A stretch of DNA of 64,000 nt. Origin: Candidatus Pacearchaeota archaeon (GTDB lineage Archaea > Nanobdellota > Nanobdellia > Pacearchaeales > GW2011-AR1). Below are positions 1 through 64,000 of the stretch, piece by piece. The notes below the pieces were generated by a model that worked only from the letters and a program-made list of their open reading frames with translations, was not told where the DNA came from and made no database searches. The position numbers and the translations under genes are program-made. The stretch is taken from contig JACPLR010000007.1 in NCBI GenBank assembly GCA_016186425.1, positions 2,838 through 66,837 of the forward strand. Direction: 5' to 3'. Within the stretch, counting starts at the first letter, position 1. The number at the start of each line of letters is the position of its first letter.

Positions 1-432
1 ATAAGTGTTGCCATAACTGCTTTTATAGGAAGTTTATTTACATCTACTGAAGTTAATAGTGTATGGTACAATTCAATCAAGCCATCTATAACTCCTCCAA
101 GTTGGGTTTTCCCAATTGCCTGGACAATACTCTATATTTTAGTAGCTTTTTCAATATACTATGCATGGACCTCTTCAAAAAACATCAAGCAGAAAAAAGT
201 TATAGGAATTTTATTCGCGGTTAATTTATATTTTAATATTTTATGGTCAATAATATACTTCGGTCAGCAAAATATTAAATTAGCCTTAATTGATGCTATA
301 TTTATCTGGATTTCAATAGCTGTTTTAATAGTTAACACATATAAACTAAGCAAGAAATCAGCTTATCTACTAATCCCATATCTTATCTGGGTAAGCTTTG
401 CAATTATCCTTAATTATCTAAGCATTTATTAA
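1..432 (+). CDS. tspO: TspO/MBR tryptophan-rich sensory protein, C-terminal part (5' end lies outside window)
   Basis: Frame 1 is open from base 1 to TAA at 430-432. Translation ...WYNSIKPSITPPSWVFPIAWTILYILVAFSIYYAW...LIPYLIWVSFAIILNY fits the TspO/MBR multi-TM family. Confidence 0.75.
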   Translation: MSVAITAFIGSLFTSTEVNSVWYNSIKPSITPPSWVFPIAWTILYILVAFSIYYAWTSSKNIKQKKVIGILFAVNLYFNILWSIIYFGQQNIKLALIDAIFIWISIAVLIVNTYKLSKKSAYLLIPYLIWVSFAIILNYLSIY

Positions 433-453
433 TCAAGACATTTATTCAGAAAA

Positions 454-939
454 CTAAAAATTAAATGCTTTCATCATTCTCTCTTTTAGTGAGATAAGAT
501 TATATTTTTCACAATAAAGATCAATTATTTCTGGAGTAACATCAACTTCTCTTGGATCCTTTTGATGAAAATATGCCCAAAACCTTCTTAATTCTCCTTC
601 TAACCTAGAAAATTTTTCTTTAGAAACAAATGAAGGAAAAGTATTAGCTAATTTTTCATGCCATGCTTCATCAGACTCGTATACCCTTTGTGCTGTCATA
701 CCTCCCCTAACTTTAACATTAAAAATTAACGGCTCCTCCACATCCTCAAATAAATAAGCTTCAACTACTTCGGATCTAAAATCTTTTAAAGAGCTAAAAA
801 ATTCTTGATATACTGCATAATCCCTATCTCTTGTTAAAATATCATCAAATGCTTCGGGAGTTGTTACATGGCAACTTCTTCCAATACTTAAGAGATATTT
901 ATGTTCCGCCAAAGCTTGATTAACATCATTTGATTGCAT
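454..939 (-). CDS. hypothetical protein (161 aa)
   Basis: Uninterrupted ORF filling the gap between tspO and valS. No family recognised. Confidence 0.5.
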   Translation of the reverse strand: MQSNDVNQALAEHKYLLSIGRSCHVTTPEAFDDILTRDRDYAVYQEFFSSLKDFRSEVVEAYLFEDVEEPLIFNVKVRGGMTAQRVYESDEAWHEKLANTFPSFVSKEKFSRLEGELRRFWAYFHQKDPREVDVTPEIIDLYCEKYNLISLKERMMKAFNF

Positions 940-1035
940 AAAAAATTAACTTTATTCGGATATATAAATTTGTATATAATCCACTTTAAAACTTCTCCTA
1001 GTAAGTTTTTTAACCTGTCTTTTATTCATTAAAGC

Positions 1036-3396
1036 ATGCCAGAGATAAATATAAAAGAAATAGAAGAAAAGTGGAGAAAATACTGGGAAAAAGAAAAAAT
1101 TTATGCTTTTGACAAAACAAAAATTAAAGGCAAAAATAAAATTTACTCAATAGACACGCCACCGCCAACTGTTTCAGGAGAAATGCACATAGGCCATGCT
1201 TTTTCATATTCTCAACAGGATTTTATAGTTCGTTACAAAAGAATGAATGGCTCTGTATTCTACCCATTTGGAACAGATGATAATGGCCTGCCTACTGAAC
1301 GGCTTGTTGAAAAAATAAATAATGTAAAAAGTAAAAACATGTCAAGAAAAGAATTTATAGAATTATGCTTAAAAACTCTTAAAAAAATAACCCCAGAATT
1401 TATTGAAGACTGGAAAATTCTCGGAATTTCAGCAGATTACAATACCTATTATTCAACAATTGACAAAAACTCCCAAAAAATCTCTCAAGAATCTTTTGTA
1501 GAATTATTTAACAAAAAACAAATTTACAAGCAAGAATTTCCCTCAATCTGGTGTGTTGAATGCCAAACCTCAATTGCACAGGCAGAACTGGAAGATAAAG
1601 AGCAAAATACTTTATTTTCAACAATTAAATTCAAAGCAGATGGAAAGGATTTATTAATAGCTACAACCCGTCCAGAATTGCTTCCTGCCTGCATAGCTGT
1701 TTTTGTAAATCCAAAAGACAAGCGTTATAAAAATTTAGTAGGAAAAAAAGCTAAAGTTCCAGTTTTTAATCATGAAGTCCCAATTTTGGAAGATTCTTCA
1801 GCAGATATTGAAAAAGGAACAGGAGTTTTAATGATTTGTTCTTATGGAGATAAATTTGATGTAGATGCAATTAATCGTCACAAACTAAATGTAAAGATAA
1901 TTTTAAATCAAGATGGAACACTAAATGAAAAAGCTGGAATCTTAAAAGGATTAAGAATAAAAGAAGCAAGAAAAAAAATTCTTGAAGAATTAGAAAAACA
2001 TAATTTAATTACAGAAAAAAAGCACATTTCCAATAATGTTAATATTCATGATAAATGCGGAACAGAAATAGAATTTATACCAACAGCACAATGGTTCATA
2101 AAAATCCTCGATAAAAAAGAACAGCTAATTAAACAAGGTAAAAAAATAAAATGGTATCCCGAATATATGTTTAAGCGCTACGAAAACTGGGTTAAAGGTT
2201 TGGAATGGGACTGGAATATATCAAGAGACAGGCATTTTGGAATACCAATTCCTGCATGGCAATGTGAAAAATGCAAGAATATAATTGTTGCAGATAAAGA
2301 AGAACTGCCAATAGACCCTCTTCAAGTAAAAAAGAAATGTCCTAAATGTAAATCTGAGGTTAATGCAACACCAGAAACAAAGGTATTAGACACATGGGCA
2401 ACTTCATCATTAACACCCCAACTAGCCTCTTCATTAATTGACAATAAAATTATAATACCTTATTCTTTAAGGCCGCAGGCACATGACATAATTCGTACAT
2501 GGGCATTTTATACAATAACAAAATCATACCTCCATGAAAATAAAATACCTTGGGAAGATATTGTAATTTCTGGTTTTGTAACCCTTCAAGGTGAGAAAAT
2601 GTCAAAATCAAAAGGCAATGCAATAAAACCTCAGGAGATTATTGATAAATACGGAGCAGATGCTATAAGATACTGGGCAGCTTCTTCAAAACTCGGAGAA
2701 GATTTAGAGTATCAAGAAAAAGATGTTATAACAGGCAGGAAGTTTGTCACAAAAATTCTTAATGCAACAAATTTTGTATTCATGAATCTAAATTATCAGG
2801 AAAAAATGCCAAAGCTTCATGAAACAGATAGATTATTCCTAATTCAGCTAAATAAAGCAATATCTCAAGCAACCCAAGCTTTTGATAATTACAATTATTC
2901 ACAAGCTAAACAAATAGTGGATTCATTTTTCTGGCAGATATTTTCGGATAATTACCTTGAAATTGTTAAAAACCGAGTTTACAACGGAACTAAAGAAGAA
3001 AAAGCTTCTGCATTCTATGCTCTTTATAATTCTTTATTAGCCATAGTAAAAATGATGGCCCCAATAACTCCTTACATAACAGAAGAAATATATCAAAATC
3101 ATTTTAAAAAACACGAAAAAATCAACTCGATACATTTAACAAAATGGCCTGATGAATTAAAATTACCTGGAATAAAAGAAAGAAAAGAAGATGACAAACA
3201 ATGGAATAAATTGCTAGAAATAATAACTAAAGTTCGCCAGGAAAAATCACTTGCAAAAAAATCAGTTAAAGCAGATATAATCTTGCACATTAGCGGTGAA
3301 GATAATAAACTTCTAAAAAATCTTATCCAAGATTTAAAAACAGTTACAGCATCTAAAGATATAAAAGAAGGTAGTTTTAGAGTTGAGTTTCTATAA
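1036..3396 (+). CDS. valS: valyl-tRNA synthetase
   Basis: 786 aa. Class I HIGH-type motif (TVSGEMHIGHAF) and KMSKS (GEKMSKSKGN). The PPPTVSG...RYKRMNG...FGTDDNGLP pattern and the size are typical of archaeal ValRS. Confidence 0.85.
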   Translation: MPEINIKEIEEKWRKYWEKEKIYAFDKTKIKGKNKIYSIDTPPPTVSGEMHIGHAFSYSQQDFIVRYKRMNGSVFYPFGTDDNGLPTERLVEKINNVKSKNMSRKEFIELCLKTLKKITPEFIEDWKILGISADYNTYYSTIDKNSQKISQESFVELFNKKQIYKQEFPSIWCVECQTSIAQAELEDKEQNTLFSTIKFKADGKDLLIATTRPELLPACIAVFVNPKDKRYKNLVGKKAKVPVFNHEVPILEDSSADIEKGTGVLMICSYGDKFDVDAINRHKLNVKIILNQDGTLNEKAGILKGLRIKEARKKILEELEKHNLITEKKHISNNVNIHDKCGTEIEFIPTAQWFIKILDKKEQLIKQGKKIKWYPEYMFKRYENWVKGLEWDWNISRDRHFGIPIPAWQCEKCKNIIVADKEELPIDPLQVKKKCPKCKSEVNATPETKVLDTWATSSLTPQLASSLIDNKIIIPYSLRPQAHDIIRTWAFYTITKSYLHENKIPWEDIVISGFVTLQGEKMSKSKGNAIKPQEIIDKYGADAIRYWAASSKLGEDLEYQEKDVITGRKFVTKILNATNFVFMNLNYQEKMPKLHETDRLFLIQLNKAISQATQAFDNYNYSQAKQIVDSFFWQIFSDNYLEIVKNRVYNGTKEEKASAFYALYNSLLAIVKMMAPITPYITEEIYQNHFKKHEKINSIHLTKWPDELKLPGIKERKEDDKQWNKLLEIITKVRQEKSLAKKSVKADIILHISGEDNKLLKNLIQDLKTVTASKDIKEGSFRVEFL

Positions 3397-3454
3397 TATA
3401 TTCAGCAACATTATTAAACCTAAATCTCTTAAAATTATTAATAATATAAATAAC

Positions 3455-4549
3455 ATGACCGACGCAAAAACACTTGAATTTCAAGAGCTTGTTGAAAAAA
3501 TAACTGCCTTCAGAGGAAGGCATACAGAACTAGTCTCAGTGCTAATTCCGGCAGATTACAATGTTAATATGGTTGTCAAGCAGTTAGAAGCTGAAAAATC
3601 AACTGCAAGCAATATAAAAAGCAGAACAACAAGAAATAATGTTATTGAAGCATTGGAAAAAGTAATTCGTGAGCTGAAACTCGGACCACAAAAATACGAA
3701 AATGGAATAGCTATTTATTGTGGAAACATATCCCAGGTAGAAGGACAGGTAGATATTCAATTTTTTGCAATACATCCTATTCAGCCATTAAAAACAAGAA
3801 TGTATCGCTGTGACCAGACTTTTGTTACAGATCCTTTGAAAGAGATGACAGAAGTACAGGAAGTTTATGGCTTGTTGGTAATTGACAGAAAAGAAGCTGC
3901 AATTGGCTTGCTAGAAGGCACTCAAATAAAACTTCTTCACAAAATGACTTCAGGAGTTCCTGGAAAAATAAAAGCAGGAGGACAAAGTGCTGCTCGTTTT
4001 CATCGTATTACAGAAGGTATGGCAAAAGAATTCTTCAGAAGAGTTGCAGAATCAATGAAATCCTATCTATTCGATCTTCCCAAGCTGAAGGGAATTTTAA
4101 TAGGTGGCCCTATTCCAACAAAAGAAGAATTTATCCAAGAGGGAGAATTAGCAACAGCTTTAAAAAATAAAATTATCGCTGTAAAAGACATTGGCTATGC
4201 AGATGAGCATGGCTTGGAATTGTTAGTTGAGGCAGCTCAAGAAGAACTTTCACAGCAAGAAATAACAAAAGAAAAAAAGCTATTGGAAAGATTTTTTAAT
4301 ACTTTAGGAAAAAACCCGGATAAAGCAGCTTACGGATATTCTAAAGTAAAAAAAGTCTTGGAAATGGGGGCTGTTGATCTATTAATCCTTTCAAAGAAGC
4401 TTCAAAAACCAATTGCAAAAGAACTTTCAGATCTGGCTGGAAGCATGGGCACAGAAATTGAAATAGTTTCTGATGAAACAGATGAAGGATTACAGTTTCT
4501 TAATCTTAGCGGCATTGGTGCTTTATTGAGGTATGCTGCGAATGTTTAA
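3455..4549 (+). CDS. prf1: peptide chain release factor aRF1
   Basis: NIKS motif (TASNIKSRTT) and GGQ motif (KIKAGGQSAARF). Start placed at ATG 3455 (MTDAKTLEF...) because the 24 upstream codons of the tracked ORF overlap the valS 3' end. Confidence 0.9.
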   Translation: MTDAKTLEFQELVEKITAFRGRHTELVSVLIPADYNVNMVVKQLEAEKSTASNIKSRTTRNNVIEALEKVIRELKLGPQKYENGIAIYCGNISQVEGQVDIQFFAIHPIQPLKTRMYRCDQTFVTDPLKEMTEVQEVYGLLVIDRKEAAIGLLEGTQIKLLHKMTSGVPGKIKAGGQSAARFHRITEGMAKEFFRRVAESMKSYLFDLPKLKGILIGGPIPTKEEFIQEGELATALKNKIIAVKDIGYADEHGLELLVEAAQEELSQQEITKEKKLLERFFNTLGKNPDKAAYGYSKVKKVLEMGAVDLLILSKKLQKPIAKELSDLAGSMGTEIEIVSDETDEGLQFLNLSGIGALLRYAANV

Positions 4550-4593
4550 TTAATTAAAGATAAGTTTAAATAAAATAAAGTATTACATCTAAC

Positions 4594-4749
4594 ATGGTAA
4601 AAAAAGATGCAAAAATAGCGGGAGGAATACTATTATTGTTTGCAGGATTTTTTGTCATAGCTCAATCAAACAAGGAAATGTTATCATTATTAATAGGGTT
4701 AGGAATATCTGCTATTGGGGTCTATTTAATTCTTTCAAGTATAAATTAA
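4594..4749 (+). CDS. small membrane protein (51 aa)
   Basis: ORF absent from the supplied track: MVKKDAKIAGGILLLFAGFFVIAQSNKEMLSLLIGLGISAIGVYLILSSIN. It has two hydrophobic segments and ends 1 nt before the next ORF. Confidence 0.4.
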   Translation: MVKKDAKIAGGILLLFAGFFVIAQSNKEMLSLLIGLGISAIGVYLILSSIN

Positions 4750-4750
4750 A

Positions 4751-5005
4751 ATGGTTGATAAAAGTTTTGAAAAGAATAGATTAGATTTAGCTTATCAAAG
4801 ACAACTCCACTATCTAAATGGAATAATAGCATTAACAACAATAGGGATGATTTCATTCTTAGGAACTTTCATATGGAATAAAGATTATCTATTGGTTGGT
4901 TTGATAATTGTAACAATTTTTGTAATCATCGCTTATTACTTACATAGAAAAATAGATAGAAATTTAAAAGAAATTTCAAACAAAATAAAAGAACTTTCTA
5001 AATAA
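4751..5005 (+). CDS. small membrane protein (84 aa)
   Basis: ORF with two long hydrophobic segments (IIALTTIGMISFLGTFIW, LLVGLIIVTIFVIIAYYL). Confidence 0.5.
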   Translation: MVDKSFEKNRLDLAYQRQLHYLNGIIALTTIGMISFLGTFIWNKDYLLVGLIIVTIFVIIAYYLHRKIDRNLKEISNKIKELSK

Positions 5006-5855
5006 GAATTCTCCCAATCAACTCATTAACATAATCAAAACTTCCGTCATTTAAAATTATGACATCAAAAAACTTTTTATAAACCTCTAATTGTTCTTCA
5101 ACATTTTCATTAAGGAAGCCTATTTTAATTATGCCATCATAATTAAATCCCTCAATCATTCCTAAATCTCCTAAACTATCTCCTAACAACAAAACATTCT
5201 TTCTTGTTTTTATTTCTTTAAAAACATTAGGAAATTCTTCTAAAACAGATTCATCTTTATTAAAAACATGAACTATATGTTCAACTTCTTTAAAATTTCC
5301 TTGCTTGTCATAGCTTAGAATATTTGCAATAATATGCATATTCTTATCTAAAATTTTCTCCTGGCTTAAAAACGATTTAATTAAATCTCCAACACTTGAA
5401 GAAATAATAACTAGAGGTATTTTATTATTTTTCAAAATACGAAAAAATTCTCGAGCACCTTTTCTTAAAGCAATCTTTTCTCCATCTATCAAATCTTTAG
5501 CAACCTTTTCAACAATCTTTTTATTTAAGCCGCTTTCTCCAAGAAGTTTAAAATGTTCATACCACCATTCATACATCATCTTTTTCTTTTCACTCATTGA
5601 AATATTAGCATCTATTTCAATTGGATGATACTTATTATAAAGCTCATTTGCTTTCTTAGAATATTCTTTAGATAAATAAGGCCCATTTCTAATCCTGGAA
5701 ATTAAAGAAGGCATTTGTTCGCCATTTGGCAGAATAAATGTTGTGATGGTTTTATCAAAATCACTCAAAACATGCAGCTTTTCAGCTCCGCCTTTTTTAA
5801 ATTCCTTAATCTTTCTTTCCAGCTCTTCAGGATTAACAATAATAATATCTTGCAT
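4998..5855 (-). CDS. HAD-superfamily hydrolase, pyrimidine 5'-nucleotidase (UMPH-1)-like
   Basis: HAD motif I DxDxT (LSDFDKTIT) and late motif LLLGDSLGDLGM. The length and pattern resemble cytosolic 5'-nucleotidase III. Confidence 0.55.
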   Translation of the reverse strand: MQDIIIVNPEELERKIKEFKKGGAEKLHVLSDFDKTITTFILPNGEQMPSLISRIRNGPYLSKEYSKKANELYNKYHPIEIDANISMSEKKKMMYEWWYEHFKLLGESGLNKKIVEKVAKDLIDGEKIALRKGAREFFRILKNNKIPLVIISSSVGDLIKSFLSQEKILDKNMHIIANILSYDKQGNFKEVEHIVHVFNKDESVLEEFPNVFKEIKTRKNVLLLGDSLGDLGMIEGFNYDGIIKIGFLNENVEEQLEVYKKFFDVIILNDGSFDYVNELIGRILI

Positions 5856-5895
5856 TAAAAAGATATAAATAATAAAGATATAAATTTATCTATTT

Positions 5896-6687
5896 TTATC
5901 TGCTCTTTTTCATAAGCTTCTTCACTTCCGCCAATTGTTTCTCTAAATATTCATATAATCTTTCAGCTTCTTCAATACTTATCCCTTTCTTTTCTTCAAG
6001 ATTATTTTTTACAGCCAGATACCTCTCATAAGCATTCACACCTTTAGAAATATAATTTATTAATTTTATAAATTCTTTCTTTGAATAGTCTTGATTTTTT
6101 AGCAATTTTTTTATTATATGCAATGTCCGTATTCTCAAAATAAGAGTATAGGCAACTTTATCATTAATATATTTATTTTTATTTCTCTTAGTATTATCAA
6201 TTACTTTTTTTATTATATTTAATTTATCTTCTGTAGTGTCAAGATACCATTTTATATTTCTATCAGTTACATTTACTTCTAATTGGCTAAGATAATTAGA
6301 ATTTAAAAGAGGCTTAGCTTCTTTTATCATTTGACCAATAGGAAACAAATCATGATTTAATTTCTGTTCCAATAATTTTGAAGAAACTATTAATATATTA
6401 TAAATGCCTTCTTTAATTATCTCTTTATCAATATCATGAGTTATAACTAGAATATCTATATCGCTATTTCCGTCTTCTTCCCCCCTTGCATAGCTTCCAA
6501 CAAGATAAATGCCTATTACTTCATTTAAGATTATATATTTATTAAGAATGCCAATTACATCAGAGAGTATAATTTCAGGTGTTTTCCTCATAAGCTCAAC
6601 CCTAACTTCTCTATTAAGCCAAGCTCTTGGAAGTATCACTGCCGAAGAATTTCCTGCTTTAACCGTTTTTTTAATCTGAATTTCCAT
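5896..6687 (-). CDS. AbrB/SpoVT-like DNA-binding domain fused to a minimal nucleotidyltransferase domain
   Basis: The N-terminus KKTVKAGNSSAVILPRAWLNREVRVEL is AbrB-like. NTase motif LVGSYARGEEDGNSDIDILVIT. The C-terminal helical region contains RIRTLH (Rx4H, HEPN-like; weak). Confidence 0.6.
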   Translation of the reverse strand: MEIQIKKTVKAGNSSAVILPRAWLNREVRVELMRKTPEIILSDVIGILNKYIILNEVIGIYLVGSYARGEEDGNSDIDILVITHDIDKEIIKEGIYNILIVSSKLLEQKLNHDLFPIGQMIKEAKPLLNSNYLSQLEVNVTDRNIKWYLDTTEDKLNIIKKVIDNTKRNKNKYINDKVAYTLILRIRTLHIIKKLLKNQDYSKKEFIKLINYISKGVNAYERYLAVKNNLEEKKGISIEEAERLYEYLEKQLAEVKKLMKKSR

Positions 6688-6887
6688 TACTCATCCTCCA
6701 AAAAATCTTCATCTTCTTCAATTTGTTTTAAAAATTTATCATCAATTTCCTTTCTCCAATAATCTTTAGTAGTGTCAAGCCTGCCCTTCTCATTCAGAAT
6801 ATTCTCTTCATGCTTGTCAATTTGTTTCTTAATCGCTTTTATTCTTTTCTTTCTTAGCTTCTTCATATGTTTTCTGTCTTTTCCCAT
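6687..6887 (-). CDS. small charged protein (66 aa), translationally coupled to the AbrB-NTase gene
   Basis: Its stop TAA overlaps the downstream ATG by 1 nt (TAATG at 6685-6689). Lys-rich N-terminus and acidic C-terminus. Confidence 0.45.
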   Translation of the reverse strand: MGKDRKHMKKLRKKRIKAIKKQIDKHEENILNEKGRLDTTKDYWRKEIDDKFLKQIEEDEDFLEDE

Positions 6888-6930
6888 GTTCTAACATGTA
6901 CTTACATATTTATAAAGGTTTCTGTAGATA

Positions 6931-6994
6931 AATTTCAAAAATGCTCTGAAAACATGCAATATCTTTACCTGATTTTAATGAGTAAGCTACTGAG
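6931..6994 (+). repeat. IGR-A element, 3' half
   Basis: AATTTCAAAAATGCTCTGAAAACATGCAATATCTTTACCTGATTTTAATGAGTAAGCTACTGAG. Confidence 0.8.
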
Positions 6995-7020
6995 AATAGA
7001 TTTAATTTAATCCAACTTAA

Positions 7021-7127
7021 ATCATGCTAAATTTTTCTTAAATGAAAAATTTTATATTACATATTTTAAAAAATGTTCTGAAATCATGCCATATTCTTCC
7101 CTAATTTTAATGTGAAAGTTAGTGATT
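7021..7127 (+). repeat. IGR-A element, full length
   Basis: Hairpin 1 AAATTTTTC-ttaaat-GAAAAATTT (7029-7052). Core CTGAAATCATGCCATATTCTTCCCTAATTTTAATGTGAAAGTTAGTG. Confidence 0.9.
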
Positions 7128-7213
7128 TCTTGCCAGTTTTAATTGCTCAATATAATATTAATTCAATAGTTATTTTTTTACATTTCAAGATAATTTTATA
7201 ATAAAAATAAAAA

Positions 7214-7774
7214 TCACAGCGCCTCAACTTCTTTTCTTGGCTTCATGAATCTCATCTTGTATTTATTGAAATAAATGCTTCTGTCCAAAGAAGGGTGTTT
7301 TTTTCTTGGGCTTTTGTCTATTGAATAACCCACAGGAATAATTGCTTCAATGTAAATGTTATCTGGAATCTTTAAAGCGCTTCTAACTTGTTCTTCATCA
7401 AAAGCTCCAACCCAACAACCTGCAAGTCCCAAGTCAACTAACTTCAACAAAAAATTCTCAATTGCAGCTCCTGCCTGTTGTCTTACATACATTTCTCCTA
7501 ATTCTTTGCCGTAACTCCTTATAGTATCAATAGGATCACTGCAGACAACAGCAACATAACTTGCCTCAGCAACAAAATCTTGCTGGCTTGCCTCTGTTAA
7601 TTTGGCAATAATAACCGGATCATCAACAAGAATAAATCTAACGCTTGAAATATTGCCCGCAATTGGTCCTTGCAACCCAGTTTCAAACGCCTCAATAATA
7701 TGCCTCCAGTTTGGCTTCTTAGAATGAAACTTTCTGACACTTCTCCTTTCTTTTATTACCTTGTCAAAATCCAT
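7214..7774 (-). CDS. nitroreductase family protein
   Basis: N-terminal RRSVRKF motif. Size (186 aa) and overall pattern fit the FMN-dependent nitroreductase fold. Confidence 0.8.
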   Translation of the reverse strand: MDFDKVIKERRSVRKFHSKKPNWRHIIEAFETGLQGPIAGNISSVRFILVDDPVIIAKLTEASQQDFVAEASYVAVVCSDPIDTIRSYGKELGEMYVRQQAGAAIENFLLKLVDLGLAGCWVGAFDEEQVRSALKIPDNIYIEAIIPVGYSIDKSPRKKHPSLDRSIYFNKYKMRFMKPRKEVEAL

Positions 7775-7870
7775 AATTAAACAAGGAAAAAGCTATATTT
7801 AAAGTTTTATCTAAAACTTTAGAATCAAAAAAGATAACACTGATTAATCTATAAAGGTTAACACATCAAG

Positions 7871-7947
7871 CTAATAAATCATTTAAAGGTATCGTAGTAT
7901 TTTCAAAAAATTTAGTTAAACACACAATACTTCTAAGTTAGATCTGC
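7871..7947 (+). repeat. IGR-A element, degenerate
   Basis: CTAATAAATCATTTAAAGG...GTATTTTCAAAAAATTT...CTTCTAAGTTAGATCTGC is collinear with the consensus but diverged. Confidence 0.45.
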
Positions 7948-8037
7948 TATTTTCTTAATCTAATTATAAAATCTATAATTTTTTACATTTACATATTAAA
8001 CAATAGAATATTTAAACTTCATATTATTAAACAAATA

Positions 8038-8322
8038 ATGGCAAATGAAGATAAAAGAAAAAGCAGAATAATATCCCTTGATGATATTGACAGGCAAAAT
8101 AAGATAAGACAAAGAACGCAGTTTAGAGATGATATATCTGAAGATGTAAGTTATGTCATCAATAAAGTAACTGGAGGAGATAAGGAAAAACAGAAAAAAT
8201 CCCTTTTCAAGCGCTTTCTTATGATCCTTGGAATAATTCTGCTTATTATGATTATAATAAATATCCTCCTCGGAAACATCTGGCTTATTAAATTCTTTAT
8301 CAAAGAGTTTTTTGGATTTTAA
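8038..8322 (+). CDS. hypothetical C-terminally anchored membrane protein (94 aa)
   Basis: Charged N-terminal half followed by one long hydrophobic segment (FLMILGIILLIMIIINILLGNIWLI). Confidence 0.45.
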   Translation: MANEDKRKSRIISLDDIDRQNKIRQRTQFRDDISEDVSYVINKVTGGDKEKQKKSLFKRFLMILGIILLIMIIINILLGNIWLIKFFIKEFFGF

Positions 8323-8372
8323 AATAATAAAACTGATAATACCAAATCTATTAATTAATGCTTAACCTATTT

Positions 8373-8516
8373 AAATCATGCAAAATTTCTCCTATTAAAA
8401 GGAAAGTTTGATAAAGAAAACCATTGGTTGTCTTTATTATTTTCTATTGTATGAATTCAAAAATTTCTTGAATCAATGCCACATCTTTCCCTAATTTTTA
8501 CATCTTAAGTTACTGG
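8373..8516 (+). repeat. IGR-A element, full length with one nested B module
   Basis: AAATTTCTCCTATTAAAAGGAAAGTTT, then the B hairpin ATAAAGAAAACC-att-GGTTGTCTTTAT, then GAATTCAAAAATTTCTTGAATCAATGCCACATCTTTCCCTAATTTTTACATCTTAAGTTACTGG. Confidence 0.9.
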
Positions 8517-8541
8517 TTTTAATATTTTTAAATTGATTGTT

Positions 8542-9273
8542 CTATTTTCCCTCTTCCATCATAATATACTTCTCAACTTCAAGAATCTCGGCAAGTTCCT
8601 TAGCGAGTATTGCATAGTATTTACTGGGTTTCTCAATAACTCCCCATTCCTTCTTATAAGGCTGGTCTCCAACTTCTAAGTCATAATATTGCATTCCATC
8701 CTCAATTGCTTTTTCTATATCTTTCTTAAGTAGAAAAGTTGGTGTCGAAAGTGATTTATATTTTCTATTCCACCAGCAACCCATATAAAAAATAGTCTCT
8801 TTTTTTTCATTCTTCATTGCTATATGGACTGCAATTAACTCTCCATTAAGATACGCGCTTATTGTATAACACCTCTCCTTCCACAATTTAATTCTTCTTT
8901 GCAGGTCTTTCTTATCTTCTTTCCAAAGCTCTAAAAACCATTTCTTGCTTTTATCAAGAGCATCTTTTTCATTATATACTAATTTTATTTCAGCATTCTT
9001 TTTTTCAACCCTTCTCAAATCTTTTCTTAAATCATTGTCTAAATGCAATTTATCAAAGCTATCTGGGAGCTTTATTATATTTGTAAGCTGGTCTTCTTCT
9101 TTTGATTCAAAACCAATTTTACAATCTGGATGAATTTCCCATAAGAAAAATGGTTTAGGTAAATTCTTAATATCTTTCTCATCAAGCCAAGCATAAGGAA
9201 AATATGCAATATCTTTCCAAGTCCAATAAAAAAGTTTTTTATTTTTATCAATTATGATTTTTTCAAATTCCAT
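8542..9273 (-). CDS. putative GNAT/FemAB-like acetyltransferase
   Basis: 243 aa. The C-terminal part (FYMGCWWNRKYKSLSTPTFLL...YYDLEVGDQPYKKEWG) resembles the BioF2/CelD-like acetyltransferase family. Weak call. Confidence 0.35.
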   Translation of the reverse strand: MEFEKIIIDKNKKLFYWTWKDIAYFPYAWLDEKDIKNLPKPFFLWEIHPDCKIGFESKEEDQLTNIIKLPDSFDKLHLDNDLRKDLRRVEKKNAEIKLVYNEKDALDKSKKWFLELWKEDKKDLQRRIKLWKERCYTISAYLNGELIAVHIAMKNEKKETIFYMGCWWNRKYKSLSTPTFLLKKDIEKAIEDGMQYYDLEVGDQPYKKEWGVIEKPSKYYAILAKELAEILEVEKYIMMEEGK

Positions 9274-9274
9274 G

Positions 9275-9685
9275 CTAATGCTCTCCCATTTTATGCCAGT
9301 CCCAGAATACTTTTAATTCATGGCTTTTCCAGTTTCCTTTTGCACTTTCTAAATACTCTTTTTCTTTTTGCGTTGCAACAACATGTGCTTCTTCATCAAG
9401 CCTAAGCTTAAACTCTTTAACTAAAAAACTTTCAATTACTTCATGAATACATAATGCCCTGAATGATTTTTCCTTTTCTCTCTCGCCAAAATTTCTGTCT
9501 ATAAAAATTTCTTTCCTCTTCCTGCTCCATTCTGCCACATGATCTTCTCTTTTAATAGTAATCTTATCTGAAATTTTATGATTAAAAAAACTAAGTGAAA
9601 TTCTGTTTCCAGAAAACCTAATATTCTTTACAGGCATTTTTAAAAGAATTTTAACAAAATCTCTATTGCTACTCTTTTTTACCAT
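9275..9685 (-). CDS. hypothetical protein (136 aa)
   Basis: ORF separated by 1 nt from the downstream gene. Contains HEVIE, a possible degenerate metal-binding motif. No confident family. Confidence 0.4.
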   Translation of the reverse strand: MVKKSSNRDFVKILLKMPVKNIRFSGNRISLSFFNHKISDKITIKREDHVAEWSRKRKEIFIDRNFGEREKEKSFRALCIHEVIESFLVKEFKLRLDEEAHVVATQKEKEYLESAKGNWKSHELKVFWDWHKMGEH

Positions 9686-9771
9686 ATTATCATTAATAAA
9701 ATTAATTATTTAAATTAAACGCTTTAAAAAACAGTCCAAAAGGTAGAAAGGGAGAGACTGAAATTCTATTA

Positions 9772-10014
9772 TTATGGTTCTATTAATAATTCTCTTAAAT
9801 TACAGTAACTTAAATCAGTTCTATGTTTACCATCAACTACATAATAAGCTTGATTAGAATGAGACTCACGTTCAGTAAGAACACCTACAAAAATACCCAT
9901 ACCAGCACTTGTCACAATTGCCATTTTTCCGTAATTTCTATTTATACTCCCCTGTTTTTCTTCTGCAGTTGTCCCTATACCTACTTTAATATATTCACTT
10001 GCTAATCGTTCCAT
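9772..10014 (-). CDS. hypothetical protein (80 aa)
   Basis: ORF immediately downstream of tRNA-Asn on the same strand. No family recognised. Confidence 0.35.
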   Translation of the reverse strand: MERLASEYIKVGIGTTAEEKQGSINRNYGKMAIVTSAGMGIFVGVLTERESHSNQAYYVVDGKHRTDLSYCNLRELLIEP

Positions 10015-10069
10015 ATTATATTGTATAAATATTCTATTTTTAAATTTAATGATAGTCTAAAATATAAAA

Positions 10070-10214
10070 CGCCTCGGGGAGGACTCGAACCTCCGACCCC
10101 ACGGTTTCCGTTTGGTCTACCAAAGGCAGATACAACATGTAACAGCCGTGTGCTACTACCTATTGCTCCTTCTTTATGCCATTATCAGCTAAAAAAAGTC
10201 TGAGCTACCGAGGC
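10070..10214 (-). tRNA. tRNA-Asn(GUU) with two putative introns (D-loop and anticodon loop)
   Basis: Minus-strand read: acceptor GCCTCGG/CCGAGGC, T-arm GGAGG-TTCGAGT-CCTCC, anticodon stem CACGG/CCGTG. The anticodon loop CU-GUU-A is interrupted by about 34 nt. A further insert of about 36 nt lies within the D-loop (GCTCAGAC[...]GGTAGTAGCA). Discriminator G; no encoded CCA; 145 nt total. Confidence 0.75.
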
Positions 10215-10988
10215 AAATTCATCTAATCCTAAAATTAAATGATTATCTAAAATCCGATAATATCTATATAAACCTTTTGGGATGACAACAAACACTTTAT
10301 ATTTAGGCTCTAAATACGAAATTTTATCTTTCAGTTTATAAGATTTAACTTCGCCTCTCCACATCGTGCATTCAATAATAATTTTTTCGTTTATCAGAAA
10401 ATCTGGGAAAAAGTATTTATCTCCAGATTTAATCAAAGGTTCATACTGATAATCTAACCCAAGATTAAAAAAGATATCTGCAACTTTCTTCTCAAATAAG
10501 TTTCTTACTAATTCCCCTTTTTTAGTTTTATAATTATATCCTCCTATTTTCTTAAATCTATTATATTGTAATTTATAATATTCCTCGGGTTTGTTAGTTT
10601 TCATATAATGATGCCATTTTTTCAATTTCCTAGATTGTATATCCTGAAGCTTTTTCATATCCCTTTCAAAAGTTCCTTTTTCTTTCTTAGCTTTAACACA
10701 ATTTAGCCCTCCAGATTTTTGTCTAAAATTATCCTCGAGTTTATTAGTAATATATTTCTCAATATTTTTAATCCCAATAAAACCTAATAATTTACTAACT
10801 CTCTCGTCTGGAATAAACCCACCAACCAAATATCTATCAATAGAAGAACTAGGGACGTTAATCTGTAAAGCTAATTTTCTAGAAGAACCTGCTTTCTTAA
10901 CTGCTTTATTAATTAATTGTTTTTGATTATTTAATTTAAGATACATATAATAAATAATAAAACATAGTTTAAATACTTTTCCCTCCAT
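10185..10988 (-). CDS. HTH domain plus PD-(D/E)XK-like nuclease-fold protein (hypothetical)
   Basis: 267 aa (alternative start ATG at 10946). N-terminal HTH-like segment (SSRKLALQINVPSSSIDRYL). C-terminal YFFPDFLINEKIIIECTMWRGE...K resembles a D...E-x-K nuclease core. The last 10 codons and the stop lie inside tRNA-Asn exon 1 and intron 1. Confidence 0.45.
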   Translation of the reverse strand: MEGKVFKLCFIIYYMYLKLNNQKQLINKAVKKAGSSRKLALQINVPSSSIDRYLVGGFIPDERVSKLLGFIGIKNIEKYITNKLEDNFRQKSGGLNCVKAKKEKGTFERDMKKLQDIQSRKLKKWHHYMKTNKPEEYYKLQYNRFKKIGGYNYKTKKGELVRNLFEKKVADIFFNLGLDYQYEPLIKSGDKYFFPDFLINEKIIIECTMWRGEVKSYKLKDKISYLEPKYKVFVVIPKGLYRYYRILDNHLILGLDEFASVAQTFFS

Positions 10989-11010
10989 AATAAACTAGCG
11001 GGGCAACTAA

Positions 11011-11499
11011 CTAATACTCTCTTTTATGACTCTTCTCAAGTCTTGCATAAACATTTCCCTGCTTGCTTCCTTTTATTAATGAAATAACCGCTTGCCTTGC
11101 ATTCTCAAAATCACTGCTTTCAGCAATAATTGCAACATCATTATCTTTTACAGCAATAATAGCATTTGATAAATCCTGAAGAACCCTTAATGTTTTCCCT
11201 TGAGTTCCAATAATTCTTCCTTTTATTACCTTTAGATCATGCCTTTTTGTATGGTCTTTAATATGAATCGCCTCAAACAAATAATCCTCATTCAGCAAAA
11301 GCAAGGCATCTTCAATTAAAAATGGATAATCCAAGGCAAGTAAAACTCTCTCTGCAAAATACTCATCTACCTCATTATCAAAAGCAGAAGTTATAGAAGT
11401 ATTCTGGCCCTTAACAGTAATTTTAACTTTGAGCTTTTTCTCCAACTCATCTTTATTCTGAAGGATTTTTCTTGCAGATTTAATATAGAGGCTTTTCAT
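11011..11499 (-). CDS. KH-domain RNA-binding protein (Dim2/Pno1-like)
   Basis: 162 aa. KH-like GxxG region RIIGTQGKTLRVLQDL and the pattern of a second KH. Typical archaeal neighbour of translation genes. Confidence 0.55.
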   Translation of the reverse strand: MKSLYIKSARKILQNKDELEKKLKVKITVKGQNTSITSAFDNEVDEYFAERVLLALDYPFLIEDALLLLNEDYLFEAIHIKDHTKRHDLKVIKGRIIGTQGKTLRVLQDLSNAIIAVKDNDVAIIAESSDFENARQAVISLIKGSKQGNVYARLEKSHKREY

Positions 11500-11590
11500 A
11501 TAAAAATTAGTAAATTTAGGCTTAAATATATTATGAATATTAAAATTAAGGAATATCCAGATTATTAATTCAAATCAAATTTAAAAAAGA

Positions 11591-11703
11591 CTAATAAATT
11601 GTGCTAAATTTTTCACATAGAAAAATTTTATATTGTAATGATTCAGAAATTGTTTTGAAATCATGCCATATCCTTGCCTGATTTTAATGAGTAAACTAAC
11701 GAT
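11591..11703 (+). repeat. IGR-A element, full length
   Basis: CTAATAAAT...AAATTTTTC-acata-GAAAAATTT...GTAATGATTCAGAAATTGTTTTGAAATCATGCCATATCCTTGCCTGATTTTAATGAGTAA. Confidence 0.95.
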
Positions 11704-11744
11704 ATTTTATTAAACAATTAAACTTGCATAATTCATTGTATAAG

Positions 11745-11825
11745 TCAGGTAAAAATATTGCAATATTTTCAAAATAAAGTTTAGCTAAATATATAATATC
11801 CCTATTTTACTTACATTGAAAAGCC
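11745..11825 (+). repeat. IGR-A element, degenerate (no hairpin 1)
   Basis: TCAGGTAAAAATATTGCAATATTTTCAAAATAAAG...ATATCCCTATTTTACTTACATTGAAAAGCC parallels the copy at 54475. Confidence 0.5.
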
Positions 11826-11871
11826 ACATAACAATTTATACTTTAATTATCTTTATCAACGTTTAATATTA

Positions 11872-12183
11872 TTAAATCAGATTCTCTATTCCCTTTAAAT
11901 ATCCTCTTTCTTTTAAGAACTGAGCTTCTGAAGGATTATATTTGAATAAAAGATCTCCTTTCTCATTGTCAAATTCCCATGGCTTTACAATAACAATATC
12001 TCCTTCCCTAATCCACAAACCCCTTTTTAACCTTCCAGGAACTCTGCAGTTTCTTGTCTTGCCATCACTGCATTTAACAAGCATTCTGCTGCCTCCAACT
12101 CTCTGATCTATCATTCCTAGAAACTCTCCATGTCTGGGAAGTTTTACTCTTACCTTTTGAAATTGATTATTTGGATTTTCCAT
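11872..12183 (-). CDS. eif1a: translation initiation factor aIF-1A
   Basis: VRVKLPRHGEFLGMIDQRVGGSRMLVKCSDGKTRNCRVPGRLKRGLWIREGDIVIVKPW is the canonical aIF-1A/eIF1A S1-like OB fold. Confidence 0.9.
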   Translation of the reverse strand: MENPNNQFQKVRVKLPRHGEFLGMIDQRVGGSRMLVKCSDGKTRNCRVPGRLKRGLWIREGDIVIVKPWEFDNEKGDLLFKYNPSEAQFLKERGYLKGIENLI

Positions 12184-12248
12184 TTAAAATAATAATAAAA
12201 TAGAATTAAAAACCTTGCTATTTCTAAAAATAGTAAAAAAATTTAAAA

Positions 12249-12437
12249 CTAAAATGATTTTTTAGCGCCTTCCTTAATAGCCTTCATTGCATTGTCTTCA
12301 GACATCATAGCGCTCATTTTTGTTCCGCAGCTTGTACAATTTCCTTGAGCCATAAATCCTCCTCTAGAAGTCTTAAGAACTGTGGGATTTTTCATCTCAC
12401 ATTTTGCTTTGCACTTAACGCAATATCCTTGTACCAT
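12249..12437 (-). CDS. small zinc-ribbon protein (DUF5679-like)
   Basis: 62 aa with CVKCKAK...C-x2-C (CTSCGTK), a four-Cys ribbon. AGGAGG-type RBS (AAAGGAGGAATAT) upstream of the ATG. Confidence 0.5.
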   Translation of the reverse strand: MVQGYCVKCKAKCEMKNPTVLKTSRGGFMAQGNCTSCGTKMSAMMSEDNAMKAIKEGAKKSF

Positions 12438-12554
12438 ATATTCCTCCTTTACAATTATTAATAAATTTATTTGATTTACTAATCTAGTTTAAGAGGTTTT
12501 TAAATGCTTTTATTAATAAAATATTACTAAGAAGGAACAAAGAAAATATAAAAG

Positions 12555-12606
12555 TTACTGAAATTATAATCTATTTTTACTTATTTATTAGAGAAAGTAA
12601 CTAATC
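12555..12606 (+). repeat. IGR-A element, degenerate 3' half
   Basis: TTACTGAAATTATAATCTATTTTTACTTATTTATTAGAGAAAGTAACTAATC. Confidence 0.45.
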
Positions 12607-12698
12607 TTTATTAAAAATATTACCAATGTTTAAAATTAATTAATATAATATTACTTAACTTAATAATCTGCATATCATATTTTCAAAATATTTACAAA

Positions 12699-13115
12699 TT
12701 AAATCTTAGCCCTCACAGAATGTTTTGCTCCACAAGCCAAGCAATGTAAAAATAAAAATTCGCCTTGCTTGATTAATTCTGTATCCGGTTTCTTACATTC
12801 TCTGCACATAACAAATTCCTCAACATAAAATATAATTTTATCATTTATTTGCTGCGATTGAATTTTCCTATTCAAAACAAGCCTTTCATTTTCTATTTTT
12901 GAAAAAGCAGCAAGTTCACGGGAAAGAAACTTGGCTAAATGAAGGCAATCCCTTCGCAAATAAGAACATATTTGCAAAAAATTAGAAATTATGGTTTTAT
13001 TCCCTATAACTTGTGCATTTGCTTTAGGAATTTCAAATCTTTCAGCATAAGAACTAACGCTAACGGGCTTTACTTTTTCATATGCTTCGTTTAATAGTTC
13101 TTCGTAGCTCTCCAT
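12699..13115 (-). CDS. eif2b: translation initiation factor aIF-2 beta subunit
   Basis: MESYEELLNEAYEKV...FVMCRECKKPDTELIKQGEFLFLHCLACGAKHSV (C4 zinc ribbon). Start moved to ATG 13115; the 50-codon upstream extension in the track overlaps the neighbouring gene and is atypical. Confidence 0.85.
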   Translation of the reverse strand: MESYEELLNEAYEKVKPVSVSSYAERFEIPKANAQVIGNKTIISNFLQICSYLRRDCLHLAKFLSRELAAFSKIENERLVLNRKIQSQQINDKIIFYVEEFVMCRECKKPDTELIKQGEFLFLHCLACGAKHSVRAKI

Positions 13116-13175
13116 AATTCCTATACCATAATACCCTTTAAAAAGGTTTATAAAAACAATCTTCTTATAATAAAC

Positions 13176-13772
13176 ATGTTTAGAATAAAAAATTTTATCA
13201 TAGGAATTGCAATTATGATACTTACAAGTTTTGTTGCAATCTATGGTATTCAGACATTTTATCAAGAAGAGCCTGCTTGGGAGAATTATTGCGGAAATAT
13301 AACTTCCCCACCTTATGAATTAAACATAACTTCCCAGCAATGCGAATCTCTAGGTGGAAAATGGAATCCAACTTATATTGATAGAACCTATCCAGTGCCT
13401 GTAAAAGGAACTCCTGAAGGATATTGTGATTATTACTATGAATGTAATCAAAAATTGACAGAAGCTCAAAAAATCTTTTCCAAAAATGTATTTTTAATAT
13501 CTGTTCCAGTAGGAGTTATATTAATTATAATTGGTGGAGCATTATTTGGTCTTGAATCAGTAGGGGCAGGAATAATGCTTGGAGGGATAATAACCTTAAT
13601 TTATGGAGCAAGTAGATACTGGCCAAATGCAGGAAACAAGTTTAAGTTTGGTATTTCTCTAGTTGGTTTAATAATTGTAATAATTCTTGCATACTGGCTT
13701 AATAAAAAAATGAGCGAAGAGAAAAGCAAGGGAAAATGGAACTCTTTTGTTGATAGGTTTAAGAGGAAATAA
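13176..13772 (+). CDS. hypothetical membrane protein with Cys-containing extracytoplasmic loop
   Basis: 198 aa. N-terminal TM, a Cys-bearing segment (CGN...CESLGGKW...CDYYYEC), then 3 hydrophobic segments. Confidence 0.5.
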   Translation: MFRIKNFIIGIAIMILTSFVAIYGIQTFYQEEPAWENYCGNITSPPYELNITSQQCESLGGKWNPTYIDRTYPVPVKGTPEGYCDYYYECNQKLTEAQKIFSKNVFLISVPVGVILIIIGGALFGLESVGAGIMLGGIITLIYGASRYWPNAGNKFKFGISLVGLIIVIILAYWLNKKMSEEKSKGKWNSFVDRFKRK

Positions 13773-13803
13773 ATTTTCTAAAAAAGCTATAATCTAATAT
13801 TAT

Positions 13804-13872
13804 ATTATTTTCAATAATATTCTGAAATCATACCGTATCCTTGCCTAATTTAAAGTAGGTAAGCTACTAACC
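13804..13872 (+). repeat. IGR-A element, 3' half
   Basis: TTTTCAATAATATTCTGAAATCATACCGTATCCTTGCCTAATTTAAAGTAGGTAAGCTACTAACC. Confidence 0.85.
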
Positions 13873-13979
13873 ATTAGAATAATCATTTAATCTATATTTA
13901 ATTCTCTTTTATTATTTTCAAACCTATAAAATAATCACTTTTAAAAACCCTCTCTTCCTCTTTATTCAATTAATTTAAA

Positions 13980-14732
13980 ATGTTATCAATTTGGTTATAC
14001 TCTTTAATAAGTGTTTTTATTGTAAGCTTGATTTCTCTTATTGGAGTTGCAACTTTATCAATTAAAACAGAAAAACTTGAAAAATTTCTTATTTACATGA
14101 TTTCGTTTTCAGCAGGAGCTTTGCTTGGAGATGCTTTTATCCATCTCTTACCAGAATCTTTTGAAAAAAGCGGTTTTGTTCTTTCAATTTCTTTGTTCAC
14201 TTTATCTGGAATTGGTTTTTCTCTAGCTACTGAAAAAATAATTCAATGGCGCCATTGCCACCATCCAACAACTCGCTCACATCCACACCCGTTAACAACA
14301 ATGAATCTTATAGGAGACAGTGTCCATAATTTTATCGACGGAATAATAATAGCTGCAAGTTATTTTATTTCAATTCCTGTAGGCATGGCTACAACCCTCG
14401 CTGTAATATTTCATGAAATACCCCAAGAAATAAGCGAGTTTGGAGTTTTGTTATACGGAGGGTATACAAAATCAAAAGCAATTCTTGCAAATTTTTTAAT
14501 AGCACTCACAGCGGTTTTAGGAGCTGCATTAACACTAATTATAGGAACACAATCACAATCAATTTTGACATTTCTCATACCTTTTGCAGCAGGAAATTTT
14601 ATTTATATTGCCTGCTCTGATCTTATTCCAGAACTGCATAAAGAAAGTGAGAATATTTCTAAGTCTATAATTCAAATATTTTTATTTATTTTAGGAATAG
14701 CTGTAATGGCTTTGCTTTTAATGTTAGAATAA
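13980..14732 (+). CDS. zupT: ZIP family divalent metal transporter (ZupT-like)
   Basis: His-rich loop HCHHPTTRSHPHP and the ZIP signature HEIPQEISEFGVLL. Multi-TM. Confidence 0.8.
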   Translation: MLSIWLYSLISVFIVSLISLIGVATLSIKTEKLEKFLIYMISFSAGALLGDAFIHLLPESFEKSGFVLSISLFTLSGIGFSLATEKIIQWRHCHHPTTRSHPHPLTTMNLIGDSVHNFIDGIIIAASYFISIPVGMATTLAVIFHEIPQEISEFGVLLYGGYTKSKAILANFLIALTAVLGAALTLIIGTQSQSILTFLIPFAAGNFIYIACSDLIPELHKESENISKSIIQIFLFILGIAVMALLLMLE

Positions 14733-14785
14733 AAAAGTGTCAAAATCATAAGAATTAACTCCTTAAACTTAAAACCCTATAAGCC

Positions 14786-14880
14786 ATTTATAAATTTTAT
14801 ATGATGAAAATTTATCATTGTAATAATTCAAAACTTTTCTGAAATCATGCCATAATTTTATATATTTTATTCTTTAGAAT
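14786..14880 (+). repeat. IGR-A element, full length with diverged tail
   Basis: Hairpin AAATTTT-atatgat-(G)AAAATTT at 14792-14813. ATTGTAATAATTCAAAACTTTTCTGAAATCATGCCATAATTTTATAT. Confidence 0.8.
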
Positions 14881-14927
14881 TAGAATTTTTAGATTATTTT
14901 TTTAATTTAAGATATATTCATAATTAT

Positions 14928-15533
14928 TCACACTCCCAACCATCTTAACAACCCGGGCCTTGGCTCGTATATAATTCCCTGCTCTAAAGCTTTCTTAATC
15001 TCTTGATTAATTAATTCAGGGGCTGAATGCAACTCCATTATCAATTTTTCAGAACTTATTCCTTCTGGTTCTGAATCCTTGATTCTTTGTTTTATCTGGT
15101 CTGTTAAAGCCAAAATTTCATTTTTATCAACAACTTTGGGCATTTCTTTTTCAAATTCTAACTTTCTTACCAAAAGGTATCTCGGATCCTGAATTTTCAT
15201 GATCTCAGGAGTGAGGTAAAGCTCATTATTATACCATCTTAATAAACCAACAACCATAATAGTGTCTCCCTGATTAATATTCTGGAATTTAGCAACATCA
15301 TCACCAAATATTTTAATTCTAATCTGCCCAGAAGCATCATCAATAGTCAGGCTAACATACTGTTTTTCGCTGGAATTATATTTTTCAACAACATTTGCAA
15401 CAATATTAACTCTAACAACTCTTTTATTATCTAGCTCAAGAAATCCGAATCTTTCATTATCCATAATAGGTTTGCCACTTAAGATATCTCCAACCCTTAA
15501 TTTGTAAGCTATTTGTCGTTTAAAATCTGCCAT
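14928..15533 (-). CDS. OB-fold ssDNA-binding protein, RPA32/RPA2-like with C-terminal winged helix
   Basis: 201 aa. OB-fold pattern (VRVNIVANVVEKY...LTIDDASGQIRIKIFGDD...GDTIMVVGLLRWYNNELYL) plus a C-terminal wH-like region. Confidence 0.5.
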   Translation of the reverse strand: MADFKRQIAYKLRVGDILSGKPIMDNERFGFLELDNKRVVRVNIVANVVEKYNSSEKQYVSLTIDDASGQIRIKIFGDDVAKFQNINQGDTIMVVGLLRWYNNELYLTPEIMKIQDPRYLLVRKLEFEKEMPKVVDKNEILALTDQIKQRIKDSEPEGISSEKLIMELHSAPELINQEIKKALEQGIIYEPRPGLLRWLGV

Positions 15534-15652
15534 ATTCCCTCTTTTTACTCTATATCAAATAAAAAAGAGAGTTTTTAAGTGTTTAGTTAGTAGATTAATA
15601 TTACATATTGAAGGATAATAATATTTATAATATAAATTAATTAAAAGAATAA

Positions 15653-16015
15653 ATGGCTGTAAATGAAAAATTAGAGAAGGTTGTTTTAGAAGCAATGGTA
15701 GATTTCTTAAATGAGCGTGATCCTTCATTTAACTCAATGTGTGATGGTGAAAAAGAACTTGGATTATCTTTACTTACTGAATTTTCAATGGCTAAAACAA
15801 TGGTGGATGAAATATCTAAAGTAAGGATACATGTTAATAATATTATTATATATGGCTATGATTTTAATCAAGAGCATGATGAAGAACCGGCTAAAGAAGT
15901 ATATGAAAGAGCTGTAAAAAATACCAAAGAATTTAGCGGACATCCTAACATGGAATCTTTTGTTTCATCGGGAATTGTTAAAAATAGATTTGGATGGTAT
16001 ATTACTCATATATAA
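15653..16015 (+). CDS. hypothetical protein (120 aa)
   Basis: Clean ORF with no family recognised. Confidence 0.45.
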   Translation: MAVNEKLEKVVLEAMVDFLNERDPSFNSMCDGEKELGLSLLTEFSMAKTMVDEISKVRIHVNNIIIYGYDFNQEHDEEPAKEVYERAVKNTKEFSGHPNMESFVSSGIVKNRFGWYITHI

Positions 16016-16133
16016 ATCAGGTTAAATTTTTCAATTGAAAAATTTATTATTGTAATGATTCAGAAATTGTTTTGAAATCATGCCATATCCTTGCCTGATT
16101 TTAATGAGTAAGTTTCAAATTTTTATTAATTAT
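16016..16133 (+). repeat. IGR-A element, full length, extended-tail subtype
   Basis: Hairpin AAATTTTTC-aatt-GAAAAATTT at 16024-16045. The core is identical to the 11591 copy. The tail GAGTAAGTTTCAAATTTTTATTAATTAT is shared only with the 20958 copy. Confidence 0.95.
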
Positions 16134-16162
16134 CCTGTAGATATTCCTTTTTTAAAGCAATC

Positions 16163-19100
16163 TTAAACCCTCTGAATATATCCTGATTTTGGAACAAAAA
16201 TATCTCCAGACATCCTAAGCTTTTCAATTGCCTCATCTAATTCAGCCTTATTTATTTTATTTTCAAGTTCTTTTTCAAGTTCTTCCATAGGAATTAATTT
16301 TCCCATTTTTGATTCTAACTTAATAATTGCATCTCTAACCTCAATAAACTTGCCTCTCTTGCTTGTCGTTACTCCAGTAACTATTTTATCAATGTCAAAA
16401 GTCTTTGTCTCATAATCATAACCTGCCTGCATTAAATAAAATTTCATCAGATTAATTGCCCTCAAAGAATCTTCTTTTTCAACAATAGGAGATAAGCGAG
16501 TTTTAGCAGAAGCCTCGCTTAACCTTACTAAAGCTTCTAATTGCCTTGCAGTAATTGGAATTGGCTTTAACGGAGAATCCGACGCTGTTGGTGCGTTTCT
16601 CAAGCTCACATAAAAATTCTTTATTTCTGCAACAGCTTCATCAGAAAGTTTAGGTATTATTTTTTGTTTTGCATAAGCAACATATTTTCTAAATAACTCT
16701 GGTTCTATACTCCCTCTTAAGATAGTATTTTGTTGTTCAAATAAAACATGAGACGCAATTGCTTCATCTCTCGCTTTTTCTGGCAAATCCCTTAACATAA
16801 AAATAACATCAAACCTGTTTAATAAAGTTGGCTGAATATCAATTTGCTGTGCAATTGCCTGATACGGATCAAATCTTCCAAATTTTGGATTCCCCGCAGC
16901 AAGAACACTTGTCTCAGCTCTCAAACTCGCCTGCACATTTGCCTTGCTTATTGTTACAGAATTATGCAAAACCATATTATTGGAAATAAAAGAATGATTT
17001 GGTTCAATAGTCACGTCATAAACCCATTTTATATCTTTATTCTTGATAATTTCAACAGATTTTATTTTAGACCATCTTATTTTGCCTTTCGAAACTATTG
17101 GGAAGGGATCTCCTTTTTTAGTTTTGATTGCCGAATTAGTAGTAATCTTTTTATTTTTTTTAGTCCAGCAAGGATGTTCTGGAGTAACAATAACCTCACG
17201 TCCATTATTTAAATTAATCTTAACAAATTTATTCGAGGCAATATGCCTGCTAACTTTATCAATTTTAACTGGATAAATAGATTCAAAATCGGTTGTTAAA
17301 ATTTTTAATCCATTATTTAAAGGTAATATCTCGCAATTTATTCCATTAATTACATTATTTTTATCCTTTTCAATTAAATTGTCAACAAATTCCCCTATTT
17401 TTATTTTAGAGCCATCTGCAAAACTTAAATTAAAATTAGGCAAATAACATTGCTGTTCCATTGCCTCATGCATTGCGCTTCTATCCTGCTCATCCATTTT
17501 TTCAATTTCATCAATGCAAACAATTCCTTTGTTGCTTAATACCATCGCCCCGGCTTCTAAACTCCATCCTTTTAAAAATTCATCTCTGACAACAGTTGCT
17601 GTTAACCCTGCACCACTTGCCCCTCTGCCCACAACGTAACGCCCCTTAGGGGCAATTTTAGAAACAAACTTTAGGGTTATAGAATTATGTACTCCTATAC
17701 CATTTGCTACAAATGTATTTGTGCCTGGAATAAATAAATCATAAACTTCTTCCTGGGTTTCAACCTCTTCAATCTTATCAATTTTAGACCATACTATTGG
17801 GCTATAAGCAATTTTTTTTAAAATATCAAAATCAGGCATTTTCTCTTTTGTTTTTTTCTGAAACATCTGAAGAATTTTCCTTAACCTTAACCTACCTATC
17901 TCCCCTCTTTTCTCAACAGTCCTCATTTCTGCAGCAAAGGTTCTATTTCCATCAATTCTTCGGTTATATCCAAGTTTCTTGGTTAAATCATAAACCAACT
18001 CTCCAACAGGAAGAAGATTATAATAACTGTACATAGGTTTATTATAAGATAAATATTCTCTTCCATAAAAATTAAAGCTATCCCTAAATTTTTGTATCAT
18101 TTGAGTCGGAACAGAAAGGGAATAATATTCTGTTTTCTTCCCTTTATATGTATAAACTCTTGAAATAATCCTGTTTAAAATTCCTATTGAGAATAATAAA
18201 TCAGAAGTTCCATGTGCAAGATCTTTTGATACTGTAATAAGTTCAAATCCTTTAATTCTTTCATCGTCTTTAATAAATCTCCCGTCTCCAGAGAAAATTC
18301 CAGAGATTAATCCTTTAATGAAATCTCTAGGGGCAAAATAAGCAAAATCCGGAATTTTCTTAATTCGTGAATAGTTTCCTTTTACTTTGCTTTCTCGTTT
18401 TTTATCAAGATTATAACAGTAATATTTTAATAAATTAGAAAGGCTTTTTGATGAAATTAAAATTCCGTCTTTAGTATTCTTATCAACATTAAGCCCAATT
18501 TCATCTGCAAAATTAATTAATTTTTGCTTAAATTTCTTATTTTTATTTGAAATATTAACAGTTTTATCAGATCTTATATATCCTTCACTTAAAAAAGCTC
18601 CTATAAAAAAACCAAATTGCTCATTTAAGAGTATTTCGCTCGGCAACTGCTTTGAGTTAGTTAAATAAGTATTAAATTTATCAGTTTTTAGTTTTTTAAC
18701 AGATTCATGGTGAAAATTAATAGGTAATGGCAAATAAGTGTTTTTATCTAAGTCGCTTCCTTTTATTGGAACTATTTCTCCTTCTTTAGATAAAGTGATA
18801 AAAGAATGATCTAAAGTAGCTATTACACTTTTCCCGTGTTCGGTTGTTACCTTTATAAGTTTTTTTTCAGGAGAGTGTTTTATTATTTGTTCAACTTTCT
18901 TCCATTTTGGAGCATGATTATTCATGTCAATGGTCAAAGTTTTTAAGCTATGCGGATATTTTCCAAATTTATTAAATAAACTTTCAATAGTATCATATCC
19001 ATATTCTTTATTGTTAAAATACAAGACTTTCTCATTCTTGCCCAAACTTTTGGCCACGCCTGGATCCCCCACTAAAAGTATATGTATGTCTCCTCTTGTA

Positions 19101-20035
19101 ACAGTTCCATCAACTTTTTGTTTTTTTATTCCCCCAAATAACTGAAGAACAAGTGACTGCTTAACTTCTTCATATCCATAAATGCTTGGAGCGATATTTT
19201 CAGTGAGCTTCCGGAAAATATTTTCATCCATTGACAATTCCTTAATTTGCATCTCATCTTCTTCAGAAATCTTTAATTCTTCATAGCTTTCTTCCAGTGG
19301 AATAACATTATTTGCATCAATAGCCAAATCAAATCTTGTTGAAACAGACCCTGTTTGCAAAGGGACAGGAACTTCACTTAATATTCCAATTACTCTTACT
19401 TTGCTTCCCGGAGTTGTTCGCTCTTCCATTTTTGGGTCAACTAAATCTTCCTTCAAAAAAACATTAAGTCTTCTCGGCTGTTCTCCTCCAATCAAACTTT
19501 CAGGACTTTCTTCAATTACAAGTCTTTGAGCATCAACCATTTGCTTGCTTATCAGTTTAAAAAAACCTTTTCTTCCGCAGGAACATCTGCTTGGCTCCTT
19601 AAATTTTTTCTCTAATTGCAGAACAGAAATAATAGTTCCGCAGGAAGGACATTCAAACCTTGCGCTGACAACCTGGGGCCTCACATCACTCGCCTGCCTG
19701 ACAATTCCCTCTATCCAGAGCATTTTATTCAAGTGCTTTGCCCTTATATTCCTTATTTTAACAAAGTTATCATCAGGCAAATCAAGCAGCCTTATCCTGG
19801 GATTTTTAAGAATGCCTATTTCCTGAAGCGAAACTTCTAGATTATTAAGAATCTCTTCAGGCTTGTCAAGCAGCATTTCCGCAATCACATGTGAAAAAGA
19901 AGCCAAATCATTAAAACTCATAAAAACTATATTTTCTCCAGACCTAGCTGCTTCTCCTATCTGTTTCTTATAAAAATTAAAAAAACCCTTTGCCTCTGCA
20001 ACAAATTCTTCTTGTTTAAGTTTATCCATTTTCAC
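16163..20035 (-). CDS. mcm: MCM replicative helicase precursor containing two inteins (672-aa mature extein)
   Basis: N-terminal Zn motif CPSCG...CSCG. Walker A GDPGVAK|S is split by intein 1. Walker B IVCIDEIEKM. HEAMEQQ| is split by intein 2. Arginine-finger region LNRFDVIFML. GAGGTGA RBS 5 nt upstream of the ATG. Confidence 0.95.
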   Translation of the reverse strand: MKMDKLKQEEFVAEAKGFFNFYKKQIGEAARSGENIVFMSFNDLASFSHVIAEMLLDKPEEILNNLEVSLQEIGILKNPRIRLLDLPDDNFVKIRNIRAKHLNKMLWIEGIVRQASDVRPQVVSARFECPSCGTIISVLQLEKKFKEPSRCSCGRKGFFKLISKQMVDAQRLVIEESPESLIGGEQPRRLNVFLKEDLVDPKMEERTTPGSKVRVIGILSEVPVPLQTGSVSTRFDLAIDANNVIPLEESYEELKISEEDEMQIKELSMDENIFRKLTENIAPSIYGYEEVKQSLVLQLFGGIKKQKVDGTVTRGDIHILLVGDPGVAKSLGKNEKVLYFNNKEYGYDTIESLFNKFGKYPHSLKTLTIDMNNHAPKWKKVEQIIKHSPEKKLIKVTTEHGKSVIATLDHSFITLSKEGEIVPIKGSDLDKNTYLPLPINFHHESVKKLKTDKFNTYLTNSKQLPSEILLNEQFGFFIGAFLSEGYIRSDKTVNISNKNKKFKQKLINFADEIGLNVDKNTKDGILISSKSLSNLLKYYCYNLDKKRESKVKGNYSRIKKIPDFAYFAPRDFIKGLISGIFSGDGRFIKDDERIKGFELITVSKDLAHGTSDLLFSIGILNRIISRVYTYKGKKTEYYSLSVPTQMIQKFRDSFNFYGREYLSYNKPMYSYYNLLPVGELVYDLTKKLGYNRRIDGNRTFAAEMRTVEKRGEIGRLRLRKILQMFQKKTKEKMPDFDILKKIAYSPIVWSKIDKIEEVETQEEVYDLFIPGTNTFVANGIGVHNSITLKFVSKIAPKGRYVVGRGASGAGLTATVVRDEFLKGWSLEAGAMVLSNKGIVCIDEIEKMDEQDRSAMHEAMEQQCYLPNFNLSFADGSKIKIGEFVDNLIEKDKNNVINGINCEILPLNNGLKILTTDFESIYPVKIDKVSRHIASNKFVKINLNNGREVIVTPEHPCWTKKNKKITTNSAIKTKKGDPFPIVSKGKIRWSKIKSVEIIKNKDIKWVYDVTIEPNHSFISNNMVLHNSVTISKANVQASLRAETSVLAAGNPKFGRFDPYQAIAQQIDIQPTLLNRFDVIFMLRDLPEKARDEAIASHVLFEQQNTILRGSIEPELFRKYVAYAKQKIIPKLSDEAVAEIKNFYVSLRNAPTASDSPLKPIPITARQLEALVRLSEASAKTRLSPIVEKEDSLRAINLMKFYLMQAGYDYETKTFDIDKIVTGVTTSKRGKFIEVRDAIIKLESKMGKLIPMEELEKELENKINKAELDEAIEKLRMSGDIFVPKSGYIQRV
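16961..17449 (-). mobile_element. MCM intein 2 (163-aa mini-intein, no endonuclease domain)
   Basis: Residues 863-1025. It starts CYLPNF... after HEAMEQQ and ends ...NNMVLHN followed by +1 Ser (SVTISKANVQASL restores the MCM consensus). Block B is VTPEHP. Confidence 0.85.
17684..19048 (-). mobile_element. MCM intein 1 (455 aa) with LAGLIDADG homing endonuclease domain, inserted in the P-loop
   Basis: Residues 330-784 of the ORF. It starts with Ser after GDPGVAK and ends ...GIGVHN followed by +1 Ser (SITLKFVSKIAP restores the MCM consensus). Block B is TLDHSF. The two LAGLIDADG motifs are FFIGAFLSEGYI and LISGIFSGDGRF. Confidence 0.85.
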
Positions 20036-20209
20036 CTCTTTTATTAACTTATAAACTATCCATTTATAAAATCTTTAATTAACCGCGGTATTTATATTCA
20101 TTTCTATTCAAGAATATATATTAAAAACCCTTCTGATAACTGAAAGATGACGAAAATAACTACAGAAATTTAAATAGATAGATTAATAAAATCGAAGAAA
20201 GATAATATA

Positions 20210-20677
20210 ATGAAAGAGAATATGAGAAATAAACCGCTTTGTTATGCATGTAAAAAACCTATATCATTAAAAACTGATTTAACTATTGGTAGCATATATC
20301 CAAGATTTCCTATATATAGAATGTTCCATTCAAAACATTATGATAATTTTATGCTAAAAGGAAAATGGCATAAGAATATTATAAAGACATGGAAACCTGC
20401 CAAATATTCTCCAAAACTTCTAAAAACATACGATAGAAAATTTAACAGACAAATTGGATTTACTTATATGAATTTTTTCCATAAATTAGGAATTTTCAAA
20501 CTAAATTCTATAAATCATTGGATAATGTCTTTAATATATGCTGGATTAGTTTATGTATTACTCTTCCCAATATCAAATTTAGGAAGAATATGGCTTTATA
20601 TGTTAGGAACTCTTATCATAATCGGTTTTATATATGAAATAATTGTACTTATATATTTTTATCAGAAATATTTCTAA
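20210..20677 (+). CDS. hypothetical membrane protein (155 aa)
   Basis: Basic N-terminal half with a CYAC motif and two C-terminal hydrophobic segments. Its 3' end runs into a repeat copy. Confidence 0.4.
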   Translation: MKENMRNKPLCYACKKPISLKTDLTIGSIYPRFPIYRMFHSKHYDNFMLKGKWHKNIIKTWKPAKYSPKLLKTYDRKFNRQIGFTYMNFFHKLGIFKLNSINHWIMSLIYAGLVYVLLFPISNLGRIWLYMLGTLIIIGFIYEIIVLIYFYQKYF

Positions 20678-20826
20678 TAAAAAGAAAACTCATAAAGAAA
20701 AACATTGGCTATTAAAAGGAAGCGCCATAAGAGAAACCTTGGTGTCTTTTATTATTTTATATTATATAATTCAAAATAATTATGAAATACCGCAATATTT
20801 TTACTTGGTTTATCAATTAAATCTAT
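20666..20826 (+). repeat. IGR-A element with two nested B modules, diverged
   Basis: Collinear with the 57212 copy: ATATTTCTAATAAAAAGAAAACTCATAAAGAAAAACATTGGCTATTAAAAGGAAGCGCCATAAGAGAAACCTTGGTGTCTTTTATTATTTT...AATTCAAAATAATTATGAAATACCGCAATATTTTTACTTGG. Confidence 0.75.
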
Positions 20827-20957
20827 TTAGTTTAAAATTTTTAATTATTATATATCAATAACTGTTCAGTTTGTTACAATTTCAAAATATCAAGATAATA
20901 TTAAAATCAACGAACTCTGAGTTGATTGAATAAACAAATTAAGAAGTATAATTAAAT

Positions 20958-21074
20958 TATTTTAAATTTCTCGCAAGTAGAAATTTAGTATTGTAATGAT
21001 TTAAGAATATTTCTGAAATCATGCCATATCCTTGCCTAATTTTAATGAGTAAGTTTCAAATTTTTATTAATCAT
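20958..21074 (+). repeat. IGR-A element, full length, extended-tail subtype
   Basis: Hairpin AAATTTCT-cgcaag-(T)AGAAATTT at 20964-20986. CTGAAATCATGCCATATCCTTGCCTAATTTTAATGAGTAAGTTTCAAATTTTTATTAATCAT. Confidence 0.95.
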
Positions 21075-21124
21075 CATGTAGAGATTAGAATGTTCTATAA
21101 GTTAATACCACAACAAGTTAATTC

Positions 21125-21670
21125 TTATTTCTCACTCAATGCCTGCTTGATATTCTTGTTTAAAATAACCATGCTTTCATCAAGCTGCTGTTTGTTTTTC
21201 GTGCCTGTGCACACTAATTTTCCGTTGCTGAATAATAAAAAAGTAGCATTCGGCTCAATTAGCTTGTATACCAGGCCAGGAAACTGTTCTGGTTCGTATT
21301 CAGTATTCTGCAATGCCAAAGCAAGATAATTTAAGTTTAGTTTTAAATCAATGCTTCCGCTTGCAACAATGTTTTGGACAGTTATCTTGGGCTTGTCAGT
21401 AATTTTAACATTAATCTTTCTTAGTTGTTTAATTACTTGGTTGATTACTTCTTTAACCTGTGATATTGATTTTGTTCCAGTGCATACTAAATTTCCTGAA
21501 GAAAAGACAAGAACAGCAGATTTTGGCTTTTTGATCCTTAGTACCAAGCCAGGAAACTGCTCTGGATTATATTCTGTATTTGTCTGAGTTCTTGCTAACT
21601 TGGTTAAACTAACTGGTTTTCCTAAAGAAGCAGTAGCAACAATATTCTGCACAGACAAATTACCTTTCAT
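21125..21670 (-). CDS. tbp: TATA-box binding protein
   Basis: Two direct repeats: QNIVATASL...EQFPGLVLRI...SGNLVCTGTKS and QNIVASGSI...EQFPGLVYKL...NGKLVCTGTKN. Confidence 0.95.
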   Translation of the reverse strand: MKGNLSVQNIVATASLGKPVSLTKLARTQTNTEYNPEQFPGLVLRIKKPKSAVLVFSSGNLVCTGTKSISQVKEVINQVIKQLRKINVKITDKPKITVQNIVASGSIDLKLNLNYLALALQNTEYEPEQFPGLVYKLIEPNATFLLFSNGKLVCTGTKNKQQLDESMVILNKNIKQALSEK

Positions 21671-21710
21671 AATCCTTTATAAAGGGGATTGCTTTATAAA
21701 CCTTTCTGAA

Positions 21711-21778
21711 TGAATTTTCAAGAAGATATTTTCTAAATATATCATATTTTTACCTAATTTAAATGTGAAAGTTACTGG
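21711..21778 (+). repeat. IGR-A element, 3' half
   Basis: TGAATTTTCAAGAAGATATTTTCTAAATATATCATATTTTTACCTAATTTAAATGTGAAAGTTACTGG. Confidence 0.75.
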
Positions 21779-21837
21779 ATACTATTATCAACTCAATTAA
21801 TTAACATAATCTTGCTTAACTTAATAATTTGTTTCTT

Positions 21838-21902
21838 ACATTTTCAAGATATGTTTTTGAATTAATGCAATATCTCTCCCTAATTTATCCATTTTAGCTG
21901 TT
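21838..21902 (+). repeat. IGR-A element, 3' half
   Basis: ACATTTTCAAGATATGTTTTTGAATTAATGCAATATCTCTCCCTAATTTATCCATTTTAGCTGTT. Confidence 0.7.
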
Positions 21903-21971
21903 ATTTTTAATATATTTTCAGTTAAATTCGTTATATAAATATAATTATAGATTACATAGCACAATAAGTTT

Positions 21972-22937
21972 TCATCGTCGAGAAAAATCCAAATTCCTGA
22001 AACTTTTATCTTCAGTTCCTTTGTTTTGCGTGGATTGTGAATTAATTGCTGTTCCAGATCCACTGCCTGGCGCTGGTTTTTGGAGGGTTTTCAAATTGCT
22101 AGTTTTGCCACTATTTCTCTTGCGATAAAGCACAACTATTATTGCAATAATAGAAATAATAATTAAAATAATTATAACAATCAATATGATAAGCCAAGTT
22201 CTGTTTAATTTCTGCGGTTCTGCAACAGGACACATGCCGCTGCAATCATAGCTGCAGGTATCGCAACTCTCTCCATTATCAGTATTGCAAACATTATCTC
22301 CGCAATAAGGAGCTTCAACAACAGGTGTAGGAGGTGTTGTAATAACTATCGGACAGGCTCTTATTTCTTCGGGTTTTCCACTATCTCTATTACATATTAT
22401 ATCTCTACATGTTCTCGTACCACAACTATAAGTTTTATTAGACCAAGTAGTACAACTCCATGTTGAATCACACCTGCCTCCCCCTCCACCTCCGCCGCCA
22501 CCAGGCGGCGGCTGTGATGGATTTGCCTGACACTGATTATTAGCATTGCAAAATTGTCCAGAAGGACAATCAGAACTTGCAGCACAACCACTTGCTCCTC
22601 CTGTAAGTAAATTAAGAATTTGCTGTAATAATGTCTGATTTAATGATGTATATCTTAATTTACATACTCCCTCAACACAAAGCGAATTCAAGCATTCATA
22701 ATCATTTAAACAATTTGAACCTCTCTGTCTCTGATTTAATAATGTGCCATTTAAACAATATTGGCTATTATTAAAAACATCTCCTTCATCAATGCAAATA
22801 TTCAGGCTATTAACATAACATTGCCCTTGATTAGGGCATGTCGAAGAAGGTTGAGCATAAACTGATTGAAAACTAAAAAATAAAATAAATAAAAAAAAGA
22901 AAGGCAATACAAGAAAAGGTAAAAGTTTTTTTACCAT
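21972..22937 (-). CDS. Cys-rich surface protein with N-terminal signal peptide, poly-Gly hinge and C-terminal TM anchor
   Basis: 321 aa. Signal LPFLVLPFFFLFILFFSFQSVYA. CLNDYECLNSLCVEGVC motif shared with the giant neighbours. PPPGGGGGGGGGR run. TM WLIILIVIIILIIISIIAIIVVLY followed by RKR. Its ATG lies 1 nt after the upstream stop. Confidence 0.75.
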   Translation of the reverse strand: MVKKLLPFLVLPFFFLFILFFSFQSVYAQPSSTCPNQGQCYVNSLNICIDEGDVFNNSQYCLNGTLLNQRQRGSNCLNDYECLNSLCVEGVCKLRYTSLNQTLLQQILNLLTGGASGCAASSDCPSGQFCNANNQCQANPSQPPPGGGGGGGGGRCDSTWSCTTWSNKTYSCGTRTCRDIICNRDSGKPEEIRACPIVITTPPTPVVEAPYCGDNVCNTDNGESCDTCSYDCSGMCPVAEPQKLNRTWLIILIVIIILIIISIIAIIVVLYRKRNSGKTSNLKTLQKPAPGSGSGTAINSQSTQNKGTEDKSFRNLDFSRR

Positions 22938-22938
22938 C

Positions 22939-25900
22939 TTAACCTCCTGCTGCTTGAATACATTGATTTCTTGAGTCTGAATTAAATGGATGTTGTATAA
23001 AGCATGAGATTGCAGCCCATATGCTTTTTAATAATCCTGTTTGTTCTTTAAATGCGCCACAAACTCCTTCTATACAAACATTGCTCTCACACTCATAATC
23101 ATTTAAGCAAGAAGCAGTAGAATTCCCCGCTTTTTTATATACAAGTGTCGCAGGATCACAATACCATACTTTATTATCATTTGATTTTACTCTGGTTTTT
23201 CCAGGCACTTCGCTTGAAATTCCATTACCAGTATTAGCTAAACATTTATTTCTTCCAGGAGGGCCTTCACAATTTGCGCTGCATTGTCCGTCTTCACAAC
23301 GAGTCTGCCCTTCTGGACATGCTTCTATTTTTACAAATGTTCTCCCATCAGAAGATTCATAAGCATCATCTCCATACCATAATACTACCTTATTATTAAT
23401 TTTCTCAACATATCCAACACTAGGCACTCCAGAAGGCAAACCGCTTAATTCTCCAATAACATTTATATAATTGCCTCCAGAACTTGAATTTGATTTATAT
23501 AATCCAATACTCATAGGTGCAGTTGCTGAAGAACCCGATGTTGCAGGGCTATTAATTGTTCCTACAATCAAATACCATAAATAAACAGCATCATCGCCAG
23601 TTAAATTAGAGTAATAACCTAAGTTTGGAATCTTATTTGTTGGAAGTCCTCCTTGATTAAACAGAACATTTGCAAAAGTTCCGTTTCCGTATCCAACATA
23701 TCTATCACTTCCATTCCATAAAACTATTCTTCCCCCATGTCCTTCTAATGGATGCCAATAAGCATCTGTAGGAATAAAATCTCCAGGTAATTTTCCTCCC
23801 TCTCCACTGCCTCCTCCTGTACTAGATGAAAGTCTTTGCATTTTCCCGGTAGTATTCCTGAAATATATTTCCCTGTTTGCATTCCATAATAAAATACTAT
23901 CATTTCCAGGAAATCCTTGATAATATCCTATAACAGGTTTAAAGTCTGCTGGCAAACCTTCTGCAACCTTAGTTGTAAATTGTGTAAACCTTCCTGTGTT
24001 TCCTCTATAAATAAATGCAGCTCCACTCTCATTCCATAAAACAATTGCTCCTCCGCCATACGGATGCCAATATCCAAATTTAGGTATGAATCCTGCCGGC
24101 AATCCAGGATAAGCTCTTACTCCTTCAATATCTCCGCCACCACCGCCAGTGCCTCCAGCACCACTTTGGCAAAATCCAGTAGCAGCATTACAAAAACTTT
24201 CTGTAGGACAATCTTGTCTTTCTGTTGCAGGAGCGCAAGGAACTCCAGGAAGGGTATTTGTTTGAGCAGTGCAAGCAGCATTAGTGCCACTGCCTGCTGT
24301 TAAAGTTATATATTTTACAATTGGAGAAACAGTTCCAGAATTAAAACTACATGCAGAACCATTCCAGATTTTATAACCTGTAACATCTTTTACAAGAATA
24401 TATATTTCTTTATTAGAAGGGACAGCTAAAGAAACTCCTGCTTCAGAATAACCTGCCATAATCTCATTAACCCTGCTGCTTATAATTAATTGATTAGTTG
24501 TTTTATCATAAACTTCAACTGTTCCTGATTTATCCACTGCAGAAGCGGGTATAAAAAAATGAACACTAAGAGTAGTAGTCCCTGCTACAACGACTCTTTC
24601 AACAGCTGTAAAAGTTGCTCCGTCAGTTGATTCATAAGCATCAGCTCCATACCATAAAACAATTTTCTTTCTTATATTATCAAAATAACCTGCAGTTAAC
24701 ACTTGATTTGTTGGCAAACCAGTAGGAGAAATAAGATTAAACTTGTTCTCTGACTGGCTCCAATTATAAAGTTTCAGCTGCCCATTAATTTCATACCATA
24801 ACTGAACCCCTTTCTGTGCAGTAGAAAATTCGTAATAATAACTGACTTTTGGAGTTCCTGTTCCTGGCAAATTATAATTTACAGGATTAATTTGTGAAAA
24901 AACACTATCGCTAGCTGCAATATACCATTTTGTTGCATCAAATAAAGAAACTCTTCCGCCGGTAGTTCCCAAATTATGCCAGTAACCTGTCTTAGGAACA
25001 AAGTCGTAAGGCAATTCTCCCGGCTTTGTATCTGCTGCATTGCCAATTCTATCAGAAATTTTAGTATATTTTCCTATTACATAACTCCAAAGATACATAA
25101 CCCTATTACTATCACTTAATATTATTGTTTCTTTTCCAGAAAATCCTTGATACCATCCATAGGTTGGCTTGTAATCTCGTGGCAAACCAACAATATCTTT
25201 TCCTCCAGCTCCAGCATCATTCCATAAAGCAAAATTAACTCCATTAGTTGAATAGTAAACTCTCCCATTTGCATCCCATAATACAAGAACCCCTTTATTT
25301 GTTGCAGGAGCTGAAGGATTTCTATGCCAATATCCAAACCTTGGAGTAAACCCTGCAGGCAAACCAGTATACTCTCCAGAAGTTGCTGGGCATGATTGTA
25401 TCTCACTTGGCTTATTAGTTATAACTCCGCAATTATTGGAATCTGTGCATGTTCTTGTTTTAACTCCATTTACACAATTTACATTATCCCATGATGCAGG
25501 ATTGCAAGTCCAGGACGGAGTGCAAGTAACCGAACCCGGACAAGGATCAAATTCACAATTCAAAGCAGGATTTCTTCCAACAGAACTTCCATCAGGACAA
25601 ATTTTAGCTTCCTTTGTACAAGCAGAAGTACATTGAGTTGTTCCAGTTCCTGTTTCTAATGTTATTGTTTTTGTAACAACGCCTCCACTTACAGTAAGAG
25701 TAAAAGGACAATTTATACCATTAAAATCTTTATAGCCATTAACATCTTTAATATAAATATAAATAGGAATATCAAGAATATTTGCGCTAGAAGATGAAGG
25801 AAATGAAGCTGAAAAAGCACCGGCAACTTGTAACCCCAACCTAACATTATTATTAGAATCTAAAACTTGATTATCAGACGCTCTTCTTATTTCTATTGTA

Positions 25901-26088
25901 GCAATATTATCTGCAGAACCCTGAGCATTTGCAACAACATCCAATCTTGGAGGAGAACTCAACTGCGGCTTACCTTTAAAAGAATCAATAAAATCAGTAA
26001 ACCAATTTGCAGAAACAAAACTCATCGCCAAAAGAATAAAAATGACTAATATTGATACTAAAATAAATGCGCTCACACCCTTTTTCAT
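22939..26088 (-). CDS. giant secreted Cys-rich repeat protein (1049 aa), paralog of 28146..30989
   Basis: Signal/TM then SFVSANWFTDFID. Two internal copies of [Ig-like beta domain - Cys-rich knot - five GLPxxFxPxxGYWH...LW units]. C-terminal CLNDYECESNVCIEGVC plus a helix. Confidence 0.8.
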   Translation of the reverse strand: MKKGVSAFILVSILVIFILLAMSFVSANWFTDFIDSFKGKPQLSSPPRLDVVANAQGSADNIATIEIRRASDNQVLDSNNNVRLGLQVAGAFSASFPSSSSANILDIPIYIYIKDVNGYKDFNGINCPFTLTVSGGVVTKTITLETGTGTTQCTSACTKEAKICPDGSSVGRNPALNCEFDPCPGSVTCTPSWTCNPASWDNVNCVNGVKTRTCTDSNNCGVITNKPSEIQSCPATSGEYTGLPAGFTPRFGYWHRNPSAPATNKGVLVLWDANGRVYYSTNGVNFALWNDAGAGGKDIVGLPRDYKPTYGWYQGFSGKETIILSDSNRVMYLWSYVIGKYTKISDRIGNAADTKPGELPYDFVPKTGYWHNLGTTGGRVSLFDATKWYIAASDSVFSQINPVNYNLPGTGTPKVSYYYEFSTAQKGVQLWYEINGQLKLYNWSQSENKFNLISPTGLPTNQVLTAGYFDNIRKKIVLWYGADAYESTDGATFTAVERVVVAGTTTLSVHFFIPASAVDKSGTVEVYDKTTNQLIISSRVNEIMAGYSEAGVSLAVPSNKEIYILVKDVTGYKIWNGSACSFNSGTVSPIVKYITLTAGSGTNAACTAQTNTLPGVPCAPATERQDCPTESFCNAATGFCQSGAGGTGGGGGDIEGVRAYPGLPAGFIPKFGYWHPYGGGAIVLWNESGAAFIYRGNTGRFTQFTTKVAEGLPADFKPVIGYYQGFPGNDSILLWNANREIYFRNTTGKMQRLSSSTGGGSGEGGKLPGDFIPTDAYWHPLEGHGGRIVLWNGSDRYVGYGNGTFANVLFNQGGLPTNKIPNLGYYSNLTGDDAVYLWYLIVGTINSPATSGSSATAPMSIGLYKSNSSSGGNYINVIGELSGLPSGVPSVGYVEKINNKVVLWYGDDAYESSDGRTFVKIEACPEGQTRCEDGQCSANCEGPPGRNKCLANTGNGISSEVPGKTRVKSNDNKVWYCDPATLVYKKAGNSTASCLNDYECESNVCIEGVCGAFKEQTGLLKSIWAAISCFIQHPFNSDSRNQCIQAAGG

Positions 26089-26240
26089 TCTTAATTAAGA
26101 AAAAAGGCATTTATAAACTTTATTGTAAAATTAAAAATTTGGCAATTCAAAGTGATAACAGAAAATTTGAAATAAAAACTATTTTTTGAATTAAAAAAAT
26201 AATAGCTCAATTAATTCAGCGTTCATTAATTTCACTATTA

Positions 26241-26300
26241 TATAATATGCTGAAATATAAAAGAAACCTTATAATTAATTTATTGGTTTAAGCTACTAAT
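26241..26300 (+). repeat. IGR-A element, degenerate 3' half
   Basis: TATAATATGCTGAAATATAAAAGAAACCTTATAATTAATTTATTGGTTTAAGCTACTAAT. Confidence 0.55.
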
Positions 26301-26333
26301 TATAAATAATCAATATAAGCTTATTTCATCCAA

Positions 26334-26400
26334 CTAATAAATTATTTTAAATTTCTCGTAGGGAGAAATTTAGCATTGTATTGTTTTCAAAAAAAATTTC
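26334..26400 (+). repeat. IGR-A element, 5' half
   Basis: CTAATAAATTATTTTAAATTTCTC-gtagg-GAGAAATTTAGCATTGTATTGTTTTCAAAAAAAATTTC. Hairpin at 26349-26371. The copy ends at the lig stop codon. Confidence 0.85.
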
Positions 26401-26411
26401 TCTTTCTCTTT

Positions 26412-28112
26412 TTACTTCTGTCTTTTATATTCTCTTTCAATATCTTTCAAGCTGGCAATCTCGCTTAATGGTTTGTCTATTCTCAAAGCAGTCACTCTAG
26501 GAAATCTTAAAGCATATCCCGAAGAATACGTCGGGGATTTCTGTATTTCCTGAAATATAACAGAGACAATTATCTTTGGCTTGACTTTCACTTCCTTGCC
26601 AGAAGATTTAATAATTAAAGGTTTAAGCAAATTAGTTAATTCTAAGAAAGAAACGCCTATATCTAATTTTTCTTTAATACCAGTGCCCACTCTGCCTATT
26701 TCTAAAAATTCCCCTTCTCCATGTTTATCAGATTTACAAGCCAAAATAAAACTGCTGAGCCAACCAGCCCTTTTTCCAGTCCCATACTCTGCACCAATAA
26801 TAACTAAATCAAGATCTCTATGTTCTGGCTTTAATTTTAACATGTAGCCGACTCTTGATCCGGGTTTGTAAACTGCATTTAAATTTTTAATCATCAAACC
26901 CTCCTGATTTAATTTTAAAGCCTGATTAAAAAATTCCTGCGCCTTTTTCTCATCATTAGTAATCAATTGCTTTGCGCAAACTAATTTATATTCCTTATTT
27001 TTAATAATTTTTCTTAGAGTCTTTGTTCGCTCTATAAACGGCTTGCTAATATAACTTTCTCCATCCAACATAAGAAGATCAAAAACATTAACTTCAACAG
27101 GAAAATCCTTAGCCATTTTTTCAAGGTCATACTTTCTTTTAATTCTCTGGCTGATTGACTGGAATGGTAGGTATTTTTTAGTCTTGGGATCATAACCAAC
27201 AACTTCTGAATCAATCATAAATGACTTGGCATTTACAAATTCTTTAACAAAAGAAACAACATCCGGGAATTGCTTTGTGACATTTTCAAGCCTTCTTGTG
27301 AAAAGGCTGATATTGCCTTTTTCATCCTTATTAATCATAAGCCTAAAGCCATCATACTTAAATTCAAATGCTGCCGGTTTTCCGACTTTTTCAAATCCCT
27401 CTTCAATAGTATCAACTTTCTGAGCCAACATTGCCCTAATTGGAGCGCCAGCTTTCAAAGTAACCTTTCCCAATTCCTTCAGCCCTTTTCTAGCTTTTTC
27501 AAATATTAAAGCCATATCTGGATTAAGATCATAGGCATGCTGAATTATTTCAGAGGCTGATTTTTTATCATCGTGGAAAAAAACTTCTGAAATAGAATCT
27601 CTAAGTGTGCTGTCCTGAACTCCAATTCTTAAATCAGCAAGTAATATTCTAACAAGATACTTAGCTTCAATTGGCTTGGAATTAGATAACAATCCAGCAA
27701 TTAAGTCTATTTTCTTCCCAACAGTCCCTTTTCCCTGCATTTTAGCAAGTTCACGCAAGTCTGAAATTATTTTTTCAGTTGTTAATTCCCCATGAAATAA
27801 TCCTGATTGTTTTTTTCCAGCTATCAGCAATTCAGCAACCTTTCCAAGATCCCCAATTTTTTTCCATTCCCCAACTATTTTCTCATCGTTAATTCCAGTA
27901 GCTTTAGCAAGAGCTTTAATAACTGTCTGTGTGCTTATTCCAATTTCCCTTGCATCATAAGCAGGATACAAGCTTCCCAGCAGCAAATAAAGAACATCTT
28001 TATCTTTCTCATTAATTTTCTTCAAGAACTCGGATAATATTGCAATTTTCTCAAGGCGTTTTGTCGTTCCGCCAAGTTCTTCATAAACTTTGCATAATTC
28101 AGAATATTTCAT
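26412..28112 (-). CDS. lig: ATP-dependent DNA ligase (Lig1 type)
   Basis: 566 aa. Adenylation motif I FEFKYDGFR, EGLMIKNL, and the LKLKPE motif. N-terminal DNA-binding domain pattern. Confidence 0.9.
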   Translation of the reverse strand: MKYSELCKVYEELGGTTKRLEKIAILSEFLKKINEKDKDVLYLLLGSLYPAYDAREIGISTQTVIKALAKATGINDEKIVGEWKKIGDLGKVAELLIAGKKQSGLFHGELTTEKIISDLRELAKMQGKGTVGKKIDLIAGLLSNSKPIEAKYLVRILLADLRIGVQDSTLRDSISEVFFHDDKKSASEIIQHAYDLNPDMALIFEKARKGLKELGKVTLKAGAPIRAMLAQKVDTIEEGFEKVGKPAAFEFKYDGFRLMINKDEKGNISLFTRRLENVTKQFPDVVSFVKEFVNAKSFMIDSEVVGYDPKTKKYLPFQSISQRIKRKYDLEKMAKDFPVEVNVFDLLMLDGESYISKPFIERTKTLRKIIKNKEYKLVCAKQLITNDEKKAQEFFNQALKLNQEGLMIKNLNAVYKPGSRVGYMLKLKPEHRDLDLVIIGAEYGTGKRAGWLSSFILACKSDKHGEGEFLEIGRVGTGIKEKLDIGVSFLELTNLLKPLIIKSSGKEVKVKPKIIVSVIFQEIQKSPTYSSGYALRFPRVTALRIDKPLSEIASLKDIEREYKRQK

Positions 28113-28145
28113 AATATTAAAGAAAAGAAAAAAGAATATTTAAGT

Positions 28146-30989
28146 TTATCCTAAAAAATTATTTATGCATTGCTCACGTTGTTCTTGACTAATTGGATGT
28201 GCAATTAAACAAAGGAGAGATATTGCGTACCTCTGAAATGCATTGACTTTATTAATTTCCTCTTTTATAGGCAAACACTCTCCAGATGAACAGAAATTGC
28301 TCTCACATTCATAATTATTCTGGCATTTTGCAACGCTTCCATCATAATCTTTTATTTTTTGCTCATTTATATTTCCATCATAATTACAATAAGAGTTTAT
28401 ATCTCTAAGGAAAGTCATATCAACATAATTTTCTTCACTATTTAAAGCAAGAAAATTGATCCCATCAATTCTCACAGGTATTTCTAAACCTTCAGAATCT
28501 GGATTAACAATTGTTATTCTATCACCTAAGAATAGATTATAAGTTATATTCTTTTCTTTTCCAATCAAAGTGAACCTTGCTTCATTATCTGAAAGAACAT
28601 CTAATATAAAATCGTCAACATTATTTATTTCATATAATCTATTTTTATCTGATTCTTCATAAATAAATCTAGTTCCATAAGGAATGCAAACATTGTCGCT
28701 GAATTTATAATCAGCCCACCTAGGAACTAAACATCCGGCGCAAATTCCAGGGCTGCAATAAGATTCACGAGTTACATCTGGGCTATTACAATCAGAATTA
28801 TCAATACATGTTGTTGTTTGTCTTCCGTGAGGCGGACAAATAATAGGCTCTGTCTTGCACTGGTAATAAGGTTCGCATGTTTCCAAACTAATTTCAGAAG
28901 AACATTGGGAAAGGCTAACTTCAATTTGACGGGACAAAGGATAAGGTATCTCAAAATCCTCCCAGTTAACAGAGTTAGCATCATTATTTTGCAAGGCATT
29001 GATAAAATCATTTAACTTATACTGTGAAAGCTTAAGCAATTCTTCATCAGAAAGTTTTTTTCCACTGCTTACATATACCACAACTGCAATATTATCTTTA
29101 ATCCATATTACCTCTCGCGTTTTATAATTATATTGGTCAAGATCCTGATTTCCATAAAATACATCCCAATTGCAGATGTAAACTTTATTTTCTTTATTAT
29201 CTGAACTCCAGTAAGTTCGTGGTTGACATATTCTTCCAGATATAGTAGAATCAATCCAAGAACTTAAATTCAAATCTTGATTATCAAAAACATTAAGATT
29301 ATAGTCAATATTATAATTCACATTATCATAATAAGTATGCCAAGAAGCATAATAATGAGTTGTAGGATAATCTTTTCCATTAATCCAAACACTGCTTCTT
29401 TCACTTGAATTCCACCCAAGGTTATATACTATATTATAATCAAAGAAACTAGCTGGCTGAGCTACTTTTTTAATCAGGTCAGGACAAACATTTGATGGCT
29501 CAATAATAATAATAGGACAGTAAAAAGTCATTACATCACTTCCTGTTGTTTGCGGAAAATTCAAAGTTACTTTTATTGCATCCATATTAAATGAAGGACC
29601 ACTATAAGTTAAGCCATATTCCATTCCACCAATTGAAATTGTTGTTAAACCTTCTATTGAGGTAGAAGCTGTTGTGTAAACTTCATTTGTAAGCACGTCT
29701 TTTAATTCGACTTTATCTCCCTCTCCCTGAGGATATGAACTATTTATAACAGTTTGAACTCTTAATAAATAACCAGGAATAACAACATAATTTCCTTTAT
29801 AAAATACCTCGCCTTCTTTTACTACCACAATCTTGCCTTGAGATTGTAAATTAGTTATATTTATTCTTATTTCATTATTTAAATAACCACAGCCATCAAC
29901 TTCTGTTAAGCCTCCAACAATACAATCACCATTACTACAACCATTAGGACAAAGATTACAACCTGCTCCTCCTGAATTTGCAATGCACTGCCCATTTTGA
30001 CATATATAAGTAGTAGTTGAAGTACAAGAAGAGTCTCCAGAACAATAATTCCTAGAAGTTGACGGACAATCACTATCACTAGAACATTGAGAAGTTGATA
30101 TTCCAACATTTACTTTATAGTAAATTCTTCCATCACCTGACTCGTAAACTTTATCATTAAACCATAGGATAACTTTCTTTCTTATCTTATCAAAATAAGC
30201 AATATTCGGAGTATTTGGGATTATTGTGCCATCAGACAATCTTGGCCTTACAGCCCCGCTAAATTTACCAGTAGAAGAATCATATCTATAATAACCTTGA
30301 GAGGACCATAAGTTAGTTGACTCAACCTCTCCTATAACATAATTAACAACTGCCAAAGGCAAATTTGGCATTTCTAATAAACTGCTCTGTGAAAATTTTA
30401 AATCACTTCCAGCACTATATTCTTTATAAGTTCCACTTGTCTGGCCCCAAAAGATTATTTTCCCGCCATTAAATTTATGGAAAATGCCTTTTTGTAAAAC
30501 AAAATCGCTAGGCAATCCAACAGCCACCATCATTTCATTTGTAAATGGTTCAAACTTTTTTGTATTCGGATTATAAACATAAACCATGCCATTACCATCT
30601 GATAAAATTATCCTTCCATTACCATCTCCAAAAGCATGATAAAAACCAACTCTTGGCTTGAAATCAGAAGGCAAACCAGAAGCAACTTTTTCTGCATCAC
30701 TCCACTTAACAAATTTCAAACCATCACTTGAAAAATAAGCCTGTCCATTTACATCCCATAAAATTATTTTTCCAACAGAACCAGCTGGAAAGGGATGCCA
30801 ATAACCAACAACTGGCTGAAAACCATCAGGCAACCCTTCAAATATTGTTGTCCCAGGGCTTAAAGAAACTTCTTTTCCACTTAGTTTATCAAAAAAATCA
30901 GTAAACCAATTTGCAGAAACAAAACTTAACGAAATAATAATCATTAAGAACACTATCGAAAATAAAAATAAATTCACCCTCTTTTCCAT
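28146..30989 (-). CDS. giant secreted Cys-rich repeat protein (947 aa), paralog of 22939..26088
   Basis: Signal/TM then SFVSANWFTDFFD. One five-unit GLPxxFxPxxG(Y/F)(W/Y)H...LW block (aa 51-293), Cys-rich regions, and C-terminal CQNNYECESNFCSSGEC plus a helix. Confidence 0.8.
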   Translation of the reverse strand: MEKRVNLFLFSIVFLMIIISLSFVSANWFTDFFDKLSGKEVSLSPGTTIFEGLPDGFQPVVGYWHPFPAGSVGKIILWDVNGQAYFSSDGLKFVKWSDAEKVASGLPSDFKPRVGFYHAFGDGNGRIILSDGNGMVYVYNPNTKKFEPFTNEMMVAVGLPSDFVLQKGIFHKFNGGKIIFWGQTSGTYKEYSAGSDLKFSQSSLLEMPNLPLAVVNYVIGEVESTNLWSSQGYYRYDSSTGKFSGAVRPRLSDGTIIPNTPNIAYFDKIRKKVILWFNDKVYESGDGRIYYKVNVGISTSQCSSDSDCPSTSRNYCSGDSSCTSTTTYICQNGQCIANSGGAGCNLCPNGCSNGDCIVGGLTEVDGCGYLNNEIRINITNLQSQGKIVVVKEGEVFYKGNYVVIPGYLLRVQTVINSSYPQGEGDKVELKDVLTNEVYTTASTSIEGLTTISIGGMEYGLTYSGPSFNMDAIKVTLNFPQTTGSDVMTFYCPIIIIEPSNVCPDLIKKVAQPASFFDYNIVYNLGWNSSERSSVWINGKDYPTTHYYASWHTYYDNVNYNIDYNLNVFDNQDLNLSSWIDSTISGRICQPRTYWSSDNKENKVYICNWDVFYGNQDLDQYNYKTREVIWIKDNIAVVVYVSSGKKLSDEELLKLSQYKLNDFINALQNNDANSVNWEDFEIPYPLSRQIEVSLSQCSSEISLETCEPYYQCKTEPIICPPHGRQTTTCIDNSDCNSPDVTRESYCSPGICAGCLVPRWADYKFSDNVCIPYGTRFIYEESDKNRLYEINNVDDFILDVLSDNEARFTLIGKEKNITYNLFLGDRITIVNPDSEGLEIPVRIDGINFLALNSEENYVDMTFLRDINSYCNYDGNINEQKIKDYDGSVAKCQNNYECESNFCSSGECLPIKEEINKVNAFQRYAISLLCLIAHPISQEQREQCINNFLG

Positions 30990-31150
30990 TTTACTTTAAT
31001 TAATCAAATAAAAATAGATTTATAAATCTTTATATAAAATTTAGAAAAGAAAAAAAACGCCGAAAATAAGAAAAATTGAGTTAACAATTGTTAAGTGTAT
31101 ATTTTAAAAAATATTAAAAGAAAAAATAAATTAAATGACTAATTAATCAA

Positions 31151-31260
31151 CCTAATAAGCCATGCAAAATTTTTCTAAATGAAAAATTTTATATTACACA
31201 TTTTCAAAAATGTTCTTGAAATATTACAACAATTCTTCCTACTTTATTAGCTAGAACTTC
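31151..31260 (+). repeat. IGR-A element, full length with diverged tail
   Basis: CCTAATAAGCCATGCAAAATTTTTC-taaat-GAAAAATTTTATATTACACATTTTCAAAAATGTTCTTGAAATATTACAACAATTCTTCCTAC. Confidence 0.85.
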
Positions 31261-31284
31261 TAATCTTAAAATTATCAATGATTA

Positions 31285-31418
31285 ATTTTTAAAATCATTG
31301 GCTATTAAAAGGAGATGTCATAAGAAGAACCTTGGCGTTTAAAAGGAGATGTCATAAGAAGAACCTTGGCGTTTAAAAGGAGAGTTCATAAAGAGAACCT
31401 TGGTTCTTTTTATTATTT
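31285..31418 (+). repeat. B-module tandem array (partial unit + 3 x 34 bp + closing T-rich tail)
   Basis: Units start at 31305, 31339 and 31373 with an exact 34-bp period: TTAAAAGGAGATGTCATAAGAAGAACCTTGGCGT twice, then TTAAAAGGAGAGTTCATAAAGAGAACCTTGGTTC, then TTTTTATTATTT reaching the rpl15e stop. Confidence 0.9.
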
Positions 31419-31932
31419 ATCTCAGCCCTCTCGACTTTCTTCCGGCAGAAGTCAACCCTCTGAAAACTCTGTGCCTGTTTTCAGGCCTGCAGATCCAGTT
31501 TATTGTTCTGTCATGTTTTATTTCTGGTTTTTCAGGATCAACTAAAATAACTTCAAAGAAATAATGCTCGCCATCTTTTCCAATCAAATATGAATTCAAA
31601 ACTTCAAGATTCTTGAATTTTCTTGCAGCTCTCTGCTCTGCAATCCACTGATAATTCATTGAAAGAGATTTTCTTACAGCCAGGCTTGCTCCTGATTTTC
31701 TTGCTTTGCTAGGCCTTGGCCTTCTATGCCCCCCTCTTTTCAAGTAAACTCTAGCAACAATAAAACCTTTTTTTGCTTTGTATCCAAGTTTCCTTGCCCT
31801 GTCTAACCTTAAAGGTTTTTCAACTTTAACAATAACATTCCCTCTTCTCCATTCAGTCATCCTGTCTCTAAGAGTTTTCTTTTCAGGGCTTTTCCATGCT
31901 TCTCCGATATAATGATACATTCCTTTTGCCAT
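31417..31932 (-). CDS. rpl15e: 50S ribosomal protein L15e
   Basis: MYHYIGEAWKSPEK...RLDRARKLGYKAKKGFIVARVYLKRGG...NSYLIGKDGEHYFFEVILVDP is canonical L15e. Confidence 0.9.
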   Translation of the reverse strand: MAKGMYHYIGEAWKSPEKKTLRDRMTEWRRGNVIVKVEKPLRLDRARKLGYKAKKGFIVARVYLKRGGHRRPRPSKARKSGASLAVRKSLSMNYQWIAEQRAARKFKNLEVLNSYLIGKDGEHYFFEVILVDPEKPEIKHDRTINWICRPENRHRVFRGLTSAGRKSRGLR

Positions 31933-31954
31933 TTTATTTTCTTTATTGGTTTGG

Positions 31955-31973
31955 GAACCTTTTCAAAAGGTTC
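31955..31973 (-). promoter_or_regulatory. perfect 9-bp-arm palindrome in the rpl15e leader
   Basis: GAACCTTTT-c-AAAAGGTTC lies 23 nt upstream of the L15e ATG (31932) and downstream of an A/T-rich TATA-like stretch near 32010-32022. Confidence 0.35.
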
Positions 31974-32078
31974 ATTGCCATTATTAGTGTTAGAAAAGAG
32001 CATTTTTAAATATAACTAATTCTAATTTTAAAAGCAAGTAGGAACACTTATAAATGATTTATTTCTTGTTTTTACAAT

Positions 32079-32152
32079 GAGCCTGTAGCTCAGCCTGGTA
32101 GAGCATCGCTCTGATAAGGCGGGGGTCCGCGGTTCAAATCCGCGCAGGCTCA
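32079..32152 (+). tRNA. tRNA-Ile(GAU), no intron
   Basis: GAGCCTG-TA-GCTC-AGCCTGGTA-GAGC-A-TCGCT-CTGATAA-GGCGG-GGGTC-CGCGG-TTCAAAT-CCGCG-CAGGCTC-A. 74 nt with a perfect cloverleaf. Confidence 0.9.
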
Positions 32153-32174
32153 CTCATAATTAAAAAATAGAATT

Positions 32175-32483
32175 CTAGGCAACAATCTTTTTTTGAGCTG
32201 CTGCCTCAGATAATTTTAAATCAATTGCAAATAATGCCTTAACAACCGGATTATCAAAGTTTATTTTAAATAATCTGCTTTTCCCTATCTTTCTTGTTTC
32301 CACCAAGATTTTTTGTTTTAGCAAATTAGGCATTAAGTCTATAAGAGTTGTATAAGCTACATTGCTTCCTTCAGCTATTTGAGGCAAGGAAAAATCTAAA
32401 GCAAAATTATCCATTAAAAAGTCTAAAACTCTTATTTTAGGATTATCTCCCAAATACTGCAAAAAAAATGATTTTTCTTCCAT
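32175..32483 (-). CDS. winged helix-turn-helix transcriptional regulator (hypothetical)
   Basis: 102 aa. The pattern KIRVLDFLMDN...FSLPQIAEGSNVAYTTLIDLMPNLLKQKILVETRKIGKSRLFKIN is typical of small archaeal wHTH proteins. Confidence 0.5.
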   Translation of the reverse strand: MEEKSFFLQYLGDNPKIRVLDFLMDNFALDFSLPQIAEGSNVAYTTLIDLMPNLLKQKILVETRKIGKSRLFKINFDNPVVKALFAIDLKLSEAAAQKKIVA

Positions 32484-32526
32484 TTTTCATTATTTATGAT
32501 TTATTTTTAGAGATTATCCCTTATTT

Positions 32527-33228
32527 TTATCTCGCCGCAAACTCAAGAATTAATTTCTCATCAGCAAAAGAATATCCAAGCAGGGGCATTTTCATCTTAA
32601 GATTTTTAGTAAAAACTTCCTTGTCAGAAACAGCCTTAATTTCCAATGCTTCTTCAAAATTAGCTATGTTAATGTTTTTTTCAGAGTTAACTCCAGGGAG
32701 AGAAATCTCATAAACAACCCTATCAGCTAATCTTCGGATATTTGTTTCAGGCTCTTTTCTCGAAAAATTCTTGGCCTTTTTTAAAGCATCTGGCTCAATT
32801 TTCGGCAGTTTAAAAGTTTTATTTGTTAAAGGTATTGTATTCTGCATATTTCCAATTTTTCCAAAATTTCCTCCTGTTCCGACAATTTTAATCGGCTTCT
32901 GCCCGGGCATGCCAATTGTAATATCAAATCTTGTGAATGTTCTCTCATTTGAAATATCTTTCTTATTTATTTCCCTTCCATCTTTTCTCGCTTCTCTGTC
33001 AAGCTCTGACATCTGTTTGCTAAGCTCTTTCATTAAAGGTTTCATCAGCATCTTAAATCCAAATGGCAGCTGCATTCCAAGCTCATCAAATTCTTTTAAA
33101 TCATCCTTGCCAAGAAAACCATAATCTTTTTCATTAAAAGCAGAGCTGGCATTAAGCCCGCAATGGGGGCAAAATTCATATTTCTTGCTTATTCTCTTCC
33201 CGCAATTTGCGCATTTCTGTCTGAACAT
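32527..33228 (-). CDS. zinc-ribbon protein with C-terminal HSP20/p23-like beta-sandwich (hypothetical)
   Basis: N-terminal CANCGKRISKKYEFCPHCG. The C-terminal VVYEISLPGVNSEKNINIANFEEALEIKAV resembles an alpha-crystallin-like fold. Weak call. Confidence 0.35.
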   Translation of the reverse strand: MFRQKCANCGKRISKKYEFCPHCGLNASSAFNEKDYGFLGKDDLKEFDELGMQLPFGFKMLMKPLMKELSKQMSELDREARKDGREINKKDISNERTFTRFDITIGMPGQKPIKIVGTGGNFGKIGNMQNTIPLTNKTFKLPKIEPDALKKAKNFSRKEPETNIRRLADRVVYEISLPGVNSEKNINIANFEEALEIKAVSDKEVFTKNLKMKMPLLGYSFADEKLILEFAAR

Positions 33229-33367
33229 TGTAATTAACTATAAAATTTAGTTATTATCTTAGTATTTTAAGATTTAAAAATGTTTGGAAAGATAAAAAAT
33301 GATGCCTAAAAAAATTATAGAATATACCAAAATATTAAAGATTTTAACAATTACTAACTTAATTGAA

Positions 33368-33475
33368 ATCAAGCATAAATTTTCCTAAAAGAAAATTTAT
33401 TTATTATGTGATTCAAAAAAAATATTCTTGAAACATCACAATATCTCTCCATAATTTATCATAAGAAAGTTTCTG
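33368..33475 (+). repeat. IGR-A element, full length
   Basis: Hairpin AAATTTTC-ctaaaa-GAAAATTT at 33377-33398. GTGATTCAAAAAAAATATTCTTGAAACATCACAATATCTCTCCATAATTTATCATAAGAAAGTTTCTG. Confidence 0.85.
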
Positions 33476-33539
33476 ATATTTTATTAATCAATCTTAATAC
33501 CTGTATTTTATAAAATATATAAGATAATAGCCAACACTT

Positions 33540-33854
33540 TCAAATCAATTCCATATTAATTAAAACCTTTTCCATCTCAATTTTCATTATATCAAATTTC
33601 GTATCGTCTATAAAATCTTTTTCTTGAAGCTCTTTTTTTAATCTTCTTATTAATTCCTGCTTTATCTTGGCTTTATCATAAATATTCCAGTTTTCTTTCA
33701 TAGCCATTTTTTTAGCCTCTTTCAACAGGACTTCGGCATCTTTTGCATATTTGCCGGCATAAATTTCTTCTTTATTAACAATACTGCCAATTTTATGCCT
33801 TAAAGCAACAGCTAAAATATTAGTCATCTCTTGAATAACTTGTTTTTTGCCCAT
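33540..33854 (-). CDS. small helical protein (104 aa) downstream of the AbrB-NTase paralog
   Basis: ORF 7 nt downstream of 33862..34665 on the same strand. Predicted all-helical and charged. No HEPN Rx4-6H motif seen. Confidence 0.4.
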   Translation of the reverse strand: MGKKQVIQEMTNILAVALRHKIGSIVNKEEIYAGKYAKDAEVLLKEAKKMAMKENWNIYDKAKIKQELIRRLKKELQEKDFIDDTKFDIMKIEMEKVLINMELI

Positions 33855-33861
33855 TTTTAGA

Positions 33862-34665
33862 TTATTTATGCTTTAAAATTTTATTAATCTTATCCAATTT
33901 ATCCTTAATAATATCTCTAAGCTTTTCAATTATTTTATCTTCTAATATTTCATTATTTTTTATATAATTAAATAAAAAATCTCCTATTAGCTCTTTTAAG
34001 TCAGTCTCTATCTCAAGAGGATTTAATTCTTTATTTTCCAAAAATCTCTTTATAGTTATAAGCCGCCTAATAGAATCATAAAAAACACGGCTATTTAGAT
34101 TAATCTTAAGCAAATCTTCCGGCATCATCAAAAGAAATTTAATATGCTTTTTATCAATTTCACTTTTATTTAATTTACTATCATTATTAATTTCAAACGG
34201 CTTATTTGATATAAAATAATAAAACATGCTTTTTGTTAATGGGCATATTTTAAGTAAGTGATTTAATTTATCTTTTGAAAGAATAATTATATGAAATTTA
34301 AGCTCAAATTTCTTTATTAAATCAATATAAATTTGTTTCTCATTTGCTTTTTCAGAAACAATAATAATATCAATGTCATTGTAATCTTCTTTTTTGGTTA
34401 GAAATGAGCCAATAATAAATACCTGGTTAATCTCCCTGAATTTAATAAGAAAAGAAAAAATATTTTGTATGAGCTTTTCTTTAAATGATCCAAGCTTCTT
34501 AGTATTTTCTGAATAATAAGCTCTAACCTTTTTTTCAACTAATCTGATTTCAACTAAATCTCCAATTTCAAAAAACTCTTCCATGCTGCCAGGAATATAT
34601 ATTTGGTTAAACCTGCTTCCTTTTGAAACTTTGTGTATGAATTTAATATTTTGTTTTTGTTCCAT
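33862..34665 (-). CDS. AbrB/SpoVT-like domain fused to a minimal nucleotidyltransferase domain (paralog of 5896..6687)
   Basis: The N-terminus KVSKGSRFNQIYIPGSMEEFFEIGDLVEIRLVE is AbrB-like. NTase motif IIGSFLTKKEDYNDIDIIIVSE. Helical C-terminus. Confidence 0.6.
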   Translation of the reverse strand: MEQKQNIKFIHKVSKGSRFNQIYIPGSMEEFFEIGDLVEIRLVEKKVRAYYSENTKKLGSFKEKLIQNIFSFLIKFREINQVFIIGSFLTKKEDYNDIDIIIVSEKANEKQIYIDLIKKFELKFHIIILSKDKLNHLLKICPLTKSMFYYFISNKPFEINNDSKLNKSEIDKKHIKFLLMMPEDLLKINLNSRVFYDSIRRLITIKRFLENKELNPLEIETDLKELIGDFLFNYIKNNEILEDKIIEKLRDIIKDKLDKINKILKHK

Positions 34666-34686
34666 AATACGTATTAAATACGTATT
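34666..34686 (-). promoter_or_regulatory. two tandem perfect 10-bp palindromes AATACGTATT (candidate operator) abutting the start codon
   Basis: AATACGTATT at 34666-34675 and again at 34677-34686 (11-bp register). They lie directly between the ATG (34663-34665) and a TATA-like CTTATAAATA (34686-34695, minus-strand sense). Confidence 0.5.
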
Positions 34687-34745
34687 ATTTATAAGCTTTT
34701 CGGTTACAATTAATTAGATTTTATATTATTATGCCAGAAGATTTT

Positions 34746-36197
34746 TTATTCATGAAAAATCTTTTCAGCCTTGCTCAATTGCCTAGAAGTCACAAATGGT
34801 ATATGCATTAAATGAGAAGACCTAAAGTTATGCAGCCCGTGATGTTCAAAGCCCCATAAAGGCCTTAATTCTCTTGTCAGCATATGCGGTTTCTTTTTAG
34901 TTATTCTTACTTCTCTTATCAGAGGAATAAAAATAATTGCAATAACCAGTCTCAAAATCCCAGAAACAAGGAAAATAAATAAAAATATATTTAATCCAAA
35001 ACTGCTTGCAGTGTTTACTCCATACTTTGCAATCAATCCGCCAATAGCAGAACCAAGAAATATTCCAATTCCTGTCAGTAAATTATTATATGTAACGCAC
35101 AAAGCTCTATGATTCTGTTTAGTTGAATCATAAACAAAATTAAAAGTTGATATTGCAAACCCTCCCCAAAAAATCCCTCCGATCAATGAAGGAACAAGAA
35201 TCAAATATAATTTAGAAGTTGAAAACATCCACAATATAGGAACTAAGGGAATGGCAAGACTGCTTACAACAATAACAAATCTATTCCCATACTTATCTGT
35301 TATTTTGCCCCAGAAACTATAAGTTAAAATAGAAAAAACACTTGAAGATAAATTAATTACCGTAAACCAAGTATAACTTAAATTTAATTCCTTCAGCATA
35401 TATACTGTAAAAAAAGGTGCAGAAATTGCAACAGCAAAGTACATAAGTGAAACAAATATTGTAAATTTTCCAAAATTAGTTTTCCTCATTCTTCCAAGAA
35501 ACTGCCAAAAAGAAAAATAATATCCTCTTCTCAATTTTAATGAAGGTTGGTATTGTCTGCTTAATAGCCTGCCAGAATAAAGCCTTGAGATCATGCCTAT
35601 TGAAAATAAAATGCTAAACCCAATAAAAACTAATCCTTTTGTTTTGAATAAATCAAGCAATAATCCCGCAGCGAACATTGAGAAGATGGCAATGCCCTCA
35701 ACAATTTTATTTCTTTTTGCAAAATACCATCCCCTATGTTTTTCAGGAACAAGATCTCCCATCCATGAAAACCATGCCGGACCGGGAACTGCACCAATGC
35801 CAACAAGCAATGAATAAAAAATAATTAATAATAAGGGAAGAGACTTCTGCCAGATATCAAAATAAAACATAACTCCAAGAAGCATAATTGGAATCCAAAT
35901 CAAAGCCTGTAAAATAACTGAAACAACAACAATTTTTTTTCTGGAATATCTTTCCATTAAATGTGAGCTTCCAAGTTGTGCCAGAGGGCCGATTAACCCA
36001 ACAAAACTTGATAAAAAACCAATCTGCAAATTGCTCGCCTTTAATGCAAGAGCATAAGGAGTGATAAAATAGCTGCTGGTGCCTGTCATGACAGAACTTG
36101 CCCCGCCTTCAAAAATACTTGTTTTTAGTGCCTCTTTTTTTGCTTTCTCAATCTCCCGTTCACTTAACCTAACCTCTTTATTTTCTTTATCAGCCAT
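34746..36197 (-). CDS. MFS-type transporter
   Basis: 483 aa with about 12 hydrophobic segments and a central loop. General MFS-like topology with a soluble N-terminal charged extension. Confidence 0.6.
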   Translation of the reverse strand: MADKENKEVRLSEREIEKAKKEALKTSIFEGGASSVMTGTSSYFITPYALALKASNLQIGFLSSFVGLIGPLAQLGSSHLMERYSRKKIVVVSVILQALIWIPIMLLGVMFYFDIWQKSLPLLLIIFYSLLVGIGAVPGPAWFSWMGDLVPEKHRGWYFAKRNKIVEGIAIFSMFAAGLLLDLFKTKGLVFIGFSILFSIGMISRLYSGRLLSRQYQPSLKLRRGYYFSFWQFLGRMRKTNFGKFTIFVSLMYFAVAISAPFFTVYMLKELNLSYTWFTVINLSSSVFSILTYSFWGKITDKYGNRFVIVVSSLAIPLVPILWMFSTSKLYLILVPSLIGGIFWGGFAISTFNFVYDSTKQNHRALCVTYNNLLTGIGIFLGSAIGGLIAKYGVNTASSFGLNIFLFIFLVSGILRLVIAIIFIPLIREVRITKKKPHMLTRELRPLWGFEHHGLHNFRSSHLMHIPFVTSRQLSKAEKIFHE

Positions 36198-36245
36198 CTT
36201 TTATAAAATATAAATAAAAAAGAAAGATAATGTTAATAAACTTAG

Positions 36246-36322
36246 CTATTAAAAGGAAAGTTTGATAAAGAAAACCATTGGTTCGCTTAAAAGGAAAGTT
36301 CATGAATTAAACAAACCATCAC
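36246..36322 (+). repeat. B-module, two free-standing tandem units
   Basis: CTATTAAAAGGAAAGTTTGATAAAGAAAACCATTGGTTCGC then TTAAAAGGAAAGTTCATGAATTAAACAAACCATCAC. Confidence 0.8.
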
Positions 36323-36342
36323 TTTAAATTAACAATCTTAAA

Positions 36343-36445
36343 TTAGGATTAAATTTTCTAAATGAAAATTTATTTATTGCTTATTTCCAAAATATTCTTG
36401 AATCTCACAATATTTTTACCTTATTTTTACATCTTAAGTTATTGG
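36343..36445 (+). repeat. IGR-A element, full length
   Basis: Hairpin AAATTTTC-taaat-GAAAATTT at 36351-36371. ATATTCTTGAATCTCACAATATTTTTACCTTATTTTTACATCTTAAGTTATTGG. Confidence 0.85.
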
Positions 36446-36478
36446 TTTTAATCGTTTTTATAAATTACATATTCCAGA

Positions 36479-36718
36479 TTAAATTTCCTTAGAAAAAAGC
36501 CCTATATCAATTGGCAGATTGAGCCTTATATCCTGTAAATTCTCAGATCTCTTTTTGAAACCAAGGATACCAATCCCAACTATATCATTAGTGACTTCAT
36601 CTTTAAACAAAGTTACCCCATCAGAAACTTCCTCCCCATAATTGGACTTAGGCTCGCCTACAAAAATCTCCAAATAATCACTTTCTTCATCATAATATAA
36701 ATTCATCTGTCCTTTCAT
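36479..36718 (-). CDS. DUF2283-like small protein
   Basis: MNLYYDEESDYLEIFVGEP...VTLFKDEVTNDIVGIGILGF matches the DUF2283 pattern. Confidence 0.5.
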   Translation of the reverse strand: MKGQMNLYYDEESDYLEIFVGEPKSNYGEEVSDGVTLFKDEVTNDIVGIGILGFKKRSENLQDIRLNLPIDIGLFSKEI

Positions 36719-36780
36719 TTTAACCTATATTTTTCACAAAATAAGACGTAATAACATATCCTTCTCCATTTAATATTTTA

Positions 36781-36934
36781 TGCGCCAGCCGGGAATTGAA
36801 CCCGGCTCTAAACCTTTTTCCACTGGTTGCAGGATTCTTTGAATTCATACAACGTGAATGGTTGCAGGATTCATAAAAACCCGCTGGTGGTTTTTATTTG
36901 GGAAGGTTTTATTCTGCCGATAAACTACAAGCGC
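36781..36934 (-). tRNA. tRNA-Gly(CCC) with 83-nt anticodon-loop intron
   Basis: Minus-strand read: GCGCTTG-TA-GTTT-ATCGGCA-GAAT-A-AAACC-TTCCCA[83 nt]A-GGTTT-AGAG-CCGGG-TTCAATT-CCCGG-CTGGCGC-A. The anticodon stem is a perfect 5 bp. There is one U:U mismatch in the acceptor stem (6:67). No encoded CCA. Confidence 0.7.
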
Positions 36935-37032
36935 ATAAACAAATATATAAGACCTTTAATTAAAAACCTTTATTAATCTTTTTAAATTGCTTTATACTAG
37001 GTAATTTATATTAAATAAATCATCAGAAAAAA

Positions 37033-38901
37033 ATGGCTAACAAAAAGTTTTACGTTACGACACCAATATTTTACCCTACTGCCGAACCACATATAGGAAC
37101 AGCCTATACAGTTATTGCGGCAGATATTTTAGCTAGATGGAACTCTATTCAAAACAAAGATGTTTTCTTCTTAACAGGAACTGATGAAAATGCGAAAAAG
37201 GTATTTCAAGCAGCTCAAGAAAGAAGAATTCCAATAAAAGAATTTGTAGACAAATTATCTCAGGATTTTAAAGAAGCATGGAAAAAACTCAATATAAGTT
37301 ATAATAGATTCATAAGAACAACTGATAAAGATCATGAAAAAACAGTTCAAAATTTATTAAATATAACTTATAAAAAAGGAGATATTTATCTTGGAAAGTA
37401 TGAAGGCTACTATTGCATTGCTTGCGAAGCGTATTATACTGAAAAAGATCTAATTAATGGATGCTGCCCAACACATCAAACAAAGGCAGAACTTATTAAA
37501 GAGGAAAGTTATTTTTTTAAATTAAGCAAGTATCAAAAGAAACTTTTAGACTTATACAAGAAAAACCCAGAATTTATCCAGCCCGCTTCAAAAAAACAGG
37601 AAATAATAAATAGAGTAAAAAAGGAATTAAGAGACTTAAGCATCTCAAGAAAAGATTATGGTTGGGGAATAAAACTTCCATTTGATAAAACTCATTGTGT
37701 CTATGTTTGGTATGATGCCTTAACAAATTACTACACTGCAACTAGAGAAAAAGGAAAAGAAAAATACTGGCCAGCCGATGTTCACTTAGTGGGCAAGGAC
37801 ATTTTATGGTTCCATAGTGTTATCTGGCCTGCGATTCTCTTTTCTGTAGGAATTAAATTGCCCAAAACAGTATATGCTCACGGATGGTGGACCTTTAACA
37901 ATGAAAAAATATCAAAATCAAGAGGAAAGGTAATTAATGTAGACGAATTAATCTCAATTGCAGGAGTTGATTCAGCTAGATATTTCTTATTCAGAGAAAC
38001 TCCTTTTGGAGAAGATGGAGATTTTTCAACAGAAGCTTTGATTAACAGGCATAACAACGAGCTTGCAAATAAGCTAGGTAACTTAATCTCAAGAGTTTCA
38101 ACACTCGCTGAAACTCACGGCTTGAAAAAAACACAAAACAAACTAATAAAGAAATTGAAAATTAAAGAAATTCAGAATTACATTGATAATTACCAGTTTG
38201 ATAAAGCCCTAAGCGAGATTTTTGCTTTCATAGACAAATGCAATTTATTTATTCAGGATAAAAAACCATGGGAAAATGCAACAAAAAACAAAAGTGAAAT
38301 CCTCTACGAACTGGCTGATTCAATAAAAGCAATTGCAATTTTATTATATCCATTCACTCCACAAACTAGCGAAAAAATTGCAAAGCAATTTCATTTTAAT
38401 ATAACCTTCAAAGAAATAAGCAAGCCCTTAACAATTAGCAAAATTAAAAAATCAGAGATTTTATTCAGAAAAATTGATATAAAAAATAAAACTGAAGAAA
38501 AAAATAAAAAAGATAATATTAATAAATCTAGTTTATCTAGCAGAATTGAAGGTATTGCAGCAATGAATACAATAAACTATAATGAATGGGAAAAACTGGA
38601 TTTAAGAGTCGGTCAAATAATAAAAGTTGAAGACATAGAAGGGGCTGATAAATTATACAAGTTAGAAATTGACCTTGGAAAACAACTCGGGAAAAGAACT
38701 GTCTGCGCTGGAATAAAACAGCATTACAAAAAAGACCAGTTAAAAAATAAAAAAGTTATTATTTTTGCAAATCTCGCTCCAAGAATGATTAAAGGCATAG
38801 AAAGCAAGGGCATGTTGCTTGCGGCAGTTAATGAAAATGAAAGCAAAATAATTTTAATTTCTCCAGAAAAAGATATTGAGCTTGGCAGCAAGATAAGATA
38901 A
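37033..38901 (+). CDS. metG: methionyl-tRNA synthetase with C-terminal EMAP/Trbp111-like tRNA-binding domain
   Basis: HIGH variant PTAEPHIGTAYT and KMSKS variant EKISKSRGK. The C-terminal LDLRVGQIIKVEDIEGADKLYKLEIDLG... is an OB-fold tRNA-binding domain. Confidence 0.9.
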   Translation: MANKKFYVTTPIFYPTAEPHIGTAYTVIAADILARWNSIQNKDVFFLTGTDENAKKVFQAAQERRIPIKEFVDKLSQDFKEAWKKLNISYNRFIRTTDKDHEKTVQNLLNITYKKGDIYLGKYEGYYCIACEAYYTEKDLINGCCPTHQTKAELIKEESYFFKLSKYQKKLLDLYKKNPEFIQPASKKQEIINRVKKELRDLSISRKDYGWGIKLPFDKTHCVYVWYDALTNYYTATREKGKEKYWPADVHLVGKDILWFHSVIWPAILFSVGIKLPKTVYAHGWWTFNNEKISKSRGKVINVDELISIAGVDSARYFLFRETPFGEDGDFSTEALINRHNNELANKLGNLISRVSTLAETHGLKKTQNKLIKKLKIKEIQNYIDNYQFDKALSEIFAFIDKCNLFIQDKKPWENATKNKSEILYELADSIKAIAILLYPFTPQTSEKIAKQFHFNITFKEISKPLTISKIKKSEILFRKIDIKNKTEEKNKKDNINKSSLSSRIEGIAAMNTINYNEWEKLDLRVGQIIKVEDIEGADKLYKLEIDLGKQLGKRTVCAGIKQHYKKDQLKNKKVIIFANLAPRMIKGIESKGMLLAAVNENESKIILISPEKDIELGSKIR

Positions 38902-38972
38902 ACAACTGAATTATTATTCTCAATTAAAAATATAAAACATAGTTTTTTAAATAGGATTTAGCTATTTTTATT

Positions 38973-39605
38973 ATGAAGGAACTTGATAAAATATTAGAGG
39001 ATAAAGAAAAAGTGTTCTGGGAAGGCAAGCCAAAATTCTGGCCATTTTTACTTGGAGGTTCAATAGTTACTACAATAATTGGATTATTCTGGATGTTGTT
39101 CTTAATTCCATTTGTAGGATTAGCTATCTATGATATTATTTGGGGTTCTCATATTTTAGGATTTGGAATTTTTTTACTACCTCACTTTTGGATTGGAATA
39201 ATATTGGTTTTTGGTATTCCAATTTATCAAATTCTTGTTTATAAGCATGTATATTATGCAATTACAAATAAAAGAATCTTATTCCAAAAAGGGTTAATTG
39301 GTAGAGATTTTGAAATAACTGATTTTGATCAAATAACAAATGCAGAGGTAAATGTTGGTTTATTTGACAAATTATTTGGAGGCAATTCGGGCAGTATTTT
39401 AATTTCCACTGCTGGATCTTTTACTTATGGAAGACACGGACAGCAAATTTCAAAACCATATTCTTTAAGAAACATAGAAAATCCTTATGAAGTCTTTAAA
39501 TTCTTTAAGAAAATTTCCCATGCAGTAAAAACAGACATTCAATATCCTAATAAATATAGACCTTCGACAAATCCAGGATATAATAGTAAGTATAATTCAA
39601 AATAA
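38973..39605 (+). CDS. membrane protein with bacterial PH (bPH_2/YdbS-like) domain
   Basis: Two N-terminal TM segments followed by YYAITNKRILFQKG...ITDFDQITNAEV, typical of the DUF304/bPH_2 family. Confidence 0.55.
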   Translation: MKELDKILEDKEKVFWEGKPKFWPFLLGGSIVTTIIGLFWMLFLIPFVGLAIYDIIWGSHILGFGIFLLPHFWIGIILVFGIPIYQILVYKHVYYAITNKRILFQKGLIGRDFEITDFDQITNAEVNVGLFDKLFGGNSGSILISTAGSFTYGRHGQQISKPYSLRNIENPYEVFKFFKKISHAVKTDIQYPNKYRPSTNPGYNSKYNSK

Positions 39606-39617
39606 TTTTAGTTATAT

Positions 39618-40385
39618 TTATCTTCCTCTCAAATTGACAAGAATCCTTTCCCATAAACTTTCATTTTCAGCACTGGCTTTTCTGCCAATAATCTTAGCAG
39701 CAATTTGCTTATAGCTCTTTGCAGCTTTGCTTCTTGGATGAGTGTGAATAACCGCATTTCTTAATGATAAAGACTCCTGTATTTTATCATCTTCAGGGAC
39801 AACTCCCAAGGTAGGCAATTCTAACATTTCTTTAATGCTTGCCAAAGACATTTCGCTCTTGCTTCCGGTAACCCGGGTAATTATAACTCCTTTAACGCTT
39901 TTACCCATATTTTCAGCAACTTTAGCTGTTTTCAGAGCATCGGTCACTGCAGGCATATTAGGATTTGTAACAATTATAACTTCATCAGCCAATTCCAAGG
40001 CACTAATTGCCTCACTGCCAAGTCCTGCAGCAGAATCAAAAATAACAATATCTGAAACTTTTCTTAGATCTTTTGCAAAATTCTTTAGCTCTTTAGTATC
40101 AGCACTGTCCAAATCCTTAATTGAAAGTGAAGCTGGAATAACTTTTGCTCCTGACTCATGCTCATAAATAGCATCAACTAGATCGGCCTTGCCTGAAAGA
40201 ACATGATTTAAAGTTACTGGCACAACAGGAGCTCCCAAATGCAGTCCAATATTTGGAGTAGTTAAATTAGCATCAACTAAAGTGACATCTTCATCAAAAG
40301 AACTTAAAGCAGCTGCAAGATTAACAGCAGTTGTACTTTTGCCAACCCCACCCTTACCTGAAGTAATTACAATAAACCTAGACAT
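39618..40385 (-). CDS. minD: MinD/ParA-family P-loop ATPase
   Basis: Deviant Walker A ITSGKGGVGKSTTAVNLAAAL. The Walker B region VIFDSAAG and the size (255 aa) fit archaeal MinD. Confidence 0.8.
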   Translation of the reverse strand: MSRFIVITSGKGGVGKSTTAVNLAAALSSFDEDVTLVDANLTTPNIGLHLGAPVVPVTLNHVLSGKADLVDAIYEHESGAKVIPASLSIKDLDSADTKELKNFAKDLRKVSDIVIFDSAAGLGSEAISALELADEVIIVTNPNMPAVTDALKTAKVAENMGKSVKGVIITRVTGSKSEMSLASIKEMLELPTLGVVPEDDKIQESLSLRNAVIHTHPRSKAAKSYKQIAAKIIGRKASAENESLWERILVNLRGR

Positions 40386-40433
40386 TTTAGATATTCCTCT
40401 TGTTGTTTCCTTTTAATTAGTAACCCTATAAAA

Positions 40434-40874
40434 TTAGGATGAAAGAAATTGTTTAAGATAATTTATAAACCTTTCTAACAAAATTGAGTATTCTTTCAGT
40501 TTATCAAGGTTAATTTTTATTTGATCCCCCTTGTAAGTTACCTTTAAAGCAACATTTTTCCTAAACTCGCCTTCAGACTCTTTATGCAATTCTTCGATTC
40601 TTCTGAACATCTCATAAAGATCAATAGTATCTAAAACTGCTTGTTCTTTCTTAAAAATGTCCTTAAGCAAATCTATTTTCTGCTTTGGAGAAGAAGGAAT
40701 GGATTTTATCATTTTCCTTTTCTTAGCATGCTCAAGGATTCTTTCAAACCCGTAATCAATCATAGTAGCCCACCTAAGAATAAGGTTTACAATTACCTCT
40801 GAGGTTTTTGTATACTTTAAACTAACATACAGCAGATGGTCTGCACTTATTTTTTCTTTAATAATTCGATCCAT
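40434..40874 (-). CDS. hypothetical helical protein (146 aa) downstream of minD
   Basis: Clean ORF on the same strand 48 nt from minD. No family recognised. Confidence 0.45.
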   Translation of the reverse strand: MDRIIKEKISADHLLYVSLKYTKTSEVIVNLILRWATMIDYGFERILEHAKKRKMIKSIPSSPKQKIDLLKDIFKKEQAVLDTIDLYEMFRRIEELHKESEGEFRKNVALKVTYKGDQIKINLDKLKEYSILLERFINYLKQFLSS

Positions 40875-41092
40875 ACACTAATATTCACTCTCTTTTTCTA
40901 ATAAAGATTAGATGCCTTTTGCAAAAAGCAGCAAAGGGTGCGTAAAATCCAAGCTAAACAGGTATTTATATTTTATGTTTCTTAATTTATTTTACAAAAT
41001 ATTATAAACTCAGAAATAGTAAAAGAAAATGAAAATAAAAGGCTAAACTTAATTAATTATTAATCAAAATAGTCCAAACAGATAAACCATGT

Positions 41093-41195
41093 AAATGCAT
41101 TGTTATATTTTCAAAACAATTTTCTAAACATACAATATTAAATTTTCCTAGGTGAAAAATTTATGGCTGATTTATATAAATAACCTGCTAATTAT
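41093..41195 (+). repeat. IGR-A element, rearranged (hairpin-2-like part precedes hairpin 1)
   Basis: AATGCATTGTTATATTTTCAAAACAATTTTC... followed by AAATTTTC-ctaggt-GAAAAATTT at 41140-41162. Confidence 0.5.
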
Positions 41196-41300
41196 TAAAA
41201 ATCTTATGTTTCTAGAACTAAAATACAAAAATTTAAAAGATAGATTAAATGATAAACTATATAATATAAAAAATCTACCTTAATACAATACACAAATAAA

Positions 41301-42704
41301 ATGTCAATGATTGGTTTGGAGATACACGGTTATTTAGCAACAAAAGAAAAACTTTTTTGCAGATGCAATATTAATCATGATAAAGAGAATAAAGAACAGA
41401 TCAAGCCAAACACAAATATCTGCCCAATCTGCACAGGCCAGCCCGGTTCAAAACCACTAATTCCAAACTCTGAAGCAATAAAAAAGTGCATTCAAACAGC
41501 TTTAATGTTAAATACAAAAGTAAATACTTCTGATAATACAGATGAAAAAAGTAAGAATAATAAGAAACTAGTCTGGCAGAGAAAACATTATAGCTGGCCA
41601 GATCTGCCAAAAGGTTATCAAAATACCCTTTCAGGAACTTATGCAATTCCTATTGCTGAAAACGGAAAATTTCTTGGAATAAGAATTAGAGAGTTACATT
41701 TGGAAGAAGATCCGGCTGCCTGGGATCCAGTAACTGGATGCATTGACTATAATCGTTCTGGTTCTCCGCTAATTGAAATTGTTACAGAACCTGATTTTAC
41801 TACAGCTGAAGAAGTCTCTAATTGGCTAAAACAATTAATCTTAACTTTATCATATATCAAAGCAATAAGCAAAGAAGCAGGAATAAAAGCAGATGTGAAT
41901 GTTAATATTCATAAAATTAGCGAAAGAACAGAAATAAAAAATGTTAATTCAATTTCAGAAATAGTTAATGCAATTAATTACGAGCTGAAACGACATGAAA
42001 AAGAAAAGCCAAAGCACAAAGAAACTAGAAGATGGAATGCAGAAAAACAAAAAACAGAGCAAATGAGAGAAAAAGAAGGAGCAGCGGACTATCGTTTTAT
42101 ATCAGACCCTGATCTTCCAGTAATAAAAATAAACAATAGACTAGTAAATGAAATAAATACAAAACTTCCAGAATCCCCAAAGGAAAAACTTGAAAAATTA
42201 ATCAAAAAGCATAAAATCGGCCAAAAAGACGCAGAAGTCTTAACAAATAACCTTGAGTTAGTTGAATTTTTTGAAGAGGTTTCAAAAAAAATAAATCCAA
42301 GCTTCGCTCTTTCATGGATTACAACCGAGTTATTAAGAGTTTTAAATTACAATAAAATAACTCTAGATCAAGTTTTCATATCAACAGAACATTTTACAGA
42401 GTTACTGCAAGCTGTAAAAGATAAAAAACTGACAGAATTAAAAGCAAAGCAAATACTTAATACTTTTATTCCAAAATCTCATTCAATAAAAAGTAAATTA
42501 AGCTCAAACCAAAGAATAACTGATAAATCTGAAATAAAAAAGCTTTGCGAACAAGCTATAAAGAATAACAAAAAAGCTACTGATGATTTTAAAGCTGGAG
42601 AAAAAAAGGCTTTTGATTTCCTTCTTGGAGAGATTATGAAAATAAGTAACAGGCGAGCTGATTACCAAATTGCCAAAGAAGAGCTGATTAAATTGTTAAA
42701 ATAA
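41301..42704 (+). CDS. gatB: Asp/Glu-tRNA amidotransferase subunit B
   Basis: N-terminal MIGLEIHGYLATKEKLFCRC. ELHLEEDPA. C-terminal GatB/YqeY tail FLLGEIMKISNRRADYQIAKEELIKLL. At 467 aa it fits GatB rather than GatE. Confidence 0.85.
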   Translation: MSMIGLEIHGYLATKEKLFCRCNINHDKENKEQIKPNTNICPICTGQPGSKPLIPNSEAIKKCIQTALMLNTKVNTSDNTDEKSKNNKKLVWQRKHYSWPDLPKGYQNTLSGTYAIPIAENGKFLGIRIRELHLEEDPAAWDPVTGCIDYNRSGSPLIEIVTEPDFTTAEEVSNWLKQLILTLSYIKAISKEAGIKADVNVNIHKISERTEIKNVNSISEIVNAINYELKRHEKEKPKHKETRRWNAEKQKTEQMREKEGAADYRFISDPDLPVIKINNRLVNEINTKLPESPKEKLEKLIKKHKIGQKDAEVLTNNLELVEFFEEVSKKINPSFALSWITTELLRVLNYNKITLDQVFISTEHFTELLQAVKDKKLTELKAKQILNTFIPKSHSIKSKLSSNQRITDKSEIKKLCEQAIKNNKKATDDFKAGEKKAFDFLLGEIMKISNRRADYQIAKEELIKLLK

Positions 42705-43880
42705 TCCTTTTGCTATCTCAACAACCTTATCCAAGAAACCCAATTCTATAACAATTGCAAGAATTAAAAGCAAAGAAACAATAACTATTATTATAAAATT
42801 ATTCTTAATCCAGTATTCGGGATTTCTCTCACTGTATTTCTTGGATTTATAATTCATCAGAAGAATCAAAATTCCGGTTAACCCTCCGGCAACAACTCCC
42901 CCAATGCCAAGAACTGTTTTAAAGTCAAGCAAGTCAAATAAGCTTATTAAAATATAAAGCGCTAAAGGCAGGACAGAAACAAGCCAAAAAGAACTTTTCT
43001 TCTTAAATTTTAAATCAATCATAAACATATCCTTTAATGCAAAGCTTAACACAAAATAACTGGTTAGCATTGTAAAAATCCCAAGAAAAGCAATTGTTTT
43101 TCCAGAAGATATTGTTGCAACTTCTTTTATTCCAATGCCTAAAGCCCCAACAAAAGCTAATGTAAAAAGAAAATAAGCAATTACAGGTATTATTGTGCCA
43201 ATTATCAGCGCTTTTTTCAGCTTATCTTTATTATATTTCATTATTCTTCCAACTTCAGGTATTGAACTAAATCCAAGAAGAGCAAATAAAACAGTTCCTA
43301 AAGGAAAGAAAAATAAACCAGTATTATTGTAAGACAAATTCTGCAGTTTTATTCCAGGAAGAAAATAAATAAAAATTCCTATAATCAAAACTAAAATAAC
43401 TGCCACCCCCCACGCCTCAACTTTCTTCAGGCCTTTCAGCCCTTCTCTCAAAAGCATTGTCATAACAAGCCAGAATAAAAATGCAAAAACAACAGCATTT
43501 TTTTCATGTCCAAAAACAATATAAGAAATACTCTGCCCCTCTCCAATTAGATAAGCAATTAAAGCAGAGTAAATTCCAAAAATCATTGCAAAAACCATGG
43601 CCCATTTTCCATACTTTCCAAGATACTTTTCAGCATATCCTGTCAGTTGATGATTTTCGTTTGTCCTTAGTATAATTTCTCCCATATATAAATGAATAAA
43701 CAGCATTAAAATTCCTAAAACAACAAGCCAAAATAATCCAATAAGAAACCCGGATTGAGAAAAAACATAAGGTAGTCCGAGTATCCCTGCCCCGATAATT
43801 GCTCCTGTTAAAGTAAATGTTCCATCTAAAAAATTCTTGCTCGCTCCCTTGCTAGCAAAATTAAACAGCCTCTTTTTCAT
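42696..43880 (-). CDS. amino acid permease (aromatic amino acid/Trp-Tyr permease-like)
   Basis: 394 aa with about 11 TM segments. The N-terminal GAIIGAGILGLPYVFSQSG motif is typical of this transporter family. Confidence 0.6.
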   Translation of the reverse strand: MKKRLFNFASKGASKNFLDGTFTLTGAIIGAGILGLPYVFSQSGFLIGLFWLVVLGILMLFIHLYMGEIILRTNENHQLTGYAEKYLGKYGKWAMVFAMIFGIYSALIAYLIGEGQSISYIVFGHEKNAVVFAFLFWLVMTMLLREGLKGLKKVEAWGVAVILVLIIGIFIYFLPGIKLQNLSYNNTGLFFFPLGTVLFALLGFSSIPEVGRIMKYNKDKLKKALIIGTIIPVIAYFLFTLAFVGALGIGIKEVATISSGKTIAFLGIFTMLTSYFVLSFALKDMFMIDLKFKKKSSFWLVSVLPLALYILISLFDLLDFKTVLGIGGVVAGGLTGILILLMNYKSKKYSERNPEYWIKNNFIIIVIVSLLLILAIVIELGFLDKVVEIAKGLF

Positions 43881-43939
43881 AAAATAGAAAATACAAGCAA
43901 GTTTTTAAATATGCATTATCGCTTTTATAATAAGCTAAA

Positions 43940-44033
43940 GGGCCTATAGTTCAATGGATAAAACATTCGGCTTCGGTTACCACCTATTAATAGGAGATAC
44001 CGGAAGATCTAGGTTCGAATCCTAGTAGGCCCA
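43940..44033 (+). tRNA. tRNA-Arg(UCG) with 22-nt anticodon-loop intron
   Basis: GGGCCTA-TA-GTTC-AATGGATA-AAAC-A-TTCGG-CTTCGG[22 nt]A-CCGGA-AGAT-CTAGG-TTCGAAT-CCTAG-TAGGCCC-A. The acceptor and T stems are perfect. No encoded CCA. Confidence 0.75.
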
Positions 44034-44104
44034 TTTTTTAATTAAAGTTTAATTAAAAAACAAGATAAAACAAAAAAATATTAATTTAGTTTAAATAAAT
44101 GTTA

Positions 44105-44172
44105 AATTAGGCATAAATTTTCCTCTTAAAAGGAAAGTTTGATAAAGAAAACCATTGGTTGTCTTTATTTTC
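44105..44172 (+). repeat. IGR-A element, 5' part with one B module
   Basis: AATTAGGCATAAATTTTCCTCTTAAAAGGAAAGTTTGATAAAGAAAACCATTGGTTGTCTTTATTTT. The B part is near-identical to the 8393 copy. Confidence 0.85.
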
Positions 44173-44209
44173 CACAACCTTAATAAATGCCTTAAACTTT
44201 TATCTGAAC

Positions 44210-45058
44210 ATGGGAAAAATACACATAACCATAACCTCAGTAACAATTGTTCTCCAAATAGTAATGATCGCTTCACTTGTATATTTAGTCATAAACATGA
44301 TTGAAATAAAAAATAGCATTGAGTTGACAATAAATAAAACAAAAACAGACTTGGAAAAGCAGATAACAGATAATCAAGTAACAAATCAGCAGCAGATTCA
44401 GGAAGTAACAACTAATTTAATGTCAACAAAAGCAAGCCTCTCAAATCAGATAAGCGAGATAAAAGCAGACACAAGCTCTGATTTTTCAGGAGTTATACAG
44501 GATGTAATTAAAGGAGTTGTAAGTGTTGGAACAGACATTTCTCAGGGATCAGGATTTATAATCAGCAATGAAGGCTATGTTATAACAAATGCTCATGTTC
44601 TTTCAGGAGGGAGATATGCAAGAGTTCTAACTTATGAAAGCGATTCATGGCGTCCAGCTCAGTTAATCGGCTATGACAATGACATGGATATTGCAATATT
44701 AAAAATACAGGGAAATTATGATTCTCTGGAATTTGATAATTCAGATGAAGTTCAAGTAGGAGAAAAAGCAATAGCTCTAGGAAATCCATTAGGATTGTCA
44801 TTCTCTGTTTCAGAAGGAATAATTAGCGCAGTAAACAGGCTTGGCCCAAATAACCAGCCAATTTACTTTCAGATAGATGTTCCATTAAATAGGGGAAATT
44901 CAGGCGGCCCTTTAGTAAATAAAAGAGGAAAAGTTATCGGAGTAAATAATTTCAAGCTTCAAAATGCTGAAAATCTTGGATTTGCATTGGAATCAAATTA
45001 TGCAAAAGAAGCCATAAATAAGATATTTGCTGAGCAGAATTTAAGCATTTCAATTTAG
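44210..45058 (+). CDS. membrane-anchored trypsin-like serine protease (HtrA/S1C-like, no PDZ)
   Basis: Catalytic triad contexts VITNAHV, DMDIAILKI and GNSGGPLVN. N-terminal TM segment. Start chosen at ATG 44210; the tracked start 44159 lies inside a repeat copy. Confidence 0.75.
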   Translation: MGKIHITITSVTIVLQIVMIASLVYLVINMIEIKNSIELTINKTKTDLEKQITDNQVTNQQQIQEVTTNLMSTKASLSNQISEIKADTSSDFSGVIQDVIKGVVSVGTDISQGSGFIISNEGYVITNAHVLSGGRYARVLTYESDSWRPAQLIGYDNDMDIAILKIQGNYDSLEFDNSDEVQVGEKAIALGNPLGLSFSVSEGIISAVNRLGPNNQPIYFQIDVPLNRGNSGGPLVNKRGKVIGVNNFKLQNAENLGFALESNYAKEAINKIFAEQNLSISI

Positions 45059-45081
45059 ATAAAATAATAAAATAAATTAAA

Positions 45082-46524
45082 ATGACAAAAGAAGAAAAAG
45101 TAACATTTAACATAGAAAAAAACAAAAATTTTAGTGAGTGGTATACTGAAATAATAAAAAAAGCAGAATTAGCAGATATAAGATATAATGTAAAAGGATT
45201 TATTGTATTCCAGCCATGGAGTGTCTTGGCAATGGAAAAAATGTTTAAACATATGGAATCGGCATTGCAAAATAAAGGCCACATGCCATATTATTTCCCG
45301 ACAGTAATTCCAGAAAAGAATTTCAAGAAAGAATCTCATCATGTTAAAGGATTCACTCCAGAGGTTTTCTGGCTTGAATCAGTAAAGGGAGAAGATAAAC
45401 TGGCTTTAAGGCCAACAAGCGAAACAGCTTTTTATCAGATGTTTTCTTTATGGATTAATTCGTATAAAGATTTGCCATTTAAAACATATCAAAGGGCAAA
45501 TGTATTCAGATATGAAACAAAAGCAACACGCCCATTTTTAAGAAGCAGGGAATTTCACTGGATTGAAGCTCATTGCGCTCATGCAACAGAAAAAGACGCT
45601 ATGGCTCAAGTTCATGAAGACATGGAAACAACAAAAGAAGTATTGCATGACATTTTTGGCCTGCCATTTATATTTTTCCAAAGGCCAGAATGGGATAAAT
45701 TTCCTGGAGCAAAAACAACTTACGCAGCAGATGTCTTAAACCCAGACGGCAGAGTTGTCCAGCAGCCATCTACCCATTTATTAGAGCAGGAATTTGCAAA
45801 AGCTTTTGATGTAAAATTTAAAGATAAAGATGAAAAAGAAAAATATGTCTATATAACCTGTTACGGACCGGCAATTTCAAGAATATTTGCTTCTGTAATT
45901 TCAATTCACGGAGATAACAAAGGCCTGAAATTCCCTTGGAAAATTGCTCCAATGCAAGTGATAATTATTCCATTCTCACTTGATAAAGAAGTTTTAAAAA
46001 AAGTAGATGAACTAAAATCTTTATTAATTAAAAATAATATCTCTGCACAAGCAGACATTTCTGACAAAAGGCCTGGAGAAAAATTTTATTATTGGGAAAT
46101 GAAAGGAGTCCCATTAAGAATAGAAGTTGGCAAGAAAGAAATTCAAAGCAAAGAATTAACCATTTACCGCAGAGACACTAATAAAAAAGAAAAAATAAAA
46201 GAAAAAGCACTCTTAGGTTATATAGAAAAAACTTCAAGTGAAATCGATAAAAGCCTGATAAAACAGGCAGATAAATTATTTGACAATAATATTATCAGTG
46301 CAAGCTCAAAAGAAGAAATAAAAAAAGTAATAGAATCTGGAAAAATAGCAAGATGCAATTTCTGCTCAATATCAAAAACTGGAGAAGCTTGTGCAGAAGT
46401 AATTGAAAAAGAAATCGGAGCACAAGTTCGCGGAAAGAATCTGAAAAAAGAATCTCCAAAAGGCAAATGTGTTATCTGCAACAAGAAAGCAGAGGAAGTT
46501 GTATATGTTGCAAGGGCTTACTGA
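45082..46524 (+). CDS. proS: prolyl-tRNA synthetase (archaeal/eukaryotic type)
   Basis: FSEWYTEIIKKAELADIRYNVKGFIVFQPWS, class II motifs, a C-terminal Zn-binding domain and a terminal Tyr (YVARAY). Confidence 0.9.
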   Translation: MTKEEKVTFNIEKNKNFSEWYTEIIKKAELADIRYNVKGFIVFQPWSVLAMEKMFKHMESALQNKGHMPYYFPTVIPEKNFKKESHHVKGFTPEVFWLESVKGEDKLALRPTSETAFYQMFSLWINSYKDLPFKTYQRANVFRYETKATRPFLRSREFHWIEAHCAHATEKDAMAQVHEDMETTKEVLHDIFGLPFIFFQRPEWDKFPGAKTTYAADVLNPDGRVVQQPSTHLLEQEFAKAFDVKFKDKDEKEKYVYITCYGPAISRIFASVISIHGDNKGLKFPWKIAPMQVIIIPFSLDKEVLKKVDELKSLLIKNNISAQADISDKRPGEKFYYWEMKGVPLRIEVGKKEIQSKELTIYRRDTNKKEKIKEKALLGYIEKTSSEIDKSLIKQADKLFDNNIISASSKEEIKKVIESGKIARCNFCSISKTGEACAEVIEKEIGAQVRGKNLKKESPKGKCVICNKKAEEVVYVARAY

Positions 46525-46547
46525 ATATTGAAATAAATAAATGCTTA

Positions 46548-46658
46548 ATAAATTATGTTAAATTTTTCACAGAAGAAAAATTTAGTGTTATATCATTTTC
46601 AAAATTATTCTGAAATCATGCCATCCCCTTGCCTCATTTTAATGTGTAAGCTGCTAAT
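46548..46658 (+). repeat. IGR-A element, full length
   Basis: Hairpin AAATTTTTC-acagaa-GAAAAATTT at 46560-46583. TTCTGAAATCATGCCATCCCCTTGCCTCATTTTAATGTGTAAGCTGCTAAT. Confidence 0.95.
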
Positions 46659-46897
46659 ATTTTATCAATAACCATTCAATACTTTAATATTATATAGGTT
46701 ATATGCTAAGGTTTAAAACAATAGAAGACCTTAATGATATAAGATTAAATATTAAAGATTTACAAAGAAAGGTATTCAAAAATGGCAATAAAAAGTGATC
46801 CTGTTGACATGATATTTGATATAATTAAAATAGCGATAATTGTAATTATAGGTTATATAATTATTAAAGCATTATTGTCTGTAATTTAATGTCTAAA

Positions 46898-47632
46898 TTA
46901 AATCCTAACAATCTCTTTTTGAATTGGCGTTGTAATAATTAATTTCATATTATCATCAATATAAAAATCTATCTCGCTTCTTATTCCAAATTTATTCTTA
47001 AGATAAATACCAGGTTCAATTGTATACCCTAAATTTCTAACTAATTGCGATTTGTTACTTAATCTAATATTCCCATAAATTCCATGAGGAGAAGTAAATC
47101 CTATACAATGCCCTGTTTTGTGCAATATGTTTTTTTCATATCCTGCTTTTATTATAACATCTCTAGCAATTTCATCAATTTCTTTTCCTATAGGCATTTT
47201 TCCTTTTTTTAATTCAGATTGAATAAATTTAATGCAAGAATCTCTAGCATTTACAACTATATTAAATACATTTAAAATATCTTTAGGAATATCATTCCCA
47301 TAATAAGCCATCCAAGTAATATCTGAAAAGGGAAAACCTTTTTTGTTAATTTTAGCCCATATATCAATCAATATCAAAGAATTATTTTCTAATTTTTTAG
47401 AATCTTTATTTGGAAAATAATGAGGAATAGCAGAGTTTTCATTAAATCCAACAATTGGAGGTTCTTTATCTGATATTATATCATTTTCTTTGAATTTTTT
47501 AAGAATAAATTGCTGAATCTCATACTCAGATGTATTTTTATTATTTCTAATAAATTCTATTATCTCATCTTTAACTTTAGATAGTAGTTTACAGGCAAGA
47601 AGATGCCTATTAATAATTTCTTTACTCCACAT
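46898..47632 (-). CDS. M24 family metallopeptidase (catalytic pita-bread domain only)
   Basis: LILIDIWAK..., HKTGHCIGF, IEPGIYL and IRSEIDF give the metal-ligand pattern of the Xaa-Pro/creatinase family. 244 aa with no N-terminal domain. Confidence 0.7.
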   Translation of the reverse strand: MWSKEIINRHLLACKLLSKVKDEIIEFIRNNKNTSEYEIQQFILKKFKENDIISDKEPPIVGFNENSAIPHYFPNKDSKKLENNSLILIDIWAKINKKGFPFSDITWMAYYGNDIPKDILNVFNIVVNARDSCIKFIQSELKKGKMPIGKEIDEIARDVIIKAGYEKNILHKTGHCIGFTSPHGIYGNIRLSNKSQLVRNLGYTIEPGIYLKNKFGIRSEIDFYIDDNMKLIITTPIQKEIVRI

Positions 47633-47673
47633 ATCAATATTAATAAAGCAACAATTAAAAATGTTTTGCTAAA

Positions 47674-48741
47674 TTAACTTCTCCTCTCAACTTCCCTCTC
47701 AAAAAACTCCTTAAACCTTGGAAGATCCTCGACTTTTAACTTAGCCCCTGTAGCATGTTCATGACCTCCGCCTGTTGCATCTTCTATCTGATTTATTGCC
47801 TTCAGTGTAATTTCCCGGACATTAACCCTACCTCTTACCGAAACATTTGCAATAGCTCCCTTAATATAAGCAACAATTATTACTTTTCCAGGAAACCTGT
47901 AAGATAATTCATTAGCTAAATCCGCACTCAAGCTTAACTCTCCTCCATACTGAAAAAATATTACTTTTCTCGGAGAGCGTGCAACTATTTTTGCTTTTTC
48001 CAATAATTTCGAATAAACCGCACTAACTTGCTGGTATCTTTTGTTTATTTTGAAATTTTTCTCATCTTCTTTTAAAATATCAAACGGCGAGTTTGCAGTA
48101 AAAAGTATATTAATCATTGAAACAACATTGCTTGTTCTGTCCTTCAATGCGAAGCTAAGCATCATAATCAGCTTTCCAAATTCGGTTTCATATAAAATTT
48201 CAAATGCAGAGTTTATGCTCTTGCTAAATAATTCAGGATATTGCTTAGTAACTTCTCCTAAAAATTCTGGCAAAAAGTTATCGGCCACACAGCCACTTAA
48301 TGCAAGCCATAAATCTTTTTTATTTCCTGCAATATTATAAGCAATATAACTTGTTGGCTCTCCTGATTTTTGCTTGGAAAAAACAGGGTTATAGTAACTT
48401 ACATTTTTCTCATTTAAAAATTCCAAATTAATCTCAATATCATGATGGTCAATCCAGACAATAGGCAGATTTTTTTGCTTGACTTCATCTATAAATTTTT
48501 TTGAAACCTGGGGCTTGTCCAAAATAAAGACATAATCTGCATTAAATTCTTCAATTTTCCTTATATAACTCTCATCAAGCTCTGGAAAAGACTTTATTGC
48601 AACGCCTTTTCCTCTTCCAATATACCTTCTAAGCAGAATAAATGCCATCAATCCATCACAATCATTATCAAAAAAGAAAATGGGATTTTGGCTTTTATTC
48701 AAGTGCTCTCTTATCTCTTCAATTTGTTCTTTGCTCAGCAT
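47674..48741 (-). CDS. DHH/DHHA1 family phosphoesterase (RecJ/NrnA-like)
   Basis: Motifs DNDCDG, VWIDHHD (DHH) and the DHHA1 motif GGGHEHATG. Confidence 0.7.
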   Translation of the reverse strand: MLSKEQIEEIREHLNKSQNPIFFFDNDCDGLMAFILLRRYIGRGKGVAIKSFPELDESYIRKIEEFNADYVFILDKPQVSKKFIDEVKQKNLPIVWIDHHDIEINLEFLNEKNVSYYNPVFSKQKSGEPTSYIAYNIAGNKKDLWLALSGCVADNFLPEFLGEVTKQYPELFSKSINSAFEILYETEFGKLIMMLSFALKDRTSNVVSMINILFTANSPFDILKEDEKNFKINKRYQQVSAVYSKLLEKAKIVARSPRKVIFFQYGGELSLSADLANELSYRFPGKVIIVAYIKGAIANVSVRGRVNVREITLKAINQIEDATGGGHEHATGAKLKVEDLPRFKEFFEREVERRS

Positions 48742-48988
48742 TAAATTCTCAAAAATAAGAGGTTAATAAACTTATTTATTCACAGATACTGTCAAGTTAA
48801 TGTGAGGTAATAATAATTTATCTTTAAAGGTTGAAATATATGAAGCTAGATTTTTTATTAAATTCAAAATTAAATAAATATATCGTTAATATTCCTAAAG
48901 TTAATATGATTTACAATCTATGATTATTTTTTTATAAACATATTTAGTCTATTAAAAAATAGGTATGTCCTGATAAGTTGACAATATC

Positions 48989-50332
48989 TTATTCACAAAC
49001 ATCGTTATCAGTACAAGAATCTATTTCCTTAGTAGTCTCACAAGTTAAATAAGTCCTGCCCATCTGATCTCCATTAGGGCGCAATCTAACCCACTCTTTT
49101 ATAAGATCTTGAGTGCATGAATTATAAGAACTAACTGTAAGATCTTTACAATAAGACATTAAATCATCTTTAATCACACATGACCTGCAATTAAAAGGAA
49201 ATAAATTTTTACAATAATCTTTAATGCCCATGTGATGTCCCGTCTCATGAATTATATTCTCGACAATTTTATCATCTGTCAACTCTTGATAATAAGATGC
49301 ATCAAATAAAGTAAAACTTGGAAGAAACCATCCAGCAATCTTGGGATTATTAACATAAATAAGTTTATAATTATTTGAATGAAAAGCCGGAATTCCGCCT
49401 TCACTTGGTTCTCCTATAACTATTAAGAGATCGAAATTATCTGGATTTGTATTAGAAGACTTAACCTTACTAAAAATTGCTTTTAAAAAATTTTGAATAT
49501 TTCTTTGACCTGATGATAAACTATATTCAAACCAAACTCTTTGTTTATTAATGGAGCTTAGCCAGGTTAATGGTGAACTATAAGTTACAGAGGCAATATT
49601 ATCCCAGACTCTAGAACCATCTGATGTATCCATTATTTTATAATCATAATTTGAAGGGATATCTGTACGTTTAAGATATTCACGATATACATCTGGATTT
49701 TCAATTATAAAATCCAAAGGAGAATCACCTACAGGAAGATCTGTAGAAATAACTTTATCAATTTTTAGTACCACCATACCTTTAGTGGCCTCATAAAACT
49801 TATCCTCTATTTTAGGTTTAAGGGAGTTTAACCTATTCAATGGTACAAGTGAATTTCCATATCCAAATAATAAAGCATTAATAACTGGTTCTTTGATACA
49901 ATCATAAGTTCCGCTTCCAGGTTGCATATTTATTATTCTTTTTATACTCTGACCAGAATAAATATCAAATCTGCAAGGATATCCATTCCAAGACTTATAA
50001 TTATCAACTCCTGCAGCGTAAATATAAACAGATCTTGGTCCAACATAATTTGTTGGAACATTAAAGATATAATACCCCTGATCCATTGAAAGATAATTGG
50101 CTACTAACTGCTTTCCTGTATTGGCATCAATAATCACAACACCTCCAGTTTTATCTAAAGGAAAAGTATCTCCTGGAACAGTTAATTTAACTGACACATA
50201 AGCAATTGGTGGAGGGGCAAGTTGAACATTTTCCTTGTCTTGGTAACTAAAATAAAGATTAACAGCACTAGCAACAATTATAATTAATGAAAGAGAAACA
50301 ATTAAGCTAGTCATCACCTTCTTTTTATTCAT
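48989..50332 (-). CDS. secreted metzincin-like zinc metalloprotease with N-terminal Ig-like domain
   Basis: N-terminal TM/signal. HETGHHMGIKD fits HExxHxxGxxD. A downstream DLMSY may be a Met-turn. The N-terminal 100 aa resemble the Ig-like domains of the 1049-aa protein (...YIYAAGVDNYKSWNGYPCRF...MQPGSGTYDC). Confidence 0.65.
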   Translation of the reverse strand: MNKKKVMTSLIVSLSLIIIVASAVNLYFSYQDKENVQLAPPPIAYVSVKLTVPGDTFPLDKTGGVVIIDANTGKQLVANYLSMDQGYYIFNVPTNYVGPRSVYIYAAGVDNYKSWNGYPCRFDIYSGQSIKRIINMQPGSGTYDCIKEPVINALLFGYGNSLVPLNRLNSLKPKIEDKFYEATKGMVVLKIDKVISTDLPVGDSPLDFIIENPDVYREYLKRTDIPSNYDYKIMDTSDGSRVWDNIASVTYSSPLTWLSSINKQRVWFEYSLSSGQRNIQNFLKAIFSKVKSSNTNPDNFDLLIVIGEPSEGGIPAFHSNNYKLIYVNNPKIAGWFLPSFTLFDASYYQELTDDKIVENIIHETGHHMGIKDYCKNLFPFNCRSCVIKDDLMSYCKDLTVSSYNSCTQDLIKEWVRLRPNGDQMGRTYLTCETTKEIDSCTDNDVCE

Positions 50333-50405
50333 AATATAATTAATTTAAACTCATTATTAAAGTTATCTAAAACCAAAAAAAACAATATTCAGACTGTTAA
50401 AAAAA

Positions 50406-51149
50406 TTATCTTAAACTATAAACAGCCTGAACACTTGCACTAACTTTAATCTCTCCGGGATTTACTTGTGTTGCAACTCTCTTGGCTTCTGCTGCATCTG
50501 CTGCTGCTCCTTCTGCTCTTGCATAAGCAACCCACGGATAGTATACAGGTTGGTTATTTGTAACAGAAACTAAACTTCCTAATTTCTTTCCAGCACCTTT
50601 TGCAATTGCTTCTGCCTGTGTTTTTGCATCTGCTGTTGCTTTCTCTAAAACTTGAGCTTTCAAAGTATTCTCTTTATCAGAGCTCAACTCAAAATTTACT
50701 CCGTTAACCAAAGCCCCATTATCTACAGCAGCATCAATTACTTTCCCGATTAAATCATTATCTGAAATTTTAATTTTTAACTGGTTAACAGTCTTATACC
50801 CATTAGATTCCTGCTGCCTATTTGCATAATTCCAGCTGAAATCTTCATAAATGTTAAAGTAAGCTGTTTCTATTTCACTTTCCTTAAATCCAAGATATTT
50901 TAATTCTCTAATTACATTCTCGCTTATTCTTGAATTCGCATTCTTTGAATCTTCAGCGCTTTTATTCAGTGTTTCAATATTAATATATACTGAAACCACA
51001 TCAGGACTTGCAGAAGCTTCAGAATTTCCTGTAACACTTATAGTCTGCTTGCCTAATCCTAAATTAGGAGTATTTACAAGAACATAAGCTCCAATTGCTA
51101 AAAAGGCTACTACCAAGATTACAAGCACTGCATTTTTTCCTAATTCCAT
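50406..51149 (-). CDS. SIMPL/DUF541 family protein with N-terminal TM anchor
   Basis: ISVTGNSEASASPDVVSVYINIET...GYKTVNQLKIKISD...PGEIKVSASVQAVYSL is the typical SIMPL pattern. Confidence 0.6.
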   Translation of the reverse strand: MELGKNAVLVILVVAFLAIGAYVLVNTPNLGLGKQTISVTGNSEASASPDVVSVYINIETLNKSAEDSKNANSRISENVIRELKYLGFKESEIETAYFNIYEDFSWNYANRQQESNGYKTVNQLKIKISDNDLIGKVIDAAVDNGALVNGVNFELSSDKENTLKAQVLEKATADAKTQAEAIAKGAGKKLGSLVSVTNNQPVYYPWVAYARAEGAAADAAEAKRVATQVNPGEIKVSASVQAVYSLR

Positions 51150-51246
51150 TTTTATTTTTCTTTGCCTCCTTTCACTATTTTATTTTTCATTTTATTTATT
51201 TTAAAAAATTTAATGTTTTAATTTAAAAATAGCTTAAATAATATTA

Positions 51247-51351
51247 ATCAGGCAAACTTTTTCTTTGAATGAAAAGGTTCTATTATGTATTTTCAAAATT
51301 ATTCTTGAATCATAACAATATCTTTGCCTAATTTTTCCATTTAAGCTGCTT
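51247..51351 (+). repeat. IGR-A element, full length, hairpin 1 with compensatory substitutions
   Basis: AACTTTTTC-tttgaat-GAAAAGGTT at 51255-51279. TATTTTCAAAATTATTCTTGAATCATAACAATATCTTTGCCTAATTTTTCCATTTAAGCTGCT. Confidence 0.9.
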
Positions 51352-51388
51352 ATTAATTTTTATCTTTATATAGGTTATATACAATAAA

Positions 51389-52003
51389 TTACATTTTTCT
51401 CCAATTTAATATCATGAAAATTATCAATGCAAAAACCCCGCCAAGCAAAAACCATATCCATATTTCAGGCATTTGTGAAACAGAATTAACTACATTACTT
51501 CCTGCATCTGGCATAATGCTCGGAGCAACTTTATCCAGAATTTCAGCACCCCCAGAACTTACCACTCCACTATCTGCACTTCTAACAGCCATATCTGCAG
51601 TTTTTTGTATACTTGAAGAATAAACATTAGAAGTATATAATCTAATTAGCAAAGCTCCAATTCCTGTTGCTAATAATGCTGAAAGCAAAGTTTTTGTATT
51701 TGAACTTGATTTCGGAGAAATTATTATTTTCTTATTAGCAACTTTATAATAAGGTATTTTCTTGCCCTTAACACTCCAGAAATAAGTTTTTGTCTTTTCA
51801 ATCAGCCCTGCTTCAAGCAATTTCTTGATATTATAATTAACAGTATTTGCAGGAAGTTTCAATGCATTAGATATTTCTGTCTCACTTGCCTCTTTATCAG
51901 CAAGATGCTCTAAAATAGCTTTAGAGGTTTTATTTGATATAACATCTGCTAAAACCTTTATCTTCTCATCATCCATTTCAAACATAATATATTTATTTGT
52001 CAT
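51389..52003 (-). CDS. ArsR-like wHTH regulator with C-terminal membrane segments
   Basis: ILEHLADKEASETEISNALKLPANTVNYNIKKLLEAGLIEK (wHTH) plus two hydrophobic segments (LLSALLATGIGALLIRLY and WIWFLLGGVFALIIFMILNW). Confidence 0.6.
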   Translation of the reverse strand: MTNKYIMFEMDDEKIKVLADVISNKTSKAILEHLADKEASETEISNALKLPANTVNYNIKKLLEAGLIEKTKTYFWSVKGKKIPYYKVANKKIIISPKSSSNTKTLLSALLATGIGALLIRLYTSNVYSSSIQKTADMAVRSADSGVVSSGGAEILDKVAPSIMPDAGSNVVNSVSQMPEIWIWFLLGGVFALIIFMILNWRKM

Positions 52004-52075
52004 AATTTACCTATGAAAAACATATATTTAAACCATTTCAAGCCTTCAATAGAAGTTGAAGTCTTGAAATATCTT

Positions 52076-52136
52076 TTAGAATAAAATATTCTGAAATCAG
52101 ATTATATCATCGCCTACTTTATACACTTAAGCAACC
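52076..52136 (+). repeat. IGR-A element, 3' half, diverged
   Basis: TTAGAATAAAATATTCTGAAATCAGATTATATCATCGCCTACTTTATACACTTAAGCAACC. Confidence 0.6.
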
Positions 52137-52209
52137 TATTTATTTAATTTTAACCTAAAAACTACTGAGACTTAATTAATTTAGCTGAGTATAACTAATT
52201 TAATAATTT

Positions 52210-52262
52210 GTTCATTACCTTTTCAAAACCATTTTTCCCCAATTTAAAGTAGTATAAAAAAC
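52210..52262 (+). repeat. IGR-A element, short degenerate remnant
   Basis: TTCATTACCTTTTCAAAACCATTTTTCCCCAATTTAAAGTAGTATAAAAAAC (compare the tail of the 13804 copy). Confidence 0.35.
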
Positions 52263-52316
52263 TATCAATTCAAGAACAAATATCTTTTTAAATGCGAAAT
52301 TCCTTAAAAAACTACA

Positions 52317-52520
52317 ATGAACAAGTGGGTTGAAATATTATCTGGATTAATACTATTGCTTGGAGCAATTATTATAGGATGGTATTCTGAACAATGGTTT
52401 GGAGCTTTCTGGGACTTTAAGGAAGCAGCTTGGCTTGTCTTAAAGGGCGGCGTTTTCTGGGGAGTTTTCTTTGTAGGTCTTTTATTTCTTCTTCTTGGAT
52501 TAAGTGATTTAAAGGGTTAA
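52317..52520 (+). CDS. small membrane protein (67 aa)
   Basis: Two hydrophobic segments and a clean ORF. Confidence 0.4.
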   Translation: MNKWVEILSGLILLLGAIIIGWYSEQWFGAFWDFKEAAWLVLKGGVFWGVFFVGLLFLLLGLSDLKG

Positions 52521-52584
52521 GAATTAATTTGATTTTATCTAATTTATAAATTTGCAGGATATTTCTGTCTCACTATTTACAAAA

Positions 52585-54357
52585 TTATTTTTTATTAAGC
52601 TTGCTAAAAGGCTTAATTTTTGCCATATTTTTCCTTCTGTAAAAATAAATAATTAATATTATCGCTAAAACTATCAGTATAATCCACATAATCACTCCTA
52701 ACCTATTCATAAATTTACTTTTAATCTTAGCTATAGATATAAATGGCAACTTATTATGGGTTTGTTCAGCATTTTCTTCTTGTGCTTTGCCAAGTCGCTC
52801 TATTTCTTCTGTAACTGTCTCATTGATATTAACAATTGAGATATTTGCTTTTCCATTAACTACTTCTTTTAGTGTAACTTCTATTTCATACTTTCCATCA
52901 CCATCAACATCAATTTTTCTTGTTTCACCTAGAACAAGAATAATTTCCTGAGGATCAGAAGAAATAATTATTTTAACAGTCTGGTTGGTTATTTCAAGAA
53001 CCCCAACATTATGATACTCTCCTTCAATTTCTAATTTTATCCTTTCCCCTCCAGAAAGAGAACTGCTTGAACCGCCGGATGATGAGCTCAATTGACTCTG
53101 GCTTAAAGATGCAACATCTTTCCAGTTTATTTCTCCAGGAGAAACACGAACTCCTCCAACAGAAACTAGCCCTCCACTAGTCCCGCCACCTCCTCCGCCA
53201 CCTCCAGATCCTCCACTTCCACTAGCTCCTCCAGAAGTAGTCGTAGTTACTGTGTTAGTTGTTGTGTTATTTGTCGTTTGATTATTAGTACCTGTATTAT
53301 TTAACAAAGTTGAATCATTAGCAGTTATATTATAATTATTCGTATCTGTCGCGTTAGTGTTATTTAAAACTATATCAACACTAGTATTAACACAGGCTCC
53401 ATTGGAACAATTTCCAGAACAGGCTTCAATACCTATACTTCCCTCTTGACAAAATCCAGACAGACATCTTTTTTGGTTAACATACCAAGTTTCCTGAGTT
53501 GTTTGAGAACAAAAAGGTACTCCACAATCAGAATCAACATTACAAGAAATCCTTGTATCATTAACTGTCACATTTGTATAATTTACAGGATTTGTAATAT
53601 TATAAGCACAATCAACTCGTGTTAACTGGCCATTACAACTATAATTTTCAACATCACTACAAACTCCATCTCCTTCATTAACACAGAAGAAAGCATTGCT
53701 CTCAACACAATCTCCCGCAACATTTTCAAAAGAATCATACACCCTTACAAGACCAGAACAACATTGAATAGTATAATCAGTCATTTCCCCTTCAGGAGCG
53801 CAGGTTTCATTAACTATCATTGGCTCTGATATTTTTATAATTTTAAAATAATCTAAAAAATATTGGCCATTTTCAACCACTGGCTCAAATGTATGTAATC
53901 CTAGTTCTAATCTAGATAAATTAACCCTAAGAGGATTTCCGCAATAAGAAAAGGCAGGATCGCTAAGATTTGCAAGAGTAGCATTTATTGAAAAAATATT
54001 TCTTCCATCAAGATAAAGATGAAGCGCATTTGGGATACTTGTATTGCTAGAAGGCCATAAAGAGTGAGAGATGTCTAAAAAATATTCAGCACTTTCGTTT
54101 ATATTAAATTTATAAGGATAAGGCCCTGGAGAAACATAATTTGGAGGATTATCTACAGTAAACAATTCTCTTCTAAAGCAAACAGAATCAAGATAACTCT
54201 TAGTATAATTTCCATCATAATAAAAAACAGTTTCCTCAGTTGGAGATAAATTGATTCTTGTTTCAAAAGAAGAAAAAAGAATAATAAGCAGTATAAAAGA
54301 CAAAAAGGCCAAGATACTTATTCCAGTTACCACACTTTTTTGCATATAAATTATCAA
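52585..54357 (-). CDS. Cys-rich surface protein with N/T-rich and Gly/Ser-rich linkers and C-terminal TM anchor (590 aa)
   Basis: N-terminal signal/TM and multiple Cys clusters. N/T-rich tract (NNTGTNNQTTNNTTTNTVTTTT), SGGASGSGGSGGGGGGGGTSGG, and C-terminal TM VIMWIILIVLAILIIYFY followed by RRK. Confidence 0.7.
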   Translation of the reverse strand: MIIYMQKSVVTGISILAFLSFILLIILFSSFETRINLSPTEETVFYYDGNYTKSYLDSVCFRRELFTVDNPPNYVSPGPYPYKFNINESAEYFLDISHSLWPSSNTSIPNALHLYLDGRNIFSINATLANLSDPAFSYCGNPLRVNLSRLELGLHTFEPVVENGQYFLDYFKIIKISEPMIVNETCAPEGEMTDYTIQCCSGLVRVYDSFENVAGDCVESNAFFCVNEGDGVCSDVENYSCNGQLTRVDCAYNITNPVNYTNVTVNDTRISCNVDSDCGVPFCSQTTQETWYVNQKRCLSGFCQEGSIGIEACSGNCSNGACVNTSVDIVLNNTNATDTNNYNITANDSTLLNNTGTNNQTTNNTTTNTVTTTTSGGASGSGGSGGGGGGGGTSGGLVSVGGVRVSPGEINWKDVASLSQSQLSSSSGGSSSSLSGGERIKLEIEGEYHNVGVLEITNQTVKIIISSDPQEIILVLGETRKIDVDGDGKYEIEVTLKEVVNGKANISIVNINETVTEEIERLGKAQEENAEQTHNKLPFISIAKIKSKFMNRLGVIMWIILIVLAIILIIYFYRRKNMAKIKPFSKLNKK

Positions 54358-54474
54358 AACCCTCTTTTTTATTATACTTTAAATAACTAATATGTATTTA
54401 AAAATATATGCTTAACAATTGTTAAGAAAATTTCCGGACACTACTCTATAAAAATTAACATATCAAACTTAATA

Positions 54475-54559
54475 ATCAGGTAAAATTGCTGCAGTATTTT
54501 CAAAATTATTCTGGAATCATGCCATATCTCTACATAATCTTAATATGAAAGTTACTAAG
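54475..54559 (+). repeat. IGR-A element lacking hairpin 1
   Basis: ATCAGGTAAAATTGCTGCAGTATTTTCAAAATTATTCTGGAATCATGCCATATCTCTACATAATCTTAATATGAAAGTTACTAAG. Confidence 0.85.
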
Positions 54560-54668
54560 TTTTACTAGTCTTAATTTAAGCTATATAATTTATTATTATA
54601 TATTTCAAAATAAATATAAATACTTCCATTATACAAATCTATTAATATTCTATTTTTTTCTTTTAAAT

Positions 54669-55850
54669 ATGTCCAACACATCTAATTATAATGAATTAGC
54701 TAAGCAATTCAAGAAATTTTCAGAAAAACTTGCGCTTAGCTCAAAAAAGCAATTCTCCGGAAGCACTCCACCAGAAATATTTGTTGGAAGAAAAGATTAC
54801 CCAAAAGTCTACACAGGTATTCTATCTCCAATCCAGAAAGGAGATACAGAATCTTTCAGCTCTCCAGAAGCATGGTTTAGAAAGCAGGCTTCTATTCAAG
54901 AAATACTTGACTATCGACAAAAACTGATTTATTCAAGATTTAAAACAAATGTAAAAGCCCCTTATAATAATAAAATGGTTTCAGCACTAAACCAGGTTGC
55001 AATGTCAAGCAAATCTCTAAGCGCAGAATTCTCATTGCATAAACCTCCAAGATTTTCAATTATAAAAGAACCTTCTATTCCAATTATAGGCAATCCAGCT
55101 CCTCTTAAATCAATTAAATTACAGGAAAATCCAAAAATCCATACAAAAGTTGATTATACAACCGGAGATAACAGGCTAAAAGCAAGTGAAGCAATTAAAA
55201 TATTATATAAAAACCAAATAGAAATAAGCAATATAACAAAAATTCTTTCAGCAGGGCTTTTAGGCCTAAAAAACAACAGAAAAATGGTTCCAACACGCTG
55301 GGCAATTACAGCAACAGATGATACTTTATCAAAAGATATGTTAAAAAAAATTAGGGAATTTAATGAGATTAATGAAATTCTTGTTTTTCACGGAGAATAC
55401 CTAGGCAACCACTATGAAATCCTGTTATTGCCAAGTAAATTCGAATTTGAAGTAATAGAAATATCCTCAAAAAGCCTTGATAAAAATAATCTTGGAGTAT
55501 GGCAGGATTATGAAGGATTTTATGGAAGAAAAACATATGCAGATGATGTTACCGGAGCTTATTATGTTAACCGTTTAGCCCTTTGTGAATACTTAACTCA
55601 GATTAAGAAACAATGCTCCTGCATATTTTTCAGGGAAGTAAAGCCTTCTTACACTTCCCCTCTTGGAGTAGGAATCTTAAGAGAATTATCAAGAAGTGCA
55701 TTTCAAAAGCAACCTGAAAAATTCCAAAGCATTCAAGAAGCAATAAACCATATTCAGACAAGATTAACCATCCCAGTTTCTCTATACACTAATAAATCCA
55801 AAATCTTAGCAGATTATGGCAAACAAAGAAGATTAAGCCAGTGGTCATAA
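54669..55850 (+). CDS. Nre-family DNA repair protein-like
   Basis: 393 aa. PPEIFVGRKDYPKVYTGILSP and MVPTRWAITATDD match my recollection of the archaeal Nre N- and C-terminal domains. Not verified by search. Confidence 0.45.
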   Translation: MSNTSNYNELAKQFKKFSEKLALSSKKQFSGSTPPEIFVGRKDYPKVYTGILSPIQKGDTESFSSPEAWFRKQASIQEILDYRQKLIYSRFKTNVKAPYNNKMVSALNQVAMSSKSLSAEFSLHKPPRFSIIKEPSIPIIGNPAPLKSIKLQENPKIHTKVDYTTGDNRLKASEAIKILYKNQIEISNITKILSAGLLGLKNNRKMVPTRWAITATDDTLSKDMLKKIREFNEINEILVFHGEYLGNHYEILLLPSKFEFEVIEISSKSLDKNNLGVWQDYEGFYGRKTYADDVTGAYYVNRLALCEYLTQIKKQCSCIFFREVKPSYTSPLGVGILRELSRSAFQKQPEKFQSIQEAINHIQTRLTIPVSLYTNKSKILADYGKQRRLSQWS

Positions 55851-55889
55851 GAATTAAATATTTAAAAAGCTTAAAGAACTAAATTAGAG

Positions 55890-56372
55890 ATGAATAAAAA
55901 GCATATTATATTCGGAATAGCTATACTAATTTTAATCGTTTTTATATTAATATATTCTTTTTCAATGGGTTACTACATTCCTCATTTAGATTACGCTTTA
56001 GAAACAGGTGGAAGGTATTTATTAATTCCATTAACTTTCATTGTATTCTTTATTTTAATTAGCATAAGCGGAAAATACTATATTTTCATAGGAAGAAAAA
56101 AAATTGAAGCAAATAAAATAATTAAATTTATCACATTTTGGAATATAATTTTTTTAATACTTTTATTAATAAGTATTATCCCTATAATTATAAGCTGTGA
56201 TTTATTTCCAAATAGTAAAAGTTTATTTTGTGGATTGACATTAAATGGTATTCTTGCAATATATACTGGACTATTCTTCATTGTATTTGTTTTAATGATT
56301 TATCTAGCAACAACAATATTTTTTATCATATTTATTTTAATGACTATCGGAAGATTTTTAAAGAAACATTAA
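55890..56372 (+). CDS. hypothetical polytopic membrane protein (160 aa)
   Basis: Four to five hydrophobic segments. No family recognised. Confidence 0.45.
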   Translation: MNKKHIIFGIAILILIVFILIYSFSMGYYIPHLDYALETGGRYLLIPLTFIVFFILISISGKYYIFIGRKKIEANKIIKFITFWNIIFLILLLISIIPIIISCDLFPNSKSLFCGLTLNGILAIYTGLFFIVFVLMIYLATTIFFIIFILMTIGRFLKKH

Positions 56373-56399
56373 AATAATATAAAACATAAGGTTATTTTA

Positions 56400-57140
56400 T
56401 CATTTCACCAGAAAAATCAAGCTCGTCTCAATAATCGCTGCAATAACCAGCAAGGGGACAACAACAAACAAAAAAACCCTCATTGAATTCTTGAAATAAA
56501 ATTTAAATGCCTTACTAGGGGCCCTATTAAATATAAAACTTCCAAACCTAATGCCAAGAGCAATTGAAATAAAAACAGCCGGCAACTCAAATATTCCATG
56601 GGGAACAAGCTTCCAAAAAACTCCCAGACCATCTATAATTATTGATTTTTGCAAGATAAACCCGATTACATAGCCATTAAATGCTATGCTTACTGCAGGG
56701 AAAATACTGAAAAAAAATCCCAGAATAATTGAAAAAAAAGACACAGAAGTGTTATTATAAAAAATAAACCACAACATTTCAAGAAAATTAAGGTCTTTAG
56801 TTTTTTCAAGAAGCTCTTCAATTATTTTTTTTATGGCTTCAATTAAAAAACCAGGTTGATACAAAAAACCAAGAATCATAAATCCCAAAAATAAAACAAT
56901 TGCAAAAAGAATATAATTTTTGGACTCTTTTAAAAATCTCCAAGATTTTTTGTAATTTTCTCCTTCCTTTGACAAAAAATACATCAATCCGCCAAAATAA
57001 GCAATAATAAATCCAAAAACATCTAAATAATTAATATCAAAAAACATATTTAAAATAATAATTAGAAAACCTACTGCAATAAGTAGAATTGCAAATATAT
57101 TAAAGTTATTTTTCTTACTTGATCTTACTTTTTTAGCCAT
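56400..57140 (-). CDS. SpoIIM/DUF95-family membrane protein
   Basis: KLVPHGIFELPAVFISIALG motif and topology typical of the stage II sporulation protein M family. Confidence 0.6.
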   Translation of the reverse strand: MAKKVRSSKKNNFNIFAILLIAVGFLIIILNMFFDINYLDVFGFIIAYFGGLMYFLSKEGENYKKSWRFLKESKNYILFAIVLFLGFMILGFLYQPGFLIEAIKKIIEELLEKTKDLNFLEMLWFIFYNNTSVSFFSIILGFFFSIFPAVSIAFNGYVIGFILQKSIIIDGLGVFWKLVPHGIFELPAVFISIALGIRFGSFIFNRAPSKAFKFYFKNSMRVFLFVVVPLLVIAAIIETSLIFLVK

Positions 57141-57211
57141 TTTATACTTTAGTAATCCAAGGTTAATAAAACTAATGTTGCAAAGGCATTACAACTGGTT
57201 AATTTAAACAT

Positions 57212-57388
57212 CTAATAAATCATTTTAAATTTCTCCTAATAAAAGGAAAGTTTCATAAAGAAAAACATTGGCTATTAAAAGGAGATGTCATAAGAAGAAC
57301 CTTGGTTCTTTTTATTATTTAGTATTGTAATGATTCAAGACTTTTTGAAATCATGCCATATCCTTGCCTAAGTTAAATGAGAAATCTA
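57212..57388 (+). repeat. IGR-A element, full length with two nested B modules
   Basis: CTAATAAATCATTTTAAATTTCTCCTAATAAAAGGAAAGTTTCATAAAGAAAAACATTGGCT + ATTAAAAGGAGATGTCATAAGAAGAACCTTGGTTCTTTTTATTATTT + AGTATTGTAATGATTCAAGACTTTTTGAAATCATGCCATATCCTTGCCTAAGTTAAATGAG. Confidence 0.95.
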
Positions 57389-57430
57389 CAAATATTTAAA
57401 CATTCTATAAGTTATATACTCAAATTAATA

Positions 57431-57495
57431 TTATTCAAAATTGTTCCGAAATCACACCATAGCTTCCCTAATTTTTACATCTTAAGTTTCTATCC
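57431..57495 (+). repeat. IGR-A element, 3' half
   Basis: TTATTCAAAATTGTTCCGAAATCACACCATAGCTTCCCTAATTTTTACATCTTAAGTTTCTATCC. Confidence 0.8.
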
Positions 57496-57497
57496 TT

Positions 57498-57590
57498 TTT
57501 ATTGGTTGTCTTTATTTGATATTGAAAGAATTCAAAAAATATCTTGAATCATTGCCACATCTTTACCTACCTTATTCGCTTAATATGTTA
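57498..57590 (+). repeat. B-module remnant plus IGR-A 3' half
   Basis: TTTATTGGTTGTCTTTATTTGATATTGAAAGAATTCAAAAAATATCTTGAATCATTGCCACATCTTTACCTACCTTATTCGCTTAATATG. Confidence 0.8.
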
Positions 57591-57624
57591 ATTTTTAGTG
57601 CTTTTATAGATTAATTATATAATT

Positions 57625-58344
57625 TTATTGTATCATCTTATTTAACATTACAACTTTCTTTTTATATTTGTTTCTTAGATAAACTCCATAAACAATTCCT
57701 GATAAAAAACCGCCAAAATGAGCTGTATTGCCTATTGGAAACCCTGTTCCAGCGCTGACAAGCCATGTTGCAAATAAAACCAAAGGAATCATAATATAAG
57801 CAGGAAGAGAAAAAAATGGCAAAAAGATTATTGAAAATTTTAGCTTAGGAGTTAGAATAACAAATAATCCTGCAATTGCAAATATTGCCCCACTTGCCCC
57901 GACTGCAGAAATATCCACACTTCCAAATATCTTAGCTCCTAACTCAGTATTGCCAAAAAAAACTGCAAAAATAACAAAAAATACTGAAGCAATCAATCCA
58001 GAAAGCAAATAAAACCATAAATACCTTTTTCTTCCGATTATTTTCTCGCAAAAACTTCCCAAAGAAAGAAGAACAAACATATTGACAAATAAATGCAAAG
58101 GCCCAGCATGCATAAACATGCTTGTTAAAAAAGTCCACAAATACTTGCCTTGAATAATAAAGCTTGGTTTCAAAGCAACATAATCCATATAGACAGGATT
58201 AATAAGATAAAGAATATAAAAAATCACAAAAAATAAAACATTAATAAATATAAGCCAAGCAGTAACACTTACATTGCTTAATAATAATCCAAAAATGCCT
58301 CTTCTTAAATTCCTTCTTGTATATGTTCTTAATTCTCTTTCCAT
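57625..58344 (-). CDS. rhomboid family intramembrane serine protease
   Basis: MHAGPLHLFVNM (H..N), catalytic GASGAIFA (GxSG) and AHFGGFLSG (catalytic His). Confidence 0.8.
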   Translation of the reverse strand: MERELRTYTRRNLRRGIFGLLLSNVSVTAWLIFINVLFFVIFYILYLINPVYMDYVALKPSFIIQGKYLWTFLTSMFMHAGPLHLFVNMFVLLSLGSFCEKIIGRKRYLWFYLLSGLIASVFFVIFAVFFGNTELGAKIFGSVDISAVGASGAIFAIAGLFVILTPKLKFSIIFLPFFSLPAYIMIPLVLFATWLVSAGTGFPIGNTAHFGGFLSGIVYGVYLRNKYKKKVVMLNKMIQ

Positions 58345-58422
58345 TTTTAAATAAGTATAAAATATTTATCTAATTTAAAATACCATTATAATTAATAAAA
58401 ATAGATTAATAAATCTGCCCTT

Positions 58423-59184
58423 TTATCTTTTTTTCTTGCTATGCTTCTTTTTTCTAGCCGTTTTTTTAACAGGTTTCTTAATAAATTTTTTCTTGATTTT
58501 TTTATGCTTTAAGAATTTTTTTGTCTTCTTGATTTTCTTAACTTTATGCTTCATTAATTTCTTCTTAGCTTTATTTCTTTCCAGCTGCGCTTTTCTTCTT
58601 TTTTCCATTTTTTCTTTCTCAATTTTCTTCCTGTCACTTTCAATTTTTTTCATTTTCTTTTCATCAATAATGCCTATTTCTTTATTTATCTCTTCCAATT
58701 GCCTTTTCAGCTTGTTCATAGAAGAATTTACCTCGGTTATCGCTTTTTTATTATCATTTAACTGATAAACTTCTCCACATTCAGAGCATATGAAATTATG
58801 GAGCAAAGCAGTTTCTTCAGTTACTTCTGTATGGCACGAGGGGCATATATAGAATCTTTTTTGTTCTCGGCTTTTTAACTGATGCTCTAGCTGCCCTATC
58901 TCTTTAAGAACATGTTTCTGCAATAAAACAAGGGCTTTGTCCGTATTAAAAGTCCAGAAATATGTATACCATCCTTTTTTCCTGTCTTTTTTCCTTATAA
59001 AAGAAACTAAACCCTCGTCAGACAATTTATAAAGAATATTTCTCGCTTGATTAATTGTTAACCCGAGTTTTTTCGCAATTATAAATTCATTAACGTTTTT
59101 TTTATCAAAAAGTGAGTCCGCTATCTGCCCGGCATTCTTGCCAGCAACCATAACCACAACATCTCTAAGAAGTTCGATATTCAT
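58423..59184 (-). CDS. tfe: transcription factor E (TFE alpha) with long Lys-rich C-terminal tail
   Basis: N-terminal wH (FIIAKKLGLTINQARNILYKLSDEGLVSFIRKKDRKKGWYTYFW). Zn ribbon CPSCHTEV...CSECG. The last ~85 aa are about half Lys/Arg. Confidence 0.7.
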   Translation of the reverse strand: MNIELLRDVVVMVAGKNAGQIADSLFDKKNVNEFIIAKKLGLTINQARNILYKLSDEGLVSFIRKKDRKKGWYTYFWTFNTDKALVLLQKHVLKEIGQLEHQLKSREQKRFYICPSCHTEVTEETALLHNFICSECGEVYQLNDNKKAITEVNSSMNKLKRQLEEINKEIGIIDEKKMKKIESDRKKIEKEKMEKRRKAQLERNKAKKKLMKHKVKKIKKTKKFLKHKKIKKKFIKKPVKKTARKKKHSKKKR

Positions 59185-59298
59185 ATTTTTTAATCATAAA
59201 AATATCATTAATATAGTTTTCTATTCTTCTCCTTCAAATAATGTTACTATTTTAAAGTTTAACTAAACATATAAATATAAAATTTCGGAATTAACTAT

Positions 59299-59922
59299 AT
59301 GGGTTTTTTCAGCAGAAACAAGGATAAAAAAGAGGATAAGGTGCCAGAACTTCCAAAACTGCCGCCACTTCCAGATCTTCCGCAATTGCCAGAGTCTAAA
59401 AGAGAACAGGATAATTTCTCACTTCCTTCATTACCTTCTTCAAACATAGGGCAAAGAATAAACCAGGATATGATAAAAGGAGCTGTTTCTGGCAGAGAAG
59501 ATGAGGAAAATGACCTAACAGATATGCCAACGCCTTCAGAACCATTGCAAAGGTCAAGAGTTCAGGAAATTTCTGGTATTAAAGGGATGCAACAATCAAG
59601 ATTCTCAATCCCAAAAGAATTAATAAAACCAAGAACATTGGAAATGTCTAACTCCTTCCCTTCAGGACAGAGAAATTTCGAGTTTCAGGAAACAAGAACA
59701 AAAAAATCAGAGCCATTATTCATAAAACTTGACAAATACGAAAGCACTCTCTCAACATTCAATGAAATAAAACTAAGGGTTGGCGAGATTGAATCACTGC
59801 TAAGAAATATAAAAGAAATAAAATCAAAGGAAGAGCGCGAGTTGGATGACTGGGAAAGAGAAATCCAGACAATTAAAGCAAGATTAGATCAGGTTGACAG
59901 AGAATTATTCAAGAATATCTAA
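59299..59922 (+). CDS. hypothetical protein with Pro-rich LP repeats and C-terminal coiled coil (207 aa)
   Basis: PELPKLPPLPDLPQLPE near the N-terminus. The C-terminal PLFIKLDKYESTLSTFNEIKLRVGEIESLLRNIKEIKSKEERELDDWEREIQ is predicted coiled coil. Confidence 0.5.
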   Translation: MGFFSRNKDKKEDKVPELPKLPPLPDLPQLPESKREQDNFSLPSLPSSNIGQRINQDMIKGAVSGREDEENDLTDMPTPSEPLQRSRVQEISGIKGMQQSRFSIPKELIKPRTLEMSNSFPSGQRNFEFQETRTKKSEPLFIKLDKYESTLSTFNEIKLRVGEIESLLRNIKEIKSKEERELDDWEREIQTIKARLDQVDRELFKNI

Positions 59923-59934
59923 TTATAAATTAAA

Positions 59935-60306
59935 ATGAATGACAATGTAGTTTACTCAAAAATTGAATATCAAGACGCTTTATTTGCAAAAAAGCATATT
60001 CTTGAGACGCAGATAAATTTGCTTAATGCAATGAATAGCATTGATAATTATAAAGACTTAAGAAAAAAAGAGTTACTATTAAAACTAAAGCTAAAGAACA
60101 ATTTAAAAAATATAAAAGACCATATAATTAAGCTTAATAATCATCTTCCACAAACAAAAGAGATGAAAAAGCATATTTCTGTAAAAAATATAAAAGGCTA
60201 TGAAAGAGGATATGAAGATAAAGAAAGCAAAAAGAAAAGGGAAAGAGCTTCTTCTATTGAATCAGAATTAGAAGACATAAGAAATAAGTTAAGCCAATTA
60301 GGTTAA
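59935..60306 (+). CDS. hypothetical coiled-coil protein (123 aa)
   Basis: ORF 12 nt downstream of the previous gene. Heptad-like, Lys/Leu/Asn-rich. Confidence 0.45.
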   Translation: MNDNVVYSKIEYQDALFAKKHILETQINLLNAMNSIDNYKDLRKKELLLKLKLKNNLKNIKDHIIKLNNHLPQTKEMKKHISVKNIKGYERGYEDKESKKKRERASSIESELEDIRNKLSQLG

Positions 60307-60365
60307 AAGAAAAATAAATTCAGTATTAACGAAAAACAAGTCTAAATTACTTAACCGCGTAGAAG

Positions 60366-60469
60366 TAGGTTAAATTTCTCCTAAAAGAGAAATTTAGAAT
60401 TATAGTAATTCAAGAATATTTTGAATCCATGCCATATCTCTGCCTAATTTTCATATCTTAAGTTACTGC
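60366..60469 (+). repeat. IGR-A element, full length
   Basis: Hairpin AAATTTCTC-ctaaaa-GAGAAATTT at 60372-60395. GTAATTCAAGAATATTTTGAATCCATGCCATATCTCTGCCTAATTTTCATATCTTAAGTTACTGC. Confidence 0.95.
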
Positions 60470-60541
60470 TATATCTTAAATTATTTCTATAATATATATA
60501 AGTCTAACAACTTTTTTAAACATACTCTTCCTGCTATTTCT

Positions 60542-62338
60542 ATGTCAGCTAACCAGATTAAAACAAGACAAGAATTAATAAAATCCTACTTGGATTTCTT
60601 TAAATCTAAAAACCATAAAATAATTCCTTCTTCCTCTTTAATACCTGAAAATGATCCAACTGTCTTATTTACAACAGCAGGCATGCATCCTCTTGTTCCG
60701 TTTCTGCTCGGGCAAAAACATCCACTTGGAAAAAGACTTGCAGATGTTCAAAAATGCATCAGAACTCAGGATATTGATGAAGTTGGGGATAATGTACATC
60801 ATACTTTTTTTGAAATGTTAGGTAACTGGTCTTTAGGAGATTATTTCAAAAAAGAGGCAATAAAATACAGCTTTGAATTCCTAACTAAAAATTTAAAAAT
60901 TCCAAAAGAAAATCTGGCAGTAACTTGTTTTGAAGGAGATAGAATAAATAAAATTCCAAAAGATGAAGAATCATCTAAAATATGGCAGAATCTGGGAATA
61001 AAAAAAGAAAAAATAGTTTTTTTAGGAAAAGAAGATAATTGGTGGGGTCCTGCAGGACAAACAGGCCCGTGCGGCCCTGACACTGAAATGTTTTTTTATT
61101 CAAAATCGAAAACACAAATACCAAAAGCATTCAACCCAAAAGACAAAAACTGGGTTGAAATCTGGAATGATGTTTTTATGCAGTATAATAAAACAAATGA
61201 AGGCAAATATATGCAACTAAACCAGAAAAATGTTGACACAGGAATGGGTGTTGAAAGAACACTTGCAGTATTAAATGGTCTGAATGATAATTATCAGACA
61301 AGCATATTTCAGCCAATTATAAAAGAAATTGAGAAAATCTCGCATAAGTCTTACTCTGAAGAAAAAAATAAAAAACCAATGAGGATAATTGCAGACCATA
61401 TAAGAGCCTCAGTTTTCATACTTGGTGATGATCACGGAATAAAACCCAGTAACACAGAGCAAGGTTATGTTCTAAGAAGATTAATCAGAAGAGCAATTCG
61501 CTATGGAAAACTTCTTGGCATAAAAGAAAATTTCACTTCAAAAATATCAAAAGCAGTAATCCCAATTTACTCAGATTATCAAGAACTAAAGCTAAATGAG
61601 AAAATAATTATTAATGAATTAGAACAGGAAGAAATAAGGTTTAATCAAACCCTTCAACAAGGTTTAAAAAAATTTGAAGAAATAATAAAAAATATAGAAA
61701 AATCAAAAAAAGAAATATCTGGAAAAGATGCTTTTTTATTATTCCAAAGCTATGGATTTCCAATTGAAATGACGCAAGAGCTGGCAAGGGAAAAAATCTT
61801 AAAAGTCAATTTGAAGGAATATAATTCTGAATTCGAGAAACATCAGACACTATCAAGAACCTCATCTGCAGGAATGTTTAAATCAGGCCTGGCAGATAAT
61901 TCAGAAACAACAAAAAAACTGCATACTGCAACTCATTTGCTAAACGAAGCTTTAAGAATTATCTTAAAAGACAAAAATATCAAGCAAAAAGGCTCAAACA
62001 TCACGCCAGAAAGACTGAGATTTGATTTTAATTTTCCACGTAAACTAACTGAATATGAAATAAAAGAAATTGAAGATCTTGTAAACAAAAAAATAAAAGA
62101 AAAGATTAAAGTAACTAGAGAAGAAATGCCTCTAAACAAAGCTTTATCATCTGGTGCTCAAGCAGAGTTTGGTGCAAAATACCCAAGCATTGTAAGCGTT
62201 TACACAATTGGCAGTTTCAGCAAGGAAATATGCACAGGCCCGCATGTTTCAAACACAAGTGAAATTGGCCATTTTAAAATAATCAAGGAAGAAAGTGTTG
62301 CAGCAGGAATTCGAAGGATTAAAGCTATTGTTGATTAA
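60542..62338 (+). CDS. alaS: alanyl-tRNA synthetase, short bacterial-type form (catalytic + tRNA-recognition + editing, no C-Ala domain)
   Basis: NDPTVLFTTAGMHPLVPFLLG and HHTFFEMLGNWSLGDYFK form a bacterial-type class II core. The editing motifs are HTATHLLNEALR (HxxxH) and CTGPHV (CxxxH). The ORF ends right after GIRRIKAIVD. Confidence 0.85.
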   Translation: MSANQIKTRQELIKSYLDFFKSKNHKIIPSSSLIPENDPTVLFTTAGMHPLVPFLLGQKHPLGKRLADVQKCIRTQDIDEVGDNVHHTFFEMLGNWSLGDYFKKEAIKYSFEFLTKNLKIPKENLAVTCFEGDRINKIPKDEESSKIWQNLGIKKEKIVFLGKEDNWWGPAGQTGPCGPDTEMFFYSKSKTQIPKAFNPKDKNWVEIWNDVFMQYNKTNEGKYMQLNQKNVDTGMGVERTLAVLNGLNDNYQTSIFQPIIKEIEKISHKSYSEEKNKKPMRIIADHIRASVFILGDDHGIKPSNTEQGYVLRRLIRRAIRYGKLLGIKENFTSKISKAVIPIYSDYQELKLNEKIIINELEQEEIRFNQTLQQGLKKFEEIIKNIEKSKKEISGKDAFLLFQSYGFPIEMTQELAREKILKVNLKEYNSEFEKHQTLSRTSSAGMFKSGLADNSETTKKLHTATHLLNEALRIILKDKNIKQKGSNITPERLRFDFNFPRKLTEYEIKEIEDLVNKKIKEKIKVTREEMPLNKALSSGAQAEFGAKYPSIVSVYTIGSFSKEICTGPHVSNTSEIGHFKIIKEESVAAGIRRIKAIVD

Positions 62339-62709
62339 ACAGCTTTTTCTAAGGTTAATGGTTGATATCCTAAAAGTTCTCTTTTTTCTATATCTTTCCT
62401 TTTATCTTCTCTAAAAGAAATATCTTCTTCACTTATATCAAATTCTGTTCTCGATTCAACTTCCATTATATGATACCAAAAATAAATATTATACTCTTCT
62501 TCCCATTTCAACCCTCTTGGGGATAAGTGTTCATGAAACTCTGGTGTAGGATTCCCTCCATTAAAAAACTGATCATTTCCTTTAAGATAATCTGCAGTTG
62601 CTTCATTACTAGTAACCGGCCTGTGTTCTTCTATACCCATATACCATTTATGAACATTTATCCAGTCCATTTGCCCTTCTAAATATCTTTTTTTCCATAA
62701 ACGAGCCAT
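62335..62709 (-). CDS. hypothetical protein (124 aa)
   Basis: Trp/His-rich ORF whose 3' end overlaps the alaS stop by 4 nt. No family recognised. Confidence 0.45.
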   Translation of the reverse strand: MARLWKKRYLEGQMDWINVHKWYMGIEEHRPVTSNEATADYLKGNDQFFNGGNPTPEFHEHLSPRGLKWEEEYNIYFWYHIMEVESRTEFDISEEDISFREDKRKDIEKRELLGYQPLTLEKAV

Positions 62710-62743
62710 AACTCTATCTAAATAATCATATATTTAAATTTAT

Positions 62744-63412
62744 TTATTCCTCAACCAAAGGCACAAACACAAATCCAGGGAACTCTTTTGTAATTATGGT
62801 ATTTTTCTGTTTCTTAAACTGAAAAACCGAGTTCTTCACACTTGCAACAAGTATCCCATTTTCATTCAGCTGTTCAAATAACTGTCTGGGAATTCTAGGA
62901 CAAGCTGCACTTATTAAAATTCTGTCAAAAGGAGCTTTTTCTTTCAGTCCATTAAATCCATTTCTATGTATTACAACTATATTTTTATGCTCTTTTAATA
63001 CATCTTGAGATTTTTCAGCAATCTCCTTAACTCGTTCAATTCCATAAATCTCTGAATTTTTATTAACTAACTCACTGATTAAAGCCAAAACATAACCGCT
63101 TCCGCTTCCAATTTCAAGAATTTTGAGTTTATTATTTTTAGTTAATTTATCTAACTCTAGCAAGTTCAACATAAAAGCAATTGTAAATGGCTGTGAAATT
63201 GTCTGCCCAAAACCAATGCTCAAAGTAATGTCTTCATAAGTATATTCTTTAAACTCTTCAGAAATAAAATTCTCTCTTTTAACTTTATTAAAAGCTTCAA
63301 TTATTTTTTTATTAAATCTCTGTTTCTTTAAACTAGCTAAAAGAGCTTGTTTTTTCATAATAAAACAAGGTATGAGAAATATAAAAATGTTAAGAATTTT
63401 ATTAATGTTCAT
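62744..63412 (-). CDS. pcm: protein-L-isoaspartate O-methyltransferase
   Basis: SAM motif ILEIGSGSGYVLALI. QTISQPFTIAFML and FDRILISAA. The likely true start is ATG 63358 (MKKQALLASL...). Confidence 0.8.
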   Translation of the reverse strand: MNINKILNIFIFLIPCFIMKKQALLASLKKQRFNKKIIEAFNKVKRENFISEEFKEYTYEDITLSIGFGQTISQPFTIAFMLNLLELDKLTKNNKLKILEIGSGSGYVLALISELVNKNSEIYGIERVKEIAEKSQDVLKEHKNIVVIHRNGFNGLKEKAPFDRILISAACPRIPRQLFEQLNENGILVASVKNSVFQFKKQKNTIITKEFPGFVFVPLVEE

Positions 63413-63465
63413 ATTTTAAATAATTTAAACATATACATTACTCTACTTAAATACTTAACCAACTT

Positions 63466-63570
63466 ATAAATCATTTTAAATTTCTCTAAACGAGAAATTT
63501 TATATTATATGATTCGAGATTCTTGAAATATATCCATATTTTCCCTGATTTTTTCGTTAGAGTTACTCAA
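63466..63570 (+). repeat. IGR-A element, full length
   Basis: ATAAATCATTTTAAATTTCTC-taaac-GAGAAATTT (hairpin at 63478-63500). ATGATTCGAGATTCTTGAAATATATCCATATTTTCCCTGATTTTTTCGTTAGAGTTACTCAA. Confidence 0.9.
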
Positions 63571-63622
63571 CTACTTATTCAATTATTCCTATATTAAAGT
63601 CTTACTTTTCTCTCACTATTTC

Positions 63623-63871
63623 TTATTCAGCCAAGAAAACCTTGTCATTTGGCCTTACTCTCTCGCTAACTTGCATGCCAACATCATCCCCTTTTTTTGC
63701 TGTCTGTATCGGCTTATGGTTCACCTGCATGCTATCAACTTCTTGTGTAAAGTCAGTTGTAGTGCCTTTTACATGTATCTTATCTCCAACCTTTAAATTG
63801 CCCTTTAACTGAATTACAGCAACTCCAATGTTGTCAAAATAGTGGGTTATTTTGCCTATTTCTTTAGACAT
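63623..63871 (-). CDS. small EF-Tu domain-2-like beta-barrel protein (translation elongation factor-like)
   Basis: 82 aa. IGKITHYFDNIGVAVIQLKGNLKVGDKIHVKG...GDDVGMQV matches the stand-alone GTP_EFTU_D2-like family. Confidence 0.5.
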   Translation of the reverse strand: MSKEIGKITHYFDNIGVAVIQLKGNLKVGDKIHVKGTTTDFTQEVDSMQVNHKPIQTAKKGDDVGMQVSERVRPNDKVFLAE

Positions 63872-63911
63872 TTTATATAATATTATAATAATCGCTAGTT
63901 TATAAATTTTA

Positions 63912-63980
63912 AGATTATTGAAATTTATCAGAATTACAACCTATTTTATCCAATTCATCACTTAAAACTGCTAAACTAAC
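63912..63980 (+). repeat. IGR-A element, degenerate 3' half
   Basis: AGATTATTGAAATTTATCAGAATTACAACCTATTTTATCCAATTCATCACTTAAAACTGCTAAACTAAC. It is followed at 63989 by CCTAATAAATC, the usual 5' boundary motif of another copy that runs off the window. Confidence 0.4.
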
Positions 63981-64000
63981 TTAATGGCCTAATAAATCGG

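Follow-up and report, generated by a model that had tools for sequence, protein, structure and literature searches.

A five-unit repeat family with a predicted beta-propeller fold in putative surface proteins of DPANN archaea

The DNA analysed here is a single 64-kb stretch, referred to below as the window, in which the genes for three proteins, B, A and C, are arranged around a DNA ligase gene (Table 1). Protein A consists, in order, of a signal peptide, a beta-sandwich, a Trp/Cys knot, a first predicted propeller, another beta-sandwich, a Cys-rich linker, a second predicted propeller and a C-terminal Cys module. The plan of protein B is simpler, with a signal peptide, one predicted propeller, a long Cys-rich and beta-rich stalk and a C-terminal Cys module. 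Over its first 46 residues, protein A shares 52% identity with the N-terminus of protein B, and both N-termini show an h-region followed by ...SFVSA/NW. Both proteins are devoid of a membrane anchor of their own, and thus their retention at the surface is assumed. In protein C, a signal peptide is followed by a Cys-rich ectodomain, and a C-terminal transmembrane helix precedes the cytoplasmic tail. A single base separates the protein A stop from the protein C start (TAA g ATG), and a GGAGGT lies just upstream of that start. The ectodomain of protein C contains a shared CLNDYEC...EGVC motif together with a Trp/Cys knot, and aa 56-92 of protein C match the C-terminal module of protein A at 46% identity (E = 6e-8), a module that also terminates protein B and 10 other family members. 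Protein C may anchor protein A to the membrane or act as its partner.

Table 1. Features of the three genes and strands of the predicted propeller. Model residues refer to the AF2 model of the protein B block.
Feature	Position	Strand	Remarks
Protein A gene	22939..26088	(-)	ORF, 1049 aa
Protein A N-terminal signal peptide or anchor	26008..26088	(-)	aa 1-27, MKKGVSAFILVSILVIFILLAMSFVSA/NW, read off the sequence
Protein A all-beta domain 1	25591..25917	(-)	aa 58-166; "Ig-like" in the initial annotation
Protein A Trp/Cys knot	25390..25530	(-)	aa 187-233, first copy only
Protein A propeller block 1 (predicted)	24601..25368	(-)	aa 241-496
Protein A all-beta domain 2	24244..24540	(-)	aa 517-615, duplicate of aa 58-166
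Protein A propeller block 2 (predicted)	23326..24108	(-)	aa 661-921
Protein A C-terminal Cys-rich module	22942..23253	(-)	aa 946-1049; ...CLNDYECESNVCIEGVC... then amphipathic tail
Protein B gene	28146..30989	(-)	ORF, 947 aa
Protein B propeller block (predicted)	30111..30839	(-)	aa 51-293; block used for modelling
Protein B C-terminal Cys-rich module	28158..28397	(-)	about aa 865-944
Protein C gene	21972..22937	(-)	ORF, 321 aa
Extra N-terminal strand	model residues 7-9		DSSP on AF2 model
Blade 1 strands	model residues 17-23/32-37/42-45/50-53		DSSP on AF2 model
Blade 2 strands	model residues 70-76/84-89/94-98/103-107		DSSP on AF2 model
Blade 3 strands	model residues 122-129/135-142/145-151 + two-residue bridge near 158-159		DSSP on AF2 model
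Blade 4 strands	model residues 171-177/180-187/190-195/200-203		DSSP on AF2 model
Blade 5 strands	model residues 221-225/230-235/238-242/247-254		DSSP on AF2 model

Proteins A and B share a block of about 250 residues, present twice in A and once in B and made of five units of about 50 aa each, with the unit consensus GLPxxFxPxvGYYHxfxGGrIxLWDxxGxxYxSxDGxxF. The three blocks align end to end with 34-36% identity and 56 invariant columns, among which is the C-terminal signature (F/V)(D/E)(K/N)I(R/N)(K/N)K(I/V)(I/V)LW...YES.DG. We scanned both proteins with a unit HMM built from the units of relatives only, leaving out the sequences of the window. In protein A, the HMM placed units at aa 241-287, 301-347, 359-402, 405-456 and 457-497 of block 1, and at aa 662-707, 711-752, 766-805, 814-838 and 882-921 of block 2, where blade 4 contains a Ser/Gly-rich insertion. 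In protein B, it found three strong units (aa 52-101, 104-152 and 158-203), with two further weak ones where they were expected. Over the full sequences, E-values were 7e-87 for protein A and 7e-42 for protein B, and the highest score among 400 shuffled copies of the two proteins was 5.6 bits. Thus, the five-unit substructure of the blocks is far beyond chance. These results bear out the initial annotation, made from the sequence of the window, on three points: the protein and DNA positions of the blocks, which convert exactly; the presence of five units per block, recovered by the independent HMM (five plus five in A, five in B); and the signature that ends each block.

The same annotation had proposed that an entire unit of Ig-like domain, Cys knot and block is duplicated within protein A. 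The duplication itself is clear, since aa 58-497 align with aa 517-922 at 33% identity (BLASTP, E = 1e-51). The knot, on the other hand, does not take part in it: in the BLASTP self-alignment of protein A, aa 187-233 have no counterpart in the second copy, where a different Cys-rich linker is found instead, and the alignment is gappy there. Of 41 genomes from the window's taxonomic family, 27 contain the knot module, often as tandem copies. As for the upstream domain, its duplication was upheld, and its Ig-like label has weak support. AF2, with only three sequences aligned, returned a low-confidence all-strand model (pLDDT 55) whose best Foldseek matches were transthyretins (E ~ 0.01, TM ~ 0.55), and this weak evidence suggests that the domain is probably a transthyretin/prealbumin-like sandwich.

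What is the fold of the repeat block? We modelled the protein B block by AF2 with an alignment of 27 sequences and obtained an all-beta structure with a pLDDT of 91.7 and a pTM of 0.89; all five models had a mean pLDDT of at least 89. DSSP assigned five times four strands, the fourth strand of blade 3 being a two-residue bridge only. All 50 Foldseek matches listed in the PDB were propellers, as were nearly all of those listed in BFVD; the matches listed had probabilities of about 1.0 and TM-scores of 0.25-0.53, none being close. A five-bladed beta-propeller is thus the high-confidence prediction for the block, as the initial annotation had suggested from the spacing of the repeats, and a non-propeller fold, the outcome it had named as fatal, was not seen. 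Its wording of a possible "new beta-propeller type" holds for the sequence family and fails for the fold: the fold is an ordinary propeller, and the newness lies at the level of the sequence family only.

In the predicted structure, each unit of about 50 aa would form one four-stranded blade. A GLPxxFxP linker would lead into strand A (vGYYH), with rIxLWD as strand B and xxYxS as strand C; an Asp-box-like turn, S-x-D/N-G, would then connect to strand D (Fxxv). Blade 5 (GYFDKIRKKVVLWYGDDAYESxDGxxF) stands apart from the other four and is the most conserved, and we infer that it is the closing blade. Across the 27 sequences, the conserved unit positions are Gly, Pro, aromatic and aliphatic residues, that is, structural ones.

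An HMM of the unit and a scan of protein catalogues, both advised in the initial annotation, were carried out, and the exhaustive HMM search of 1.84 billion (1.84e9) representative proteins returned 98 relatives, 29 of them with the full 250-aa domain. A word-indexed homologue search with aa 40-300 of protein B returned protein B itself only, and a locus search with a six-sequence alignment returned four named loci; a viral collection, when searched, contained no related loci. Proteins A and B gave no Pfam or NCBIfam match (E <= 1 for YD/RHS and other repeat models), and 27 family members gave no consistent match to propeller, YD or other repeat models of Pfam at E <= 10. An existing Pfam repeat, whether a propeller or a YD family, therefore does not account for A, B or the 27 members, and YD/RHS repeats in particular were rejected at both thresholds. 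A PDB sequence search with the domain profile and the unit profile (E <= 10) yielded nothing meaningful. By these profile comparisons, the block belongs to a small sequence family without a Pfam or NCBIfam model.

The relatives that carry a name all stem from MAGs of Pacearchaeota or Woesearchaeota, and most of the 98 are unlabelled metagenome proteins; so far, the family is known only from DPANN archaea of the Pacearchaeota/Woesearchaeota type. The domain is present in four copies in the 0.87-Mb source genome, where the fourth paralogue has a C-terminal transmembrane anchor. Of 401 genomes sampled from the phylum, two contain the domain, both of them from the window's own genus. At this rarity, the domain cannot be a general DPANN attachment device.

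Several observations place the family at the cell surface. An N-terminal hydrophobic segment is found in 69 of 78 full-length members, and in 39 the propeller begins within the first 120 aa. In relatives, the domain is fused to Peptidase_S8 with Inhibitor_I9 and CARDB, and to Laminin_G_3, dockerin, FG-GAP, CarboxypepD_reg and M64; a search of 22 family members for vWA domains turned up none. Judging from their primary structure, proteins A and B and most of the family are thus probably secreted or cell-surface proteins. In a genome of the same genus, the neighbouring DNA ligase is 57% identical to that of the window, and the propeller protein just downstream is 35% identical and half as long; this divergence counts for fast evolution, as is typical of surface proteins.

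What could such a domain do? The domain is exported by way of a signal peptide and usually occupies the N-terminal end of Cys-rich modular surface proteins, presumably the membrane-distal one. We propose that the propeller serves there as a non-catalytic recognition head, lectin-like or adhesin-like, whose ligand would be exposed by a partner or host cell at its surface or carried by a polymer. On this view, two heads would be displayed by protein A and a single one by protein B, and membrane-anchored protein C would tether protein A. Taken together, we favour the view, at a probability of about 0.6, that the block is a five-bladed propeller of its own sequence family that probably serves DPANN surface proteins as a head for recognition or adhesion, free of catalysis, a binding role that we infer from this context.

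A propeller at the surface might also be a structural element of the cell envelope, a part of an S-layer or sheath lattice or a spacer, that would associate with itself only, in the absence of any external ligand. Archaeal surface-layer proteins are known to combine propellers with PKD modules (Jing et al. 2002, cited by PMC5498576), family conservation is concentrated in core structural residues, and the Cys-rich modules common to A, B and C could interlock. A lattice protein, however, would be expected in most related genomes rather than in the two found, the domain behaves as an accessory module fused to proteases, LamG, CARDB and dockerin in many different architectures, and it evolves much faster than the adjoining housekeeping gene. 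We therefore consider the envelope element unlikely. Could the AF2 model itself mislead us, the block being in reality an open beta-repeat array, a two-chain propeller or a propeller with another blade count? AF2 is quick to close repeat proteins into a propeller ring, only 27 sequences made up the alignment, and the best TM-scores to real propellers were only 0.4-0.53. Against such a repeat-driven artefact, confidence was high in every model and in pTM, the four strands per unit are regular, and the distinct, conserved fifth unit fits a closing blade. Moreover, the unit number is that expected for a closed domain, arrays across the family comprising five units in 41 cases, nine in one, ten in one and six to eight in none. 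The modest TM-scores are themselves expected for a five-bladed query compared with targets of other blade counts; from the family names in the list, we take the targets to have four, six, seven or more blades. An artefact seems to us the least probable of the alternatives.

Many five-bladed propellers are enzymes, such as those of GH43/32/62/68 and the bacterial glutaminyl cyclase, and the propeller might accordingly harbour an enzymatic or metal-dependent centre formed by residues at the ends of the inner strands. At unit position 15, blades 1, 2 and 3 have His in 17, 12 and 17 of the 27 sequences, respectively, and blade 5 has Asp in 25 of them. These side chains may form a ring at one mouth of the central channel, and such a ring could point to a metal site, or even to an enzymatic role, in place of mere binding. 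Yet many members have S, N, Q or Y instead of the His, Y or F occupies this position in blade 4, the blade-5 Asp is the only near-invariant acidic residue (25/27), and there is no acidic triad. Pfam glycoside-hydrolase and cyclase models gave no match at E <= 10, the best 50 Foldseek matches included no five-bladed enzyme, and in relatives the domain is an extra module beside a complete catalytic domain, the S8 subtilase. An active site is thus very improbable, by a hair less so than the artefact.

A bolder reading would join these elements: with the propeller as a head, particular to their lineage, episymbionts of the Pacearchaeota type would recognise their hosts. A metal or a charged ligand would be held by three His and one Asp where the central channel opens. 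Soluble A, with two heads, and soluble B, with one, would dock onto membrane-anchored C through the C-terminal Cys module common to A and B, forming a dedicated attachment device encoded around the DNA ligase gene. Changes of host would then be mirrored in how fast the propeller proteins diverge, and shuffle their domains, from species to species within one genus. As a whole, we regard this combination as speculative: less probable than the envelope element, though somewhat more so than the active site.

Pacearchaeota, Woesearchaeota and similar DPANN archaea are uncultured and thought to live attached to other cells, and the source archaeon, a tiny Pacearchaeota-like one, is probably symbiotic. 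To our knowledge, the molecules that mediate DPANN contacts are largely unknown. The present analysis defines a concrete, foldable module of 250 residues for which databases have no model, and thus a new family for curators to model. The module sits at the presumably exposed end of fast-evolving secreted proteins, and it offers experimenters a small soluble domain to express, to solve structurally and to use as a probe for a partner organism or ligand. Because the fold is ordinary, a specialist will find it useful rather than surprising.

How does the domain compare with known propellers? Most of the Foldseek matches listed are WD40 propellers, and the rIxLWDxxG stretch resembles the WD40 motif DKTVKLWNRNGQL. 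In the present unit, however, the LWD motif lies in the second strand; WD40 propellers are typically found inside cells and comprise at least seven blades. When compared with the PDB, the unit profile hit WD40 chains (the Nostoc WD40 protein, 2ymu, and the designed WRAP-T propellers) with E-values down to 7.5e-14, but each match covers 13 residues at 3.4-4.5 bits per repeat (3.4 bits and 13 repeats for the Nostoc protein) and becomes "significant" only by summing 7-13 identical repeats, and none of the 27 members matched PF00400 at E <= 10; we did not accept these hits as evidence of homology, and membership in the WD40 repeats, with their GH...WD signature, was rejected. In blades 1 and 5, an S-x-D/N-G-x-x-F turn lies between strands C and D, the place of the Asp-box in BNR/Asp-box propellers (sialidase-like clan), but the present motif is one residue shorter than the canonical S-x-D-x-G-x-T-W. 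With the spacing off by one residue and no BNR match (PF02012, PF13088) in 27 members, BNR membership was also discarded; BNR_2 was absent from the source genome at E <= 1, positive controls responding in 6 of 14 genomes.

Hemopexin-like domains (PDB 3c7x, MMP14) have blades of similar length (~45-50 aa), and their consensus, with a G-L/F-P linker before the inner strand and then an aromatic-rich second strand, resembles the present blade. They have four blades and a DAA motif, whereas here there are five units with a GYYH inner strand. The Foldseek match to 3c7x (E = 4e-5, TM 0.50 normalised on the target) is no better than those to WD40 propellers, and a hemopexin relationship (PF00045) found no Pfam match and no support in the PDB sequence search. 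The Mycobacterium tuberculosis PknD sensor (PDB 1rwl) is likewise an extracellular propeller of similar size and among the best Foldseek matches (E = 6e-6, TM 0.51/0.51 over 259 columns), but it is a six-bladed NHL propeller that superimposes with an rmsd of 6.0 A at 12% identity, and no NHL Pfam match was found in the present domain.

Lectin propellers, namely Laccaria bicolor tectonin 2 (5fsb; Foldseek TM 0.44/0.49), CV39L (6gxs) and tachylectin-2, are small, extracellular and non-catalytic like the predicted domain. Built of ~40-50-aa repeats, they bind sugars, an activity that is only putative in the present domain. Tachylectin-2 follows a five-bladed, five-repeat plan, and lectins of its type bind GlcNAc/GalNAc. 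The family differs from these lectins in sequence, no PDB chain rising above noise at E <= 10, and membership in the tachylectin-2 type was rejected, there being no PDB profile match at that threshold and no tachylectin-2 among the best 50 Foldseek matches.

YVTN propellers have seven blades, and Kelch propellers typically six, with a GG doublet followed by Y and W. The domain departs from the YVTN/Kelch propellers of the Methanosarcina mazei surface-layer protein and the "ARMAN" Mia14 proteins in its five blades of ~50 aa and in the absence of a YVTN or Kelch Pfam match; Kelch models (PF01344, PF13964 and related) matched none of 27 scanned domains, the sole trace being Kelch_6 in one relative, P0035, whose 24.4 bits fall short of the cut-off of 25.3 bits. 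Mia14, a DPANN archaeon in culture, has secreted Kelch/YVTN propeller and CARDB proteins and a LamG expansion, for which cell-cell interaction was proposed (PMC5498576). The Cys-rich stalk and C-terminal module of A and B set them apart from the surface-layer and Mia14 proteins. Both of the latter resemble the present family in being secreted, modular archaeal envelope proteins that combine propellers with CARDB, LamG or other adhesion modules, that are strain-specific and that have a proposed role in cell-cell contact.

Proteins A and B, minus-strand gene products on either side of the DNA ligase gene, carry a block of five ~50-aa units, twice in A and once in B, at exactly the coordinates and with the peptides cited in the initial annotation. 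The three blocks align end to end with 34-36% identity and 56 invariant columns, within which the C-terminal signature described for them falls. Cutting 27 family domains into units gave the consensus xGLPxxFxPxvGYYHxfxGGrIxLWDxxGxxYxSxxGxxF for units 1-3, a degenerate unit 4 (PxxxPxvgYY...LWy..G..Y) and a distinct unit 5 (GLPsGxPtxGYyDxirnkvVLWYGxxAYeSxDGxnF). A unit HMM built with all window sequences left out detected units in exactly the proposed numbers, 5+5 for protein A and, as three strong and two weak matches, five for protein B; shuffled copies of A and B (n=400) scored at most 5.6 bits. The proposed five-unit substructure thus holds. The internal duplication of protein A is also real (aa 58-497 versus aa 517-922, E = 1e-51), but it does not include the Trp/Cys knot, which is confined to the first copy and replaced in the second by a different Cys-rich linker.

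Coordinates of the propeller proteins and associated features (window positions unless a genome or locus is named)
Feature	Position	Residues	Strand	Length
Protein A gene, flanks ligase gene	22939-26088		minus	1049 aa
Protein B gene, flanks ligase gene	28146-30989		minus	947 aa
Protein C gene, after protein A gene	21972-22937			321 aa
Propeller block 1, protein A		aa 241-496		
Propeller block 2, protein A		aa 661-921		
Propeller block, protein B		aa 51-293		
Trp/Cys knot, protein A	25390-25530	aa 187-233		~47 aa
C-terminal Cys-rich module, protein A	22942-23253	aa 946-1049		
C-terminal Cys-rich module, protein B	28158-28397	C-terminus		
Ligase + propeller surface protein	26412-30989; G237:C10:20940-23687 (same-genus genome); L021:1223-7705 (metagenome contig)			
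Fourth paralogue	G000:C2:17054-17821 (window's genome); L004:424-2520 (locus)		minus	698 aa

The blocks had been read as possible five-bladed propellers, and structure prediction agrees. AlphaFold2, given protein B aa 43-297 and the 27-sequence alignment, returned a model with mean pLDDT 91.7 and pTM 0.89 (mean pLDDT >=89 in all five models), in which DSSP assigns four strands to each of five units and a further short one (model residues 7-9) N-terminal to them, directly ahead of the first GLP. Each unit maps onto strand A (xvGYYH), strand B (rIxLWD), strand C (xxYxS), an S-x-D-G turn and strand D (Fxxv). Among the top Foldseek matches listed, all from the PDB and nearly all from BFVD were propellers (WD40, PknD NHL sensor domain, tectonin 2, CV39L, hemopexin-like and Kelch types). 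None was close (best TM 0.51-0.53, rmsd 5-6 A or more), as expected for a five-bladed query against targets mostly of other blade number. Consistent with the prediction of a closed five-bladed domain, the unit HMM found 41 arrays of five units, one of nine and one of ten, with arrays of 6-8 units absent; shorter arrays were mostly fragments or had a degenerate unit 4. From the pTM and this fixed unit number we infer that the predicted ring closes.

Does the domain belong to a known family? Proteins A and B gave nothing beyond noise against Pfam and NCBIfam at E <= 1, the 27 family domains scanned individually against Pfam at E <= 10 had no family in common, and the domain profile had no meaningful match among PDB sequences. 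The BNR_2 model, to which six control genomes respond, had no match in the window's genome at E <= 1. The domain is thus not a known family and constitutes a new sequence family of five-bladed beta-propeller. The unit profile also matches a Nostoc WD40 protein and designed WRAP-T propellers. What aligns is a single strand of 13 residues (ggrIsLWdanGni versus DKTVKLWNRNGQL), which contributes 3.4-4.5 bits in each of 7-13 repeats, and we regard this as resemblance in a motif rather than homology. The S-x-D/N-G-x-x-F turn of blades 1 and 5 recalls the Asp-box, which however has one residue more.

Exhaustive searching of 1.84 billion representative proteins with an HMM retrieved only 98 relatives (E <= 1e-3; 68 of them at 1e-10 and 16 at 1e-30), within which 29 domains cover the whole 250-aa profile. 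The domain occurs in 2/401 sampled genomes of the phylum, the window's and another from its genus (one of two sampled); a pattern-limited scan of 185,579 species genomes added four, all Pacearchaeota/Woesearchaeota, and none was found on viral contigs. So far, the family is specific to Pacearchaeota/Woesearchaeota-type archaea. The source organism is itself a small-genome DPANN archaeon: the housekeeping genes of the window (G+C ~30%), namely MCM with an intein, TBP, ATP-dependent DNA ligase and ribosomal protein L15e, are archaeal, the genome is small (868 kb, 29 contigs, estimated completeness 88%), and named relatives of the studied proteins come in every case from Candidatus Pacearchaeota or Woesearchaeota MAGs. 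It holds four propeller copies, three in the window and one on contig 2. The latter paralogue runs from an N-terminal TM segment through the propeller, a Cys-rich stalk and a C-terminal TM helix to a Pro/Gln-rich cytoplasmic tail; the three window copies have no membrane anchor of their own.

An N-terminal hydrophobic segment is present in 69 of the 78 full-length family proteins (those of A and B both contain ...SFVSA|NW), in 39 the propeller begins no later than residue 120, and 15 have a C-terminal TM-like segment. Fusion partners include Inhibitor_I9 with Peptidase_S8 and CARDB, Laminin_G_3 (several times), dockerin, FG-GAP, CarboxypepD_reg and peptidase M64. The propeller thus has the character of a portable accessory module of extracellular proteins. 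A scan of 22 family members for vWA domains detected none. Proteins A, B and ten others (12/78) share a ~100-aa Cys-rich C-terminal module (...CxNDYECESNxCxxGxC..., an amphipathic stretch and a final Cys) that has no Pfam model and could serve in docking or sorting. The core of this module is also present in protein C's ectodomain (aa 56-92, window 22662-22772). A single base separates the stop codon of A from the start codon of C (TAA g ATG, window 22930-22950), and GGAGGT lies close upstream; this suggests translational coupling of the secreted two-propeller protein A with membrane-anchored, Cys-rich protein C.

Upstream of the propellers, the domain initially called Ig-like (protein A aa 58-166, duplicate aa 517-615) is plausibly a beta-sandwich, more prealbumin-like than Ig-like: AlphaFold2 with only three aligned sequences gave an all-beta model (pLDDT 55) whose best Foldseek matches were transthyretins (E ~ 0.01, TM ~ 0.55). 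It occurs a third time at the N-terminus of a secreted 447-aa protein (48989-50332, minus). This protein contains HExxH (HETGHHMG) and is matched by no Pfam model; it is a possible zinc metalloprotease not yet catalogued. The Trp/Cys knot (CxPxWxC...W...C.NG...R.C.D.N.CG...P...C), matched by no Pfam model, occurs in 27/41 genomes of the same taxonomic family, often in tandem.

Compared with the window, a genome of the same genus has a ligase with 57% identity and, directly downstream, a propeller protein with 35% identity (558 versus 1049 aa); the same order recurs on an unrelated metagenome contig. A surface protein evolving quickly within a conserved locus would behave this way. Surface proteins here differ greatly in length and domains between genomes; the metagenome contig has a LamG protein in the position of protein B. 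Blades of the window's proteins are on average 22-25% identical to one another. In P0033, a 1926-aa subtilase with CARDB (L009:90-5870), blade pairs within aa 56-300 reach 71% and blade 5 remains distinct, which suggests recent blade amplification or homogenisation.

What might the propeller do? The fold and family assignments are much firmer than any function, and an AlphaFold2 repeat artefact is the least probable alternative. A metal-dependent or catalytic centre is also improbable: conservation falls on Gly, Pro, aromatic and aliphatic residues of the core, a pattern that counts against a hydrolase-type centre. The sole near-invariant acidic residue is an Asp that in blade 5 (25/27) takes the place of His where strand A ends; His holds that position in 17/27, 12/27 and 17/27 domains for blades 1, 2 and 3, and with this pattern a metal or ion could be bound at the mouth of the channel. 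A purely structural role in the envelope is unlikely, given the rarity of the domain and its many different fusion partners.

We favour, at a probability of about 0.6, a non-catalytic recognition or adhesion head, whereby the propeller would act as the exposed binding head of a surface protein. The N-terminal segments, the fusion partners, the structural character of the conserved residues and the fast divergence all point this way, as does the precedent of Mia14, a cultured DPANN archaeon with secreted Kelch/YVTN propeller and CARDB proteins and expanded LamG proteins proposed for host contact (PMC5498576).

Follow-up and report, generated by a model that had tools for sequence, protein, structure and literature searches.

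The elements closest to the one described here have been reported in archaea, in bacteria and in a bacteriophage. The nearest precedent is offered by the BRE/TATA promoters of leaderless archaeal genes, and in particular by those of Nanoarchaeum equitans tRNA genes, which Randau, Schroeder and Soell are said to have described in 2008 as fixed-distance promoters. In pneumococci, BOX elements follow a boxA-boxB(n)-boxC plan, in which an internal module of about 45 nt is present in variable copy number, and they fold into stem-loops. The Correia elements of Neisseria and the REP/BIME sequences of E. coli are palindromic intergenic repeats that vary among strains and can create promoters, terminate transcription or stabilise mRNA; Correia elements carry terminal inverted repeats and a TA target duplication, and REPs have cognate RAYT transposases. 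Another example is that of genes 38 and 25 of phage T4, where split ribosome-binding sites are bridged by a hairpin, an arrangement for which we know of no archaeal precedent. To our knowledge, none of the Pacearchaeota or Woesearchaeota is in pure culture, and their transcription signals have been almost unstudied by experiment.

The element analysed here, B, occurs in a window (the whole stretch of DNA under analysis) of 64,000 nucleotides. Its best-supported description is that of a promoter-like half coupled to a selected stem-loop, kin to archaeal core promoters and to BOX/Correia/REP-like mosaics. Like archaeal core promoters, B has an A/T-rich box, preceded by a purine-rich, BRE-like segment, and it shares the register that promoters of the surveyed genomes take to the ATG or tRNA +1. 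It differs from core promoters in that conservation extends over about 41 nt rather than about 14, in that the TATA-like segment is paired to the start region, and in its tandem and orphan copies; its promoter activity is predicted. The resemblance to BOX lies in the A(5')-B(n)-A(3') mosaic found at 8393 and 57237, where A stands for a second repeat, IGR-A; however, BOX is bacterial, shares no sequence similarity with B and has no gene-start promoter register, whereas B is found elsewhere solo and flush with starts. As with Correia and REP sequences, B is small, palindromic, intergenic and variable in presence, but no terminal inverted repeat or target duplication was found for it, nor a transposase among the 20 window ORFs scanned, and it is common to many genomes of an archaeal class. 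B shares with the T4 genes an SD-like AAGGAG, a stem-loop and an AUG, and the looped-out spacing fits the SD peak measured in the surveyed genomes, although this likeness holds only if B is transcribed from upstream and is irrelevant to tRNA-linked and orphan copies. A full-text search of the DPANN literature found no description of B-like elements.

B arrays of the window and their terminal hairpins

The window, with a GC content of about 30%, is archaeal because it encodes ribosomal protein L15e, an intein-bearing MCM, an ATP-dependent DNA ligase, TBP and intron-containing tRNAs. The nearest public sequences are MAGs of Pacearchaeota, Woesearchaeota and Nanoarchaeota and, judged from its sequence, the organism is a DPANN archaeon of the Pacearchaeota/Woesearchaeota type. 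At gathering score, Rfam 15 returned only three tRNAs from the window, with no family matching B or A, and only tRNAs and one rRNA fragment were returned at gathering threshold from ten B loci.

The main tandem array was placed by TRF at 31298-31403 (period 34, 3.1 copies, 91% matches, score 170). A degenerate B pattern, TAAAAGGARRN{4,5}ATAARRRRAAMCN{0,1}TTGG, matches the window nine times, always on the + strand (8396, 20713, 31306, 31340, 31374, 36250, 44127, 57240 and 57276), zero matches being expected by chance (100 shuffles); the exact 34-bp period claimed in the earlier note was thus recovered by both approaches, with units at 31306, 31340 and 31374. A profile HMM together with a covariance model gave six B arrays in the 64 kb (Table 1), and the covariance model, run over the window with filters off, gave five hairpin-terminated copies, all on the + strand. 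The five other loci that had been listed do exist, the first unit of one (20677-20710) and the second of another (36286-36322) being degenerate.

Table 1. Coordinates of B arrays, associated repeats and neighbouring genes in the window
Feature	Positions	Strand	Description
Single B unit	8393..8437	+	Hairpin 8411-8437; preceded by canonical TATA (8366-8376) and hairpin-1 arm
Degenerate unit and hairpin-terminated unit	20677..20752	+	Array begins at stop codon of + ORF 20210..20677
TBP gene	21125..21670		Domain scan of window ORFs
IGR-A copy directly 5' of the three-unit array	31153..31276	+	Hairpin 1 at about 31166-31190, then conserved-box variant
5' flank of the three-unit array	31277..31302	+	Small hairpin AATGATT-N9-AATCATT, then TTGGC
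B unit 1 (TATTAAAAGGAGATGTCATAAGAAGAACCTTGGCG)	31303..31338	+	Internal unit, without 3' arm
B unit 2	31339..31372	+	34/34 match to unit 1
Terminal B unit	31373..31413	+	BRE/TATA-like AAAAGGAGAGTTCATAAAG, then hairpin; top covariance-model score of the window, 63.2 bits
Terminal hairpin	31388..31413	+	12 bp, ATAAAGAGAACC-TT-GGTTCTTTTTAT, one G.T wobble
Ribosomal protein L15e gene	31417..31932	-	Stop codon 3 nt past the end of the B hairpin (converging-stop context)
One good and one degenerate unit	36246..36322	+	Without closing hairpin; A copy next (36338-36450)
Divergent B-like hairpin, ATAAAAACC-CGCTGG-TGGTTTTTAT	36866..36897	+	Weak match, tentative
Single hairpin-terminated unit	44122..44168	+	Hairpin-1 arm precedes
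Protease gene	44210..45058		Downstream of the 44122 B unit; own TAATAAAT at -29
Two units	57237..57315	+	First of GTTTCATAAAG type, second of GATGTCATAAG type; hairpin 57290-57315

In the 31306 array the third unit keeps 27 of the 34 positions of its two identical predecessors. TTGG(C) precedes the first unit and TTGG closes every unit, so that short direct repeats bracket the units. Internal units end in ...AACCTTGGCNNT, and only the last extends into GGTTNTNTTTAT, which pairs with its own ATAARRRRAACC as a 12-bp stem; in the hairpin at 31388-31413 the 3' arm contains a T5 run and is followed by TATTATTT. It had been claimed that the last unit of each array closes in this way, which is true of five of the six arrays and false for that at 36249. 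Among the hairpin coordinates given at the time those at 31388-31413 are exact, the others being off by one base from the actual 8411-8437 and 57290-57315. The earlier note also placed B between hairpins 1 and 2 of IGR-A at four loci. This arrangement is found at 8393, where the A body lies 3' of B and reaches the stop codon of the - strand gene 8542..9273, and at 57237, where a canonical TATA and the hairpin-1 arm stand before the array and the A body after it; it is partial at 44127, which has the hairpin-1 arm without the A body. On the other hand, B follows a complete A at 31305, precedes one at 36246 and is free-standing at 20685. The tentative hairpin at 36866 is located within the intron of a tRNA-Gly gene on the - strand and runs antisense to that tRNA.

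Irrespective of how the neighbouring genes run, the + strand carries all six B arrays (p = 0.03) and 22 of 23 A copies (p = 6e-6), and both repeats stay + even between + strand genes. This uniform orientation could reflect replication-linked insertion or selection; GC skew follows gene strand in the window and is unusable as a test of replication-linked orientation. Several simpler identities were rejected. A CRISPR array does not fit head-to-tail units of period 34-36 without spacers, replication-origin (ORB) repeats near the MCM gene do not fit copies spread over 50 kb in many intergenic regions, and box order and spacing, inspected by eye, are unfit for C/D-box sRNAs in both A and B. The 2-codon mini-ORF (ATGTCATAA) is coincidental, as the earlier note supposed, being confined to the GATGTCATAA variant and missing from the commonest GTTTGATAAAG variant.

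Pairing of the arms was analysed in 20 distinct hairpins from many genomes (14 derived from the pattern and six divergent covariance-model copies from loci not chosen for B), loop length being normalised before alignment. Seven of the 12 pairs have changed on both sides, which none of 500 shuffles reached, a count that leans towards structure because the six added rows are structure-aware matches registered by hand, with the loop normalised and one bulged base removed in two of them. The paired fraction of this set reaches 90.4%; shuffles give 83.1% and slid controls 49-59%. The 14 pattern-derived hairpins point in the same direction, with three two-sided pairs and a pairing of 89.9% against 85.9% in shuffles (0/500) and 49-60% when slid. 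Arm covariation, which had been suspected from the window, is therefore statistically supported, and B stands as a discrete module of variable copy number with a covarying terminal hairpin. Four main arm types exist across genomes, with an internal G-C pair at stem position 6, 7 or 8 in both arms together, and several types coexist within one genome; the spacers between arms are TT, ATT, TTT or CTT (about half TT, half NTT). There are about 18 G.T wobbles and about 3 A.C mismatches, an excess that indicates pairing favoured on the B-sense strand. The commonest stem is weak (-5.9 kcal/mol, sense-strand z = -0.8), and the fold of the 141-nt array region gives z = -1.65 on the + strand and -0.68 on the - strand. 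A T5 run is present in GGTTCTTTTTAT types and missing from the commonest GGTTGTCTTTAT type; the reverse strand has T4 tracts. In two copies the TATA-like bases have been lost and the stem has been kept by compensatory changes (TGTAAG/CGTACA in L074 and GUGAG/CUCAU in L110). Both have a canonical TATA upstream of B, which in L074 lies 29 nt before GGG, so that B would be transcribed there; maintenance of the stem despite the loss of TATA suggests that part of the function is structural and falls outside a promoter explanation. Such a hairpin was rejected as a general promoter feature, since at least 10 of 12 pairs were found at the equivalent place in only 0.2-0.4% of B-less promoters.

Distribution, copy number and context in other genomes

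In one-genome-per-species archaeal and bacterial assemblies the pattern was found at 60 loci, 59 of them in DPANN MAGs, so that the motif extends beyond the window to 25 other genomes; the lone Oceanobacillus match has no hairpin and is most likely due to chance. The Rifle Pacearchaeote JAGVWP01, the B-expanded genome of the comparison, has 27 loci and the others one to three each. B was not found on viral contigs. Arrays consist of one unit (70 arrays), two (12), three (4) or four (4), and at L022, L029, L046 and L049 they coincide with contig breaks or N gaps. A partial tRNA copy was seen in the flank of L019/L031.

The expansion and contraction that the earlier note deduced from copy number agree with these array sizes and with the identity of adjacent units, which is 35/35 in L006 (two adjacent pairs), 35/35 in L022 and 34/34 in the window. 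The terminal unit usually outscores those upstream; identical neighbours and lower-scoring upstream units fit local duplication with selection on the last unit. Orthologous loci also differ in copy number. The DRG-GTPase genes of three genomes, 43-66% identical, all have B flush with the ATG, in one, at least two (a scaffold gap interrupts this array) and three units, and its presence at such distant orthologues indicates an old and conserved association. Elsewhere B is present or absent at the same site. No B follows the L15e stop codon in any of 80 other L15e loci, including relatives of 96% and 93% identity. In the 96% relative (L061), L15e is followed by 43 nt with a canonical promoter and then by the DNA ligase gene, whereas the same interval of the window holds about 3.3 kb of extra DNA, composed of a 947-aa ORF with no Pfam match, an A copy and the three-unit array. 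Similarly, L074 has a B insert, and its orthologues L064 and L065 share the promoter and the gene without it.

The genomic context was surveyed with each array oriented like B, and the sequence after the last stem base was inspected. In 16 of about 66 pattern-defined arrays the stem is followed by the ATG of a gene (an ORF of 55 codons or more), at 0 or +1 in 14 cases and at +8 in two (L020 and L033). The genes so preceded include those for S3, SMC, an RNase J-like protein, prefoldin beta and three DRG GTPases; independent L15e-anchored loci gave further ATG cases in L122 (0) and L074 (+1). The stem is followed by tRNA 5' ends at 0 in L027, L035 and L093 and at +7 in L047. At least 16 arrays, including that next to L15e in the window, face a converging gene whose stop codon falls at -4 to +3 relative to the end of the stem, often within the last stem bases, and in L017 the stem is abutted by the 3' end of a converging tRNA. 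In JAGVWP01, as in the window, many copies have the 3' part of IGR-A as their next element. Low-copy genomes have the gene-start context in 15 of 32 loci and JAGVWP01 in 3 of 27; in the latter, 17 copies run antisense to both neighbours and 5 run sense to them (p = 0.017). Several of the copies at gene starts occupy divergent spacers that measure 35-51 nt in addition to B. B is also found, reverse-complemented, in the canonical intron of tRNA-Ile (L024, L068 and the diverged L131). In L024 the splice motif is apparently formed, as judged by eye, by the anticodon loop and the 3' end of the intron; a reading of B as a BHB intron was rejected, and B appears to be internal cargo only.

Promoter register and competing explanations

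The reference for the promoter comparison was provided by 576 B-less genes, in which a TATA-like hexamer starts at -29 to -27 from the ATG (26-32% per position against about 3% background). About half of them have this TATA signal and no SD-like motif, and those lacking the -28 TATA have an SD-like 4-mer at -16 to -6 in 24% of cases (7% in the control), most often at -13 to -8. The prevalence of TATA at -28 and the scarcity of SD motifs indicate that leaderless mRNAs are the norm in the surveyed genomes. The tRNA genes have a AAAACTTATAAAT consensus with a sharper peak than protein genes, and their canonical promoters lie about 4 nt further upstream than the register of B. In more than 20 loci the TTTSATAAAG of B falls at -31 to -21 from the ATG or tRNA +1, the start site in this comparison being inferred from the ATG. 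When the ATG follows the stem, the segment GGAAAG-TTTGATAAAG (with variants GAAAAC-TCATAAAG and GAAAA-TTTATAAAG) spans -37 to -21 and resembles the consensus of tRNA genes; the GGAAAG, GGAGAG or GAAAAC 5' of the box resembles the local AAAAC consensus, in matrix BRE columns that carry little information. Some variants have a perfect AAAATTTATAAAG (L034 and L041), and the commonest have a G or C inside the TATA-like 8-mer (TTTGATAA and TGTCATAA). With a weight matrix trained on B-less genes only, B-preceded genes have their best score in the register of B itself (offset 0, -1 or -8, tracking the ATG spacing), at about 5.5-7.6 bits, mostly 6.3-7.1, which corresponds to about the 75th-84th percentile of real genes; and where a spacer is only 35-51 nt plus B, the promoter of the downstream gene has no alternative place to lie. 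The register, the matrix score and the short spacers lead us to regard B as containing, or descending from, a core promoter, with initiation predicted at the 3' edge of B itself. The earlier note gave no function for B, and both its BRE/TATA-promoter shape and its gene-start-flush 3' edge had been missed.

The leading reading, still tentative, makes B a gene-start cassette that derives from a promoter and whose stem-loop is under selection, multiplied into orphan copies in the window genome and one relative, forming mosaics with IGR-A and duplicating locally in tandem. In a cassette of about 41 nt, the 5' half (AAAAGG-RRR / TTTSATAAAG) would be the BRE/TATA-like segment and the 3' half the inverted complement of the TATA-proximal bases, so that the last 26-27 nt would form the 12-bp stem-loop, with its final base at the probable transcription start. 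We infer that TBP and TFB bind there and that initiation takes place at the 3' edge. Before housekeeping genes and tRNAs of many Pacearchaeota and Woesearchaeota, B would drive leaderless transcription. One unit (34-36 bp) approximates the distance between consecutive predicted starts; in a tandem array the TATA of each unit would point to the start of the next, and only the last would close the stem. In the window genome and JAGVWP01, B would have multiplied with IGR-A into orphan positions, where arrays probably expanded by slipped-strand or unequal-exchange duplication between the bracketing TTGG repeats, the 31305 array being a putative orphan that arrived with the lineage-specific 3.3 kb between L15e and the ligase. 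Some observations sit poorly with a promoter. The prevalence of antisense over sense copies in JAGVWP01 is odd for an active one, none of the six window arrays adjoins a start codon, and the G or C in the commonest TATA-like 8-mers also counts against it.

A serious, though less probable, alternative is that B is transcribed RNA, that is, a 5' stem-loop leader, or a short non-coding RNA in the case of orphans, made from a canonical promoter just upstream. In this leader AAGGAG(G) could act as an SD brought near the AUG by the looped-out stem, or the hairpin could protect the 5' end or mark it for processing. The stem upkeep after TATA loss, the upstream TATA of L074 and the insert-free L064 and L065 speak for such a leader, as do the wobble bias towards the B-sense strand, the AAGGAGG of L002 and L093, and the use of SD motifs in the surveyed genomes, with the AGGA of B at an effective -12. 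In A-B composites, moreover, GG is preceded at 31-34 nt by a canonical TAATAAAT or CTATAAAT, which predicts a start inside TAAAAGG and transcription of B from its first bases. However, upstream TATA-like motifs have no fixed register across copies, occurring in at most 9 of 84 flanks at any position; the composites apart, the flanks show a loose AT-rich enrichment, and no fixed upstream promoter common to all copies was found. Starts derived by hand are scattered over about 10 nt, often inside AAGGAG, whereas real promoters peak over three positions; the commonest stem is weak; an SD is irrelevant to the four tRNA cases; and the two +8 cases break SD spacing and not promoter spacing. The stem-loop might instead be an RNA processing or recognition signal, at whose base a DPANN-specific nuclease or RNA-binding factor would yield tRNA 5' ends and leaderless 5' AUGs. 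Such a signal would explain the flush tRNA +1 (0 nt in three cases), the flush AUGs and a stem that outlives the loss of TATA, and we regard it as improbable.

We judge it rather unlikely that B behaves chiefly as a mobile or duplicative, non-autonomous repeat of the MITE, REP or BOX kind, in which promoter-likeness would allow a harmless seat at gene boundaries and the hairpin would be the target of the mobilising enzyme; this is compatible with both the promoter and the leader readings. It is favoured by presence and absence at orthologous sites (the window versus L061, L074 versus L064 and L065), by uneven copy numbers (27 JAGVWP01 loci and six arrays in the 64-kb window, one to three loci elsewhere), by the copies in tRNA introns, including tentatively that of the window tRNA-Gly, by mosaics with A-type and C-type modules, by the uniform strand in the window and by assembly breaks at four arrays. 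On the other hand, neither the ends of 80-plus copies nor the L074/L064 junction show terminal inverted repeats or target-site duplications, viral contigs carry no B, no transposase domain is present among the 20 window ORFs scanned, and the conserved position at DRG genes and the compensatory evolution of the stem indicate selection in place and not decay. Read on the opposite strand, B could also be a terminator or 3'-end element of the converging gene, with stop codon, hairpin and T-rich tracts (GGTTTTCTTTAT and CTTTCCTTTTA), in which case the three units beyond L15e would offer several termination sites in a row. The converging stops, the tRNA 3' end of L017, the antisense bias in JAGVWP01 and a reverse strand that folds at least equally well (z = -2.8 to -3.1) agree with this proposal, but B-less gene ends show no enrichment in hairpins (8.6% against 9.0% in shuffles), a result that rejects the hairpin as a general gene-end feature, and T5 is no commoner there than A5 (28% against 34%). 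The wobbles, moreover, favour the other strand, A and B stay + between + strand genes, and start-flush copies beside divergent genes are left unexplained; termination is improbable. Finally, the palindrome GAACC-TT-GGTTC had been proposed as a dimeric-protein site, and could be the operator of a wHTH or AbrB protein that defines a regulon. An inverted repeat between TATA and start site occupies the classic position of archaeal repressors, and the downstream genes are mostly of translation and housekeeping. Nevertheless, the spacing of the arms varies by 1 nt, the covarying arm positions, with the G-C pair shifting on both arms, and the coexistence of arm types point to base pairing and not to recognition by a single protein, and AACC/GGTT, the sole constant part, is partly imposed by the search pattern; the operator is thus disfavoured and very improbable.

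Meaning for Pacearchaeota and Woesearchaeota

The survey provides a promoter rule for the genomes of Pacearchaeota and Woesearchaeota, in which TATA lies at -28 and mRNAs are mostly leaderless, and a cassette of about 41 nt that is shared by about 25 genomes at gene and tRNA boundaries and has been amplified in some lineages as tandem and orphan copies. In practical terms, B arrays break assemblies at contig ends and N gaps. If the promoter-derived cassette is active, it would be a portable gene-start element able to rewire expression in very small genomes, and could serve later genetic studies as a candidate promoter. Should the stem work at the RNA level, B would represent an undescribed 5'-end mechanism and, if it is a processing signal, could spread as a portable 'gene-start' module.

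The IGR-A repeat and gene promoters

The second intergenic repeat of the window, IGR-A (A), is about 150 nt long and is found at 23 sites (examples in the table). The repeat is built from a canonical BRE/TATA-like start, two hairpins, the conserved box ATGCCATATCCTTGCCTAATTTTAATGAGTAAG and a T-run. The + strand holds 22 of the 23 copies, irrespective of the strand of the genes, and the stops of − strand genes adjoin the 3′ end of the repeat. A role of IGR-A as promoter of the neighbouring genes was considered and rejected, because these genes carry their own TATA at −28 from the ATG (judged by eye for the genes at 44210 and 60542). IGR-A could instead be selfish, or represent a small transcription unit.

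Promoter architecture in the DPANN genomes was surveyed with 576 genes and 85 tRNAs from all loci. About half of the genes have a TATA hexamer starting at −29 to −27 from the ATG and are leaderless, and Shine-Dalgarno-like motifs are restricted to genes lacking a TATA at this position. The tRNA promoters, AAAACTTATAAAT, lie about 4 nt farther upstream. No enrichment of hairpins or T5 was found 3′ of the stop codons of genes in all loci.

Positions of the repeats, genes and introns discussed
Feature	Sequence	Position	Strand	Remark
IGR-A copies, examples	window	7009-7159, 11586-11719, 16003-16147, 20944-21094		
IGR-A copies, further examples	window	46537-46691, 54450-54584, 57280-57421, 60360-60455		
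IGR-A copy	window	41109-41175	−	sole copy on this strand
MCM helicase gene	window	16163-20035	−	intein-interrupted; 1290 aa in total
TATA-binding protein (TBP) ORF	window	21125-21670	−	Pfam TBP, E = 5e-57
Large ORF	window	22939-26088	−	1049 aa
Large ORF	window	28146-30989	−	947 aa
tRNA-Gly with long intron	window	36781-36934	−	gene span 154 nt
B near tRNA-Leu(UAA)	L019	2727-2815		same layout in L031
tRNA-Ile(GAU), intron with reverse-complemented B	L024	3755-3882		
tRNA-Ile(GAU), intron with reverse-complemented B	L068	~2260-2400		
tRNA-Ile(GAU), intron with reverse-complemented B	L131	~1190-1330		
~31-nt sequence, two copies	L110	~130-180 and 3400-3450		3.3 kb apart

Surroundings of the B arrays

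Just past the array of B, the promoter-like cassette, at 20677-20752 and a copy of A lies the TBP ORF. The intein of the MCM helicase includes a LAGLIDADG endonuclease domain. The two large ORFs of the window lack Pfam matches and have internal repeats in common. In the closest relative (L061), the 947-aa ORF, A and the B array are all missing, and 43 nt separate the ribosomal protein gene L15e from the DNA ligase that comes after it. Another repeat, the ~31-nt sequence GAGGCAATTGAAAA(G/A)ATCGCCCC(G/A)CA(G/A)ATAC, adjoins B-like units at both ends of L110. Arrays of B also lie at a contig end (L022), a locus end (L029), a contig start (L049) and an N gap (L046); such arrays therefore interrupt assemblies of short reads, and the number of B copies in MAGs may be underestimated.

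B and the C-type module at tRNA genes

In L019 and L031, a divergent tRNA-Leu(UAA) has its 5′ end 20 nt away from B. Here B is flanked by GGTGCCG...CGGCACC and by an incomplete duplicate of the tRNA-Leu 5′ end, which may represent either the scar of an insertion or pairing in a leader. On the strand antisense to the tRNA, TGGTTGCAGGATTC occurs twice in the tRNA-Gly intron of the window, together with a B-like hairpin of divergent sequence (ATAAAAACC-CGCTGG-TGGTTTTTAT) and a fragment resembling A. The “C-type” module of this intron is also present upstream of B arrays in L014, L017, L021 and L033, and within the B stem in L104, L112, L117 and L120. Finally, B occurs in tRNA-Ile(GAU) introns at the canonical position (54 nt long in L024). 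In L131 the intronic B has diverged, with AAAGGAGATGTCATAA kept and the stem re-paired, which suggests that B in the tRNA-Ile(GAU) introns of the three loci is a conserved arrangement and not a one-off insertion.

Follow-up and report, generated by a model that had tools for sequence, protein, structure and literature searches.

What does a short hairpin that recurs between the genes of a Candidatus Pacearchaeota archaeon do, and which molecule folds into it? The window examined here, meaning the whole 64-kb stretch of DNA that was analysed, belongs to the core chromosome of this DPANN archaeon and carries housekeeping genes (aaRS, eRF1, eIF1A, eIF2beta, MCM, TBP, DNA ligase and L15e); a Candidatus Pacearchaeota protein matches its TBP with 100% identity. 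The focal hairpin, hairpin 1 at 51255-51279, reads AACTTTTTC-TTTGAAT-GAAAAGGTT and has a predicted RNA folding energy of -7.2 kcal/mol on the + strand and -3.8 kcal/mol on the - strand. The window sequence including this copy is reproduced with 100% identity over 3,575 nt in an independent assembly (Logan SRR12113430).

Hairpin 1 belongs, as an optional module, to a mosaic intergenic repeat that is MITE-like, non-coding and specific to one lineage. The repeat has a core of about 110-140 nt and a full unit of about 200 nt (overall range about 110-200 nt), and no ORF is conserved across its copies. An nhmmer census of the 64-kb window returned about 24 copies, 23 on the + strand and 1 on the - strand, which corresponds to about 375 copies per Mb. 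A covariance model built from hairpin 1 and its flanks was searched in the window and in the loci of relatives; it gave 14 (+1) matches in the window, 1 in L003 and 3 each in L012 and L024, and by these matches hairpin 1 is found only within the longer repeat. The features located in the window are as follows.

7009..7141, + strand: type A copy (hairpin 1 at 7029-7052), accompanied by a partial copy at 6931-6993
8361..8519, + strand: copy with a diverged stem (AAATTTCTCC/GGAAAGTTT); 34-nt module family at the hairpin-1 position
11585..11716, + strand: type A copy with hairpin 1 at 11606-11628, between eIF1A and a KH-domain gene
13791..13874, + strand: copy without hairpin 1, between two + strand genes
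14771..14883, + strand: copy with a degenerate hairpin 1 at 14792-14812, between the stops of the Zip and OB-fold genes
16004..16144, + strand: type A copy with hairpin 1 at 16024-16045, between the stops of a 120-aa gene and MCM
20948..21082, + strand: type B-like copy with hairpin 1 at 20964-20986, C·T closing pair
21715..21905, + strand: two copies without hairpin 1 (21715-21778 and 21842-21905), upstream of TBP
26327..26400, + strand: type B copy, right-truncated, with hairpin 1 at 26349-26371, downstream of the DNA ligase gene
31147..31268, + strand: type A copy with hairpin 1 at 31167-31189
33356..33497, + strand: type C (8-bp) copy with hairpin 1 at 33377-33398
36330..36455, + strand: type C copy with hairpin 1 at 36351-36371
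41076..41179, - strand: sole minus copy, with hairpin 1 at 41140-41162 and a T:G pair, in a divergent promoter region
46540..46681, + strand: type A copy with hairpin 1 at 46560-46583, 36 nt after the ProRS stop
51195..51391, + strand: focal full unit of 197 nt, with bounds taken from the empty site in L024 (..TTTTTCATTTTA|CATTTTTCTCC..)
51255..51279, + strand: focal hairpin 1 of 9 pairs, one C-G replacing A-T and one T:G
54490..54571, + strand: copy without hairpin 1, in a divergent intergenic region
57207..57584, + strand: cluster of three copies (57317-57406, 57433-57496 and 57515-57584)
60349..60489, + strand: type B copy with hairpin 1 at 60372-60395, between two + strand genes
63457..63591, + strand: type B copy with hairpin 1 at 63478-63500

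In the focal unit, the left arm carries TATA-like motifs and is followed by hairpin 1, which lies about 60 nt in from the left end. Next come the zone of hairpin 2 and the core (..ATATCTTTGCCTAATTT..), and the right arm closes the unit with ..TATACAATAAATTA. TATA-like motifs lie at both element ends, the host promoter consensus being AAAGnTTTATAAA, and a YWAAC motif to the left of many copies appears to lie within the repeat. Short imperfect inverted repeats are present (left-end TATTTATT.. opposite right-end ..AATAAATTA, AACTTAA/TTAAGTT, and AATCAGGC/GCCTGATT), and pairing of an arm with its own partner is not better than chance when set against cross pairing (P = 0.8). A TA/TTA duplication is possible at the focal junctions (51195/51391); copy 60349 is flanked by an 8-nt direct repeat, AAGTCTAA, whose length conflicts with TA/TTA, and no convincing long target-site duplication was found. 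The module at the hairpin-1 position is variable. At 8367-8464 and 57207-57330 hairpin 1 is diverged and has a 34-nt module inside its loop or following it, copies 8361 and 57317 carry another hairpin with a T-rich tail (the 34-nt family) at this position, and in the three-copy cluster the diverged hairpin 1 and 34-nt modules lie ahead of the copies. In convergent gene pairs, hairpin 1 lies 9-66 nt past the stop of the + strand gene.

Hairpin 1 itself has a 9-bp, A/T-rich stem with 1-2 G-C pairs, preceded by an A-tract and followed on the + strand by a T-rich tract (TTTTATATT or TTTATTATT) 3' of the stem. Type A stems (AAATTTTTC/GAAAAATTT) begin at 7029, 11606, 16024, 31167 and 46560, and a search for this type gave 5 matches in the window against 0 expected from 100 shuffles. 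Type B stems (AAATTTCTC/GAGAAATTT; 26349, 60372 and 63478) have no T5 run, and type C stems (AAATTTTC/GAAAATTT; 33377 and 36351) are 8-bp. An earlier note on this DNA had placed all of these copies correctly apart from a shift of one nucleotide in the type A copy at 31167, which it set at 31166, where AAAATTTTTC starts. Three further copies are added here: one at 20964 (AAATTTCT/AGAAATTT) with a C·T closing pair, a degenerate one at 14792, and one on the minus strand at 41162 (AAATTTTTC/GGAAAATTT) with a T:G pair. A reading of GAAAAATTT as an uptake-signal-like 9-mer was rejected, as its 15 matches outside hairpin 1 are not enriched over the 11 +/- 3.3 expected.

The proposal that the two arms of hairpin 1 change together is borne out by a comparison of 20 copies from the window and three relatives, in which 171 of 178 stem cells are Watson-Crick and the stem is constrained, with at least four kinds of compensated change. 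These are a T-A to C-G change at stem position 7 (7 copies, scattered over the flank tree), an A-T to C-G change at position 3 (copy 51255), a change of the closing pair from C-G to T-A (copy L012_9505), and a paired one-base deletion (copies 33377 and 36351). Stem cells altered on both sides outnumber those altered on one side by 11 to 7. In an 18-sequence alignment, 96.3% of cells are paired against 87.0 +/- 1.2 in shuffles (0/500), and 5 pairs are altered on both sides against 1.9 in shuffles (0/500); slid controls gave 36-69%. As the earlier note had also claimed, the loops are not conserved: they are 4-7 nt long (3 to 8 in degenerate copies) and variable in sequence, with 34% identity across copies, next to 88% and 85% for the arms and 41-45% for the flanks.

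Relatedness among subfamilies, which the earlier note had named as the explanation that could undo its claim, fails as the cause of the covariation, because the signal remains significant (P about 0.0003-0.006) in a tree-aware simulation. That null, in which sites evolve independently on the flank NJ tree at a rate matched to the observed changes, gave P = 0.0003 for a paired fraction at least as high as observed and P = 0.006 for at least 3 compensated pair types. The flank tree has a length of 6.15 substitutions/site and the stems show 21 parsimony changes over 18 columns. Since insertion, loop and flanks have changed about 8 times faster than the stem. On this comparative evidence, hairpin 1 is a real stem-loop that is selectively maintained. 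The stem has probably been kept since pairing within one nucleic-acid strand is needed at each locus. The sequence of the arms is conserved beyond what pairing alone asks for, which points to recognition by a specific factor.

The strand that folds is less clear from the same copies. The + strand had been named as the folded molecule on the basis of the focal T:G pair, and the tally over 20 copies, 3 G:T wobbles on the element + strand (51255, 41162m and L003_714) against 1 C·A (L024_6429m), is not significant. It would slightly favour a strand that is antisense to most neighbouring genes. Whole-element folding energies are better on the + strand in 5 copies and on the - strand in 8. A second hairpin had likewise been proposed to keep its pairing with variable sequence; support for this is weak, since RNAalifold on 22 copies returned no consensus pair, per-copy z-scores average no lower than -0.67 (+) and -0.98 (-), and the TTCAA/TTGAA apex of hairpin 2 is conserved as sequence and not through covariation. 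The earlier note was therefore right about the hairpin variants and their covariation, and its strand call and its second hairpin are not supported.

No consensus structure beyond hairpin 1 was found among the repeat copies, although on the minus strand the fold of the 197-nt focal unit is more stable than that of shuffled sequences (z = -3.0). A long-range stem between the left arm and the right part of the core is neat in 51255 and was rejected, as 19 copies show no copy-specific covariation (P = 0.8). Readings of the core as a C/D-box sRNA, a mini-ORF or a Shine-Dalgarno element were also set aside; the CTGA and ATG motifs are, by eye, not conserved. Rfam searches returned three tRNAs and nothing else in the window (at the gathering threshold and at E <= 1) and tRNAs only in the related loci. 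A scan for bacterial promoters and terminators showed no enrichment and is uninformative for an archaeon; the intrinsic-terminator consensus matched 7 sites against 8.2 expected, none at hairpin 1, and a bacterial-type intrinsic terminator, which would have a G+C-rich stem ahead of its T run, was rejected.

How did the repeat come to lie between these genes? Comparison with relatives shows it to be insertion-derived, in that relatives have empty sites at which the same genes abut. The repeat was not found at the syntenic loci L007, L008, L010, L015 and L017, and the covariance model likewise found no copies in five syntenic relatives; gene gaps in such repeat-free relatives are 0-2 nt, against 147-372 nt in the window. 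In L010, for example, eIF1A and the KH-domain gene are 1 nt apart, the stops of the Zip and OB-fold genes are 2 nt apart, and the stops of the 120-aa gene and MCM, which are separated by 147 nt in the window, overlap. In the close relative L024 the site of the focal copy is cleanly empty, which makes this copy a 197-nt insertion between two genes that used to adjoin. L024 also has an empty site (46-nt gap) at the position of 60349..60489, a single copy at that of 57207..57584, and a probably orthologous, internally deleted counterpart of 63457..63591 with identical arms and a different loop. Locus L012 has a copy upstream of TBP at the same position as 21715..21905, and its copy at the position of 16004..16144 carries an A·A mismatch in the stem.

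In scans for more copies, the repeat was detected in only one other Pacearchaeota genome (2 hits) of a genome collection and on 4 contigs in a metagenome collection; five hits on viral contigs were dismissed as chance matches in coding DNA. Pfam and NCBIfam revealed no partner transposase among all window ORFs, and none was found in the loci of relatives. That hairpin 1 sits in a lineage-specific, insertion-derived and uniformly oriented repeat is context that the earlier note did not contain. Orientation tracks the replication-associated third-codon GC skew (r = -0.20, window + strand), and the independent locus L003, where flanking genes are co-oriented, has the same relation (r = -0.14; 3/3 copies on +). 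The uniform orientation thus appears to follow replication-associated strand skew and not gene direction.

The most likely reading, to which we assign a probability of about 0.45, is that hairpin 1 acts in cis as a stem-loop of the transcript, at the gene boundaries that the insertions created. The folded molecule would then most likely be the transcript that now crosses the insertion, and hairpin 1, with an A-tract before it and a T/U-rich tract after it, may act in 3'-end formation, protection or attenuation. The boundary would fall between once-adjacent genes, with the TATA-like motifs of the element arms adjoining; one such motif lies about 50 nt upstream of the start codon of the SIMPL gene, which insertion severed from its former operon partner. 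A boundary role of this kind is documented for bacterial REP/BIME, Correia and BOX elements. A hairpin-dependent terminator would be unusual in archaea, since the U-tracts that Term-seq detected in four model archaea had no hairpin ahead of them (PMC8716108). Some copies lie in divergent promoter regions, which call for no 3' end; these also speak against a boundary element, as do the lack of a T5 run in type B stems, the conserved arm sequence with the specific factor it points to, and the slight lean of the wobble count towards the strand antisense to most neighbouring genes. A boundary model would leave the orientation unexplained: a palindromic terminator would account neither for the 23:1 bias nor for orientation following skew in L003.

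The orientation is what an alternative based on single-stranded DNA would explain. Hairpin 1 might be a structure recognised in strand-specific, replication-coupled mobilisation (IS200/IS605-derived PATE or REP/RAYT-like), and the uniform orientation would then result incidentally from insertion into a single template strand at the fork. The properties of those families (PMC5027513, PMC3333891, PMC3116915) invite the comparison, and the 23:1 bias, its relation to third-codon GC skew in the window and L003, the conservation of arm sequence along with pairing, the tolerance of G:T on one strand and the lack of a convincing long target-site duplication all fit. We nevertheless consider it unlikely. 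Hairpin 1 is dispensable, with many copies lacking it or carrying another module; hairpins 1 (AAATTTTTC/GAAAAATTT) and 2 (TTCAA/TTGAA) are unlike each other, whereas the left- and right-end hairpins of IS200/IS605 resemble each other; and hairpin 1 lies about 60 nt inside the left end of the 197-nt unit, with no conserved 4-5 nt target found beside the defined end. No TnpA, TnpB or RAYT gene occurs in the 64-kb window or the loci of relatives, stems are conserved in old, diverged copies, which argues for selection in place and not on a master copy only, and replication-relative orientation bias is also seen in IS families without single-stranded intermediates (PMC3971601). A bolder and somewhat less probable idea is that the repeat is a strand-polarised DPANN element whose hairpin is read as single-stranded DNA at the fork. 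It would then be either a new archaeal single-strand transposition system saturating the intergenic space of a roughly 1-Mb genome, or a domesticated chromosome-polarity or replication signal under host-level selection at each locus.

The remaining explanations have less in their favour. Symmetry might arise with no structural selection, through template switching in quasi-palindromes or short gene-conversion tracts, shared variants reflecting subfamily descent. There is concerted change of this sort: 16024 is 90% identical to its paralogue 20964 and aligns visibly worse with the same-position copy in L012, where flanking coding DNA is about 85% identical, the 24-nt hairpin fits within one conversion tract, and stem and flank variants are reassorted on the flank tree. 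We hold this to be improbable, as template switching lets sequence drift while the arms are 85-88% identical and evolve about 8 times more slowly than the flanks, conversion would homogenise the loops and near flanks, yet these are the most variable parts (34% and 41-45%), and the tree-aware null is rejected. Slightly more doubtful still is that the copies are small RNA genes, each about 100 nt long. Transcription would start from a right-arm TATA-like motif, cross the core and hairpin 2 and finish with hairpin 1 as the 3' terminal stem. Most copies do have such a motif (CTATAAGTTATATAC and variants) 25-40 nt to the right of the core, the minus-strand fold of the 197-nt unit (z = -3.0) agrees, and hairpin 1 or a hairpin with a T-rich tail is always at the far end. 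However, there is no Rfam match even at E <= 1, no consensus structure past hairpin 1 and no copy-specific covariation in left-arm/right-arm pairing (P = 0.8); the BRE-like A-rich tract is on the side that directs transcription outward and not into the core, many copies are truncated or mosaic, and the right half of the core diverges freely between same-position copies in the window and L012. Very improbable is a palindromic site in duplex DNA for a dimeric regulator or nucleoid protein. The perfect inverted repeat with conserved half-sites suits it, and the A-tracts and T-tracts could bend DNA, but loop lengths of 4-7 nt (3-8 nt in degenerate copies) argue against a dimeric site because they are incompatible with fixed half-site spacing; half-sites co-change within one genome (types B, C and D), which a single protein would not tolerate, and the half-site alone is not enriched.

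Among known systems, the repeat resembles MITEs such as the Neisseria Correia elements in being short (100-200 nt), non-coding, multi-copy, intergenic and insertion-polymorphic between close relatives, with imperfect inverted repeats near its ends, promoter-like ends and internal stem-loops. Unlike cut-and-paste MITEs, which occur in both orientations, it is biased 23:1; neither its terminal inverted repeats nor its target duplication can be cleanly defined (TA/TTA; AAGTCTAA), it lacks a partner transposase in the window and the loci of relatives, and it is a mosaic with optional modules. Pneumococcal BOX elements are organised as boxA-boxB(n)-boxC, with an internal stem-forming module that varies in presence and number; the repeat is likewise a modular mosaic of short units and differs in sequence, archaeal host and orientation bias. 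Integron attC sites, which recombine as folded single strands, are also structured, imperfectly palindromic, in one orientation and placed after genes. An attC array was nonetheless rejected, since what lies between the copies is not cassettes but housekeeping genes in synteny with relatives, and tRNAs, no integrase accompanies them, and R''/R' core sites are not conserved (GTTRRRY occurs in a minority of copies).

RNA-level roles are documented for REP/BIME elements, which share with the repeat a mosaic association with other motifs and placement at gene ends. Together with REPINs mobilised by RAYT (Y1) transposases, they likewise lie between genes as imperfect palindromes of about 25-35 nt whose stems are conserved (PMC3333891, PMC3116915). 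The repeat differs in its archaeal host, its A/T-only stem, the lack of a conserved 5' GTAG-like tetranucleotide, a hairpin that is inside a longer unit and not the unit itself, and the absence of a visible RAYT gene. PATEs derived from IS200/IS605 are similarly hairpin-bearing, non-autonomous and oriented by replication strand, with no long target duplication (PMC5027513), but the hairpins of the repeat are dissimilar, hairpin 1 is optional and not subterminal, and no conserved target tetranucleotide, TnpA or TnpB was found for it. DPANN genomes are reported to be among the densest in MITEs, with 105-146 per Mb (PMC11602168), compared with about 375 copies per Mb here, a figure for this window only.

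The repeat is a new family of a familiar type of genomic "filler" element, notable mainly for its near-uniform chromosomal orientation; it extends the REP, MITE and BOX class by an archaeal example and leaves current concepts unchanged. Hairpin 1 is among the few non-coding features of such genomes with direct comparative evidence of selection, and the near-perfect co-orientation of the copies could mark the direction of replication where origins are unmapped. DPANN genomes are very small and tightly packed, and in this one many gene junctions grew from 0-2 nt to 150-400 nt as insertions split former operons, such as eIF1A-KH and HTH-SIMPL. Selfish insertions in a minimal archaeal genome can thus be followed in this lineage as a natural experiment, both in how they are tolerated and in how they might be put to use.

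The focal copy of hairpin 1 (51255-51279) reads AACTTTTTC-TTTGAAT-GAAAAGGTT, and it is not an assembly artefact because an independent Logan assembly spans 3,575 nt across it with 100% identity. The coordinates quoted in the earlier note for the remaining copies were confirmed apart from a single one-base correction (31166 to 31167), and further copies absent from that list were found:

7029, 11606, 16024, 31167 and 46560, + strand: type A, AAATTTTTC/GAAAAATTT
26349, 60372 and 63478, + strand: type B, AAATTTCTC/GAGAAATTT
33377 and 36351, + strand: type C, AAATTTTC/GAAAATTT
20964: additional copy
14792: additional copy, degenerate
41162, minus strand: additional copy, AAATTTTTC/GGAAAATTT

The type A pattern matched the window 5 times and 100 shuffles 0 times. 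A covariance model built from the hairpin and its flanks matched 14 copies in the window, a further one there having a large insertion in its loop, together with 1 in the independent locus L003 and 3 in each of the close relatives L012 and L024; five syntenic relatives gave no match.

The compensatory changes described for the stem are real. In an alignment of 18 copies fitted to the model, pairing was kept in 96.3% of stem cells compared with 87.0 +/- 1.2% in shuffles (0/500), and both sides had changed in 5/9 pairs versus 1.9 in shuffles (0/500); as a control, shifting the 3' partner by 1-3 columns left pairing at only 36-69%. A hand-curated table of 20 copies served as a second data set, in which 171 of the 178 stem cells were Watson-Crick (the rest being 3 G:T, 1 C·A and 3 other mismatches), 11 stem cells were altered on both sides and 7 on one side, and mean pairwise identity was 88% and 85% in the arms, 34% in the loops and 41-45% in the ten flanking bases on each side. 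Kinship of the copies, which had been named as the possible undoing of the claim, was addressed with a neighbor-joining (NJ) tree of these copies computed from the sequence outside the hairpin. The branches of this flank tree sum to 6.15 substitutions per site, and parsimony placed only 21 changes on it over the 18 stem columns. Independent-site evolution simulated along the tree, with its rate matched to observation, reached the observed fraction paired with P = 0.0003, three or more compensated pair types with P = 0.006 and the observed number of compensated cells with P = 0.002; these values are conservative, as they ignore the one-base deletion that type C has in both arms. Since the simulation rejects this null, kinship does not account for the covariation.

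The loops and flanks of the copies have diverged nearly to saturation while the intrastrand pairing and arm sequence of hairpin 1 are kept, and the stem has been protected since the copies diverged. At matching positions, 16024 and L012_13436m differ by one arm change (A·A) and in the loop, and 63478 and L024_1257m have identical arms with the loops TAAAC and GCAAA; the latter two are only probably orthologous because the L024 copy is internally deleted.

The argument that the + strand is the folded molecule, drawn from the single T:G pair in 51255, does not extend to the family. G:T pairs on the element's + strand number 3 (51255, 41162m and L003_714) versus one C·A (L024_6429m), which is not significant, and fold energies are split. 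The focal hairpin is more stable on the + strand (RNA, -7.2 versus -3.8 kcal/mol; DNA, -3.5 versus -2.4), whole-element folding energy favours + in 5 copies and - in 8, and the 197-nt full focal unit folds with z = -1.75 (+) and -3.03 (-). For hairpin 2, the claim of pairing kept despite variable sequence is weak. Its lower stem (ATGATT/AATCAT, GTGAT/ATCAC, TTATG/CATAA) has a few compensations and many breaks, and its apex, TTCAA...TTGAA or TTTCA...TGAAA in most copies, is conserved as sequence. RNAalifold found nothing beyond hairpin 1 in the full-length alignment and zero consensus pairs in 22 hairpin-2 segments, and per-copy folds modestly beat dinucleotide shuffles (mean z -0.67 on + and -0.98 on -).

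A dispersed repeat has hairpin 1 as its left module, and nhmmer detected copies of this repeat 23 times on the + strand of the window and once on the - strand, a very high density of ~375 copies per Mb. The left arm (..AATTAATT..YTAAC-TTAATAAATCATGYT) is followed in mosaic order by the optional hairpin 1, which several copies lack, the hairpin-2 zone, the core TGAAATCATGCCATATCCTTGCCTAATTTTAATGWGTAAGYTACTG, which is the best-conserved part, a T-rich stretch and the TATA-like motif CTATAAGTTATATAC. At 8361 and 57317 the place of hairpin 1 is taken by another, T-rich-tailed hairpin that belongs to a second repeat family, whose 34-nt unit (~TTAAAAGGAGATGTCATAAGAAGAACCTTGGC) occurs singly or in tandem, with 10/10 units in the window on the + strand:

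31283-31427, 8371-8438, 20674-20757, 36245-36288, 44122-44173 and 57235-57321, + strand: 34-nt family

Tandem arrays of this family comprise ~4 copies after the L15e gene and at least 7 in L012 (9201-9457), and a G+C-richer hairpin, GAACCTTGGTTC, followed by a T-rich tail, terminates the last unit. Relatives without the main repeat (L015, L006) have the family too, and in L003 and L005 its orientation is opposite to that of the main repeat. At L015 1690-1870, one unit adjoining a tRNA-Ile gene lies between two copies of the 14-nt tRNA end GAGCTACAGGCTCG, which looks like a duplication from insertion or integration at the tRNA gene.

The repeat is insertion-derived and lineage-specific. The syntenic loci of five relatives with TBP 94-96% identical (L007, L008, L010, L015 and L017) contain zero copies and have the same gene pairs abutting, and gene junctions in L010 compare with those of the window as follows:

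MCM and 120-aa genes: stops overlap in L010; 147 nt in the window, filled by copy 16004-16144
OB-fold and Zip genes: 2 nt in L010; 195 nt in the window
eIF1A and KH genes: 1 nt in L010; 372 nt in the window

In L012 and L024, whose coding DNA is 80-87% identical, the repeat is present at some window positions and missing at others. L024 supplies a clean empty site for the focal copy, with the HTH regulator stop and the SIMPL gene 1 nt apart (..TTTTTCATTTTA|CATTTTTCTCC..) and 197 extra bases in the window (51195-51391). The junctions suggest a possible TA/TTA duplication, and copy 60349, also missing from L024, has AAGTCTAA on both sides; as these candidates disagree, no target duplication is established. 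The core recurs at 85-94% identity in the Pacearchaeota genome RIFCSPHIGHO2_02_FULL_31_29 (L001-L004, L006) and a Hainich groundwater contig (L005), the coding DNA of L001-L006 not being alignable with the window at the DNA level. Copy 16024 shares 90% identity with its paralogue 20964 and aligns visibly more poorly with the same-position L012 copy; thus, copies undergo conversion or replacement. In the relative L025 (700-900, orthologous to window 51150-51390; HTH protein 85% identical), the same intergenic site holds an unrelated, G+C-richer insert of ~200 nt with long inverted repeats (CATCAAAAAGTCC...GGACTTTTGGATG and CCACACCT...AGGTGTGG), so different repeat families have hit the same gene junction.

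The window is archaeal chromosome. It has 30% G+C, its TBP matches, at 100% identity, a Candidatus Pacearchaeota protein encoded on an NCBI contig of 70.5 kb, and its housekeeping genes encode Val/Ile-type, Met, Pro and Ala tRNA synthetases, eRF1, eIF1A, eIF2beta, an intein-bearing MCM, TBP, DNA ligase, L15e, GatB and TFE. Its archaeal origin is also supported by two tRNA genes matched by Rfam and not called by ARAGORN in bacterial mode, which probably contain introns since they exceed the length of an uninterrupted tRNA:

43940-44033, + strand: tRNA gene, 94 nt
36781-36934, - strand: tRNA gene, 154 nt

A tRNA-like 3' portion at 10073-10165 (-) comprises CACGG-CTGTTA..(34-nt insert)..A-CCGTG, resembling an anticodon stem and loop (GTT = Asn), then GGGTC, a T-arm (GGAGG-TTCGAGT-CCTCC), the 3' acceptor strand CCGAGGC-G and TTTT. 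It has no matching 5' acceptor strand nearby and was called by neither ARAGORN nor Rfam; in L015 a tRNA 5' half precedes the homologous part by ~550 nt, and a 112-aa ORF separates the two. It may be a split tRNA or a tRNA with a giant intron. The MCM helicase gene (16163-20035, -) encodes a 1,290-aa protein that has intein splicing and LAGLIDADG domains, and MCM is 670-673 aa and intein-free in L007 and L015 and 1,124-1,185 aa in L008, L010, L012 and L017; intein content is therefore variable within the clade. The regions upstream of TBP (21640-21700) and MCM (20035-20100) are nearly identical in the window and L012, and the TTTATAAA boxes they carry, 6-30 nt away from the annotated starts, suggest leaderless or very-short-leader mRNAs and, for TBP, a GTG start six codons after the first ATG of the ORF. 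Two large proteins that lack Pfam domains (22939-26088, -, 1,049 aa; 28146-30989, -, 947 aa) are paralogous, as several DNA repeat blocks are common to both. The 947-aa gene, a lineage-specific insertion or duplication adjoining repeat copies, lies between the L15e and ligase genes, which are adjacent (44-81 nt) in L012, L007 and L010.

The orientation of the repeat is unusually strict, being common to all window copies but one. Gene direction does not set it, because 13791 and 60349, between + strand genes, keep the common orientation. Third-codon GC skew splits into a coding component of +0.13 and a strand component of -0.20 on the window + strand, with no strand-skew switch within the window. 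In L003 the strand component is -0.14 on +, and 3/3 copies lie on + even though the flanking genes there are co-oriented with them. The agreement of this independent locus with the window bias points to a chromosome-strand (replication) rule.

We infer that hairpin 1 is maintained by selection acting at individual loci. Other routes fit less well: under a master-copy model old copies would be free to decay, whereas stems are kept in diverged ones; template switching would preserve symmetry but not arm sequence; and gene conversion would homogenise the loops too. Hairpin 1 is unlikely to be a duplex site bound by a dimer, given a spacer that varies from 4 to 7 nt, half-sites that change together within one genome and a half-site that is not enriched alone, and so RNA or single-stranded DNA remains. 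With modest confidence, we favour a role in RNA, in which hairpin 1 would pair as a boundary element between genes. The insertions separate formerly adjacent or co-transcribed genes, an A-tract and a T-rich tract flank the hairpin, another T-rich-tailed hairpin can replace it, and the element's arms carry TATA-like motifs that match the organism's promoter consensus AAAGnTTTATAAA, one of them ~50 nt upstream of the SIMPL start, which the insertion severed from its former partner. Against this role, archaeal terminators mapped so far are U-tracts that do not require a hairpin (PMC8716108), copies also occur in divergent promoter regions, and the orientation bias is left unexplained.

That bias is accounted for by the main rival, in which the hairpin would form in single-stranded DNA during replication-coupled mobilisation, as in IS200/IS605 and REP/RAYT systems (PMC5027513, PMC3333891, PMC3116915). 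However, hairpin 1 is optional and dissimilar to hairpin 2, no transposase was found in the available sequence, and orientation bias is also seen in IS families without single-stranded intermediates (PMC3971601).

The element is most naturally grouped with interspersed intergenic mosaic repeats such as MITEs, REP/BIME, BOX and Correia elements, and would act in much the same manner. A high density of MITEs has already been reported for DPANN genomes (PMC11602168). The element differs from IS200/IS605-type PATEs in hairpin similarity and from REP in unit structure, gene context rules out attC, and no Rfam family matches; of the MITE hallmarks, terminal inverted repeats and a target duplication stand as candidates only. 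The literature searched holds no description of this family, which is weak evidence that it is new. Hairpin 1 is a real, selected stem-loop, and the repeat that carries it adds to the known kinds of interspersed element a family distinctive in its orientation and density.
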